This document shows, in pieces, positions 1 to 64,000 of a DNA stretch of 64,000 nt (position 1 is the first letter of the stretch; every line of letters starts with the position of its first letter). Where the stretch lies: positions 672,995 through 736,994 of the forward strand of contig NMRA01000013.1 in the NCBI GenBank assembly GCA_002633005.1, written 5' to 3'. Under the pieces are notes generated by a model. That model did not search any database. It was given only the letters and a program-made list of their open reading frames with translations, and was not told where the DNA came from. The DNA comes from Phoronis australis (taxonomy: Eukaryota > Animalia > Phoronida). Both the position numbers and the translations under genes were made by a program.

Positions 1-737
1 GCGGAAACCCAAATTTGGAGGTCCACCAAATTCGGACACCACAAAATGATATTTCGCGAGATTCGTCCAAGAATGATTTTTTTCTCTTGGAATTAATTTT
101 CAGTGTCCGAAAATCACGCGACTTTACCGTAAGGTAAAAGTACTTACATAAGTCAAATACCTACTCTAATGACCGGCGTTTTATCAATAACAAGGAATCA
201 AGGAGTTCCATCGAAATTGCGCCGGGGGAACCCTGGTGTAAAGCAGATTTCCCGCACCTCACTAGTTCAAAACACTGAGCTAACCAGCCCGAAAAACAAG
301 AATCCCGACAAGAACCCCCGGGATTGGACAGGACACTCGGGGACGGAATATCTCTCCGCACTCTGTCAGAGTGAATATGTTGAGTTCGCCAATTTCGATT
401 TTTTTCAAATTCCGTTGTGATGATTGATGATGAGTTGAAGTACCCTCAGTAATGACGGTATGTTCACGCACAGTGTGTATTTTTGCTACGTAAACGCAAA
501 TACCGTCACCCGGGTGTAATGGTACACTCGGGTGTGCCGACCCGACTACACCAACTTTAGAGGTCGTGTAAATATAAATTTACACACGTGCAAATATACA
601 CTTGGCGCATAGAAAGCGATTTGAATATAGCGGCTCAGGTGTAAAAGCACAAGTCACTCCGCGACTATTATTTCTGTGATCTCATCTCCTCTAAAGCATC
701 ACAACGTCCAATAGATCTGCTGCTGCTACCGACTGCC

Positions 738-840
738 GTTGCTGCCGGCTGCTGCTGCTCGCGGCTGCTGCTGCTCGCGGCTGCTGCTGCTCGCGGCTGC
801 TGCTGCTGCTCGCGGCTGCTGCTGCTCGCGGCTGCTGCAT
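738..840. repeat. GC-rich minisatellite of (GCT)3-5CGCG units
   Basis: About 6 tandem units such as GCTGCTGCTGCTCGCG; explains the poly-A/S/Q ORFs. Confidence 0.9.
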
Positions 841-1934
841 GCTGCTGTTGATGCAGGTGAAACATTCAAGGGCGGCTTTTTGTGTGACGATTCCACTCGA
901 TATATGCACCATATCTTAATAGGCATACAATTTCATCGGAACAAATCAGCTGTTTGGTTCATTTCCAAAAGTTCGCTGTTCACTTTAAGCGCTATTTCCA
1001 CTAAAGTTAGCACGCCACAAACGTGAGCCGGCCAAGCCATGTTGTGTTTACTTCACTAATGATATAATCAGTATCAGTATTTTACACACCAAAATATAAT
1101 CGAATGATCATGTTGTTGAAACAAAAACCGTGAACAATATTTCGGAAACGATCATTGATAAACGACTTACACTGATACCCTTCTAAACCGACACAATTGG
1201 GAAATCACAAATTTTTCATTCAAGTGATGATCTTGTGGGAAATTTTGTGCAGAGTGAGCTGTCAAGAAAAACGTTGCCGATGCATGCGAACTGGAAAACA
1301 CTTTCGTGACTCTGTCAAGTTACCAACAACACGGTTATTAAATCTTGCACGCTTTCATTACGACTTAGCTCCAACGGTGGTTTGTTTATTTGTTTGTAAT
1401 ACGTAAGAGCAAAATGTGTAGGCTTTAAGGAAGGCCATCTGACATTTGACAATTTTCAAACCACCATTTGTTCTTACGTTTCCATTATCGATCTTTCTTA
1501 GAATGTATACACTTGACGTTTGCAACATAGTTCCACTTGAAAAGCAATAACAATTCTTGGTGATCGATACCCAAAGCCTCAGAGCAACCCAGATTTAAGA
1601 CAATTGTTCTAAATCAATCTTCTCTTCACTAACAAGCTCAACTTGTGTTGGCTTCCCTCCAAAGTGTATGTAATACTGAGCGCATTTTTTTTCCTTCATT
1701 CGAACGCGTTGTAATTTCACATGTAGAGTTGCGTATGGTGTATATTTACGCACGGGGTAAAANTTCTTCGGGTGCGAATCGTGAGTGGCGCGTTCATTTA
1801 AACTGTTTTCGAGTACGGATCGTGTATTAGTTATGGGGTATGTACTTCTTGGATCCTTATAGCATCTTCTAACCATGTAATAAGGGTTAACAACGCGTGA
1901 GACAAGGACTTTAAACTGATGGTATCATCTAATT

Positions 1935-4900
1935 CCTTAAATTTTTTGCGTTTTTTTAAAGAAGAAGTCAAATAACTCAAAAACAATAAGTCTGAGAAAA
2001 AAATTGTTACAGGTCCTTTAAAAGAATATACTTCAAAGAATCCACATGCAAAAAATCACGTCTTTTTCTCTTTCTGTTTAAAATCGCACTCCAACACGAC
2101 TGAAAATGGGTCAACATGCGCCAGATCCTCCACCTTGAAAGCAACTTCGATTTTTTTTCTCTGTATAATACCATGTCCTAAGAGACTAATACCTGTAAAA
2201 CTTCGAAGGAATTGGACCTATAACACGCCCTCTACAGGAGAAAACGTTTTTAGGCGATATTTCCGCCACCTTTAACCGGAAGTAAACAAGTTTCGGTTTA
2301 CTTGTAGCACACTTCCGATTCATTTACTGTGCCGATTCTTAGCTCTGTACGTAAAAAATTGTAGCCTCCAGAAGCATTTGAACCTTTAAATGAAAACAAA
2401 ATGGCCACCACAGTCGCAATCTTGGATCCGAATATGACGAAAAACAATAGCCTTCTAGTACTTTCGGAAGTACGTGTTATGTGTAAATTTCGCGATGTTC
2501 GGACAAAAATTGCGACCTGTATCGTGCGAACAAACAAAAAAACGAGAGCGCTCGGAGGAGCGACACTTGGCGGAATTAATCGAAAAGACGACGAGGACGA
2601 CAATCATGATGATCAAGGCGGCAATTACGAATAATACGATAACATTCATGTGACCAGCGATGAAATCAAACAGAGGGCATACAATCAGCTACAATAAAGA
2701 GCAATAGATGGCGCAACATGACGGACGAGCCATGCTTTGTTCCCACATTCCACAATAGGTGGCGCTATGCGACAGTCTGCAGAGCAACGTTATGTTTACA
2801 AATGTTTGGCATGGAATTCTACAGTCTACACTAGGACAGTGCTGACTGGGTCATGAGTCGGGGTCAACTAGGCATAACCAAAACAAGAACTGAAAGCCAG
2901 CCAGCTTCGTACTTTCATAGGTGACCGAAGGAACAACAGTATCCGAAAATCTTGAATAGTTCAAAAAGAAGACGTTGTAGCGCAAAATGGAAAATATCTT
3001 CTGGAAGCCCGTTCAAAACTCTATCTAACGTGACAGCTTGGCAAACACCCCAAAATTTTTCGAAAAATTAAAAATTTGCAAGTTTTTTATTTTGAAATTC
3101 AAAGTCAAATAACTCGAAAACGGTAAGTCTGAGAAATACGCTCTTGCAGACGCTTTGAAAGGTCATCCTTAAAGGAATCCACATGCAAAAATTCACGTCA
3201 TTTGCTCTTCCCGTTAAAAATGCGACACCAGAACGATTGAAACCGTGTGAGCATGTGCCACAGTCGCCATCTTGAAAGTGACTTCCGGTTCAATAAACTT
3301 TTATAAAAGCTTATTAACCCTATCGTGTTTCTATTTACAGCAAAATCACCATATGGTGAAGACCACATTAAATTGAGAAATTCCACTTATTTTGAGTGCA
3401 TGTAAAAAAATGACCATAACTTTACTATTTGGCAAGATATTAACTTGATTTTTGGAACATATATCCGACATATGATGGTGTTCATGTAGCTGTTGACTTT
3501 ATGAGCGAAACTCATCAAATTATCAGGTAAATGCAGGTAAAGGTAGCAAATAATGTGCTTGTCAATTAAATTACGCCATTTCCATCCAAAATATTACTGT
3601 TCTTATTGTTTAGACAATAAAATAATTAATTCACAATGTTCTTCAATTCATTCTAAGAAGTCAGGTAAGTATTCACCGCATTACCAAGACAATATGTTAG
3701 ATAACAACAAGCAGGTAACAACCAAGTCAACCGGCAGAAAGATGAACACAATGTACAAGCCCAAAATCTTAGGATAATTTGGCTTGCAATAACAGTTAAG
3801 ACCAAAAACATACTCAGCAAAATGTTAAACAACAATCACAGGTTACCATTTAACCATTACCTGAAGGTAATGAGCCACAACAAACAAGTAGGTATAGGTA
3901 AGTACAGGTAAGTCATCATATTCCGAATTCACGACATTTCGAATTGTATGTAATGCATGAAATAAACTTTTACTGTCTTAGAAAATGTTACTTTTATTAT
4001 TGGCAACTACTTCATACCCATCATGATCCCAATAAAGAAAAAAAAACTTTATTTCATCAGGGCATGTTGGCTGCCATTTTGTTTCCAGTGATGTTGCAAA
4101 ATTCTGCTGGCCAAAAAGATTCGTTCCCTGAGACACCATCTCAAAAATAATATCTGGCAAAGCAGTTTGAAACAGTGAACAGGTTTGGCTGAAGGTTATA
4201 AGTCATGATTAACACTGGTTATTTCAGTAAATCCCATAAAATTATTATTGCACAAGTCCCGAGACCAATCGGCACCAAGTGCTGCTAATACTGGATCGGC
4301 AACATCGGCGATTTCATCATCGCCCTTATCCCCAGTCGACGAAACATCGTAGATATTAGCTTCAAATTTATTTTTGACAACAAGTCCTTCACAAATTCGA
4401 AGAAATTCGGCTACTTGTGCATTCGTAAAACCGCCGAAACTAGCGTCACTGTCACTGGTATAGGCGTTGTTTTCACCGGAAGCCACGAGAAATTTAAATT
4501 TTCAGAAACAAGTTAAAAAATTACCCGAAAATTACCTCAAAAAACTTCAGATTCAATTGTCAGACATCGTGAAATGTGGTAGGACGAACAGACGGATGTT
4601 TACAACGGAAATAACGTTCACTGACTCGAGAATATGCGTGAATGGACTGTAACTGTATTTATGAAGGTAAGGTTGGCCGGTTTGAGCCGGGTTGGTTGCA
4701 TACAGCAGCGGCCGGGTTTGGCCGGGTTCGTTTCGAAAGGGTTAAACTCAACAAACACGTGACCAGTTTGAAAGCGATTGGTTTGCAAATGTGCCCTCTA
4801 CAGGAGAAAACGTTTTTGGCCATATTTCGGGGTGCGCATGCACCACTTCCAATATTTCCGCCATCATTGACTGGAAGTCAACGATTTTCTGCACACGTGT

Positions 4901-7345
4901 AGCACATGCGTTTTAGTATAATCGTGTCGATTTTCAGCTATGTACGTCGAAAAATGCGGCCTCTACAAGCAATTGACAGTAAAATCGGATAAAAAAAGGC
5001 CGCCACGTCCGCCATTTTGTATCCGATCATGACCAAAAACAATAGGCTTCCAGGACTTTTCGATCTACACGGCGTGAGCAAATTTCGTAAAAATGGGACG
5101 AAAATTGCGACCTGTAGAGTGCGAACAAACAAAAAAAAACGAGAGCGTTCGGAGGAGCGACACTTGACGGCATTAATCGAAAGGACGACAACGGGGAGGA
5201 CGACGACAATCATGACGATCAAGGCGGCAATAATGAATAACACGGTAACATTCATGTGACTAGCTAAGAAATCAAATAGAGATGATATTATGAACTACAA
5301 TGAAGAACAATAGATAGCGCAACATGACAGACGAGCCATGCTTTGTTCCTGCAATCCAAAATAGGTGGCACTATGTGACAGTCTGCAGAGCAAAGTTATG
5401 TTTACAATAGTATATCGCTTGGAATTCCAGTCTACAATATGACAGTGCAAGCTAGGTCAGTCGGGGGTCACAACTCTCTGTTAACTTGTACAGACATAAC
5501 CAAAACAAAGTGAACTGCCGAAAGCCAGCCAGCTGCGTGCTTGCATAGGTGACCGAAGGAACAACGGTATCCAAAAATCTCGAATAATCCAAAACGTAGA
5601 CGTCGTTGCCGTTTTTTTTGAAATTCAAAGTCAAATAACTCGAAAACGGTAAGTCTGAGAAATACGCTCTCGCAGACTTTTTGAAAGGCCATACTTTAAG
5701 GAATCCACATGCAAAAATTCACGTCATTTGCTCTTCCCATAAAAAATGCGATACCAGAACGATTGAAACCGTGTGAACATGTACCACAGCCGCCATCTTG
5801 AAAGTGACTTCCGGTTCAATAATCTTTTATAAAAACTTAAAACTCAACAAACACGTGATCAGTTTGAAAGTGATTGGTTTGCAAATGTGCCCTCTACAGG
5901 AGAAAATGTTTTTGGCCATATTTCGGGGTGCGCATGGGCCACATCCAATATTTCCGCCATCTTTGACCGGAAGTCAACGATTTTCTGCACAGTTGCAGCA
6001 CATGCGTTATAGTATAATCGTACCGATTTTTAGCCATGTACGTCAATAAATGCGGCCTCTACGAGTATTTGACTGTGAAATTGGATACAAAATGGCCGCC
6101 ACATCCCCCATTTTGTATCCGATCATAACCAAAAACAATAGCGTTCCAGTACTTCCCAATCTGCATGTTGTATGCAAATTTCGTGAAAATCGGACGAAAA
6201 TTGCAAACAGTAGAGAGCGAACAAAAAAAAATACGAAAGCACTTGGCGGAAATAATCGAAAAGAGGACGATGAGGTGACAACGACAATCATGACGATCAA
6301 GGCGGCTATTATGAATACCACGATAACATTCATGTGACTAGCGAAGAAATCAAATAGAGAGCATACAATTAACTACAATAAAGAACAATAGATTGTGCAA
6401 CATGACGGTCCAGTCTACAGTAAGACAGTGCTGGCTGGGTCAGTCTGGGTCAACTAGGCACCTAAACAAAGTGAACTGAGAGCCAGCCAGCTTCGTGCTT
6501 GCATAGGTGATCGAAGGAACAACGGTATCCGAAAATCTCGAATAATTAAAAAAGAAGATGTCGTAGCGCAAAATGGAAAATATCTTCTGAAAGCCCGTTC
6601 AAAACTCTATCTAAAGTGGTAGTTTGGCAAAATTCAAAAAAAATTTTGAGAAAATTGAAAATTTGCTGGTTTTTTTTGAAATTAAAAGGCAAATAAGTCG
6701 AAAACGGTAAGCCTGAGAAATACGCTCTTGCAGACTTTTTGAAAGGCCATACTTTAAGGAATCTACATGCAAAAATTCACGTCATTTGCTCTTCCCGTTA
6801 AAAATGCGACACCAGAACGATTGCAACCGTGTGAACATGCGCCACAGCCACCATCCTGAAAGTTACTTCCGGTTCAATAATTTTTTATAAAAGCTTATTT
6901 AAGTCAACAAAAATGTGACTAGTTTGAAAGTGATTGGTTTGCAAATGCGCCCTCTACAGGAGAAAACGTTTTTGGCCATATTTCGGGGTGCGCATGTGGC
7001 ACGTCCAATATTTCCGCCATCTTTGACCGGAAGTGAACGATTTTCTGCACACTGGTAGCACATACGTTCTAGTATAATTGTACAGCCATGTACGTCGATA
7101 AATGCGGCCTCTACGAGTATTTGACTGTGAAATTGGATACAAAAACAATAGCGTTCCAGTACATCCCGATTTATACGTTGTGTGCAAATTTCGTGAAAAT
7201 CGGACGAAAATTGCGACCTGTAGAGAGCAATCGAACAAAAAAAATACTTGCTGTCAGACCAACATCCTTGGCGGAAGAATTACACCAAGTAAAAATTAGT
7301 GACACAGCAACATACTTGGCGAAATAAATTTCGCCAAGTAAAAAT
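1935..7345. repeat. Tandem array of a ~1.06-1.14 kb unit with ~150-bp-scale internal structure, possibly the core of a Helentron-type element
   Basis: Homologous anchors (AAAATGCGACACCAGAACGATTG-like) near 2080, 3218, 5743 and 6801; terminal palindrome TACTTGGCGAAAT-AA-ATTTCGCCAAGTA then AAAA near 7313-7344. Confidence 0.8.
3318..4741 (-). mobile_element. Degenerate, internally deleted piggyBac element
   Basis: TTAA|CCCTATCG...CGAAAGGG|TTAA ends. The equivalent site is empty in sister repeat units (~5837, ~6899). Frameshifted transposase N-terminus at 3978-4486 (acidic leader, WS..., MVSQGTNLFGQQ, KWQPTCPDEIKFF) resembles PGBD. Confidence 0.8.
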
Positions 7346-7519
7346 ACAAACTAAACTACAAGTGAGACTAACGAGATACGGAACGAAGGGGACGGAGTGG
7401 ATGGGGAAGGTGCAGGCAATACTGACACCAATGGTAGGAAACGGGTGGCCTGGTAAAGGCAGGGGAAGGGAGAGACAAGAGGAAGGGGGAAATTAGGGAT
7501 GAGGTTGGAGGAAAACTGA

Positions 7520-7720
7520 CATGCGGAGGTATCCCTTGACAGCGTCGGACTTCCAGGGGCCTATGCGTTGGATGACGGGCTCCGGGAGGCCGAGAGCGGC
7601 GGCAGAGGTGGCGTCGCCGATGCAGAAACAGTGAGACTTGTAGAGGGAGGGGTCAAGGGATGCAGAGATTATGACGGCATTGAGCTGGTGGGTGAAGAAG
7701 GAACGTGACGGGGGAGGAGT
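7520..7720 (-). pseudogene. Tyrosine-recombinase C-terminal relic of a DIRS/Ngaro-type retroelement
   Basis: LDPSLYKSHCFCIGDATSAAALGLPEPVIQRIGPWKSDAVKGYLR resembles YxSHSFRIGAATxAA.G.....I...GRWxSxA...Y.R; catalytic Arg is lost. Confidence 0.8.
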
Positions 7721-8008
7721 TGGCGAGACGGAAAAGGGGGCCGGACAAATGGGGGGATAAGGCCAGATAGGTCCGGAGGTGGGCAACAGGACACTAAGGA
7801 GAGGGAGAAAGAAAAACTAAAATACAAACAAAATCTAGTTAGGATAGAGTTGATTTTTTATGTTATCCCATTTTAGCCTACAGAATGTCATTTTTACAGC
7901 TTATTTTCAAGGCCATTCTTACCGTTCTCCCAAACCTATACCAAAAGGTTTTGAAACATGAGCTACCCTCCATCTGTTACTGCTGTCTTGAACCCAACGC
8001 AAAAATAA

Positions 8009-9335
8009 ACAAGAGCAACGTGGAGCATTGAAATACGCCCACGAATACATTGCAAGTGGTGTGCTTTTAGCGTTGTTTATTGGTCATATAAACTGCAACC
8101 AGATGGCCCAAAAATGTACAATCCATCCAAAAATGGGAAACTGTCATAGCTTCTTTCATAGAAAGCTAATATTCACCAATTTCAATGAAATCTGTCACGG
8201 AAATTCAGACAAACAAAGGAAAACAGAATAAAATGAAAACTGCCACTAAGGAGCACGGTGTTCATTGGATTTGCCTGAAAATCGTCATTGTCTGTTGTTA
8301 GCTTTATGTAAATGCAATTACTAAATTTAATAAAGACCCAGCAGTGGGTTTAGGAGATACAGCTATGGGTGCAAAACTACTATTGGAGACGCCACAGTAG
8401 TCAATGTCGTCATCGTCAACCATCCTCTTCATGCAGAGAGCATAAACGCCAATTTTCAAAACCATCCTTAGAATGATTTGGTTGATAGAGGGGTGCACAC
8501 CAAAAAACAGACTCGAAAACAGCAAAAATGACCACTAGAAGGCGCAGAATACCTAGATTCCATCCAAAAACAGAGGGATAGCGTAATCTCACCAACAGAT
8601 GCCTGTATTCAAAATTTTATGAAAATCCGTTGAGGACCCTTGAAGATACAGAGCTTAACGTAAAAAAATAAAATTGCCACCAGGGGGCACACCAGTAGTC
8701 AAATCCGTCTGAAAGTCGTCATCGTTCTTTGTTAACATCATAAAAATGCATTAAAATTTTAGTAAAGATCCTGTAGACGGTTTAGGAGATACAGCCATAG
8801 GCGCAAAAAACCAAAACTGCCACTAGGAGGCGCCACAGTCGAAATCATCGGAAAATCCTCGGCAGCCGTCCTCTTCATAGTAAGAACATAGATGCCAATT
8901 TCCACAATCATCCTTAGAGTGGTTTGGTTGATAGAGAGATGGACGACTAAAAATATACTCAAAAACAGTAAAAATGGCCACTAGGTGGCGCAAATTACGT
9001 TGAATCTGTCCGAAAACAGGTGGATAGCGTCATGTCACTAATAGATGCCTACATGCCAAATTTTATGAAAATATGCTGAAGACCTTTCAAGATAGAGCGG
9101 TAAGCGTAAAAAACTAAAATTGCCACTAGAGGGCAGACCGGTAGTCAAATCCATCCGAAAGTTCGCTCATGCCGTCCCATCCATGAAATGAGCGCATGAT
9201 TGTGCAAAATTTCATGAACATACGTTAAACGGTTTTGGAGTTAGAGCAGCGGATGCCGGACAGACGGACGCCGGACAGACACTGCCCGGACAGAGATGAA
9301 GGCATAATACGTCCACATACGTGGGCGCATAAAAA
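8009..9335 (-). mobile_element. Non-autonomous Helentron-associated element (HINE/DINE-1-like)
   Basis: On the minus strand: T-run, subTIR ATGCGCCCAC with adjacent partial inverted copy, (TCCG/TCTG)n microsatellite, ~150-bp internal tandem repeats, distal subTIR GTGGGCGTAT, short hairpin, CTTGT end. Confidence 0.8.
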
Positions 9336-9688
9336 TCTGGTCTCTTTCGGAGTTTTTGTGTAGTCAGTTTTCTATCAGCCTGAGGGTGACTGTCATCTTA
9401 AAGACAGCATCCAGCGGCTAACACCTTTTTGACATCAGAAATGTATGAATTGTTCATAAAAAATATTGTTTTTTCTTCTTACATACCACGGAAAGTAATT
9501 AATTGCGCTGCAAATTACACCGCTCATAATTCGTAGCCCCTTCGAGCACCCCAGAAAAAATCTCAACCGATCAGGGTTAAGTGGTTCATATGACATCATC
9601 GTGGCCATGAAATTACTGGGAAGCCACACTGCGTAACAGCTGAGTGCCATTTCTTAAACGTTCTGTACTTGTCGATCTCTGGGCTAAA

Positions 9689-9850
9689 ATGCCTCTTTGC
9701 ATGGTGTGCGGGTGTAGCAATGTCAGCGACAATGGGATACATTTGCACAACTTCCCCACCGATTACGTCATGTGCCGTGCGTGAAATCGAATTGTATCCA
9801 CGACAAGGACTGGCGACAAACTTTCCCGATCAGCAAGATCTGTTTTAGGA
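9689..9850 (+). pseudogene. THAP zinc-finger relic, probably from a DNA transposon
   Basis: MPLCMVCGCSNVSDNGIHLHNFPTDYVMCRA*NRIVSTTR fits THAP M.xCxxxGCxN...hHxFP...W...R, with the conserved Trp changed to TGA. Confidence 0.7.
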
Positions 9851-12459
9851 TTGGTGCAAAGCTGTACACAAAATCTACAGCTTGGCGTCGATGTGGGTAA
9901 AAATTACTCCGACTCAGAAATAGTGTCATTAAAAGTAACACTGCTCTTTGAGTAAACCAATTTATTAACCGGTGTTGGAAGAATTATTGTTCTATTGCTC
10001 ATCTACTGCTAAAATTGAAGTGCGCTCTTGTGAGTCGGCGTTTTGCGATTACGTCAACTGACCTAACAGTTTCATTTGCCCCCGGTTTATCTTCAATCAC
10101 TGTTCTTTGCTGCCACGAGGTTGCATACAGTCACAACAAATTGTCGGAACTGGTTTCATTTCGTTACAAGTTATTAGCATTTTTAAGAGTAGCAAACCGA
10201 ATTTAGAACAAACTTTACTGCTTTGAGGCTGTCATCATGTCCCAAAAGAAGTCGCAAAATTTTAGTACGGCGCGTGCGCGTGTCACGAGCGTAGGCCTAC
10301 TGTTTTTCAAAATGACGAGACTTTCTTTGTTACACAACTCAAAAGGCGGAAAGTAATGCTAGAAAATGACGTTTATTAGATTATTCTCCCTTTAACGACT
10401 GGCAATGGGCAGGGTGAGTGTCCGAATTGTCTCGCTCCCAGATTAATTGCACGTACCCCGGCCGGCATCGGTCATTGGCTCTGCGATAAAAGTTTCACGA
10501 CGAGATGACTAACACAAATCATACCCAGCCTGTATGAAATTTCGTGGTTTAACAGAGCTAAATTCATAGTGTTACCTGGCTGTATTTTGGCGATTGTCTT
10601 CAAACAACTAGCTGACTGGTGGCTACAAAAAATCTGCAGTGTGCACTTCGACGTTTCGTGTTACTGTTCCAGCCCAGAGTATACTAGGGATTTTGGCCCA
10701 AATCCAGAATATTCTGTCCGATTTGGGTCATTCCCGTAGGCCTAATGGAATTCTGATACTGAATTTAAAATGTTCAGTTGATTACAAATTCTTATAATTG
10801 GGTATGTTTTCATGCAATCTTTATTTCGTACATGTAGTTTTAATTTATTACAGACACTCACAATGTTGTGTTGCTATTAAATTTTCAATTTTGTTAGGTT
10901 GACCAAGTCAAAATGGGGGCGATTACGGGTTGCAGCATTTCAAAGCAACTTATTTGGAAAATTGAGTTTCTAATATAAAGTTTTCAATGAATTTGAATAT
11001 AATTGCTTTGTACGAAAAGATCAAGCTGATATGAGTTGTAACATTTCCAAGTATTTTGCACCAAGTTAAACGGCCTATTGTTGCCTATACCAATACGGGA
11101 CACACTCTGGCGACAGCCGCCCGTAGGCCTATTGGAATCGCCCAGCGTTCACACCTTAGGCTTCAAAAAGACATGAATGCGAAGTTCATAACATCAAAGT
11201 TTTTGTATCAAGCAAATTACACTTTATAACAAACATAATTGTGAAATTGCTGATAACAATTCAGACGAAGCATTTTGTTTTTCCGACTGTTTCGACGGCC
11301 CCAGTCACAATCACGGGGATTCCCATATAGACCCATATTAGAATGTGTGTTAAATAATTAAATAAAAAATTCTAAAGGTAATGATTTTGATCGATTTTAA
11401 TATTAACTGACATGATTTTCCATGTATTTTGCACTAAATTAAATGGCCAGTCATATCTGCTTCCAACACTGTGTAGACACGGTGAAAGCCAAATTCGTTG
11501 TAACGATGATGTCATAGACTTCGATTAGTGCAAGCACCATCTCAAGTTTTTTTTTGGCGCTAAATGGGGTTCGTGATGGGGCTACTGAATTGTCTAAGGC
11601 CTACCTAATTAATGACTGGGATATGCTATGACATAGTATTTTGATGTTTTTCATCAATAAATGTATTTTAGATGTAAAAATAGTCATTTTGGCACCATAC
11701 TAGGCCTTTAAGACTCTAAGTGGTGTTACTTGGTTGTGCAATTATCTGCTGCACAATATGCCAAACAAACATCATACGTATTGCTGCATCAGTGACTAAG
11801 GAGACTATGGGAAGCTGTCAGAGATTTTTTTCACGGATTTTCAGTTCTGCAGGTGCAAAAACGAAAATCTATCATAGGATTACGGAGCTCAAAGTCATTG
11901 TAATGAGCTCCATTACCATTTCATACTTCAGAGAAACAGATTTTGTTCTAAAGGGGGGCCAAAACCTCTTGCTTGGTCTGTTTTCGAGCACCGTATTAGA
12001 CTTAAGAATCTCATGCACTGCCTAAAGTGCAAGGGGTCCACTTTCAAAACAACTGGGCAAATGCTGGATCTGCTTGCTTGAAAAGGTCTGTTCCTACTAT
12101 TACAAAAGTTAATGTTAAAACTAATCAAGATTTTTGAGAGTGCAAATTAAAAAATAGTGAATGGTGGATACGAGCAGAGGGGTCGTGTCATTGGACATAC
12201 AATGGGTCACGCAATGTTTCCTCTATTATAGAGCAGCCGAGTGTGATGGTACGCGTGCCCCACTGGAATTTGCGGTTGGACAGATACGAATATTTACAGC
12301 TGAAAACATAACACTTTCAGTGGTATCCGAGTTACCTGCTTTCCAAACCACTTTTTAAGCAATTGGGTGTTCAAGCTGCGTCTTAGCAGATAAAAGGTTT
12401 ACAACATGTAAATTTCGTTAGTGCGACTCAATTGTCAGTCAGGATAAGGCCCAATCACA

Positions 12460-12635
12460 ACAAGAGCAACGCTGAACGTTGAAATGCGCCCACAAATGCA
12501 TCGCAAAGGGTGTGCTTTTAGGGTTGTTTATTTGTGTCATTAAAATGGCCACTAGATGGCGCAAAATACACCGAATCTGCCTGAAAACCAAAAAAATGTC
12601 ATCTTGTCTTTAAAAGAAAGCCATTTACCAACATA
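12460..12635 (-). mobile_element. Terminal fragment of the same HINE family
   Basis: ACAAGAGCAACGCTGAACGTTGAAATGCGCCCAC terminus plus first repeat unit. Confidence 0.75.
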
Positions 12636-13512
12636 GCTCGTGGCATACCCCGGGCAAAATAGATTACGATAAATATATTTATGTGAGCATATGGACCCGT
12701 TTTACTCCTTTCCCCCCTCATTTCGGTCTATTCCATTATTCTCTGTGTAGGACTACACGTCGTTTTCTGAGCCTTCGTATTGGTCTGTTGTTATCACGTG
12801 CCTCGAGTTTGGTCAGCTCTTAGCTCTTATAGGCTGATGATTGTCACGTGTCGTTAAACGTTTTCTTTGTTATTGTCACCTCGGTTCACCTTTGTTCCGG
12901 CCACATTGTCGTATGTTCCAAAACTTATTAATTTTTTCCCACCCTCTACCACACCGTTTTCGTTCTTTCATACTTCCACCTTGTCAGCGCTTTTTTATCG
13001 CCCATCTTACCAGAGATTATCATTTTTTATTTTTATATTACCTGTATTCACTATATTTACTTGAAATTCAATTTGTCATAATAAATGACCTTATATCGCC
13101 TACCTCAGTCTCCTTTTCATCTCTGGTAACGAGCTTCCGACGCACGTATCATTCATCTATTATTCCGGAAATGTGTCGATCATAAATGAAAAAATTAAAA
13201 GTAAGCCTTTATAGCCAAATAGGTGACAACTTGACAAATATTGCAGCAGTATGCTTTGGGCCAGCATCTCAAAACATGCACAAAATATTAGCCCTGTATG
13301 AATTTTTGAGTATATAGCAATTTTTCATTTTCATATGGTTTTATTATGAAATCATTCCTAATTCCTGACCTATTAAGTCTAAGTGAGACACACAGGGATT
13401 GAATCACACCAGGCCTCTGTAGTGATGTGTTGTGCAGTACAAAAAACTTTTGTTGCCCTACGCTGTTCCTACACTGGCCACTGTGGGACACAAAGAGCTA
13501 CGCAAGATGCAT

Positions 13513-15190
13513 GTTTTTTTTTAATGTTTATTACGAAATCTTCAGAATACAATGAATATATATAACCCAGAAAACACCGAGAGGCATTAGATCTGGGTAA
13601 AAAAATACAAAGAAGTCTATATACAATTATTATATACGAATACATTAATAAAAAAAAACTGATGTTAAGAATACAATGATATATGACAACGAATGAAAAT
13701 AATTCATTTTCATACAGATGTATAAAATTCTATCTACTCAAACAAAGAGATTTAATGTTATAAAGAAATTCTGATACTATTTCAAATAAAACCTTATTTT
13801 CGTTTGAGTTAAGTTCTTGACATTCATATAGAAAGAAATTAATTTTGTTGTACAATTGCGGAATTTCAGAATATTTTTTATAAACGTTGGGGTATTATTC
13901 GAGTGCCTGGAAGAGCTGTACCCTCTCCTCCTTGCATACCTCACAAGCAAAGAAAACATGAGGATATATCTGGGTATCTCCACAGGAACACAGAGGCGAA
14001 ATATCATTAAAATTGTCTAAATTTCTCGTTGTTTAGGAATAGACCACATCTTGATCTGTATAGGGTTATTTCATGGTTGCGGGGAAGTTGGAATGATGTC
14101 AATGGGAGTGGCAAGTCTGGAGTAGTGGTATGCATTTTAAAGTTATTTTTTAGAGTGACGATTGAAGTGCTTTCTTTAATTTTGAATGGTAAGGAATTCC
14201 AGTTGTCAATACAAGTTAATATCGTTGATCTTCTGAAGGCTTGGCTGATGGAGGCTGGAATAGTATACATATTGCTTTGCTGGTCTCGTGCTTGGTCTTT
14301 CTTTCAAAGAGGATTTTGTTAGAGTAATTGTTTATGTTGGTTAAGACTTTGAATGTATACATGGACAGATCAACACTTTTTTCAGGTTTAAATTTCATCT
14401 TCCATTTGTAAGACCAGTCATAGAGTTTGTTAAGGTCAGTTTGCAATTGTAAGAAGTCATGGGGATGCTCTTTTGAGAATGGGTGGAAAATTGCAGTGTC
14501 ATCAGCATATAAGAATGTTTTAGAGCTTATCGTGTCTGGAAGATTATTGATGTACAGTAAAAAGAGTAAGGGGCCTAGTACGCTACCCTGTGGTACTTCA
14601 GCATTTACGAAACCTGGCGTTGATGATGATAAGACACCCTCAATTCGGACTTTGTAAGTTCGATTTTCCAGATATGATTTTAAAAGTAAGAAGAGAGTGC
14701 CTGAGAAACCGTAAGATTGTAATTTATGTAGAAGCAGGTCATGGGGAACGACATCAAAAGCTGACGCAATGTCTAAAAATACGGATCTCACGTTGTACCC
14801 TTGCTCAAACTTTAGGTGGATGTCGTGTACAATTTCTGTAAGTTGCGACACAGTGCTGTTACCAGGCATGAATCCAATCTGTTTTCGAGTTCCCTTTTTG
14901 TATTGGTATCATAACGCCAGGCTTCCAGTTCGAAGGAAATTTTCCAGATTGTAGTATTTTGTTGTATAATGTTGTCAGAGGAAGTGTAAGCTCTCTTGCT
15001 ATTATCTTGATCATTTTATTGGTTATGAGATTGGTACCATCATTTTTGTTTTCGTACATGTTTTCTAGTAGTTTTCTGACTTCAGATGGTTGGGCTTCTA
15101 TGTAAGAGAGGTGTTCTAATGTTCTGTTTGGGAATTCTGGATAGTTTATTGTTGGTGCAATGTGACTCTTGGCAGTGAAGTAGTCTAGAA
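13513..15190 (-). mobile_element. 5'-truncated non-LTR retrotransposon (CR1/L2/Jockey-like RT), degenerate
   Basis: ORFs 14859-15059 and 14216-14869 contain FPSNWK...IP, FLDIASAFDVVPH, VPQGSVLGPLLFLLYINNL and LYADDT. Frameshifts present. AATAAA and an A-tail near 13514-13530 on the minus strand. Confidence 0.9.
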
Positions 15191-15701
15191 ATAAGATACA
15201 TGTTCAAAATTAAACAATCCATGTTTAAGTTTTGATGTACCTTCAGTGTAAAGAACTTGACAGAGAAAATGGGGAATGAGTTTTGAGCAAGTCAATGGAA
15301 ATCTACTGAACGCTATGCCTAAAAAATAACATACTACGCTATGCCAGTCCAAAGAAAACGCCATCCTGCAAATAACTTACGCAGAAACTATGACGATACA
15401 GCAATCCATGAGTATTCGACTCAATTTTGTCTTACTTACTAAGCCGCACAACACAACTCCATGTAGGCCCGGAATGAAACACCCTTAACTGAATTTCTTG
15501 CTTAATGGAATAATTCATTGAAAATTTAAGCTATTTTGAAATTGGGATAAGATTCCAACACAGCAACCTGAATGCATGCATTAATCAGGTAGGACAATTG
15601 TCTCGCGAGCGCCACCTGATGGATTCCAAGCTCCTCAATACTTTCAGCCCTATGCAATACACAGCATCAACTGCCTTATTTGAAGGATCGTGCAGTCTTA
15701 C

Positions 15702-15857
15702 CTTAACCTTAATAGTTTTGTTCACTGGACACCTGCTGGGGAGGAGTGGTTCAAGCCCTTCTGGTAGCAGTACCTTGTCAAGGTTGTGATAAAAACCGTT
15801 GGAAGCCGCAATGTCCGACTGAATGATGTTCGTGTTGCCAGCCAGCTTAAGACGACC
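15702..15857 (-). CDS. STAB1/STAB2: Stabilin exon 13, FAS1-2 end (GRLKLAGNTNIIQSDIAASNGFYHNLDKVLLPEGLEPLLPSRCPVNKTIKVK)
   Basis: FAS1 H2 motif DIAASNG..H.LDKVLLP; acceptor TTTCAG, donor GTAAG; 156 nt. Confidence 0.93.
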
Positions 15858-18800
15858 CTGAAAATGCACTGCATACTAGCATAAATTACTTTAATTGAAA
15901 TAAATCGCATTCCTATGGTTTTCCAAAACTTAGCAATTCACTGTTCAGAACTTTTAACTCTTCAATCGTGTGTGTGTTTTCTTAGATAAAGAAAAATCTC
16001 TTGTTTACGAAACCCATTTCAGAATAATCTTGCAAGGGGTCAATCCGTCACAGAAACTACAATGGTTAGATGATATAAAGATGATTATGCTAAGGCAATG
16101 TGTAAAAGGGTATTGCGCAAGGATATCCCCGCGTTCATGGGGATGAGTGTTTTGCAATGACAAGCCTTTGTTTTGATTTTGTGTTTACTTGAAGAAACAA
16201 TACAGTTCTCAAATAAGGCAAGATAAAAAGATCAGGGGTCTGATTTATGAAATGTGATTCGAGACTTTAAGTCAGGAACTTCATCTGACGTATCAACTTC
16301 ACACTTGCTGATTAAAGTTTTAGCATAGCAATTATTTAGATGTCAAAGCCCAGAAATAATTCATGCAAACTATCTCAGGAACAAGAACTTATGGCTGCAT
16401 TAACTGTACTTGTTATGCACTCGCGCTGTGGGAGAGTATCCTGATTTCACTGATCGGCTAGTTAGGATACAGCCACGTTGTTATCAGTTTGACAGCGATA
16501 GCAAAAGGAGAGAATATTGCCAAACCAATGTTTACATAGTTCATCTCTCTCAATGTCTGCATTCATCTGGTAAGCTCACATAATTCAGTGATTATATTGT
16601 AAACAGCACGCTTGACGCTAATCAATATTTAATAAAAAAAATTTTTAAGCGACGTTCAACAAATGTCGTGGAGAAGATGCGTTTTTCATGAAACGCTGTC
16701 ACCAAAAAAACTTCAAACGAAGAAAAACGGTTGACTTTCAAAGAAATTAGACTTAACTTTCAATAGCTGATTCCTTTGTAAGACTTAAGTTCTGAACCAC
16801 TTATAACCACAGCATTGTGTACCAACACAATACGCAAGTTAAATGAAACCTCATCCTAGATCAGATCGCGATATTGGTAATTTCTCGGTTTTATCAATCC
16901 AGGGGAACAGTAGTAATGGTTTGCTAATGGGGGTTTTAATTATATCTTGGAAACAGTTAGGTGGAACGTAAGACTAAATTTCTGACTTAAAGACTCTCTG
17001 CTTCCTTTCAGTTAAAAACCTCTTGAAAGGAATTTGACCACAAACTTAGGCAGATGTAAGCCATACCAGTAAGTGCAAAAGCTAAAAAGTGAATGATTGA
17101 CCACATATTTCTACACTACACAACAGTTTTAAAGGCCGGATATTTATTTGGGGAGAATTCCAATGGAAACTCTATTTCTGGCTCCCAGAGGCGACTACAA
17201 AAGAAGAGGAGTACGGTCTTCGGGATTGTCGCTCTGAAGGGTGACTTTTTCGCGGTCTACTTATTTTTCAAAAATGTAATCATTTATTGAAAAGAAAAGT
17301 ATATGTGGCATTATTATATGTTGAAATTTGATTTTACACTAATACAAGGTACCACTGGGCTCATGGACTGGTATTCAGGTCACTAAATGACAAAAACTAA
17401 GGGTAGAAGATGGCAGACGATTTGATTCATTGTGGTTGAAGGAAGGTGAAAAGAGGTGAAACATAACCAGTAAGACCGTCTGTGATTTTGTAAATGTGTC
17501 AAGGAAATTTGATTTAGTTAGTACTAACACATAACAAGTATTTTCCTCACATTCTTTTGGTTTCTATCCATTTCACGAAGTGGTGAAAAGCCCTTTAGCG
17601 GACCTTCAGCTCTGGAGCTGAGTATTGGCTAAGCTAAGCTCCACTCAATAAATAGCAGAGTATTTGAACTGCTAAAGACACCAGCCTCGACTAATCAGCA
17701 AATGACTGCCACACAGCAGCAAGAATTAACAATTTTTTAAATCACAAAAACAACATAATATTATATAACTCTGGTCGAAGCTTAATTATAACATTAAGAA
17801 GTCTATCCCTTTCAACAATAGTTTTTTAGCCGTGAATCTGATTACGTCCATTTAAAGACCAATGGAGAGTGTATTCATACCAAGCTGGTGATTCTAATGT
17901 CGAAAGCACTGTGACCAATGGTTCTGAGGCGCGTCATATCTACCATGTCCAGTGCCAGGGCCTGAAACCAGTTGAGAGTATCAATCAAGATAGTTTCAAG
18001 TTCTACCAACACAACTGCTATTAAAATCCAAGGAGGTACTAAATTCTGGGCTTGGCTATTGAAAACCCATAGAGGGTAAAACATTTATCTTCTTAGCCAG
18101 GATCATTAAGTCTTTATTAAGTTGTGTTTACTTACAGTGGCCAACCAGGACAGTCCTATTACTAAGATTAGGGTTCATAAGGAACTGCTTTCACTGATCT
18201 TGCATGTCAGTTTCAAAAGGCCTATTGCTGCGAACGACACCCATGGTTTACAATGGGGTCCGCAAAACTCTAAGCTTTTGTTGGGGTTAATTTCAAAGTC
18301 ACTTTCAGGATTTCCCCACTTGGGAACCAATTTTCTCCAAATGAATAACGAGCATCAAACTGGTTCTCAAAATCCGGGACCCCTGTAAGTAACCAGTGCC
18401 CATAAAACGAGGTGTTTTACAAGGATTCTTGGACAGTTGTCTTTTCAATCCAAGCAGTTTCAAGAGATGCCATATTCTCAAAAGTTTGTCTTACAACCAA
18501 AGTTTTAAAACTTCAATAATATTAAAAGAACTTTTGTGGTAGGAAAAGGAACCATTGTGCATTGTTTCTATCTGAAAAAGTGAACCCATTCACACGGAAT
18601 TAAATCAGGAAAGGCACCCCTTTTGAAGGAATTTGTGTGTTAAAAGGAACTCTTTCGCAGGGGAAGTCAGTGTATTTATTTTTCTGTGGGAGTACTGCCA
18701 ACCCGGGTGTTAAAAGGATAAATTTCCTCCCTGCCAATGGTCAGTTACGAAAACCATGTAAATGATCAATCAACTTCTCCAACACTCGGGTCTTCACCAT

Positions 18801-21800
18801 ACCATACGGTACAAGAGCAACGCGGAGCGTTGAAATGCGCCCACAATTGCACCGCATACGGTATCCTTCTAGGGTTGTTTATTGGTACCATAAAGTGGCC
18901 AGTAGAGGGCATACTTTGCAAAATGGAAAGGCATGGTCCTTGTCTCCTCAATAGGCTAGGGGCAAAATGTGAGTAATCTTCATAATACAAGCACATCCTA
19001 TACACCAGTTGCTTAAAGCACCACAGAAACATAGAATTAAAAACAAATTTACCAACATACGAGATTAGCACAGCATTAGAATGCCAGAAACAAATTTCTA
19101 CTTGGAACTTTTCCTTCACAGTCACGAAGTAACACAAAGTATACACCTGAAGACCTATGAAAATACAGAGGTCAATGTAAAATACTAAAATTGCCACTAG
19201 AGGCAAATACTAAAATTGCCACTAGAGGCATACCGGTAATCAGAATCATCCTAAAGTCGTCATCGTCCGTTGTCAACATCACATAAATACACTTGCTAAA
19301 TTTAGTAAAGATCCTGCAAACGGTTTGGGAGATACAGCCATGGGTGCAAAACAAACTGCCACTAGGAGGAGCCACAGTACTCAAAGTCATGGGAAATTCA
19401 GCGTCAACCGTCCTCTTCATAGTAAGACCATACATGCCAATTTTCACAATCATACTTAGAGCGGTTTGGTTGATAGAGGGGTGGACGCCAAAAAACAGAC
19501 CCAAAAAAATGGCCACTGGGTGTCGCAAACTAGGTCGCATCCATCCGAAAACGGGAGGATAGCGTCATCGCACTAATAGGTGCCTACATATAAAATTTCA
19601 TGAAAATCCGTTGAGGACTTGTGAAGATACAGAGGTAAACGTAAAAAAATAAAATTGCCACTAGGGGGCACACTGGTAGGCGGATCCGTCCAAAAGTCGT
19701 CATTGTGTGTTGTTAACATCATATAAATACACTTATTAAATTTCAAAAAGATCCTGCGAACGATTTAGGAGATATAGCCATGGGCGCAAAAAAAAAACAA
19801 AACTACCACTAGGAGGCGCCACAGTAGTCCAAATCGTCTGAAAATCATTGTCAGCTGTCCTCTTTATAGTAAGCATATACATGCCAATTTTCACAATCAT
19901 CCTTTGAGCGGTTTGGTTGATAGAGGGGTGGACGCAAAAATACAGACTCGAAAACCGTAAAAATGGCCACTAGGTGGCGCAAACTATGTCGAATCCATCT
20001 GAAAACGGGAGGATAGCGTCATCTCACTAATAGGTGGCCACTAGGTGGCACAAACTATGTCGAATCCATCTGAAAACGGGAGGATAGCGTCATCTCACTA
20101 ATAGGTGCCTACATACCAAATTTCATAAAAATCTGTTAAGGACTTTTGAAGATACAAAGGTAAGCGTAAAAAACTAAAATTGCCATTAGGGGGCACACCG
20201 GTAGTCGGATCCGTCCAAAAGTTCGCACATGCCGTCCCATTCATGACTGGAACATATGTGCCAAATTTCATGAACGTATGTCAAAGGGTTTTGGAGATAA
20301 AGCAGCGGACGCCGGACGGACGCCGCCCGGACGGACGGACGGATGGAGATGACGGCACAATGCGTCCACATATAAATATGTGGGCGCATAAAAATTGAAC
20401 AAGCGCGATGCTGCATGCACAGATGACGCCCGTGGTCAAATTCTTTCGATTCCCTGAATGAGCCCTGCAGTTTCTGAATAGGTTGTCACGTGATACTTCT
20501 GATCGTCTGCACTCTGGCAAAATGTCCTTGGTTTAGTTGCTAAGAAACAACCTCAGGAAGAATCAAATCAACAATATGAAAAGAGAAGAGTACGAGGAGG
20601 ATTCTGTCATGGGAAATTATAGGTTTCCTGGCCTGCGAGACAGTGAACAAGGGATGACGTGTAATTTTTTTGGCGGCGTTTCCCCAAGTACAGCTGGAAG
20701 CACAGCGTTCGTCAGCAGATGTAAGCCATACAGGTAAGTGCAAAAGTTAAAAAGTGAATGATTGACTACATATTTCTACACTACACAGCAGTTTTAAAGG
20801 CCGGGTATTTATTTGGGGAGAATTCCAAAGGAAACTCTTATTCCTGGCTCCCAGAGGCGACTACAAAAGAAGAGGAGTACGGTCTTCAGGATTGTCGCTC
20901 TGAAGGGTGACTTTTTCGCGGTCTACTTACTTTTAAAAAATGTAATCATTTATTGAAAAGAAAAGTATATGTGGCATTATTATATGTTGAAATTTGATTT
21001 TAAACTTAAATGCAAGGTGACCATGGTTAGAAGAATTGTTAAAAAAAACAACTTAAGCATACAGCATGCACGGCACTAGAGGAGGCTCAAAACAGACAGC
21101 ACTACGGTAACACATTACCTAGGTGTGCACCTGCACGGTGCTGTTTGAGATTGTACTTGGGGCAAGTGAGTTCGTTGTTCGGGCAAGTAAAAATTTCAGA
21201 TGAAAATTTTACTTGCTTAAAAAGTTATGTTAAGCCCTGTGAACTAGAGCATTCACTGGGCTCATTGACTGGTATTCAGGTCACTAAATGACAAAAACTA
21301 AGGGTAGAAGAAGCCAGACGATTTGATTCATTGTTGTTAAAGGAAGGTGAAAAGAGGTGAAACATAACCGGTAAGACCGTCTGTGATTTTCTAAATGTGT
21401 CAAGGAAATTTGATTAGTTAGTACTAACACATAACAAGTATTTTCCTCACATTCTTTTGGTTTCTATTCATTTCACGAAGTGGTGAAACGCCCTCCAGCG
21501 GACCTTTAGCTCTGGAGCTGAGTATTGGCTAAGCTAAGCTCCACTCAATAAATAGCAGAGTATTTGAACTGCTTAAGACACCAGCCTCGACTAATCAGCA
21601 AATGACTGCCACACAGAATTGACGATTTTTAAATCACAAAAACAACATAATATTATATAACTCTGGTCGAAGCTTAATTATAACATTAAGAAGTCTATCC
21701 CTTTCAACAATAGTTTTTTAGCCGTGAATCTGATTACGTCCATTTAAAGACCAATGGAGAGTGTATTCATACCAAGCTGGTGATTCTTATGTCGAAAGCA

Positions 21801-24800
21801 CTGTGACCAATGGTTCTGAGGCGCGTCATATCTACCATGTCCAATGCCAGGGCCTGAAATCAGTTGAGAGACAGTATGAATCAAGATAGTTTCAAGTTCT
21901 ACCATATTTAGTGTCAACACAACTGCAATTAAAATGCAAGGAGGTACTAAATTCTGGGCTTGGCTATTGAAAACAAAGAGGGTAATAAAACATTTATCTT
22001 CTTAGCCAGGATAATTAAGTCTTTATTAAGTTGTGTTTACTTACAGAGGCCAACCAGGACAGTCCTATTATTAACATTAGGGTTCATAATGAACTGCTTT
22101 CACTGATCTTGCATGGCAATTTCAAAAGACCTATTGCGTGAGAACGACACCCATGATTTACAATGAGGTCCGCAAAACTAAGCGTTTGTTGGCATTAATT
22201 TCAAAGTCACTTTCAAGATTTCCCCACTAGGGAACCAATTTTCTCCAAATGAATAACGGGCATCAAACCTCAAAATCCGGGACCCCTGTAAGTAACCAGT
22301 AGCCACAAACCGAGGTGTTTTACAAGGATTCTTGGACAGTTGTCTTTTCAATCCAAGCAGTTTCAAGAGATGCCATGTTCTCAAAACTGAGTTTGTCTTA
22401 CAAACAAAGTTTTAATATTAAAAGAATTTTTGTGGTAGGAAAAGGAAACATTGTGCATTGTTTCTAACTGACAAAGTGAACCCTTTCACACGGAATTAAA
22501 TCAGGAAAGGCACCTCTTTTGAAGGAATTTTCGTGTTACAAGGAACTCTTTCGCAGGGGAAGTCAGCCACTTGAGTAGTACGACCCGTATATATTTTTCT
22601 TTGGGAGTACTGCCAACCCGGGTGTTTATTAAGATAAATTTCCTCCCTGCCAATGGTCAGCTATGAAAACCATGTAAATGGTTGATCAACTTCTCCAACA
22701 CTCGGGTCTCCACCGTGTCATACAGTAAAATCTAACCAATTCAGAACACAATATGGCAGAAAAGTGATTTAGTTCCTCATTTTTTTCAGAAAAAGTATGC
22801 AGAGTTAAATTCATGCTTTCCTTTGATCAAGTTCTGAACAATTCTTACCATCTGAAAATATCTTGCAAAAAGTGTGGCCATTCACAACAATGCCCCTTGA
22901 AACATGAAAAAAATTACAAATTTGGCAACTATTTTTGTCTGGTATTGGTGACATTTTACCATACCTACAACTGGTTTCTACAAATAAATGAAATTGAAAC
23001 AAATATGAACTAGCCTAATTTTAGAACAGTTGGCCGACCCTGACACAAATAGGATTCTGGGTTTTTAATCCTCTATGTTTTGATACCCTGAATGTTCTGT
23101 ACAGGGACAGAAATTAAGTTCTATCATAGTTTAAAAATATCAAATTGAGAAGTAACCTCGACTCTTAACTTGAAATTAACGTATAGCGTAAAAGTGAGAA
23201 AATGCCTCTTTAAAGCCTAATGAGATATAACTACAGAGCTGCTAGCCAATTAAGCACATAATCTATAACCTTGTGGTAAAAAATCTAAATTTTGGAAGGT
23301 AAAACTTTAATGTATGATATCCAAAATTTTTTAAAAGTTTAAATTTCAATCGAAAAGCGTGTGATACACCTCAAAATAACAATTTTCAATTTTAAATTGC
23401 ATTTAACTAATGGATGGATCAGTAACACTTGGCAGCCCTCCAAATGAAAAAAGTTAATCATGGAGCAAAAGGGTCATCTTCGTAAATTAGACTGACAGGT
23501 CTCTTATCGACTCTAGGACTTGTTCTTCAGAAAAATTCATTCAGAAAGAGAGAATCAGACGCTAGAGGGCAGGGTTGTTACTCCCAAGTCATTTAGCTGT
23601 CCGCATGCTGTGATGAGTGTGGATGGATTCTAAGAAGCCCGCTGCCAATATCCTCTAAACTGAACACCATATTGCATCCCTCCAGTTAGAAGCCTACGAC
23701 CGACGTACCTGTGTTCCGTTGACGATGTGAGTGTTCACCAGTGCCATGAGCTTTCCTTTTCCATCAGGGGACAACAAGTAGTCTAGGGTGTGAGGGGGCA
23801 GGGAATCAAGTGCGGCGTTGTTCGGGGCAAATATCGTCAGTGGGGGCCACACTTGTGACAAGTTGCCAAGCAGACCAGATGCCTGTAGTAGAGACTCAAA
23901 GCGGTTGTATCGCCCGTCTGACTGGATCATCTCAGCAAGGGTTTTCTACAAAAAGACACAAGTTATGGAGAACTCTCACAAACTTTGTACTAGGAGAAAA
24001 TACTAAGTAACTAATAATCCTACCCACTATTTTTGCAGACCCTCCCACCCGTTCCCCATTTAATTCATTCATTAGCACACAGCAAATGATGCAGCAGGCG
24101 GTCTGATACACATTGCACCACACGTGCACAGACCACTCAGTTGGATGCAATGTAACACCTATGCACACACATACACACAAACTTAAAGACCAACATAAGA
24201 AGATAGAGACCTGACACAAGGGTCAAGCAGTGGGGTCCAGTGGGATTTGAACCCACAATCTTAGGAACAGGAGGCCGACACTCGACACACTAGACCCAGG
24301 GCTTGGAATGACCAATGACAAAAAACGCGGAAACTTTTACGGCCCAAATCATGCGCGCTACCCAGCCTTGAAATGGTCGATGTGAACCTTTCCCCGACAA
24401 AAATCGGGAGGACTAAAAAACAAACAAACAAAAAAAAACTTACCACCATCAGCAGCATGCGTCTGCACCCTTTTAGCTCGTCGGTCCACTCCTAACCCAC
24501 TCATTTTTGGCTGCAGAGCCATAGTATTTGTCGCCGCGGATTACAATAACACGAGACGCCATTGAAAATCCCACCACGCTATCCCAGATGCCCCGGTAAT
24601 GTTGACAATTTACGTTCCTCCGAAACATAAAGAGCAACTTCCGCTTTTTGAGGGTTACGTCGTCTGCAACGCCGCGGTAAGAAAGGAATTTGCCGCGGAA
24701 ATTGTGGATCAAATCCGATTTTTTTTACGCGTAAATATAATAAAATGCACAGACAGAACATTTGAAAAAAGCGGAAATCCACGTTTCCGCGGAAAATTCC

Positions 24801-27800
24801 AAGCCCTGTAGACCACACGGTCTCCTACTGCTACCACAAAGTCGGGAAATTATCACTGGACACCATACCCAGCACAGTCCGCAGCATATTCTTCTTGATA
24901 CACCCCTTCCATAGATGAGCCACCGTCCCCCACCCCCAAGTGTTTCTCAAAATATATCTATGAAATTGGTGTTAAAGTGTCTAAAGCAATAGTTTGAACA
25001 ATAAGTAAAATGTAAGAGACATCTGTTCTACATTTTAAAACTTTTGTTATCTGAACTAGTTGACAGTTTTTATAACATGATACCACGGCTAAGTTTCTAC
25101 TGGAAATATAGAAAACCTGTTGATTCCCATTTTAAGAGGAAAGAAACCATTTTTAGTGTCACTTACGATTAAATTACAATTTTCTGGTTATCCTAAACAG
25201 CACCACTACAGAAGTGATATTCGTGGCCTTAATCATTCCCTGCCAACCTTGTTTATGGGATGATTCCTTGTGGACATCTGTTGATTGTATACAATTGCCC
25301 AAAGAAGGCCACAAGCACATGCATGAGTGACACCAACTATGTAGCAACAGAGGCCAAGGCTCGCAAAGCTTTGTATTTCAAGAAAAGGAACACGTATGGT
25401 ATGACATCCTTCTTCAGAACATGATTAGCAGGTACCTTCATGATCTCTGCCCACATGTTCCTTTTGTAATCAAACAATGCAGTAAAAAAAAATTTGACCC
25501 ATGGGATAGTGTTGCACTGCTCTAGCCGTGGTATGAATGGGCAACTCTGCATTCTTGACACCAACGAGCCAACTCCCAACGCTTTTTGTCATCCACTGGA
25601 ATTCATTGAAAAAGAACGCGTACGCCACACTTCGAGAGCTCAAGCTGCTTGCAATAACTTCCCAGCAAGTTGAATAAGTTCTCAGAGAAAGGTAAATAAC
25701 GGCCTAACTTGTAATGAGCTGATGATACAATGACCCACCTAATATCAAACACAGTTCAAAGTGCATGTAAACACAGATGGCAGGGAATGATTCGGGTTGC
25801 GAACGTCACTTCGAGAGTGAAGCAAGCATAATTAATTAGAACCCGGGAAATTTAACTAACTTGAAAATAAAGTATCAAGCCAAGATAACCAGAAAACTGC
25901 AATTTAACTAAAAATGACATCAAAACATTAGGTGCTACATCGAATTGTACAACCGGCATCAGTTAGTGCTTCTTACCACTTGGAACCACAATAAGTAGTT
26001 AGTATTTCAGTACCTGACTCTGGCCGGCTCATTTTGTTCAGGGATAGGGGAACAGAGATGGGTGTCAGTTAACTGCTGCCTGTTTGGAGCACCATTCTTT
26101 CCCACCATTTTTAGGCACTGCTGACAATATCATTAGCAGCATGGGACACTTAAATGCACCGTGGCTGCACCGCAAATGATAGGCTTCTAGAGGTGTTTAT
26201 TAGCAACATAAAAATGGTCATTAGATGGTGCAGAATATGTCAAACCCATTCGAAATTGGAGGGATGTCGTCTTTCTAATATAAAACTATTTACTAACTTA
26301 CAAGAAAATCTGTCTAAACTCCAAAGGTAGGGGGACAAGTGTGAAAAAACAAATTGACTTTAGGAGGCACAGCAGTTGTCATATCCGTCCATGTGTTGAC
26401 TAATTAACAAGAATACACAAATTTGCCAAATTTCAAAAAACACCTTGCAAATGCAAAATGCCAATAGGTGGCACTAGTAGTTGGACCAGTCAATTGTGCT
26501 CTTGTCAATACGAAAACATCTGCCAAGTTTCAAACTGATGCTCTCAGCTGGGCCGTTTGGTGAATACAGAGAAAGACGACACAAACCAGACTCAAAATTA
26601 TGGGGCGACTTGACTTGTACATGAACCCATCTCACCAGGATGTTCAGTTCACGGTAACCCAGTAACCATAACTCACTGATTTATCCCAGGATATTTTGGG
26701 GTCCATGTCCATTAGGTTGTTGGTGATTTGGATCACACCATTGGACGCCATCACGTCCGCACGCATGATCTTGCCACGTTTCCCCGAGCCTATCAACTTG
26801 TAGAAGATCTTTTTCTGCAAAGACATAAAAATCAATCACCAGTTATTCTCTTATGAAACAAAAAGTTGGCAGTTACGTGAATAGCCCTAATCCATACTAA
26901 TGCAACTCAACATCAGTTATTACTTTAACTGAAGGAATTCCCACGACATGAGCTACGTTCAGACACTAAGTTCCATCTTTACTGACAAGAGTTAAAACTT
27001 ACAGGGCTTGGAATAACCAATGACAAAAAGAAGAAAAGTTTCCAGGTGATGCATTATTCCACCAATAATTAGGCTTGTGTAATAGAAATATTTTTTGTGA
27101 TGTAAAATTTAACTGAAATGAACGCTTTTGCATGAATAAAGCCAAATGATAAAAAAAGATACGAAAACAGAGTGAACTAGAAATCAAATAAGAAGAAATT
27201 GAAACCAAAAAAGAGGAAATCCTGGCTCTTAAAAGAGGAAAATTCCCTGAACTAAGCATTTAGCTTCAAGCTAAGATGTGTTATAAAGAGAATAAAGACT
27301 AAATTGCAATGTGGCAATGTATAACAGGAAAAAGCAGGGACGGTTTCAGAAATTATCCGACATTGCACAAAGACGTCATCTCATGTCTCACTCCCCCATT
27401 CAAATTTCAATGCATTCTTTGGGGATATTAAGATCCCTCTGATAAGCCGCGATGTATGCAAGTCAAGTTGCCTCATTGCGTTACTCAGGCAGGTCAGGCA
27501 AGAGAGGCTAGGAACAGCAGTTGCAGTGTGCGTTATCTCTTTTTCTCTTTTGGTTTGAGTTATCCGATTTTATTCAGTCAAATAAAGGAGAAAGGTAAGC
27601 TTTCATTGACGAATTCAGTTTTTATAGTCCGCAGTGTCTACACCGGAGCGGAAAAGAATATAGTCAAAAACAAGCAGCAAGTCATCAGTCAAAACGGGCT
27701 AAGATGCATTCACAGGTGACGGTTGCGACATAAGATACAGCACGGAACATTGCTCAAGCAAGGTTCTAATTGCAGAACTTTTGAACACACGCAATTAACA

Positions 27801-30800
27801 GTTACAGCGAGCTAAAAGCTTGAATAGTCTTTTGCCAACTTTTGGTTTAGCTAGACCACTTGCAGTTACTTAACTCTGGTCTCAACTTGTTCTTTAATGA
27901 CAGATTGGAAGTGATTTATGGGTTTGGGGTATCTACAGCCGCTTAATTCAATCTACATGATACTCACCGCAGCACGACGAATGTTGACCTTTGCCGCCGT
28001 GCCCTGTAGAGTATAGAGGTCGATGTCACGGCGTCGCGTCTTCAATAGGACTTGCTTGGCTATGAGATGTTGATTGATGAAGTGACGAGCTAACTCCACG
28101 TCAGTGCCAAGACGTGATAACTGCGTGATATCAACCGAGATAATATACAAAGTTTTGGTTAAATAAGAAATGATGAAGTGCACAATTTAAAAATCAATTT
28201 CAATATTTCAGTGACTGAGGAGTGTCTGAAAAATTAAGACCAGACAGATGTCACTCGCATGCACCCGCAAATGTAAACGTGGGTACATGGCAACCAATAA
28301 TTTTAGCTGGGTAAAGAGTAAGGAGGATCTTGACCCATTTCAGCTGCATTAGGTGACTCTTAAAAATTCGGTAACTAGAAAAATGCTGTCAATTTAAAGA
28401 AAAACGGACCAGAACACATTATGCTATTATTACCATATGCCATTGACACTTGGTTTATCTGTTATAGAATGGTATATGTAGATACGTGTAGTCAATTTAA
28501 CACTGAAGATTAAACAAAAAGTAAGCGCCAAGAATGGACAAAAAGCAAACGAAGAGCACACTTAACACAAGAAAAGAAACACTTGCCTCGACCAACATGT
28601 CAAAATGTGAAGCGTGTGCATATGAGAAATACAAAAAATTTTCTTTGAAAAAACGTGTCATTTTGGATAAACACGCATGGGCCTACATATCTGCCTAAGT
28701 ATTTTCCAAATAAAAAAATACTGGTGAGCCAAAAACGCTGCATAAGAAACAAACTCACCTCCAAGCGAGTGAGAGCCATTCTGAAGCCCGCATCAGTGGG
28801 AGCGAACAAGGTGAGTGATACTAGTCGTCTCTGGGTCAGTCTATCCCCGCATGTGCTCCTAACCAGTAATAGTATGTAGTTCAACTGTCCTCTCAGCTGA
28901 GGGTCACCCGTGTTCAAGTCCTGGAGTACCTGTAATGATGACGTTACTCTCCATTTATTCCGCACACTTAAACTTAATTTAGCATAGCCCAAAACACAGT
29001 GCTTCCCTAATCCCTGGTTTAATTACCATGCGAGGACTTGACTTACCAAGTGTTAAAAAGTTACCACTTTGTTTACTGGAGATGTTTGAAAGACATTTCA
29101 GTGGCCGGTTGCATGAAACAGTCCCAAATAGGGACTGAACTAAGTTCCCTAAATCAACTGCGTATTAGTGGACTTGTGAAAACACTGATTGTCCTTTCTT
29201 ATGCTGTTTTAGTCTCATTACTAAGCCAACTTTTGGCTTTGAAATAAATCGAGGGTGAACTCGACATTGAATTCTCAATATTATCGAAAATGTATAGGGA
29301 TCTTTTCATGCAACGTTTCTACCTTAAGGACCTATTTATTTTCATTGAATTCAGGATTCACTTTTTAGTTGTATTATTGGAAAATGTCTTTAGTCAAAGA
29401 GATCATAATAAAGATGAAATGACAGCAAAAGATTACATCTGTGAGTAAACAAAGACGCAAGTACGCAAAAGATTTAGGGAACTTAGTTGAGTCCATATTT
29501 GGGACTTTTTCATGCAACCCGGCACTGTGTGGGCAACAAATTACCACCTGGACCATAATAGGTTGGAGAGGCCGAAGGGATGAATAATAGCCGAATGCAG
29601 TCATTCAACAACTTACGTGCAGCCAAACTCCATTCCATAAGGCTTAGCTAAGATTTGTTGTCATACGCGTGTTGCGAGTGTCTTGCATTACAAAATGAAG
29701 CCCTGGCTCCATGACAAGTTTCTCGTTCAGATGCATAGTAACTACAAAAGTCTACTGAAGGTGGGGCATTCATTCAAGGAAATAGTACACGGCAAAATGT
29801 CACCAATTGAAGACACAATACAACAAGGAGAATTTTTTTCATAAAGATAATATCAGTTTAAAGCTCTATATCATAGCAAGCAAACGACAATGTTTTGAGA
29901 AACTGGCCACTCACAACATTAGAAGGCTTTGATGAATGGAGATGGCAATTTTTGCAATTCTTTCAATCCGAATTGATTATTATAAACCAATTCTTTTCCA
30001 AATAGTACTGACAGTGTACTATGCTTTTGATACATATCCAAACAGTGTTCAAATTTGAACTCCGTAAGTTATAGCAGGGATTTCTTTATCCACAATTTAA
30101 TGTTTTCTGTGTAACAAACTTGCAATCAATATCCCGGGCCCAGAGCAGACTATGTATTTTATTATATGTAATGTATGTGTATGTGACACTGGGTGTATGT
30201 GTGCATGTGTGAATGTGTATATAAGTGTCTTACTTTTATTAATTATTAGTCAGTTTTATTAAATATTTATATTAATTTTTATTTAATCATCAGGGCTTGG
30301 AATGACCAATGACAAAAAACGCGGAAACTTTTACGGCCCAAATCATGCGCGCTACTCAGCCTTAAAATGGTCGATGTGAACCTTTCCCCGACAAAAATCA
30401 GGAAGACTACAAAAAAAAAACGTTACCACCATCAGTAGCATGCGTCTGCGCCCTTTTAGCTCGTCCGTCCACTCCCAACCCACACATTTTTGGCTGCAGA
30501 GCCGTAGTATTTGTCGCCGCGGTTTACAATAACACGAGACGCCACTGAAAATCCCACCACGCTATCCCAGATGCCCGGCAATGTTGACAATTTACGTTCC
30601 TCCGAAACATAAAGAGCAACTTCCGCTTTTCGAGGTGAACGTCGTCTGCAACGCCGCGGTAAGAAAGGAATTTGCCGCGGAAATTTTATATCAAATCCGA
30701 TATTTTTTATGCAGAAATATAATAAAATGCACGGACAGAACATTTGAAAAAAGTGGAAATTCGCGTTTCCGTGGAAAATTCCAAGCCCTGAATCATCTTG

Positions 30801-33800
30801 TCTTACTTCTATTTGTTATTTTTTATTATTATTTATTTTGTTTCATCAGTCTTTTCATGTTAGTTTCCTATTCATCGTTGACTATTTGAATCTTGTCTTT
30901 CACTTTGTAATTCTGTTCGTTTTACTGTCTTTACATGTCTTTACTGAGGTCCCCACAGAAAGCAATGAGAACTGATGGGGCTCCTCTCATTGTAAATATT
31001 ACAATATATAAACACAGTATATTCTATACCTGCACGATGTGTCCCACAATGAGAACTGATGGGGCTACTCTCATTGTAAATATTACAATATATAAACACA
31101 GTATATTCTATACCTGCACGATGTGTCCCACAATGAGAACTGATGGGGCTACTCTCATTGTAAATATTACAATATATAAACACAGTATATTCTATACCTG
31201 CACGATGTGTCCCACACATTTCTTTCCATCTCCAACATAGTGTTCTCTACATCGACAGCTAAAACAGACACAGTATACGACACCATTAGCACACAGTCAC
31301 TGTGGATTCCATACAATTGGTATTTAGCTTGATTATTGCAAGTAATGTCAAGAGACACAAGATGAAATATTCTTCAATATTAACAGCACTAAACCATTAG
31401 TAATTCTGCATGCTTTGGCTACAGGAATGAGTGCATTTTCACCACACATCCCCACGTGGATCATACGATGCAACGTCATTGTCAGCACATAGCTCTGTGT
31501 CAAGTTTCAGTGAAATCTGTACATCACTTTTCTACATATCATCCAGAAACACTGTTTCCCGAAAAATAAAAACTGAAAAGCCTTCTGGCCCTGGTGGGCA
31601 GGGTCTGACCAGGGCACAATGAAAAGTGTCTTTCACCGCCTTACACACTTGTGTCAAATTTCATCAAAATATGACAAGGGGTTTTTGAGACATCGAGTGG
31701 ACTCCCAGAAAACAGTGCAATTTGATAGGATGACAATACGAGATAAGACACATGTGTGCATGCTTGCGACCACATAAAAAGCAGGTCACGTTCACAGTGA
31801 CCAGCTATTCAAACACAAGTAATTTTTTTGTCTAATACTAGTTGTTTATTTTCGAAAGTTCACTATAGGAGACACTTAAAGTAAGCATGTAACCTAACCT
31901 AACTTGCAGTGGTCCCACCATAGTACAATTGGCGTTTTTATCGCAAGAGTCCGGCTTCCTCACACAGAGGTCTACCAGGGAGCAGTTGCCGTCCGCAGTG
32001 GCTTCAAATCCCTCCACGCATCGACAGGTACTCTGTAAATAAAGCAATGGCCTCCTGCTTTACCTAAAGCTTGAAAACGAGACAGGAGATGTACATTAGT
32101 CCACAAGTTACAATCCGTGACTTAAAGAACAACCCCAAGCTTATTCAATATCCTGATGGTGGGAGATTGTAATCGCTAACGAGTTATGATCAGTTACCAA
32201 GCCACTGCAACAAAACATACTGACAAAAATGTAAGTCCTCACTCTTGGATTGATACGATTCAAAGGTCATGACCAGTGACCCAAGATCCATGATTTTGGT
32301 TTTACAGGCTGGGCGTGCTCACCATATTGGGAGCGATATAGACACACTCAGCAAATACTCTAGGACAGCCACCATTGTCAGTCTGACATGGGTCGATAGC
32401 GTCGCAGTAGTACCCATCCCCGGCGTAGCCCGGCTTGCACTCGCAGTCGAATAAGTCATAGCGTAGCGGATGGCAAGTGGCATTCTGGTTACATGGCTTC
32501 TCATCACAAGGGTTGATGGCTGGAAAACCAGAGGTGATACTTGTAAAATAGATTTTGAGATTATCTAGGACCTTAATAAACGACTTCAACTTTAAGTTAA
32601 GTAATGAAAAATTGCTTTGTCAATGATTAAAAGTATATATTTTCTGCAAGGAGAAAGATCGAGGATTCTAAAAATATGCTTCTTACTACTGTGTCTTTAT
32701 TATTGTCATGTGACCACATTTTTTAAGTCAATTTTTCATGTGCAAGAAAGGTACATTTACAACAAGATTACCCCCTAGACGATTTTACTAAAACTTCTTT
32801 AAATGTCTCAAAAACGGTGAGAGGATTTTGCTTTAAAATGCCTAGTTTTCGCCTTCCGAGCAATATACAAATAAGACCGCTGTTTTTTTTCCATAAATGC
32901 CTAGAGTTTTGCAAGTTCATATGCCCTAAAACCCAAGCTAAGTGAATGATAAAAAATTCTATGAATAATTTCTAGACCGTGATGCACTCATAATTACTTG
33001 GCTACACCTTTATTCAGCAATTGTGAGTGTTTATAGCATGCCGTTATTATTGACAGGGACACGATAAAACGAATTTGGATTTTGACTATAGTCTTGATAC
33101 AGCGAGCTGGCTGCGTCAGTGTCTCCGTTAGACCCAGAAATTTCACACAGCCCGGGTAGTTCACCTCATCCCCAACTTGTAGATCGAGCCTTGGATTATA
33201 ATACTCCACGGTAGAGCTAATGACCATCGGCCTGTGCACACAAAATCTGTGAGTTAACCAGCACTCACCTTGCACGTTGCAGCCGTTCAAGTGAAAAACA
33301 ATCTAGTAAACGCCATTTTCTTGCATAATCCTCCGCCTTTTGTAACAAAAAAGTCTGTCGTCGATGACCCGCAGACGCACGCTCACTCACTCTCATACGC
33401 AGACGAACTTCAAAACAAACGTCACGTGACAACAANNNNNNNNNNNNNNNNNNNNNNNNNNNNNNNNNNNNNNNNNNNNNNNNNNNNNNNNNNNNNNNNN
33501 NNNNNNNNNNNNNNNNNNNNNNNNNNNNNNNNNNNNNNNNNNNNNNNNNNNNNNNNNNNNNNNNNNNNNNNNNNNNNNNNNNNNNNNNNNNNNNNNNNNN
33601 NNNNNNNNNNNNNNNNNNNNNNNNNNNNNNNNNNNNNNNNNNNNNNNNNNNNNNNNNNNNNNNNNNNNNNNNNNNNNNNNNNNNNNNNNNNNNNNNNNNN
33701 NNNNNNNNNNNNNNNNNNNNNNNNNNNNNNNNNNNNNNNNNNNNNNNNNNNNNNNNNNNNNNNNNNNNNNNNNNNNNNNNNNNNNNNNNNNNNNNNNNNN

Positions 33801-36800
33801 NNNNNNNNNNNNNNNNNNNNNNNNNNNNNNNNNNNNNNNNNNNNNNNNNNNNNNNNNNNNNNNNNNNNNNNNNNNNNNNNNNNNNNNNNNNNNNNNNNNN
33901 NNNNNNNNNNNNNNNNNNNNNNNNNNNNNNNNNNNNNNNNNNNNNNNNNNNNNNNNNNNNNNNNNNNNNNNNNNNNNNNNNNNNNNNNNNNNNNNNNNNN
34001 NNNNNNNNNNNNNNNNNNNNNNNNNNNNNNNNNNNNNNNNNNNNNNNNNNNNNNNNNNNNNNNNNNNNNNNNNNNNNNNNNNNNNNNNNNNNNNNNNNNN
34101 NNNNNNNNNNNNNNNNNNNNNNNNNNNNNNNNNNNNNNNNNNNNNNNNNNNNNNNNNNNNNNNNNNNNNNNNNNNNNNNNNNNNNNNNNNNNNNNNNNNN
34201 NNNNNNNNNNNNNNNNNNNNNNNNNNNNNNNNNNNNNNNNNNNNNNNNNNNNNNNNNNNNNNNNNNNNNNNNNNNNNNNNNNNNNNNNNNNNNNNNNNNN
34301 NGTATCACGTGACAACTTATTCAGAAACTGCAGGGCACGTTCAGAGAATCGAAAGGATTTCACCGCGAGCGTCATCTGTGCACGCTGCATCACACTCGTT
34401 CTATTTTCCTTTCGGTGCTCATTCGAAGGCGGGAGTTTCTTTGACAGCCACAGGGAATTTTTCGACGGTTTTTAGGCTTGTGTCGGGGTTCGTTACTTTG
34501 GAGCAAATGTCGAGCAGACAATCTTAGGATATACTTGCCTATGCGGCTAGCTTTTTAACTTGCCCATCGGGCAAGTACTTTTCAAATTCCACTTGCCCGA
34601 CGCAAAATCTACATGTACACGGGCAATCGGGCAACCGTTAGTGTTGAGCCCTGCATTCAAGGAAATAGTACACGGCAAAATGTCACCAATTGAAGACACA
34701 ATACAACCAGGAGAATTTTTTTCATAAAGATAATATCAGTTTAAAGCTCTATATCGTAGCAAGCAAACAACAATGTTTTGAGAAACTGGCCACTCACAAC
34801 ATTAGAAGGCTTTGATGAATGGAGATGGCAATTTTTGCAATTATTTCAATCCGAATTGATTATTATAAACCAATTTTTTTCCAAATAGTACTGACAGTGT
34901 ACTATGCTTTTGATACATATCCAAACAGTGTTCAAATTTGAACTCCGTAAGTTATAGCAGGGATTTTTTTATCCTCAATTTAATGTTTTCTGTGTAACAA
35001 ACTTGCATTCAATATCCCGGGCCCAGAGCAGACTATGTATTTTATTATATGTGTGTATGTGACACTGGGGGTATGTGTGCGTGTGTGAATATGTGTATAA
35101 ATCTCTTACTTTTATTAATTATTAGTAAGTTTTATTAAATATTTAAATTAAATTTTATTTAATCATCTTGTCTTACTTCTATTTGTTATTTTTTATTATT
35201 TATTTTGTTTCATCAGTCTTTTCATGTTAGTTTCCTATTCATCGTTGACTACTTGAATCTTGTCTTTCATTTTGTAATTCTGTTCGTTTTACTGTCTTTA
35301 CATGTCTTTACTGAGGTCCCCACGGAAAGCAATGAGAACTGATGGGGCTACTCTCATTGTAAATATTACAATATATAAACACAGTATATTCTTTACCTGC
35401 ACGATGTGTCCCACACATTTCTTTCCATCTCCAACATAGTGTTCTCTACATTGACAGCTAAAACAGACACAGTATATGACACCATTAGCACACACAGTCA
35501 CTGTGGATTCCATACAATTGGTATTTAGCATGATTATTGCAAGTAATGTCAAAAGACACAAGGAATATTCTTCAATATTAACAGCACTAAACCATTAGTA
35601 ATTCTGTATGCTTTGGCATCAGGAATGAGTGCATTTTCACCACATATCCCCACGTGGATCATACGATGTAACATCATTGTCAGCACATAGCTCTGTGTCA
35701 AGTTTCAGTGAAATCTGTCCATCACTTTTCTACATATCATCCAGAAACACTGTTTCCCGAAAAATAAAAACTGAAAAGCCTTCTGGCCCTGGTGGGCAGG
35801 GTCTGATCAGGGCACAATGAAAAGTGTCTTGCACCGCCTTGCACACTTGTGTCAAATTTCATCAAAATATGACAAGGGGTTTTTGAGACATCGAGTGGAC
35901 TCCCAGAAAACCGTAAAAAATTTGATAGGATGACAATACGAGATAAGACACATGTGTGCATGTGTGCATGCATGTGACTGCACAAAAAGCAAGTCGACGT
36001 TCACAGTGACCAGCTATTCAAACGCAAGTAATTTTTTTGTCTACTACTAGTTGTTCACTATAGGAGACACTTAAAGTAAGCATGTAACCTAACCTAACTT
36101 GCAGTGGTCCCACCATAGTACAATTGGCGTTTTTATCGCAAGAGTCCGGCTTCCTCACACAGAGGTCTACCAGGGAGCAGTTGCCATCCGCAGTGGCTTC
36201 AAATCCCTCCACGCATCGACAGGTACTCTGTAAATAAAGCAATGGCTTCCTGCTTTACCTAAAGCTTGAAAACGAGACAGGAGACGTACGTACATTAGTC
36301 CACAAGTTACAATCCGTGACTTAAAGAACAACCCCAAGCTTATTCCATATCCTGATGGGGGGAGATTGTAATCGCTGAGTTATGATCAGTTACCAAGCCA
36401 CTGCAACAAAAAATACTGACAAAAATGTAAGTCCTTGCTCTTGGTTTGATACGGTTCATGATCTTGGTTTTACAGGCTGGGCGTGCTCACCATATTGGGA
36501 GCGATGTAGACACACTCAGCAAATACTCTAGGACAGCCACCATTGTCAGTCTGACATGGGTCGATAGCGTCGCAGTAGTACCCATCCCCGGCGTAGCCCG
36601 TCTTGCACTCGCAGTCGAATAAGTCATAGCGCAGCGGATGGCAAGTGGCATTCTGGTTACATGGCTTCTCATCGCAAGGGTTGATGGCTGGAAAACCAGA
36701 GGTGATACTTGTCAAATAGATTTAAAGATTATCTAGGACCTTAAACGACTTCAACTCTAAGTTAAGTAATGAAAAATTGCTTTGTCAACGATTAAAAGTA

Positions 36801-39800
36801 TACGTTTTCTGAAAGGAGAAAGATCGAGGATTCTAAAAATATGCTTCTTACTACTGTGTCTTTATTATTGTCATGTGACCACATTTTTAAGTCAAATTTT
36901 CATGTGCAAGAAAGGTACATTTACAACAAGATTACCCCCTAGACGATTTTACTAAAACTTTTTTAAATGTCTCAAAAACAGTGAGAGGATTTTGCTTTAA
37001 AATGCCTAGTTTTCACGTTCCGAGCAATATACAAATAAGACCGCTGTTTTTTTTACATAAATGCCTAGAGTTTTGCGAGTTCACATGCCATAAAACCCAA
37101 GCTAAGTGAATGATCAAAAATTCTATGAATAATTTCTAGACCGTGATGCACTCATAATTACTTGGCTACACCTTTATTCAGCAATTGTGAAGTGGCAGCA
37201 AAAATACCAAAGTTCTGTCATAGGTATGTTGCCACCGTAATTTTTCACCTATTTAGCACACACCATATGACAGATAAGCGAAAATCTATTTTGTAATTTT
37301 TTTCAACAAAAATAAAGATAAAGATCAAGCATATTACAGCCAATCATTGCCTTGAAACATTGCATTAGCAGCAAAATTATGTCAGCCCTTGAAAAACAGA
37401 GGAATGGCAACTTTGGCAATTCATTTTGGGCAAAATAACTGACAATGGGATTGCGATTTCACTCAAATGACTATCATGTCATGAGATATTGGGTGACTTT
37501 GCTCAGGTAACTAACCGGATTAGCACCGTATGAAGGACTGTTTTAATGCACTGTATTTGCTGAATACGAAATAAGTATCGACAAATAAAATTCTTACTCA
37601 TGAGATATAACTACATGTTTTAACAATATGTGACCATGTGGGCGCACAAAAAGGACGAATACTTCAAACTGAATCATGAAATTACGCCTCCGTTTCCAAA
37701 AAATATGACCCTGAATATATTCAGTATCTTTTAATGTTTTTGAAAGGTCATTATCCGAATATATGCCCATGGTCTGGTTGGATTCTAGTGAACTGATTTT
37801 ACCTTACCTGGATCAAATTTCTCGGTCCTACTAGATCTTACTTGTACTGTATTCGGCCTAATAAGCGCCCAGGGTACTTGGAAAAATTTGTTTCTGGAGG
37901 TGGCGCTTATTGTAGCCTAAGGCAGTTGAAACCCGGTCTCCAAAATGAGTGAAATCGGAAGCTAGGATTCGACGCATCTGTAACCTATGATTGACTTTCC
38001 ACAAAATTGTGGTACATTACTATCAAACTTCGTTGTTAAATTATGATCCTTTTTCAGAAATCCCAGGGCGAAAACTCGCCGACTGATGCGTCGCTGACTC
38101 GCGATCGTCAATAGGGCAACTTGAATTCTTGAATAAAAATACAGTTTCGAATCCACAAATTACCTGAAATCCTCCTTAAGTTTTCCAAATAGCGTCCCTA
38201 AGATTTTTAAGTTCCTGTGGAGTCGGGATTAACAGATTAAGTCCAAATCAGCACTAGATCGCACGAGAAAAATCTGGATGAACACACATTTTGTTGTCGA
38301 GTGACGTTTATTTTGAAGTTTGTCTGCGTGTATGTGAGCCGAGTAGCATACATGTATGTAGCGCATGCTTCCTGGCCATATGCTTTTAACACTGGTCAAG
38401 TTTTATTAGTCTTGATTTGTGGTTTTCACGTGTAGCAAGAAATCTGGATTCCTGTTGAGGGAGATCTGTACGGGAAAGATACAACACAATCCTGTTGACA
38501 AGTACGCTGTGTCTGTTCTGAAAGTCCTGACCATGGTGGGACACAATCCTCACAAGATCAGCAAAATTTTTGCGTTCTTTCTGAAGCACTACTGAAGTTT
38601 GACGAGTATAGTCATGGCTAAATACTGATGTAGCAGCGAGGCCTCGTGGTCTCGAAGTTCCTTGCAAAATGATTTTTTCAGGACTGTTGGATATTGGTAA
38701 TACCTGTAATACCTGTAATACCTGTCACGGACAGGATCATTGGGGATATGCTGGTGCATTAATCCCCTCCCCAGACCATCCCCGTGACAGCAGAAGGTGC
38801 AGAACTCCAGGGCTGATGTTGCCTGTAAGCATTTGATTAGACAGCACTCGGGCACGGCCCTTCTTGTGACTCTTCGCAGCATGGCCATAAATAATACCGG
38901 CTTCGAGCAGGCGACTGCCATCATTGAACTCAGCCAGCTGGGATGCAGTCTGCTCGTGGTTGTTGGATATTGGTAAATTGAAGACATTACTAACTGTAGA
39001 ATTTTATAACTGTAGGTAAGGCATTTTTCATGTCTACACATTCACGGGGTGGGCGCTTATTTTACGAAAGTCTGAAAACGCGTGGGGGGCACTTATAGGG
39101 GCATGGGCGCCTATTAGGGCAAATACGATAAGTGTTTTCTAAATTTCTACCAAAAGTTGCGCTTTGTAGCCAAACTTTAATGACTGCAGGTAATATATAC
39201 AAAAACGACTTGACATACCTGTACAAACACCTTCAACAAACCGGAACCCTGTTTTACAGACACACACAGGAGCAGCTGCAGCTGACCTCTGCACACATTC
39301 GGCATTCACATCACAGGAAATGCTGTCGCAGGTGAGCAGAGCTAAAAGTAGAAAATTGTTAAAGTCAACAGAAGAAATGTGATGGATTAGAAAGTGGTTT
39401 ACAGAGCATGGTTTCTGTTCCTGTCTTTTTGATTTACAGAAACTTCCAAGAAACACTTTTCAATTCCCATGACTAAGATACATTACTGAGAATTTCTGAA
39501 AGAGCCCGGGAAACGTTCAGTCCTTACAAAGCATGTTCACCAACACCAGGGGGTCTCTCCAGTTTAGAGTGTTCCTTAATCCTAGTGGCCAGAGTGGGTT
39601 TGGCTCCCCAGTATAGAAGTGCGAGAACTGCATATTGCCAAAGCCCACGTCAGAGAGGAACAATGGGTACTCAAGCAAATTTAAAGAAGCTGTCTACATT
39701 TAATTCAAAAGCAGATGGCCCAACTTGCCAAGATGTAGACCCGCATCTCTCCCGTGTATGACATCATCTTAAGATCCAGGTCAACTTATCGTGCCAACAC

Positions 39801-42800
39801 CCAGACCCTTACAGTGAGGGAAGAAACGTCTGATCATTCTCAACCACCTGCTTTCTTGTGCATAAACCTGCCATGCTCAATGCTCATACATGGGCGGTGC
39901 AGCACTGAAATAAGTCTCCATGGTGCGCCCATCATATGGCATACACTCGTTTGTACCATGCCTTAAAACTTTGCTATTCCAAACATTCGCATCAAAAACT
40001 TTCAATTTAACCACTCACCACAGGCATATCCCCACCTATTTCGGCCAAAAACAATGGCCAAGTTTTCCCTTTCCTCGTTGATCAAGATGAGATTGGTGAG
40101 ACTTCACCATGTATGAAAATTGGTCTGAACTTGTTCAAATGGACTGATTTGAATAGGCTTACATGAAAAAATAATAAGCAAAAAATGAACAAGCTGAAAT
40201 ACAATAGTCATCAGAACAATGTCTTGAACAAAATACTGAGGATAACACTAAGTAGTACTGGGCATTTCTGATAAAGCGTACATCACCAGCAAGCATCGAT
40301 AGGCACTTTTTCGGAAATGAAGGAAGAAAACGCAACTTGTTCACCTCTAGAACACATTTCCTTTCTTTCATCATGTAGTCAATGAAAGGGTTGTTTTGTT
40401 TACAGTGTGCTCATGTTGGCTAAAAAGTGAAGCTAAGGGAAGCTTAACAACCAACAAAATTAAATCATGCTGGTATTGAATAGCGTTTTTGAGTTTTCCA
40501 GTCATCACTGAAGAAACACTTCCTCGTTCCAAAAATCGCAAAAAGATTATACTGCACTCAGGTAGCACAAAGTGATCTATTATCTTCAGACTGTTCAGGG
40601 GGCGTGCCTTATGGGAAATCCCCTCAGGTAAGTAAATACAGTGGAGACTACTTAATGCCATACCCTCTGTTTTGACACAAATTATTAATTATAAGCAGTG
40701 ATCGTAACCACTCATATAACCTCATCATGCCAAGTGGAGAGTCTCACAGTACTTTCATGATAGGCAAACAGGAAGAGGTTGATTTTTACCCCCCGTTGCC
40801 GAGATCCGATAAGGCAATCAGATTTACGTTAGTTTTCATGCAGAAAATTAAGCAACGACAGAAATTTGTAACATTCTTGATCCGCTAGGTGACGCTTTGC
40901 GCCATGTCCCTAACCAATCATAACAACGCATAGTAAGGTTAAAGGTCAGGAAAGTTCGGGCGCTAGTACCGTGAGCCCGACTGAAGTCAGAGCAATACTT
41001 GTCAAGTTTACAATAACAGTCTTTAGAGTTTCTGGAATTCTAGTCTACAGTATGACAGTGCTAGCTGGGTCATTGGGGTCACAGCTCTATGTTAACTTGT
41101 AGGCCTACACATAAGCACAACAAAAGTGAATTGAACACCAGCCAGCCGGCGTGTGCTTGCAGCCTTAAGCGGGCTGCCAAAAGCGCTTTTTATTAATCTT
41201 CACATGTTTGCCAATACATATTTGTGTCCGGAATCCACTCCAATGTAACAGTATTAAATTAAGACCAAAGGACAATGTTCTGTGGATCACAAAAAACGAA
41301 ACAACATTTTGAAGATAACTAGTATGACATGCTATGAACAGTCCCACTAAACAAGATTGGTCCTAACCCCAGTCGCCAAGGTAAACGGTGGGGTATGGAA
41401 AATTGAACTAGACCATATTTATCCACCTTGGCTGAGTCGCGCTCGGCTCACGATCAAAGCGATGCCTCCAAGCTGCTCTATTCATCGAGTCACGAGCGAG
41501 GATAATTGGCTTCGCTCATGCGGATATGATCAGCTGATTACAATCTACCTAGCAGACTGTACTTTTTATGGAGAGAGTTACAAGTAGTTCTTACTGTAAT
41601 ATTTGAAAAGAGGAGCGAAAACAAATATGAGTACAACTTTGAATTTTTCAAATCGGCCCAGGATAAGAGATTTTGCAACACAGCAACACTCACGATTACT
41701 TTCAATCGGCGCGCACGAATACAAAAGTATAGGACCCAAGTTATTTAGATTTTGGAACGCATGCATTGCAATATTCAAAATACGTTTATTATGAATCTTA
41801 CAAGCTGCAAAACGACATTGTTTAATTTCATTGTGCTCATTCATTGTCATCCGTCAAATCGGCAATTTCCGAGATGTGATCTGCGGTGTGCGCGGATGCG
41901 TACAAAACACGGGATTGTTATGTTCCTGAAGTACGAAAATTAAGAAACTTTAGCATGCCGTTATTATTGACAGGGACACGATAAAACAAATTTGGATTTT
42001 GACTATAGTCTTGATACAGCGAGCTGGCTGACCACTGCGTCAGTGTCTCCATTAGACCCAGAAATTTCACACAGCCCGGGTAATTCACTTCGTCCCCAAC
42101 ATGTAGATCGAGCCTTGGACTATTAATACTCCACGGTAGAGCTAACGACCGTCGGCCTGTGCACACAAAATCTTTGAGTTAACCAGCACTCACCTTGCAC
42201 GTTGCAGCCGTTTAAATGAAAAAACAATCTAGTAAACGCCATTTTCCTGCATAATCCTCCGCCTTTTGTAACAAAAAAGTCTATCGTCGATGACCCACAC
42301 GCTCCGGCACTCACTCTCATACACAAACGAACTTCAAAACAAACGTCACGTGACAACAACATGTGTGTTCATCCAGAGATTTTTCTCGTGTTGTGGGGTG
42401 CAATGTAGCGCAGATTTGGACTTAATCGCAATTAATCTGGACTCCACATGAACTTTAAAAATTGTAAAACATAAGGAAGATTTCAGGTAATTTGTTGAGT
42501 CGAAACTATATTTTTATTCAAGAGTTCAAGTTTTCCTATTGACGATGGCGATTCAGCGACGCATCAGTCGGCAAGTTTTCGCCCTGTAATGAGCACAATT
42601 TTTTGAAAAAATATCGTAATTTAACAACGGAAGTTCATAGCAATGCACCACAATTTTGTAGAAAGACTGTCATAGGCTAAAAATACGTCACAGAGCGTAA
42701 ATTTTATGAATCCTAGCTTCCGATTTTACCCGTTTGGGAAACCGGCTTTCAACTGCCGTAGGCTACAATAAGAATCCCCTCCCCGTGAAATGAATTTTTC

Positions 42801-45800
42801 TAAGCGTTTATTAGAGCCAATACAGTATACAGCTTTCCTTCAAGGCTTAGGTGATGCTACGACATTATTCTTTGTTGCATTAGTAACTGGTCTTGGCAAA
42901 TTATCATTTTATGGCCTGGTCATCCATTCAGCCAAAAGTAGTTCTAGAGGTGGCTTATCAGCCAATTATTCACGCATGCTGACTCACAATAGAAGCCTGA
43001 TAAGAGTGAAGGTGGATAAATGCTGTGTTCCTACAGTTTCTTGTGTTAGTGGATGTGTTCACGACATGAACTATGCTCACAGGCGAAAAACCTGCATAAA
43101 ACTGTATAAAATCCGACTTTTATCAAACTTCGAAAGTATTTCTAAACTCATACCGGATGAGAAAATGAACATAACAGTTTCTTACCGATTCTGAGCTAAT
43201 CTCTCATCTATACAGAGTGCAAATTCCATTGCAAGACAGCCGGGCGATCGGCAACATTTCATCTCACAGCACTGTACGTGGATCCATTTTCTGAACACAA
43301 GAGACGTGGAAAATTTTTCGAAAAACAGCATGAAATTTGGACCAGCAACCTCTGAGTACTCCTGGTAATCACCTACGCTATCGGCAAATCCGATGGCAAA
43401 ATGAATTCAGCCACAAACTTGACTTCAAAATGAGCTATGCGCTCAAATATTGGCTTCCGGATGATCGTTAACAAAGGCCTGAATGGGGCAAACTACAAAC
43501 TGCAAGAGACGTGGAAAATTTTTCACCAATGACGCTGATATTTGGCAGTAACAAGTCTTAACATACACTCTATGCGACAGGCTATCGGCAAATTGCGTAG
43601 TTATCTCCCCTCACTTATAAATTCCTGATTATAGCCTGTTCTTGTGTATTTCTTATGGAGGGCTGTTGGCAAGATTTAGCGCATGCGCAGTAGTGCATGT
43701 TACAAATTTCTGGCGTTGGTGAAAGTACACATGCTAATAAGCAGATGAGAATCACTTGAGCAGCTTTTAAAGACAAAATCCAGGAATATGACAATAATTC
43801 ATCACCTTATATAGTTACATGGGTTAATGTGAAATGCTTTTTGACATTTTATAGCAATAACCAGAATATTCTGTTATCCAGTATGACATTAACAGGACTC
43901 CACTGTCTCAGGCCCTGGGCCTGCAGTGACTGCGTCTTGTCGCTTTAAGCGTGTAGTCATACCTTGGTCACAGTGTTCCCCAGTAAACGCAGGTTCACAT
44001 GTACAGTTTCCAGATCCATTTATACCAGAATCACATTTGCCATGAAGACAATGGCATTCTGAAACAAGAAATTAATAGGTGTTTAAAACAAAAAGGGCAC
44101 CCAAATAACATTTCAGACCTACAGCTAGTGCAATAAACATTTAGAATTGTCTCGCTGGCCCATACAACACTGCATAATGCCAAATCACAAAGTAAGGATT
44201 CCAATGATATAGGATTGCATGTAGCCAGCCAGATAGCTGTACGAAGACTATCATCAAAATACAGCTAGGTACCACTGTGTGTTTATCTTCCATAGACCCC
44301 GAAATTGCATACAGCCAGGGGAGTTCTGCTCTTCGCCTCCCATGAAACTTGTTTCAACATGTAAAGCTAAAGACCAGACAGGGTGCATGTAAAATCTGGG
44401 AGTCAACGGACACTCACCTTGCCCATTAGAACCGTTTAAGTGAAAAACAATGCAACAAACGTCATCTAACTTTTCTTACGTCAATCTCGACCTTTAGTAA
44501 CAATGAAAAGTTATGTTTTCATTTCGAAAACATTACGCTCGTGTCACGTGCAAGCGACATTTCCTAAACTTTTGCGAAACTATTCACTTCAGTCAGTAGG
44601 CAATGACCATCGCCTTTGTTGGCCCGAACCAGAGGCGATGCAGCTCCTATAGGCGCTCCATACGCCGGAGGCTTTTCGGCGAATTATACCTCGCACCAAC
44701 TAAACCATCAAAGTCACGTTCTTATAAATGCCTTTTGCGCACAGAGGAACACCTTAGGAGGTTGTCGATGTGTTTAATTCCTTCCAACTCGAACAAATAC
44801 TCCCGTTATCAAACTTTTTCTTTGAGCAGTCCCTACTTCAGTTCCCAAAATCGTGAACTCAACATTTTCACTCAGCGCACACCAAGAGATTCTTTTAACC
44901 AGGCCGAAGGTCAGAAGTTGCGGTCCTACCGCCGAACTTTGAAAGCTAAAGCCGGGAACCAGCCGTGCATTTCCCGTGTTGTTAAACATTAAAATGTCAA
45001 ATATGTGCACAAAGACTATAATGTCATATCAACAGCATTTATTTTTATCAAATACAAACAATAATTTATGGAAATACAATCAGTTTCAAGTAACGCTAAT
45101 TAAAGACAAGTATTAAGTTCGGTGGTGGCATTTTGGAAACAACTGAAACATTTGACTGGCAAGACCGCACTGGCTCACCTTTGGCCTATTTAAAGATTGA
45201 GGTCATGAAGTCACATCACCTAGCGAGCGCTGTAAAAATTGGAGCGTGCGCAGTATAAAAATGGTGAGTTCACGATTTTGGGAACTGAACAAGAGACTGC
45301 TCGAACAAAAATTTTGATAACGGTATTTATAAGAACGTGACTTTCATGCTTTAGCCAGTGCGAGGCATAATTCGCCGAAAAGCTTCCGGCATATGGAGCG
45401 CCTATAGGAGCTGCATCGCCTCTGGTTCGGGCCAACAGAGGCGATGGTCATTGCCTATTTGCTATTCAATTCAGTCAGTGAACACGTGGACGTTAACATT
45501 ACGATTCTAGGCTAAAAATTGAAGAAGTAGTCATGGTTTAAAGAGGGACCGCTACATTCGAGTAGTGCCACGGCAATTTCAAATACATGGTTTACAAATT
45601 CAAGTTCAGATTCAGCTATAACCAAGATTCATCAACATACACTGTCCCTTGTCGTCTGCCGCTTGCTCGCCATTTTTGCTCAAGCTTGGAGCGCCGTCTT
45701 TTGAATTCATCACGAACCCATTTAGGCCTAGTCATGTCAGATTTTCTCACCTGTCATTAGGCCTACCTTTTAAAACCAGAGACCGTATCCCACTATTGAT

Positions 45801-48800
45801 AACACATACACTCACTTTTTTATTCTATTTGTAAATAATATTTACCTGTAGTGTTGAAATGAGAGAACAACGAGAGAGGTAGAATTTATTACGTTTGTAT
45901 GCCGGTAGGCCTACTATGTGGTATATAACACGTACGTGGTAGACGTACATCGGAGGTCTCACCACAGAGCTATACATCAGAAGTAATGTCTAAACACTGG
46001 CAAGTCCAATAACTACATCTCTCTTGCTAAAACTTTCACTTTTACACACATCCCTTTTAAGAACAAACATAGTAGTTCTCTAATCTAATGTTCACTTGGA
46101 CGTCACTCCAACACGTACTGCACGACGATCTACTGAATTCACATGACCCATCGCTGGTCCGACTGACGGCTGGGCTATCTTCTTGGTGTTCTACAGCAGC
46201 ATCGAGTTTCTTGAGGTGTGCGCGATTCCGACGGTAGTCATTTGTTTTCGTCTCAAAACCTGTCATGTCGAGTCCCGTTTTGAGTGTTGCGGGAGACCAT
46301 CAGTTCAAGGTTACCGCGGCGCCGCGCGACTCAGGCTCCGTCAGACCAGCCCAGTCTTGGTGGAGGCGTCGAGCGCAAGTACTGTCATATTTTCGTAAAT
46401 TCATATTAAAGGTTAATGGGATATTGGAATTTAGAAGCTAAAACAATTAAACTCAAACCCTAATCCCAAAAACTCATCGATGACTTGAGCCTGCCACAAC
46501 TCAGGGAATTTTCCGAGTAGAGTTCGCTTTCCGTTTCTATCGTTAGATGCCGCTGCCGTTCACATTAGATTTTCCTAAGCACAAAAAGAAAGAAAAAACT
46601 CCAACAAACCTCCTTTTATAAATATAATCGAGTAATGTGTAGGATAACGATATAACTCTTGTTGAAAAAATCTAGCTTTTTAAAGAATATATCCTTATTC
46701 AAAGAAATATTTGAGAATTCAAGGTAACACTTGTTTAGTATAAGTCCATTGTTTAACTAGTACCCTGACTGTGTACGAGCGGTATCGCTTCTCGGCCTTT
46801 TGGCTAAGATCAAAGTGTAGTATCTGTTCTTATCAGCTTAATATCTGATACGTCCCCCATTGGGGGACTTCGATATTAAACTGATTTTTGGAACTGGGCG
46901 AAGTGTCAGGGGCTTGCTCCGCCTTCGCCACGGGTTGGCCTGGTATTGCAGTACCTCCGGGATCGGCCCACTCCCCACTGGGGAGTAAAATATAAACAAG
47001 TAATGAACGCAACCGAAAATAGAGGAGTCAATTTTACATTTCAACAGTCCAGTCCACCGAATCCGACGGCATACTACTGTCGATCTCTTATTTTAATCCT
47101 TGGCCAACCTTCAACAGCCAAGAATACCCTTTCCCTGGGTGCGCGCATGACTCGGATAATATGTCACTGCAAGCTCACGACTCAATGATTAGAATAGGAA
47201 TAAATCTAACACAGAATCGCTCGTGCACCATTTTGCATATCACTGTAGTTACAGGATTCACGTGCAATTTGTCTCGTCATCTGAAAACCTTCAGCATCAG
47301 TTGGCTAAGAGCGCTCGCGGCGAAGCCACACGCTATAAATATTTGGAGTTTTCCTTGAAACCTTAAAATGGTGTTTTTTCTTGAAAAAATGTTGTGGGAT
47401 AAAACCTGATATCAGATACTCTTGTTCAAAGTTTGATTTTCGTGAAAATCCGGAGGCCGAGAGTGCTCGAATCATCATGTGTGACATCCATTTTACGGAG
47501 TGGCGAACCCGGACCTATTCCTTAGCCAAGAAAAGCACGTCACAAATGTTTCCATCTGATGATTGAAAATGACTTTTAACTTCCTATCAGCCAGGGCACC
47601 AACAATTAAAACACCGGAAACTGCCATCACTTTTGAAACCCCGGGTCAACCCGGAGGGGACTTTTACTCAGTGGAAGAGGCTGGCGGGACTGGGCTGCTG
47701 TTTTGACAGACGACTGGCTGTTACAAGGACACGTTTCCTACGAAAGAGTGTCTTTCAATGAAATTTCTAGTAGCGGTTCACTTTTTGGCTGGAGCTCTGT
47801 AAAATAAAGGAACTCATATTTTTCGTAGCAGAACAGTGTATGCCGAAAAGGCTTGGTACTTTATTTTTATGTTCCACGGAAACTGAAATGTTGAATATTA
47901 ATTTTACAAGGTTACACTCCAGTGTAAATGGGTTATGCTGGAAGACTGCACTTCGGGCCGATTAAAAGGGCGGTGAGGCCTAAATGACTCAGCCCTTTTA
48001 ACTAGACTGGAGATATTTTCTAAAAGCCAAGTCCGGGTGATCATGATTTCCAAGTGGCATACTCCGTCGAGTCAAGAACCGTCCCGGTCTTCAGTGGGCC
48101 ACATTAGTTAGCAAAAGTTCCCTGAATTTACAAATTGGACGCTGTAAGTGAAATGTGTTCAGTCTATCAGTAACACTGAAGCTTATTTCATGATTAATAT
48201 ATTTTACAAAGTCATCATATTCCCCAAATTCATTGACCAGTAAGGAAAAATCTGAACGCATAGGCTATTCTTCCAAAGCCAATTCTTACCGTTTGTAAAC
48301 ATTTCCATTATTTTCGCAAAAATAGTTCTAAAAAATAATCACACTGATGCTGAAAAGTGCATGCCCACTAAACAGCGTCACTACAAGCACTTCTAAGGGT
48401 AAATTGCCCAGTGGTTCCATAGAGTATTGAAGTAAGGGGTCCGGTAGAGAATACCTCGTGAAAAAACAAATTGGGAACGACTGGGGCTCTGCGGCGAGAA
48501 GCAGAGTGGCTGAGATTTCTCTGCAGCTGGGGCTCCGCACAAAACAGATGCCCGATTTCGTCCGCACAGGACCTATTCAGACTAGGAGAAGGTCAATCCA
48601 AGAAGCGAAAAAAGGTGCAGCTTGGTGCATATTACGAATCTGGGACCCCGTCCCGGGGAGGGCAGGGGCAGCTGCAAAATTGTGTCAGCCATGAGGGGAC
48701 CCCATTTCATCGCCACAGGTTCCCCCTGAATGGCTGTGGTGACAGTGGGGGGAGCACTTACAAGATTGTGTCAAAAGGGTGAATTGTAATGACCATGGCC

Positions 48801-51800
48801 CAATAATTTCTGTTGCTTGGAGACCCCAGTGAACCCTTAGTCCGACTCTGATTATTACGATGACTGTGCTAACTTACTTTGATCACAATTTGGTCCGTAG
48901 GTGTCGCGCTCTCTGCACAGTTCGCATGCCGTCCCAGTAAAGTTCTTTTCACAAGCGCAATTTCCGAGCCCGTCTCTTCCGTCCATACATTTTCCATTAC
49001 CAAAGCACGTGTTGTTGGGTCCACCTGGACATTCTGTAATGAAAGACTTTAATTAAAGCAGATATCACTAAATGAAATATGTTAATAATGCCTCCCTACT
49101 GATATCCTTGATCCGCCACTACATTAAACTACATATAGATCCTCAAAGTTCTGTAAAAAAGGCCTCATAACCACCCCTAATGCCACAGGAGAATCATGGT
49201 CACGCACTGGCTGTAGTTCACGCAGCTCTACCTTCCAATTATTTTTTAATTCTTTACCGTCCCCAGGTCAGCGCCATCGCTTTGAAAAAAAAATCACTAC
49301 TCCACTTGTCCTGATGTTCGGCACACGTTTGTTGACATGTGAATCTTTGCTCCATCACATAAAACTCCCATACATTTATTTTTAAAAACCTTTGTGCCGC
49401 CAGCAGAACATTTATAACGAAAATTGTGGACCCGTTCTAGAGTTTATCGTTCCCGCCTTAGTTTACCCGGTGAGTTTGTTGCTTAAATTTCCAACCCAAG
49501 GAGATCAGGTTAATCTGTATTGATTTAGTTCAAGATTTCTCATGCGTGTTAAAACTGGCAAAGCCTATTATTTTCGAGTGATGCCTTGACAAAAACTCAT
49601 TGCACGTGGGTATAAATTGTAATGACCTGTCACGTCTGCCAGAACGATAGATACATGGAAACACACCAAAAAGTGTTTTTAATATTTTGCTACCGTAATC
49701 TCACATCCTTTCTATGGCGAGTATCTTGTGTTGAAAGTGTTCTGGAAATGAGCTTTCTGACGACGAAAAGCCCTATGTTTACCATTTCAGTAAATTCAAA
49801 CCGGGGCACAGCGCTCACGTCGGCAGATCAACCTTTATGTGATGCTGTCGCTCCGAATAGGGCCGTCCCGTATTACAGGGCGATAGAACTCTCCTTTGTC
49901 CTGAGATAAGAAACAGTGTGGCCTCATTTTTGAAATCAGGTACATTTTCGTATTTCTCATTGATGTCGGGAAGGCGAAGAATTTCAAATCACGCATCCAC
50001 GGGTATTTGTCCAAGGCATTTTATCAAACTTTCTCATGTCAGAATTCCAGCCCACAAAACAGCACTCATACCTTATCATCATTGGAAGGACGAATGCAAT
50101 GCAACCGAGAGAAACTTGTTAAAAATCAGACAACAACACTGAATACTCCAGTGGCACGAAAACGAGGCAACAAATTTGCCTGACGGATGTTTACGGCACT
50201 GTGGACAAATACAGCGTGATTCGAGTGTCGTTTTGTAATCCGGGACGGCTCTATTAGACGCATATCCTGACGAGGGGGGTGGGTGAGACGTGGCGGTATG
50301 ACACCTCCAATAAAAACATATTCACTTAGACAAAGAGGTCCAATTAAATACGATCCTGCAAAATTACAAAAAATGAGGCTAGGGATTTTTTAACCAAGGA
50401 AATTCAAAGCCATAGAATTACAAAATTATGGTATACATTGGTTTATTTAGATCAATCAATTTATTCGGCTCATTGGCTCAATCAATCTGTCATCCAGATA
50501 TTGGCACCGGCTGAGACATCTGACTGGTTCTTGAGAGAACCAATGTAGTCGATCAAGTGCAGACATAGTTGGTCGCGGATTCTGTGTCTGTATATGCATA
50601 GTGCAGCCTAAATTAGATCAGCTTCATTATACTGAAGAGAATGAAATTTGATTACCTTTGGGGCAGTATTTATTGAAGAGAGAAAAAAAGTCCTGGCCAC
50701 GGTGCAGGACATTAGAGAGAACCATGTCCTTGGCCCCATGATCTTACTCGAAATCAAACGCGAAATTATTTCAACATTTCCGTTTTACTTTGGTATGTAT
50801 TCAAAATATGTGTCTAGTAATCTCCGCATGCACTCTTGAGTTCGAATTTGAACTCGAAATCCCGAGGTTTTACTCGAAATCTCAAATTTTTTCTCGACTT
50901 TACAACTTGAATTTAGAGGTCATCAATTGCGACTTTGGACTTACGCAGCAGTTTGCGTAATCCATCATGCTTAAGTTCATATTAAAGAAGAACGGAAAAT
51001 GGTAATCATACTTTCGAGTTCGAGTAAAATATTCGATTCCGGACCTGGGACTTCATCACCGTAAATCAATGAAACGGGTTCATCGCCCATTCAATACCTT
51101 GTAAATGGCGACATGAATGTCAGAGTCCAGTTTTGCCAAATCGTATTTAAACTCTAACAGAAAAGATTGAGAAAAGAGTATAAATCGGCTGTAATATGAT
51201 TTGACCAATACCCTTCACGATCAGCAGACATTCCCGAAACATATCCCCATTCCATAGAGAGGTTTCGCAAAGCGACGTGAACGTGAAATATCACGCATTT
51301 ATAATACCGCGTCATACATGCAATTGTTTGCTGTGACGTAATCCCGATAGTGTTTGAGTATTTTACGCGAATACAGGGTGATTCGCGTCGCTTTAAACGC
51401 GAAACCTGTGGCCCCTTTTTAATTCTTATTGGGTAAGACATAGAAAAGATATTTATTTTGATAGGATTCACAATCGTTCTTCTGTGGTTCAGCATAAAAT
51501 GAACACGATTCTTTTGTCTATAAATGTTCTTAAAGTTTAGTTGCCAGAAAGCACCTTTTCCAAAATCCTTATCCTGCCGGGGTTCACTGGATATCATCGA
51601 ACTAGAATGAATTTTTAACAGATATGATTTTGTGCTTTTAATTTTTACATGCTTTTAAGCAGGTAAAAAATTGTAATTTACATGCATCTATTTTAAACTC
51701 CAAATAAATTTCGCATTCTAAGAGTTGACCATTTTTAGCAGGAGTTCGTAGAAACGACTTTTTTCACATCATGCGTGCACCCAGCCTTCAATATGGGAGG

Positions 51801-54800
51801 GGTGCTCGAATTCCTGACGATGTGGACTTTTTGGTAACAAAAAACGGGCGGACTAAAAAAAAAAAAAAAAAAAACGGGAGCACCACCGTGAATTGCGCGT
51901 TTGTGCTTGTTTAGTGGACATTTGTCTCACCTCACTTTTTGTTCCCCAAAGGACGGACCTTTTGCCCACTTCGCCCCCCCCCCCCCCCCGGGTGCGCGCA
52001 TGGAACGTGANCCCCCCTGGGTGCGCGCATGCACATTCACCATAATATATTTCTACCTAGCGGATATGTACTACGATAACAGGACACTCTAAGCTCAGTT
52101 ATTCAGTTCACGTTAACTTTCACTTTCGCGTAAAAATTTAGCTGTTGCGAAACCCATTTTTGTTACTGTATCGTGAATCGGTGAAAAACAAAGATTATTA
52201 ACATAGAGAAGAAAGCGAGCTAAAGATATACCCTTGAAGTGCACTCCTTTTACTACATAGGAATGAAGAAGACATGTTTTCACTAGGGACATATTGTTTC
52301 GATTTTGAGAATAATTTTTGGAAATAATTAAACTGGGTGTCGTGAATTACGTAAAATTTGAGCACGTGTAGGAGTATTGAATGATCTATGGTATCAAAAA
52401 CTTTGCTCAAGTCGATAAAAATTTGTAAGGGTGTATAACAGTTGTTGTGATAATTATAAACTTTGTTAACTAGGCAAAGTACGGGGAATTCTGTTGAGTG
52501 ATTCAGTCTAAAGTCACAAGAAGTATAGGACGATCCGGAATACACAGCGACACTTGATTCTCGCAGTGCTGCAGTAGCCGTTGAACAGTTCGATGCCACC
52601 CAAGTTTTACTACTGTGCTGTGGGCTGCAACTCCAACCTCAGAAATTTGGATAAACTTGAGAAATATCCGAGGATGTCATTTTCCCGCACATCATTTCCA
52701 GAATCATCCCTGCGTTTCTAAAACAAGGCCAATGTAACAACCCGTTTTCCTACCACCAAGACAAAGGAGACTTTTAGCCGAGACCGTCCTATTGTTTGTT
52801 AAGTAAGAAAATCAATGTTAACAGAATTTTTAAAGAAAACGAGCAACACGGGAGTCTTTAACTCTTTCGATCTTCTTTGTCCAATTCTTTTTTATACATC
52901 GGTACAATTTTGCTATTTTCAATGAGTAAGCTACTATTCCTGTATGTAGTGATTGCCTTAATATTTGTGCAATTGTTTTGGAAAGCCTAAAGCATGATTT
53001 AATTAAGTTGCTGGAAAGACTGTCATGGAAAACCCTGCTATAATTACTTAGATTTCACGTAGTTTCGATTTCTTCTTCAGTGTCTGAGTGCAAAAGTAAG
53101 GATGGACGGTCTCGATACTTGAGATATGAACTTGATTTAGGCATTGCTCCCGTTCTAAAGGCTTGATCCCAAGGCCCCAAAATGAATAAAGTTGTTAGGT
53201 GCCGATTTGACACAGGTTTTAGTTATTGCCACTTGTAGACTTGAGAAATTGTTAAACATGTTAGCGCGAGTAATTAGCTGGCTTAGAATTTTGTTATATG
53301 ATTTACAACCTCGTTTTAGGTTGATGTCTTCCCGTGTGTGGGGTGAGTTTTAATTTTTATATAGTTTGTCTCTGGATTTTTTGATAACCTGGGTCATCCA
53401 TTTGCAAACTTTTCAAAAGTTTTATACCGGATCGGTAAGAATATTCACCATATAAAACAATAAATTAGTGATATTTACGCAAGGAACACGATCGAACGTC
53501 GATGTCAACAACATTTCAGTTTCCGACTTCTTTAGCTTGGCGACAAGCAACAAGAAACACTGGATTTGTAAGGACACGGGTACTTATTAAGTTCAGAGAT
53601 TGTACCTGTGTATAGGTGATTTGATATAAAGCGCGCTGTACAAACGAACATACATGTAACGCGACCCAAGGACAGCGCTTCGATAAATAACTCACTAATC
53701 AGATCAGAAAAAAAACGCGCGTGATCAAGATTGCGCAGACGACGAAATCTACGGAGCCAGGCTACTGAGACTAATATAAGTCTTTCGATTTGTCAGGTTC
53801 TCTCATTTCCGAATATTTTTCATTATTTGAATTGGTCAGCAAAAATTGGCCAAGATGTGACATTGTGATATAAGCGATTCGTTTTTGTGAACTTTTAAGT
53901 AAACAAGCTAGCCAAGCTGTGGTGTAGTGATAAGAGCTGTAAGCCATACATAACGTCTAGTAATCAGCAGAGAGGCAAGCGCCTCCCATTCATGAAGTTT
54001 GTGGATAGCGCCCCTTACTGAAGCAAGTTATTGGCTAAGCGCTCTGTAGGAAGTGAGCTTTTTCATGCTTAAAACCTTTATTTACCAGAAATCATATTGT
54101 TGAATATGGATGGGGCAGGGTGGCCTCAGCTACATGTCATTACAATATAAATAACAATACAAAATACATAACAAATAATTACTTTAGAGGAAACTCCTAG
54201 TGACTGGGCTTAAAATTAAAATGAAATTACTATTACTATAAGAGGGTAGATACCAAAGGAAGGGAAGGACTTTCATATACACATTTACACTCTAACCTGC
54301 TCGGATTGAAAAATTAAGTTAGTATTTACGCTAATCGAAACTTATGGGAACTCGACTCCCGCCTTATGTATTGAGGTTTCTGCGGGAACCTCGCCGACTT
54401 TAAAAAATTAAAAAGTTAATAGTAAAATAATGCGAACACAAACAGGGCTGAAAGTTACAAATGTTTATTATTATAAGTAATGTTTTTCGACTGACGAAAG
54501 TCATGCTGTTGTTTTAACAAGATGAAAGTACTGTAGGCAACGTCCATTGTCTCAAACAGTAAAACTGTCATGTTTCAGACACCTGTCTCTGTGACGTATA
54601 AGTTATAGTGAGCAAGGGTATATATGGTATTGAAGACTTCACTTTGTTTTCCGAGAAAGCAAACTAGAAAGTTATATAACGACGGTTCAATACGCAATTT
54701 AAAAAGTTTATTTAAGAAATAATGTAGGGAATGCCATAGATGTTTCAAACAGAAGCAGTTTAAAAAATATGGAGAGAAGCCTGAACCTCGCCACAGTAGG

Positions 54801-57334
54801 CATTGGTCGGTTTATGATATACTGAAAAATGCTAATGTCTTGTTTGTGTATATTCTTTTGTGAATAAAAAATATTTAAACATTGTCAAATGAGGGTTTAA
54901 GGGCAGAATGACAAGAAAATGTATATTTATTTCACCACTTTGCGCTGGACATGTCCCCATCAGCATTTAACCACAACTCGAGCCCGAAATTGACACGATG
55001 CCAAAAAAATGCCGATAGCCTGTAGAGCAAACATTTCTCAGAACGTGCTACAGCCTTAGTTCGCAATGGAATTGTGCAGGTTTATGCAAAGTTTCGGGTC
55101 CCTAGATCAAGTGGGAAAAAAGAATTATTGGCAAAAGTTTTAGACATGTTTAGGGAGAATCAGACTGCACTACGTCATGGTAAGCGTAGCTACGACAAAA
55201 ATGTCTACCACACAGAGTACTGGAGGTATCACGCTGCTTCCTACACAAAATAAACACATGTTATTTTTGGCCAATTTTTGTTGAGCTTTGAATATAAAAT
55301 AACCTTTTCACGTATTAAAAACACAAAAGGGGGATGTTCTTAGATCTATTTGTCTCCAATAACCGGACAGGAATGTCGATTGATTGGAGAAAGTACGCAC
55401 GACTTGTGTGCTGCACGTGTAATGGGTTGCTATGAGTGTAACAGTACACCTGGGCCCGGTCTCCAATCTTTTTACTCGAAATGGAACTCGAAATTAGGTT
55501 TGGCATTTTCTACTCTACTCTTGGGCGAACTCAAGATAAGTGTCTATTATTCTATGCTCGAGTACACAATAACTTACATAGATAATTTATTACCCTTAGT
55601 TCACAGTTTGTAAACCCAACATTAAAGCAATAAGTTCGAGTTTGAACTCGAAATTTCGAGTTTTTACTCGAGTTTGTAGCACGAATATAAGGGTCTTCAA
55701 GGGCAAACTTGAACTAGAAACTCTTATGCATAAACTATAATGTATTCGAGCAGATTTTGATAACCAATTATCTTAAGTTCGCACAAAAGGAGCAGAGAAA
55801 TTGCCAAAAATAGTTTCGAGTTCGTTTTGAGTACAAAGATTAGAGACCGGGCCCAGGCGTGCGTTTCGCAGAATTGAGAATCTCGCGGAAACGCAAGCAC
55901 GCAAGATATCAGTAGATCTGAAGCACTGGTGACCAGACTGACCTCCTTTAGTCTTGCGCCTACGAAACTAAACTCTCCAGGTTTGTTGCTTACTTGTGTA
56001 GAATGAGTTACAATTTCTATCGGTATAAATAAGTTTGGAGAATAAAGTCACGTGAACGAGTCCATTTAGAGCCAAAGTACCTTTCACCACTTCAATGGCG
56101 CTAGCCACAATACTAATGCCCGCATTTACCAGCCGAAGTGTGTTAATTTTGCAACCAGAATGTTCAATGAACTGATTCTAGAATTTAATTTCTTTTTCAT
56201 TTTTCCTCCTATCTGGCGAAAGGCAATTTTGAAAACCACTGTTTCAACAGTTAAAACAGCTGGCCTGGTACGAATTCAATTTGTAAATGAAATGTATTGA
56301 CTTTTCATACGCGACTTCGCCACCAACTATATTATCTCCATATCAGGGTCTCGTTTATTGTACCGGGAGTATGTAATTAGTGATTTAGTGTGCAACCTTC
56401 AAAATATTTCCATTGTTTTCAGCAGCTGAGAACACAGGCTTATCTGGATTTGATTGTCCTGGGGCATATGACATAGTCCGAATGTAGGCATAGGAGAAAT
56501 TTCCCATCCCCCTGATAGCCACAATCGCACCCCCCCCCCACCGGGTGGGCATCGATTTCATGTCCCTTATTTTACGTCTTTCAAGGATTTTTCATGGGAT
56601 GGCCTCCAACTTCCAATTACGTCTATGGCCAAGGACACTGTGTTTCATCAATGTAAAAACGTGTCGCTAAAATAGGGATACGTTACGGCTTCGCATGCAT
56701 GTGCGCTCTGTCATTTTTAATTGTCCAACTTTACAAAAAATTAACTTAGAGGCTATTGAACGTCGACGGCCATTGTGCTGATGTAATTAACACTGGCAAT
56801 GAAATTTAAACTTAAAAATTGCGTAATTTAGAATTAAAAAATTCTGCTCGTCTTAAAAATGATGTCATGTTGAAACATCTTTTGGGCCCGTATTCGTAAA
56901 AGTTTCTCTTAGAATTGGTTTTATGAAGTGTCTTGCACCGCCTGTGAAAAGGTTGCTAATTCGGCCATCTCTAACCCAGGAATGTGATTTTATGTAAAAC
57001 TGTTTCCACACAACTTACCCCTACAGTCTCGTCCCCAGTAACCATGGCAACACCTGGGCTTGATTTCGGTTTTGAGACAGTTTCTCTGACACCCGCGAAC
57101 TCTGATAGTGATTATAGGTAGTTGGAACGTACAGTTTTGAATTGTATCCAATGTGCTGTTGTCTACTTCAGATGTACCCTCTGGACATCGGTCAGGGACA
57201 CGGGCACAAATAGTACACCGCGTAGGCGTCAGATACGTGATGGAGTGGTTGCAAAAACCCTCGGTTCTTGTACGGTGTAATATACACGTGAGCGATGCTA
57301 CAAGCAACAAAACGCAACTATTCCCAAACGCCAT
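15702..57334 (-). CDS. STAB1/STAB2: Stabilin-like (FAS1/EGF scavenger receptor) gene, 5' part; 13 coding exons, 2019 nt/673 aa in window, 3'-incomplete
   Basis: Exons joined by hand at GT-AG sites with consistent phases. Domain order is signal peptide, EMI-like Cys-rich region ending CCHGYWGRDC, two laminin/EGF-like modules, four EGF-like repeats, FAS1, FAS1, then PLLPSRC. This is the order at the N-terminus of vertebrate stabilins. Orthology to STAB1 vs STAB2 cannot be resolved by eye. Confidence 0.92.
17881..17961 (-). CDS. STAB1/STAB2: Stabilin exon 12, second copy (same peptide)
   Basis: Two synonymous differences from 21773-21853 (CTG/TTG, ATT/ATA); intact splice sites. Confidence 0.8.
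18811..20394 (-). mobile_element. HINE/DINE-1-like element, same family as 8009-9335
   Basis: ACAAGAGCAACGCGGAGCGTTGAAATGCGCCCAC ... (CGGA)n ... ATGCGTCCACATATAAATATGTGGGCGCATAAAAA; absent at the homologous site of the duplicated block (~22725). Confidence 0.85.
21773..21853 (-). CDS. STAB1/STAB2: Stabilin exon 12, first copy in transcription order (ALALDMVDMTRLRTIGHSAFDIRITSL)
   Basis: Acceptor TTTCAG, donor GTATGA, 81 nt, phase 0-0; fills the FAS1 middle segment between exons 11 and 13. Confidence 0.82.
23709..23945 (-). CDS. STAB1/STAB2: Stabilin exon 11, FAS1 domain 2 start (KTLAEMIQSDGRYNRFESLL...LTIFAPNNAAL...NTHIVNGTQ)
   Basis: FAS1 H1 motif TIFAPNN; acceptor TTGTAG, donor GTACGT; 237 nt, phase 0-0. 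Confidence 0.93.
24050..24822 (-). mobile_element. tRNA-derived SINE interrupted by a MITE
   Basis: Removing 24297-24814 restores GACCGTGTGGTCTAGTGTG (A-box-like)...GGTTCAAATCC (B box, 24243-24253), followed by non-tRNA body; 3' boundary approximate. Confidence 0.65.
24297..24808. mobile_element. hAT-like MITE, 13-bp TIR CAGGGCTTGGAAT, 6-bp TSD TAGACC
   Basis: TIRs and TSD read directly; second full copy at 30291-30790; left-end fragment at ~27002. Confidence 0.9.
26677..26814 (-). CDS. STAB1/STAB2: Stabilin exon 10, FAS1-1 end (KKIFYKLIGSGKRGKIMRADVMASNGVIQITNNLMDMDPKISWDKS)
   Basis: FAS1 H2 motif DVMASNGVIQI; acceptor TTGCAG, donor GTGAG; 138 nt. Confidence 0.92.
27968..28120 (-). CDS. 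STAB1/STAB2: Stabilin exon 9, FAS1-1 middle (LSRLGTDVELARHFINQHLIAKQ...LYTLQGTAAKVNIRRAA)
   Basis: FAS1 xH-I and TLxG motifs; acceptor CGCAG, donor GTGAG; 153 nt, phase 0-0. Confidence 0.88.
28759..28929 (-). CDS. STAB1/STAB2: Stabilin exon 8, FAS1 domain 1 start (VLQDLNTGDPQLRG...SLTLFAPTDAGFRMALTRLE)
   Basis: FAS1 H1 motif TLFAPTD; acceptor TTACAG, donor GTGAG; 171 nt, phase 0-0. Confidence 0.92.
30291..30790. mobile_element. hAT-like MITE (same family), 6-bp TSD AATCAT
   Basis: Empty site TTTAATCATCTTG is visible in the duplicate block at ~35158-35170. Confidence 0.92.
30963..31214. repeat. 3 x 84-bp tandem repeat that includes the exon 7B splice donor
   Basis: Units start at 30963, 31047 and 31131; single copy in block A (~35330-35413). 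Confidence 0.95.
31198..31258 (-). CDS. STAB1/STAB2: Stabilin exon 7, copy B (SCRCREHYVGDGKKCVGHIVQ; probable allelic duplicate)
   Basis: One Q/R change vs 35397-35457; donor CAG|GTATAG. Confidence 0.78.
31899..32032 (-). CDS. STAB1/STAB2: Stabilin exon 6, copy B (probable allelic duplicate)
   Basis: Matches 36094-36227 except one synonymous GAC/GAT. Confidence 0.8.
32323..32519 (-). CDS. STAB1/STAB2: Stabilin exon 5, copy B (probable allelic duplicate)
   Basis: Near-identical to 36491-36687: 3 synonymous changes and one T/P change; splice sites intact. Confidence 0.8.
33436..34301. other. Assembly gap (866 N)
   Basis: Run of N. Confidence 1.
35397..35457 (-). CDS. STAB1/STAB2: Stabilin exon 7, copy A (SCQCREHYVGDGKKCVGHIVQ)
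   Basis: Acceptor TTTTAG, donor CAG|GTAAAG, 61 nt, phase 2-0. Confidence 0.88.
36094..36227 (-). CDS. STAB1/STAB2: Stabilin exon 6, copy A, EGF-like (STCRCVEGFEATADGNCSLVDLCVRKPDSCDKNANCTMVGPLQV)
   Basis: Acceptor TTACAG. The donor AG|GTTAGG gives phase 2, which exon 7 requires. 134 nt. Confidence 0.88.
36491..36687 (-). CDS. STAB1/STAB2: Stabilin exon 5, copy A, EGF-like (AINPCDEKPCNQNATC...CKTGYAGDGYYCDAIDPCQTDNGGCPRVFAECVYIAPNM)
   Basis: Acceptor TTCCAG, donor GTGAG, 197 nt, phase 1-0. Confidence 0.92.
37847..39128. mobile_element. Non-autonomous Tc1/mariner(pogo)-like DNA element
   Basis: TA|CTGTATTCGGCCTAATAAGCGCCC ... GGGCGCCTATTAGGGCAAATACGA|TA imperfect TIRs with TA flanks; related inverted sequence at ~42360-42825. 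Confidence 0.75.
39219..39341 (-). CDS. STAB1/STAB2: Stabilin exon 4, EGF-like (ALLTCDSISCDVNAECVQRSAAAAPVCVCKTGFRFVEGVCT)
   Basis: Acceptor TTTTAG, donor GTATGT, 123 nt, phase 1-1. Confidence 0.9.
41950..42825. repeat. Dispersed repeat related to 33035-33435 (direct) and 37847-38310 (inverted)
   Basis: TAGCATGCCGTTATTATTGACAGGGACACG...CGTCACGTGACAACAA is shared with the sequence next to the gap; ends TTATTAGAGCCAATACAG|TA. Confidence 0.8.
43963..44058 (-). CDS. STAB1/STAB2: Stabilin exon 3 (KCHCLHGKCDSGINGSGNCTCEPAFTGEHCDQ)
   Basis: Acceptor TTTCAG, donor GTATGA, 96 nt, phase 1-1, EGF-like Cys spacing. Confidence 0.93.
44597..45457. mobile_element. Foldback/MITE-like element with long (>130 bp) terminal inverted repeats
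   Basis: TAGGCAATGACCATCGCCTTTGTTGGCCCGAACCAGAGGCGATGCAGCTCCTATAGGCGCTCCAT... is mirrored, ending ...GGCGATGGTCATTGCCTA. Confidence 0.88.
46115..46382 (+). ncRNA. Candidate unidentified structured RNA (long closing helix + multibranch domain)
   Basis: Nested complementary segments found by eye, with several G-U pairs that only work on the + strand; no convincing ORF; family not recognised. Confidence 0.5.
46784..46975 (+). ncRNA. RNU2: U2 spliceosomal snRNA, full length
   Basis: Canonical 5' ATCGCTTCTCGGCCTTTTGGCTAAGATCAAAGTGTAGTATCTGTTC with branch-pairing GTAGTA, stem IIb GTCCCCC/GGGGGAC, Sm site ATTTTTGG and loop IV ATTGCAGT. The 3' end is approximate by a few nt. Confidence 0.97.
48878..49033 (-). 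CDS. STAB1/STAB2: Stabilin exon 2 (ECPGGPNNTCFGNGKCMDGRDGLGNCACEKNFTGTACELCRERDTYGPNCDQ)
   Basis: Not in ORF track; read manually. Acceptor TTACAG, donor GTAAG, 156 nt, phase 1-1, typical stabilin CPGG...C.G.G.C.DG..G.G.C.C...F.GTACE.C motif. Confidence 0.93.
51770..52031. mobile_element. Small hAT-like MITE, TIR CATGCG(T/C)GCACCCAG, 5-bp TSD CACAT
   Basis: CACAT|CATGCGTGCACCCAG...CTGGGTGCGCGCATG|CACAT; a solo end also at ~47135-47149. Confidence 0.7.
52198..53420 (-). pseudogene. Highly decayed LINE (CR1-like) RT fragments
   Basis: IFIDLSKVFDTIDHSILL..L..Y and ALQG.I in ORF 52198-52599; KIAKIVPMYKK near 52890-52920; upper boundary approximate. Confidence 0.7.
55449..55857. mobile_element. 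MITE with TIR CCTGGGCCCGGTCTC and internal ACTCGAAA/TTCGAGT repeats (PIF/Harbinger-like)
   Basis: TIRs read directly; diverged relative at ~50728-51048; superfamily is inference. Confidence 0.75.
57019..57334 (-). CDS. STAB1/STAB2: Stabilin exon 1: signal peptide + EMI-like domain (MAFGNSCVLLLVASLTC...GCQRNCLKTEIKPRCCHGYWGRDCR)
   Basis: ATG at 57334, hydrophobic leader, Cys pattern, donor G|GTAAG; 316 nt, ends phase 1. Confidence 0.88.
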
Positions 57335-59694
57335 CTCAGTAATAACAAAGAAATGACAGCAACAAAATTGTCGTTCATTCACAAGACCCCAACGGATCTC
57401 TTGAACGCCGGGCGCACCATTTCCTGTAAATATATCACTGACTGAAATTAAGCTGATTTGACGATTACGAGTTCAGCCACTTCGCTGGAAAAGTTTGTCA
57501 TTAGTTCTTCAGAAAAATGACCACGTGGTGACTTACTACATAGGATTGGCGTTAGCGTAGAAATTGCGCCAAAGCTAGACGATGTCACACTACGGATAAA
57601 AGCTTTAAATTTTGTATCTCGACTCACACACTGAGAATCGATTAGCGAAATATTTATGCTCACAGCAGGCAAATGGTGACTTTAAGTGATGGGTTGGAAA
57701 TTACCGACTGGTTCAGTTTGCGGCATATCGAAGTCCAATGAACGCAATAGCAGTGCAGGTGCATGTACGCCAGATTTTCTGCTCTTGGCCATAGCTTGTT
57801 TTGTCGCAACATAAATGCTTATGTTCGACATGTTCCGTTAAAAGTACAAGTGCGTCCCGTTCTCTGTTTCCAAAATGATAGGGTGTATAGCCAAAGATAT
57901 GTATTTATTACAACTGGAAAAACAGTATAGGATGATAAAAACATATAGAATCAACCAAATATGTAATTTCTAAACAGACAATTATGGGCAGGTAAAGGGA
58001 GGGTATGGCCTTGTTGGCCATATTGTTAGTTCTTGTACGGTTTTGATAGCAGGACATACTGTATTCTGCAAAATTCACGGGCCATCTGCGGTCAAGTAGT
58101 TGTTGATTTTCGCTATCAGAGTCAAAATACATTTTAAAGAAGTTGCAGGAATTGTGGTTGTAGATTCTCACTTAAATTTGTATCTTTTGTTTTAATCATT
58201 AAAAACTGTTAGCAACTAGATCTTTTGAACGACTCCGTTAATAATCAAAGTCTTTCATGAGACATGAATAAGAAGATCTGGGTAGAGTACTTTTTTGTCC
58301 CGGAGTTAAGAAAACGCCTTGTCTCATAAGCTTCGTTATAGAAATGTAGGGTTGAGTCTAGGAATCATGACGAAAAATTCAACATTCTGCCTTCGGAGTT
58401 GCAGCCCCAACATAGCAGTAATACTTCGCTGGCATTGCAAGATCGAATACACTTAATGCAGTCAAGAAAAACTTGAAAAAGCAAGCCACCAGCAAATAAC
58501 AAAAGAAACTCCAATGGCACGAAAATGAGGCTAGAGAATCCCAGGCCGTCCTACTGGTTTACAGTAAAATTCCGTAACACTGAAAAGCAAATATGGCATA
58601 TCCCCGTAATTTTGAAAGAGGTTAGAATATTTTATCATCAAATCCCGGCCGAAAAGAGATGTATAAAATAAAAAACGCTTTTATCACAAACGAATTTAGC
58701 GGAACGAGTGGGTCTGATAAGCTGTTATAAAAGTTACTTGATGTGTTTTGAAATAACCCCAAGCTTTCCCGTCGTAAACATTCTATTCTTGAGCTGTGAA
58801 GTCTCCTAACGGACCTGAGATGACACACATCATGCAGTTATTGCCGGAGTCACTTTATTATGGATACAAAGCAATGTGCGTAGGTGAAAGCTTGTGCCTA
58901 TGTTATTTCGCTAATTTCTCGGAAGATTTAAAGGACATAGACGAATGGTGCGTTTAATTTGGCCTCAAATGGAAGTTACATGCGAGTTAAGTGATTCCGG
59001 ACACGAGTAGTTACACAACAAGTGGGCTTATTTCCGGCTTGAATGGCAGTAATTTGTTATCGTCGTTAGAACACCACCGAAGGTCAAGGGTTAAGACGAA
59101 ATTATTGTAAACGATCTCTCTTAGCGCAGCTTCAAAATTTTCCTCCTGAGTGAATGTTGATCTGTGCTGACTCCATTCAACCACATAGGAAGTCATGTGA
59201 CATACAAAATATAGAGAATAGTTGGTCGTAAGTCTGAAACAACGCCAAGGACCAAGGGTCAATGATGTGGTGCGGGACCCTTAATTTTGAGACCAGCAAA
59301 CGTGAGCACAACCCTTCCCCTCAATGTTCGACCCAAGTTTCACCCCCACCAACACGTTTCGCTCGGAGAGCGACACCAGTTTTGAACTGCTCTATCCCCA
59401 GTCGTCATCCGTTTTGACTTTCACTTGCATCCCTCGTCGACATCACTAGTGCCTCCGCACCCTCCCCGACAACAATTTTACCTTCTCTTCCATTAGCAGG
59501 CCCGAAGGAAGGTAAACATTATGAGGGAGGGACACTAACTCATTCGACATTTCAAACTTTCGCCCTCGTCATGCCAGCCCATTCTTTTTTAATGCTACCA
59601 TTTCACCACCCCCCTTGCTGTGGCCAATTTCGCACCCCATCGACAAAGACATGCGGATTCTCACGGCTGCTGCTGGGGGAAACCCCGTAGAGAC

Positions 59695-61074
59695 AGCCAT
59701 TAGAAACTTGGGTGCCCATACTTCGACAAAATTTCGCGATGACTGAAGGGTCACTTTTTTGACATAACATTACCGCGGAATAAGTTGTGGGAACATCACA
59801 TTCTAAGGTCATGGCTTGGGAAAGTCGATTTCTTACATTGAAGAGGTACAGTTTGTTTTAACAGTTTGAAAAGTGCACGGTTCGGGGTTACTGATACACT
59901 GCCCAAGGAGCTACTTCAAAATCTCATGTTAAAAATGGGCACTTGAGTACCGTGGCTGACCCCCGCGTGTGGGCACACGATATCTCATCATCCAATTTCT
60001 TAGAGAGTTATTTTAAATTGTCTGTACACTTCAATTGCTGTTTAAGGGAGAACGTAAAGAGATTTCTCTGAATTTCAGGCTGTATCAAAATTCACCGAGG
60101 CATCACCAACTCCTTACAAGATCAGTTTGTCATAGAAAAATCGCTCGCTGGTTCCCTGCGTGCCGCTAGATGGGGTGGTAGCCGCGCCAGCACGCAGGTA
60201 TCACTTAAATTTCCTCTGTAAATTTTTTACACCGGCGTTTCTAATTGGCTAGTCGAATTCTCAACAGGCAGCGCTTTGCGCAAACAAACTGGCATGACTG
60301 ATGGACTGAAGTGTAAATGTGGTCTGTTGTACAAACAAATCGGTGCTTAAAATTATGTTCAGGAAATGTGAAGCCTAGAAATTGTAATATTGAGCCTTTT
60401 CGGAATACATCTTTCTACTGTCGATGACTTTTGTTTACGATAGTGTCCTTATACAGTATGAATAACACACCGGTTAAATCGGTCACATAATATGTGTTTA
60501 TTGTGCATGTATGTGCTTCAAGCACGCGGCTATTAAACATCACTTCAGAAACGACAAGGCTAAAAATCGTTCACATTCCGCCATTTTTTCACGGTGTTGT
60601 AAAGCTAACCAATGACTGCCAANAGCCATTAGAAACTTGGGTGCCCATACTTCGACAAAATTTCGCGATGGCTGAAGGGTCACTTTTTGGACATAACATT
60701 ACCGCGGAATAAGTTGTGGGAACATCACATCTTAAGGTCATGGCTTGGGAAAGTCGATTTTAGTCTTGCATTGAAGAGGTACAGTTTGTTTTAACAGTTT
60801 GAAAAGTGCACGGTTCGGGGTTACTGATACACTGCCCAAGGAGCTACTTCAAAATCTCATGTTAAAAATGGGTACTTGAGTATCTGGTTGCTGACCCCCG
60901 CGTGTGGGCACACGATATCTCATCATCCAATTTCTTAGAGAGTTATTTTAAATTGTCTGTACACTTTGCTGTTTAAGAGAGAACGTAAAGAGATTTCTCT
61001 GAATTTCAGGCTGTATCAAAATTCACCGAAGCATCACCAACTCCTTACAAGATCAGTTTGTCATAGAAAAATCG
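59695..61074. repeat. ~450-bp direct repeat (59695-60143 and 60625-61074)
   Basis: Near-identical copies; an ambiguous base at 60623 sits at the junction. Confidence 0.92.
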
Positions 61075-62717
61075 CAGCCTGTCTCGGTTTATGAATTAGA
61101 TTTGCACAGTGCTCAGAAATCTTTGTTTATATGTGATTGCCAATACATCCGCTTTAGTTCCTTTGAATTGTGCACCACGCATGCTTGTCGTCAAAATCAT
61201 AGACCTACCGCTGACAGACCGACTGACAGACACAACAAGTTTCGTGCGAACAGTTCCCTCTTCATTAAAAACGCTTTCCTCACGACGATCTTCAAAAGAA
61301 ATAGTATTGTTGGAACTATTTGGGCGAAATTACCGATCCTTTTACGTTATAAAACGATCGCGAGAATATTGTTATGTGTAATTCACAAAACAGATACAAT
61401 TTATTTCAATTCCGGAAAATGTTAACTTTTTTGGAGCAGTCTCACATTTTTGTTTGGACAAGTCTTGATTCTGCTGCGCTACGCATGAACACATTCCGTC
61501 GTGGCTTTCATGACAAAATTGAAATGTTTTCTACTTTCCTCGTATTTACGTTGACTGTGCCGGATAAGGAACAAACTAAGTGGCAATTGCCCCGGCCACA
61601 CCTACACGGGAGTACCCCTTCTGAGAGAAGGGAGACTATTTGAAAAGGAAATGCTGTAACATGGAAGGCTACGTCATACAAAATAACTGGAATAGAGTGA
61701 CTGTTCATTTCATTATCATGTCACCATCCTGAACATAAAAGATTGCTCGATTTCACAAAAACAGGTAAGTAAAAGCACCTGAATCTATTACTGAGGCACC
61801 CTCCGTGAGTGGTCCCATAATAAAACAAAAAAGCAAAATGGCATCAATGGATGCCATTAGCGGGCTTCCTCCAAGAGCTGGGATTCCTTCAAATGATACA
61901 CTATTGAAAAAAATAGCAGAAAAAGAGAGCTACAGATGACTCCATTATCCTCAATGACAGAGAGGAGTCTTGGAGAAATGATACCGCCGGCTTCACTGCA
62001 TTCTGTGTATAACTAGACGAGTTTTCCCGAATATTTTCGAAGTGAGCGCAGATGAAGCATACATGAGTAGTTTAAAAAAGTAGAAGGCCCCCAACAAACC
62101 ATACTTTTCTGTTTCTTACATTTCTCAAATGCGCCTACTCCACACTCCCTACGCCTATGCAGGTGGTTACATACGAACCTATTGACGTTGATTTGTCATG
62201 AAAACAGCAGAAATTGTTGTCTTATGTGAGTTTTAATTGCTTTAAATGCGCGTTGAATGCTTGAATTTGTGTCCCATGACCGATCACCCGGGACAGCCCC
62301 TTAATCACAATCGACTTTTCATGGACAAGCGAAACTAATGATACAAAGGTACGTTTTGTAGCGAATGTTGTACTCTCGAATTTGTCGAGATCACGCAAGA
62401 ACATAAATCATGCGAGCGCAAGACATTAGTGGTGTTGCATTACGGAAAGCGCCCCCTACCGGGTAATCATTTTATAAGTCAAAAGCTATTATATAGCTAA
62501 GTGACCAACTGGTAACCCCATCTAACGTTCAATCTCGGACTCAACATATTTTTTCCAACCCTGCTTCTTTTGATGCAAAGATAGTTTGAACCGTAAAACA
62601 CGCAAATAATAACCACAGTTGTCTACTACCATGAAACCAGTTTCATGTGTTCCTGTCTGTATGGGTACATTGCTCAACGAATTGAAAGGCAACCAAAAAT
62701 CCTGGAGAGTCAAAGGA

Positions 62718-62853
62718 TTCAAAATCAGCACATAGTAAAGAAAGACATTGCATTAATCGACGTTTCAGTTTATTGTTTGAGAATGGTTTAATGACAATAA
62801 ACCGAAACGTCGATTAATGCAATATCTTTGTTTGCATATGCGCTGATTTTGAA
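62718..62853. repeat. Imperfect palindrome, ~59-bp arms with 17-nt spacer
   Basis: TTCAAAATCAGC...ATTGCATTAATCGACGTTTCAGTTTATTGT / ACAATAAACCGAAACGTCGATTAATGCAAT...GCTGATTTTGAA. Confidence 0.85.
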
Positions 62854-64000
62854 GTTCGTACTCATATTTTGACCAAAAACAAATGTGATCAAAGAGTTAG
62901 GGTTCCGTTTCATGAAAGTGAATTCATGGCAGAAACTTGGTCCTCCTCTGCACATTCGCTGATTAAAGATTTAGTTAAGTAGTTATGAGCGCATCACAGT
63001 CTTAAAATAATTTATAGAAATTGTCTCAGTAATTACCAGTTATATGTATATTCTCAGAGACTTTGGACTTTTGCTGAAATTAGATTTCTGTCTTCAGTTA
63101 ACTCACTTTTCATGAAACAAACCCCCGGTCCCCTCTAAAATCAATGTGAGTCTTAAGTCACTAGTCTCACCTTCTTCTGCAACACCTTCATAGTAGACTA
63201 TCAAAGAATGCACCAGGGTATGTTTTCCTCCAGGTTTAGTTTTTATCTCGACATCGAAGATGAAACGTGCTAGTTTCGAAATGATCTATATTGGTTTGTG
63301 CATTTAGAAACATGAAAAGGTAGAAAAAATATTGCCTCACCACGTTTTCAAATTAAAAATGCCGAACATGAAAGGTAACGACAATTCACTTCGTAGTTTG
63401 TGCTATAGGATTGCTAACGTTGCCAAAATCTTACTGTCAGGCCGTGGACCGTAATTCCAGTCTTTTCATTCTGTGATAATGTCAGAGTGGCAACTTCATT
63501 TTTGTGTGGCAATTTGAGTTGCAAATTTTTTTACAAAAAGCGGATTTTCATGTTCTCTTACGGCCAAAAAACGAAGTTAGTTTAGTCGTCTTTACTCCGA
63601 CTCATTTTGAGACTTGCACTCTTTGACTAAAAATGTGGAAAACATCCTCCCGTAACAATTTTAGCTAAGGTTTCATGTTTTTTGATAAGCTGCATACAAA
63701 GTCGGGTAAACAAGGGAAAGCAAGGTTTGAACCTCATGTTTTGCCAGATGATGAGTAAAAAATAACAACAAAAAGGATTCCACGTCAATTCGTCTCATCA
63801 CAGGTGGATTTTCTTTTTGAAAAAGTGAGCAACTAAAAAGAATACCGCACCACTAACTAAATATACTCGATGTTCCTTTGTCTTTACCCTGACAATCATT
63901 CAACTGATGTGTGTCAAATATTCAATGATAGTTATTCGAGAAAACAAATTTCACAGTGGCGGCCTTCGAAGTCTCATGTGGACTTCGTTTAAATCCATGC

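What the first reader, a model, noticed from the sequence alone, without database searches (positions are those of the whole stretch)
46095..46393. Unrecognised, highly structured RNA-like element just upstream of U2 snRNA on the same strand
Seen in sequence: a GC-rich island in AT-rich intron with nested pairings. The closing helix is GTAC-TGC/GCA-GTAC (46115-21 with 46375-82), CGACG/CGTCG (46123-27 with 46367-71), TCTACTGA/TTGGTGGA (46129-36 with 46357-64; 3 G-U), GCTGGT+CTGACGG/CCGTCAG+ACCAGC (46153-69 with 46338-50) and CTGGG/CTCAG (46170-74 with 46330-34; 1 G-U). It encloses a multibranch: hairpin CTTGGTGTT/AGCATCGAG (46182-206; 3 G-U), arm TCTTGAG/TTCAAGG (46209-15 with 46304-10), inner hairpin GATT-CGACG/TGTCG-AGTC (46224-74) and a small CGCG/CGCG hairpin (46315-26). 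A TTGGA/TCCAA hairpin precedes it. All wobble pairs work on the + strand only. A decaying DNA inverted repeat would more likely give a mix of G-T and A-C mismatches, so this suggests RNA-level selection. I find no SRP helix-8, RNase P/MRP P4, 7SK double-GATC, U3 box or hammerhead motif. Inference: a novel or very divergent ncRNA gene linked to U2.
Basis: partly seen in the sequence, partly recalled or inferred. Interest (0 to 1): 0.85.

Follow-up and report, generated by a model that had tools for sequence, protein, structure and literature searches.

The report
Oversized Y RNA-like gene beside U2
Just upstream of a U2 splicing-RNA gene in an animal genome lies a GC-rich stretch that carries the signature opening letters of Y RNAs (small partners of the RNA quality-control protein Ro60) within a predicted long stem, so it is likely an oversized, divergent Y RNA gene or a decaying copy of one, although no transcript has been shown.

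Summary
The GC island and all 13 listed pairings exist, 390 nt upstream of U2, antisense in an intron of a stabilin-like gene. 'Highly structured' is overstated: MFE z is -0.39, four inner helices have p≤0.02 and G-U pairs are not enriched. Only the end-to-end pairing exceeds chance (4 of 1000 shuffles, post hoc). Rfam finds nothing. A loose form of this motif occurs in 12 of 100,000 shuffles, and it forms the inner helix. Weak promoter similarity to U2 also points to a start near 46150. It fails strict Y RNA membership: the loop is about 155 nt, the UU of the Ro60 site is missing, no U tail follows the stem, there is no TATA, and there are two internal T4 runs. No homologue or + strand transcript was found. 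Best reading (0.45): a divergent, long-loop Y RNA-derived gene, possibly decaying. Main rival (0.30): an untranscribed GC island or foldback remnant.

The parts
46153..46162 (+). Y RNA-type lower-stem 5' strand GCTGGTCCGA (equals nt 2-11 of human Y1 and Y3); C46160 is the equivalent of the bulged C9
   Evidence: Sequence; Y sequences printed in PMC1948019 and PMC4798961; single in the window; C46160 unpaired with p 0.81-1.0 in five folds
46163..46174 (+). Middle and upper stem 5' strand (CTGACGG, then CTGGG with the central UG)
   Evidence: Pairs with 46338-44 and 46330-34; ensemble p 0.2-0.5
46175..46179 (+). CTATC, 4 of 5 letters of the UUAUC motif found at the 5' end of Y RNA and sbRNA loops
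   Evidence: Sequence; motif described in PMC4450293 and PMC4726728
46180..46329 (+). Oversized loop domain (about 150 nt) with two well-predicted hairpins (46182-46206; 46284-46322) and two internal T4 runs (46245, 46278)
   Evidence: Hairpin p about 0.9; domain z -0.28; T runs; 46313-46347 differs in one contig
46330..46351 (+). 3' strand of the Y-type stem: CTCAG, 3-nt bulge GCT, CCGTCAG, ACCAGCC; it lacks the UU that pairs with G10-A11 in human Y3
   Evidence: comparison with the Y3 sequence in PMC4798961
46352..46393 (+). 3' extension ending in T4 (46390-93): predicted as a terminal hairpin if the RNA starts near 46150-53, or as the 3' arm of the outer rod if it starts near 46100
   Evidence: hairpin core p 0.75-0.86; outer rod p 0.91-1.0; no difference listed over 46348-46393 in the X6 contig or over 46349-46393 in the X5 contig
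46096..46136 (+).
   Evidence: outer duplex 7 of 1000 shuffles, post hoc; one read shows a 4-nt gap somewhere in 46103-46143 (from bin depths)
46010..46098 (+). Upstream DNA with patchy colinear similarity to the U2 upstream region at offset 635 (19 of 28 at 46010; CACTTG at 46093-98): candidate snRNA-type promoter. A second PSE-like candidate lies at 46035-47
   Evidence: weak, depends on scoring; second candidate 9 of 13, reached by 13% of random sites
46784..46976 (+). U2 snRNA gene (neighbour)
   Evidence: Rfam RF00004, 193 bits

Best explanation
The element carries the Y RNA 5' signature in a predicted long stem and is likely a divergent, oversized Y RNA-derived gene on the + strand, whose Ro60 site is predicted to be imperfect. 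Shown: the signature letters, the partner strand, the CTATC motif, the final T4 and the U2 neighbourhood. Inferred mechanism: an snRNA-type upstream promoter like U2's would start transcription at about 46153 and end at the T4 at 46390-93, giving an RNA of about 240 nt. Its nt 1-22 would pair with 46330-46350 as lower and upper stems closing a 155-nt loop with two hairpins, followed by a 3' hairpin and a short U tail for La. In a working Y RNA the lower stem docks Ro60 and the loop binds other proteins. Here the strand opposite G10-A11 lacks UU, so C9 sits in a 4-nt bulge or faces an A, and Ro60 binding would be weak or non-canonical. The locus is about as likely a relaxed or decaying copy as a working RNA. 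A start near 46100, which would add the outer rod (295 nt), is not excluded.
For: (1) 10 of 10 identity with nt 2-11 of human Y1 and Y3, then 8 nt and TGGG-CTATC, against 7 nt and UGGG-UUAUC in the Y RNA fragment printed in PMC5331234. (2) In 100,000 dinucleotide shuffles of the element, both strands: the 9-letter core occurs in 362, a loose composite in 12, the strict composite in 0; each tier occurs once in the window, here. A 7-bp helix is possible, with a 3-nt bulge on the opposite strand and a UG/CA core in the upper stem; these are features listed in PMC4726728 and PMC4450293. (4) Noticed before the Y motif was weighed: the upstream DNA aligns with U2's upstream DNA (12 of 2000 GC-matched sites; promoter-only block shuffles 5 and 3 of 400), and the best diagonal of 1251 offsets (83 of 201, next 76) maps U2's start to 46149-46150. 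(5) Sharp GC/CpG island, low copy. (6) Y RNA homology searches are known to miss invertebrate members (PMC5006418).
Against: (1) Rfam, which holds a Y RNA family (recalled accession RF00019), gives nothing at E≤10 on 801, 371 and 60-nt ranges. (2) The size is 200-295 nt against 83-112 nt, and the loop about 155 nt against 31-65 (PMC4030889). (3) There is no single bulged C with GA/UU, the upper stem is CUG-CAG rather than GUG-CAC, and no U tail follows the stem. (4) There is no TATA at -31 to -24 for either start, and two internal T4 runs could stop Pol III. (5) The stem is not unusually stable: 362 of 2000 shuffles give as good a partner, and z is -0.12 for 46150-46393. (6) The promoter similarity vanishes with BLAST-like scoring (113 and 98 of 400), and a second PSE-like site points to a different start. 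(7) The motif tiers were written after seeing the sequence and after many recalled families had been compared by eye. (8) The only RNA read pair (X8) starts at 46078, upstream of both candidate starts, with its first mate on +, which in most stranded libraries means minus-strand (host pre-mRNA) RNA; X7 gave 0. (9) A contig from another sample with the same species label lacks 15 nt and has 2 substitutions in 46313-46347, which includes the stem's 3' strand. (10) No homologue was found.
Confidence: 0.45

Rival explanations
1. Untranscribed DNA: a GC/CpG-rich island, either an old decayed foldback or transposon remnant or regulatory DNA of the U2 gene, in which the Y-like letters arose by chance.
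For: MFE z about 0 on both strands; both strands pair their arms; no G-U excess; the intron and its neighbours hold true foldbacks (44597-45457, 37896-42782); indel variation inside the element in 2 of the 3 runs that touched it; three TGACG/CGTCA half-sites (their reading as ATF/CRE sites is recalled); no + strand reads.
Against: The loose Y composite occurs in 12 of 100,000 shuffles; it is single in the window with no terminal-repeat family; 2 reads in about 3.5 billion letters of RNA reads at 80% likeness argue against a dispersed family; no target-site duplication is seen by eye.
Confidence: 0.3
2. One reading: a novel ncRNA of about 295 nt (start near 46098-46100, end at the T4) closed by the outer rod and unrelated to Y RNAs.
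For: The outer helices are the best-predicted pairs (p 0.91-1.0); outer duplex 7 of 1000 on + vs 80 of 1000 on -; a PSE-like 13-mer at -65 shares 9 of 13 letters with U2's; the T4 follows the rod directly; the 3' arm shows no listed difference in two other contigs.
Against: It does not explain the Y signature; the PSE-like match is reached by 13% of random sites; z is not significant; one read has a 4-nt gap in 46103-46143, which overlaps the 5' arm.
Confidence: 0.13
3. An old tandem duplicate of the U2 unit (promoter plus 5' end) that has decayed or captured other sequence.
For: Diagonal 635/634 is the best of 1251 offsets; 46150-46177 matches the first 28 nt of U2 at 17 positions.
Against: The body does not align to U2 (362 of 1000 shuffles; 319 of 400); Rfam's U2 model finds nothing there; 10 other places in the window reach 17 of 28 or more.
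Confidence: 0.07
4. A highly divergent 7SK-like RNA: from 46153 the fold has a 7-bp helix joining the 5' end to a segment near the 3' end, then a 3' hairpin and a U tail, as in the M1/M8 plan of 7SK (recalled).
For: Fold of 46150-46393; 3' hairpin core p 0.75-0.86; length about 240 nt; 7SK searches are reported to fail in some invertebrates (PMC5006418).
Against: There is only one GATC and it lies upstream of this start, so there is no double-GAUC HEXIM site; no Rfam 7SK match; the 5' letters are Y-type.
Confidence: 0.05

Closest known systems
Vertebrate Y RNAs (hY1, hY3, hY4, hY5; Ro60/La RNPs; PMC4726728, PMC4030889)
   Same: Identical nt 2-11; 7-bp lower helix with the C9 equivalent unpaired; 3-nt bulge on the opposite strand; UG/CA in the upper stem; UUAUC-like motif at the start of the loop; snRNA-type genomic setting.
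   Different: Two to three times longer; loop about 155 nt with predicted hairpins; UU opposite G10-A11 missing; CUG-CAG instead of GUG-CAC; U tail 39 nt beyond the stem; no TATA; internal T4 runs; no transcript shown.
Nematode stem-bulge RNAs (sbRNAs) and CeY (PMC4450293)
   Same: Bulged stem, UG-CA core, loop motif at the 5' end of a variable loop.
   Different: sbRNAs keep A/GUG-CAC/U and UUAUC and have their ends paired directly before a U tail; here the motif is 4 of 5 and there is a 3' extension. Only one copy is in the window.
Bacterial YrlA-type Y RNAs (PMC4201824, search listing only; RYPER described in PMC4726728 section 5)
   Same: The modular idea: a Ro-binding stem joined to a second structured domain.
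   Different: No tRNA-like domain was detected here (ARAGORN 0 genes; no Rfam match); animal genome; no partner nuclease known.
7SK snRNA (features recalled)
   Same: Possible 5'-closing helix plus 3' hairpin plus U tail; comparable length.
   Different: No double GAUC, no 7SK 5' letters, no Rfam match.

Membership tests
Y RNA | Conserved lower-stem 5' strand | tested here: met
   46153-46162 equals nt 2-11 of hY1 and hY3; position 1 is C, not G
Y RNA | Seven-base-pair lower helix | tested here: met
   46153-59 with 46344-50, predicted p 0.77-0.93 from 46153 and 0.39-0.47 in the 299-nt fold
Y RNA | Single bulged C followed by GA paired to UU | tested here: not met
   The C is unpaired but lies in a 4-nt bulge or a C-A mismatch; no UU on the 3' strand
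Y RNA | [quoted passage not shown] | tested here: inconclusive
   GCT 46335-37 is bulged in one of two near-equal registers (-78.6 vs -80.4 kcal/mol) and lies further up the stem than in Y3
Y RNA | Upper stem GUG-CAC (UG-CA core) | tested here: inconclusive
   CUG-CAG: core kept, flanking pair reversed (definition)
Y RNA | UUAUC at the 5' end of the loop | tested here: inconclusive
   CTATC, 4 of 5, at the expected place (46175-79)
Y RNA | Oligo-U tail directly after the stem; length about 83-112 nt | tested here: not met
   T4 lies 39 nt after the stem; the core alone spans 199 nt; shorter versions ending at the internal T4 runs do not form the stem
Y RNA | Pol III gene-external promoter with PSE and TATA (TATA requirement recalled) | tested here: inconclusive
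   Weak PSE-like similarity to U2's upstream DNA; no TATA at -31 to -24
Y RNA | Match to the Rfam Y RNA covariance model | tested here: not met
   No match at E≤10; a long loop may exceed the model's hit length (inference)
Y RNA | Expression, and binding to Ro60 and La | not testable with these tools
   No small-RNA data; the RNA-seq lay gave one uninformative pair
7SK | Double GAUC HEXIM-binding hairpin (recalled) | tested here: not met
   One GATC only; no Rfam match
SRP RNA, RNase P, RNase MRP, U3, U8, vault RNA, tRNA | Match to the family models or core motifs | tested here: not met
   No Rfam match at E≤10; no P4 5' motif on +, no A or B box; ARAGORN 0
C/D snoRNA or scaRNA guiding U2 | Box C plus a guide of 9 nt or more complementary to U2 | tested here: not met
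   No box C on either strand, and no complement of 9 nt or more to the window's U2
Telomerase RNA | Template for TTAGGG | tested here: not met
   No CCCTAA in 46090-46400 on either strand; one TAACCT on -
U2 paralogue | Similarity along the U2 body | tested here: not met
   Rfam
MITE / foldback transposon | Many dispersed copies, terminal inverted repeats, target-site duplication | tested here: inconclusive
   Single in the window; few reads at 80% likeness; no duplication seen by eye; the whole genome is not held

The most novel reading that the evidence does not exclude
An invertebrate (probably deuterostome) Y RNA of 240-295 nt, two to three times the known size, in which a Ro60-type stem is fused to a large structured second module and a 3' hairpin or outer rod, made from a TATA-less U2-like promoter next to U2: an animal counterpart of the modular bacterial Y RNAs that tether Ro60 to another machine.
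Probability: 0.22. Interest if true: 0.72.

Novelty: new variant of a known kind. Interest (0 to 1): 0.47.

Why it matters
Ro60 homologues are reported in most animals, but the reviews read here name Y-like RNAs outside vertebrates only for nematodes, two insects and amphioxus (PMC4726728, PMC11825425), and a tunicate survey attributes its failure to find them to search sensitivity (PMC5006418). A long-loop Y RNA that Rfam misses would explain part of that gap and give a search recipe: the two stem strands with a free loop, near snRNA genes. It would also test whether animal Y RNAs can be modular tethers. If it is a decaying copy, it still points to a parent gene in this genome.

Tried and rejected
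Whole genome: none held, so copy number and a parent gene could not be searched. Sequencing runs: no RNA holder listed. Reads from 4 of the 9 listed runs were laid on 45570-46770 only, so U2 was not available as an expression control; X7 gave 0 reads, X8 2 reads, X6 1 contig, X5 1 contig. X6 is RNA only by guess and its contig runs 110 nt past the T4, so it is not counted as expression. Homologue scans: a gapped pattern of the inner helix gave 23 metagenome and 1 viral loci; none resembles the element beyond the pattern (best BLAST E 0.092, nhmmer none; 24 of 24 checked), and Rfam on 20 of the 24 found one tRNA and no U2. Exact 21-22-mers gave 0 in prokaryote genomes and 0 in viral contigs. 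A canonical Y RNA pattern gave 0 in both collections, so no model of my own could be built. Earlier findings by sequence, place and words gave nothing for this locus. Taxon: two word-index protein searches gave nothing; phmmer gave 47 hits, of which 10 were looked up and 8 carried names (amphioxus, sea star, acorn worm, scallop and vertebrates), so the phylum is unresolved. Coding exon: three + and one - stop-free frames of 53-83 codons overlap the element, with no sign of a gene; they were not searched further. Considered by eye from recalled motifs and dropped: RNase P (three short motifs in order, but no GAA before P4 and no room for P2/P3), hammerhead, SRP, U3, tRNA-type SINE (no A or B box), and an rRNA guide at 46121-46137 (no box C; target recalled, with one mismatch at the site that would be modified). 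In one search the row '3hp CAGU' had coordinates off by one and is not used. Literature searches listed no paper on long invertebrate Y RNAs or on a Y-like RNA linked to U2. The primary surveys (Mosig 2007, Perreault 2007, Boria 2010) were seen only as citations, an invertebrate 7SK paper was not held, and no supplements were read, so prior description cannot be excluded.
Full report
Setting. The window is animal DNA of about 40% GC. Exons of a stabilin-like gene run along the minus strand; the finding and a U2 gene (46784-46976, +, 193 bits) lie antisense in the intron between exons 49034-48879 and 44062-43955. Named relatives of the first exon come from amphioxus, a sea star, an acorn worm, a scallop and vertebrates, all at 31-42% identity. 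The animal is probably an invertebrate and perhaps a deuterostome (inference), but this is unresolved. No whole genome is held.

The observation. The island is real: GC 0.546 against 0.34-0.36 in the flanks, reached by 0.8% of 3086 windows, with CpG o/e 1.20. All 13 listed helices can pair. But the whole fold is no better than shuffles (z -0.39 on +, 0.01 on -). The end-to-end pairing is the one feature beyond chance: 4 of 1000 shuffles for both arms, 7 of 1000 for the outer arm, and rank 1 of 12,432 placements slid along the window, with the boundaries fitted to this site. The minus strand does nearly as well for both arms (20 of 1000) and worse for the outer arm (80 of 1000). The G-U argument fails: any fold has wobbles that work only on the folded strand, and here 15 of 97 pairs are G-U against 13.2±2.8 in shuffles.

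Known families. Rfam gives no match over the element at E≤10 on ranges of 801, 371 and 60 nt. ARAGORN finds nothing. Motif scans find no box C, no A or B box, no telomeric template, no double GATC and no guide to U2.

46153-46162 reads GCTGGTCCGA, identical to nt 2-11 of human Y1 and Y3 as printed in PMC1948019 (primer table passage) and PMC4798961 (Y3 sequence passage). Eight bases later comes TGGG-CTATC; the Y RNA fragment in PMC5331234 (passage) has UGGG-UUAUC seven bases after the same opening. PMC4726728 (sections 4 and 5 and passages), PMC4030889 (passages) and PMC4450293 (passages) define Y RNAs by a 7-bp helix, a bulged C9, a 3-nt bulge opposite, an upper stem with GUG-CAC (UG-CA core), UUAUC at the start of a variable loop, a U tail and a length of 83-112 nt. 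The element's inner helix supplies the 7-bp helix (46153-59 with 46344-50), an unpaired C9 equivalent (p 0.81-1.0), a GCT bulge opposite, and CUG-CAG. In 100,000 shuffles of the element the 9-letter core appears in 362, a loose composite in 12 and the strict composite in 0; in the window each occurs once, here. These tiers were written after seeing the sequence, and I had compared many recalled families by eye, so the real significance is weaker, perhaps near 0.01 for the loose tier (my estimate). No second Y-like copy was seen in the window.

Where it starts. Before weighing the Y motif I found that the DNA upstream of the element aligns with the DNA upstream of U2 (12 of 2000 GC-matched sites). 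The best of 1251 diagonals is offset 635 shifting to 634 (83 of 201; next 76), which maps U2's start to 46149-46150, three to four bases before the Y-like G. This is weak evidence. Promoter-only controls give 5 and 3 of 400 with soft scoring but 113 and 98 of 400 with BLAST-like scoring; part of the diagonal score comes from a 17-of-28 match to U2's 5' end that 10 other places in the window also reach; and the body does not align to U2. A second PSE-like site at 46035 would put the start near 46100 (9 of 13, background 13%). Neither start has a TATA at -31 to -24. From 46153 the lower stem becomes dominant (p 0.93) and 46352-46384 folds as a terminal hairpin before the T4; from 46100 the outer rod forms instead.

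Where it fails as a Y RNA. The 3' strand lacks the UU that pairs with G10-A11 in Y3, so the Ro60 site is not canonical; PMC4726728 states that removing either bulge or changing the conserved sequence abolishes binding. The loop is about 155 nt, the T4 lies 39 nt beyond the stem, and T4 runs at 46245 and 46278 could stop Pol III; RNAs ending there do not form the stem. The stem is not unusually stable (362 of 2000). It is therefore not filed as a member of the family, only as Y RNA-like.

Other individuals and expression (4 of 9 listed runs). X7 gave 0 reads from 1844 million letters. X8 gave one pair from 1641 million, spanning 46078-46309 by the bin depths, first mate on +, with a 4-nt gap in 46103-46143. 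It begins upstream of both candidate starts and fits host pre-mRNA or DNA; the library selection is unspecified, so it is no test of a non-polyadenylated RNA. X5 (another organism label, DNA) matches 46349-46434 exactly. X6 (same species label, RNA only by guess) has one 203-nt contig over 46290-46504 with no listed change in 46348-46393, four listed changes in the 111-nt flank, and 15 missing bases plus 2 substitutions in 46313-46347; 4 further differences near its ends are not listed. Read by eye, it keeps CCGTCA and CCAGC and gains CTAGCC, the last six letters of the Y3 stem, but it does not restore the UU either. This allele or paralogue keeps the two long-range inner helices possible while losing part of a loop hairpin. 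It shows looser constraint than a core snRNA would have (inference). The near absence of reads at 80% likeness argues against a high-copy repeat. No cross-species homologue was found, so covariation is untested.

Mechanism and rivals. Most likely (0.45) this is a Y RNA-derived gene with an expanded loop, made from an snRNA-type promoter like its neighbour's, and about as likely decaying as working. Promoter use, transcript, fold and Ro60/La binding are all inferred.

Novelty. Ten literature searches listed nothing on long invertebrate Y RNAs or U2 linkage, but the primary surveys and all supplements were not seen. An unchecked note from this scan (e1-8074627), found after my reading was formed, reports long Y-like genes in another invertebrate genome; it agrees but is not independent support. 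Verdict: new variant of a known kind if real; interest 0.47.

Noticed in passing
window 57334-15723 (minus strand): Stabilin-like gene (EGF and fasciclin domains) spanning the window; exons seen at 57334-57014, 49034-48879, 44062-43955, 36688-36491, 23945-23706 and 15872-15723 among others. U2 and the element are antisense in one of its introns.
   Followed up: partly
window 29762-33019 and 34645-37183: About 97%-identical duplication of a 3-4 kb block, including two exons, on either side of a gap of N near 33430-34300: probably two haplotypes assembled in tandem rather than a true exon duplication.
   Followed up: no
window 44597-45457: Foldback element with arms of 139 nt (92%) and 78 nt (86%) just upstream of the finding; MITE-like. 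Seven such arm pairs gave 18 G-T and 27 A-C mismatches on +.
   Followed up: partly
window 37896-42782: Long nested inverted arms (80-90%) about 4-4.7 kb apart, enclosing an EGF-coding stretch of the host gene at 39139-39459.
   Followed up: no
window 46304-46314 and 46718-46728: An 11-mer inside the element's loop matches the PSE-like box upstream of U2 at 10 of 11 positions; 31 other sites in the window lie within 3 mismatches of the 13-mer, so it may be chance.
   Followed up: partly
window 46784-46976: The U2 copy has a one-base insertion (an extra A) relative to the Rfam consensus just before the branch-point-pairing region.
   Followed up: no
window 8230-9196, 19147-20256, 12542, 26211: A dispersed family of about 145-nt and 446-nt subrepeats with a CCACTAG core.
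   Followed up: no
window 14007-15203 and 52198-52638: Broken reverse-transcriptase-like frames of non-LTR retrotransposon type, judged by eye from the translations.
   Followed up: no
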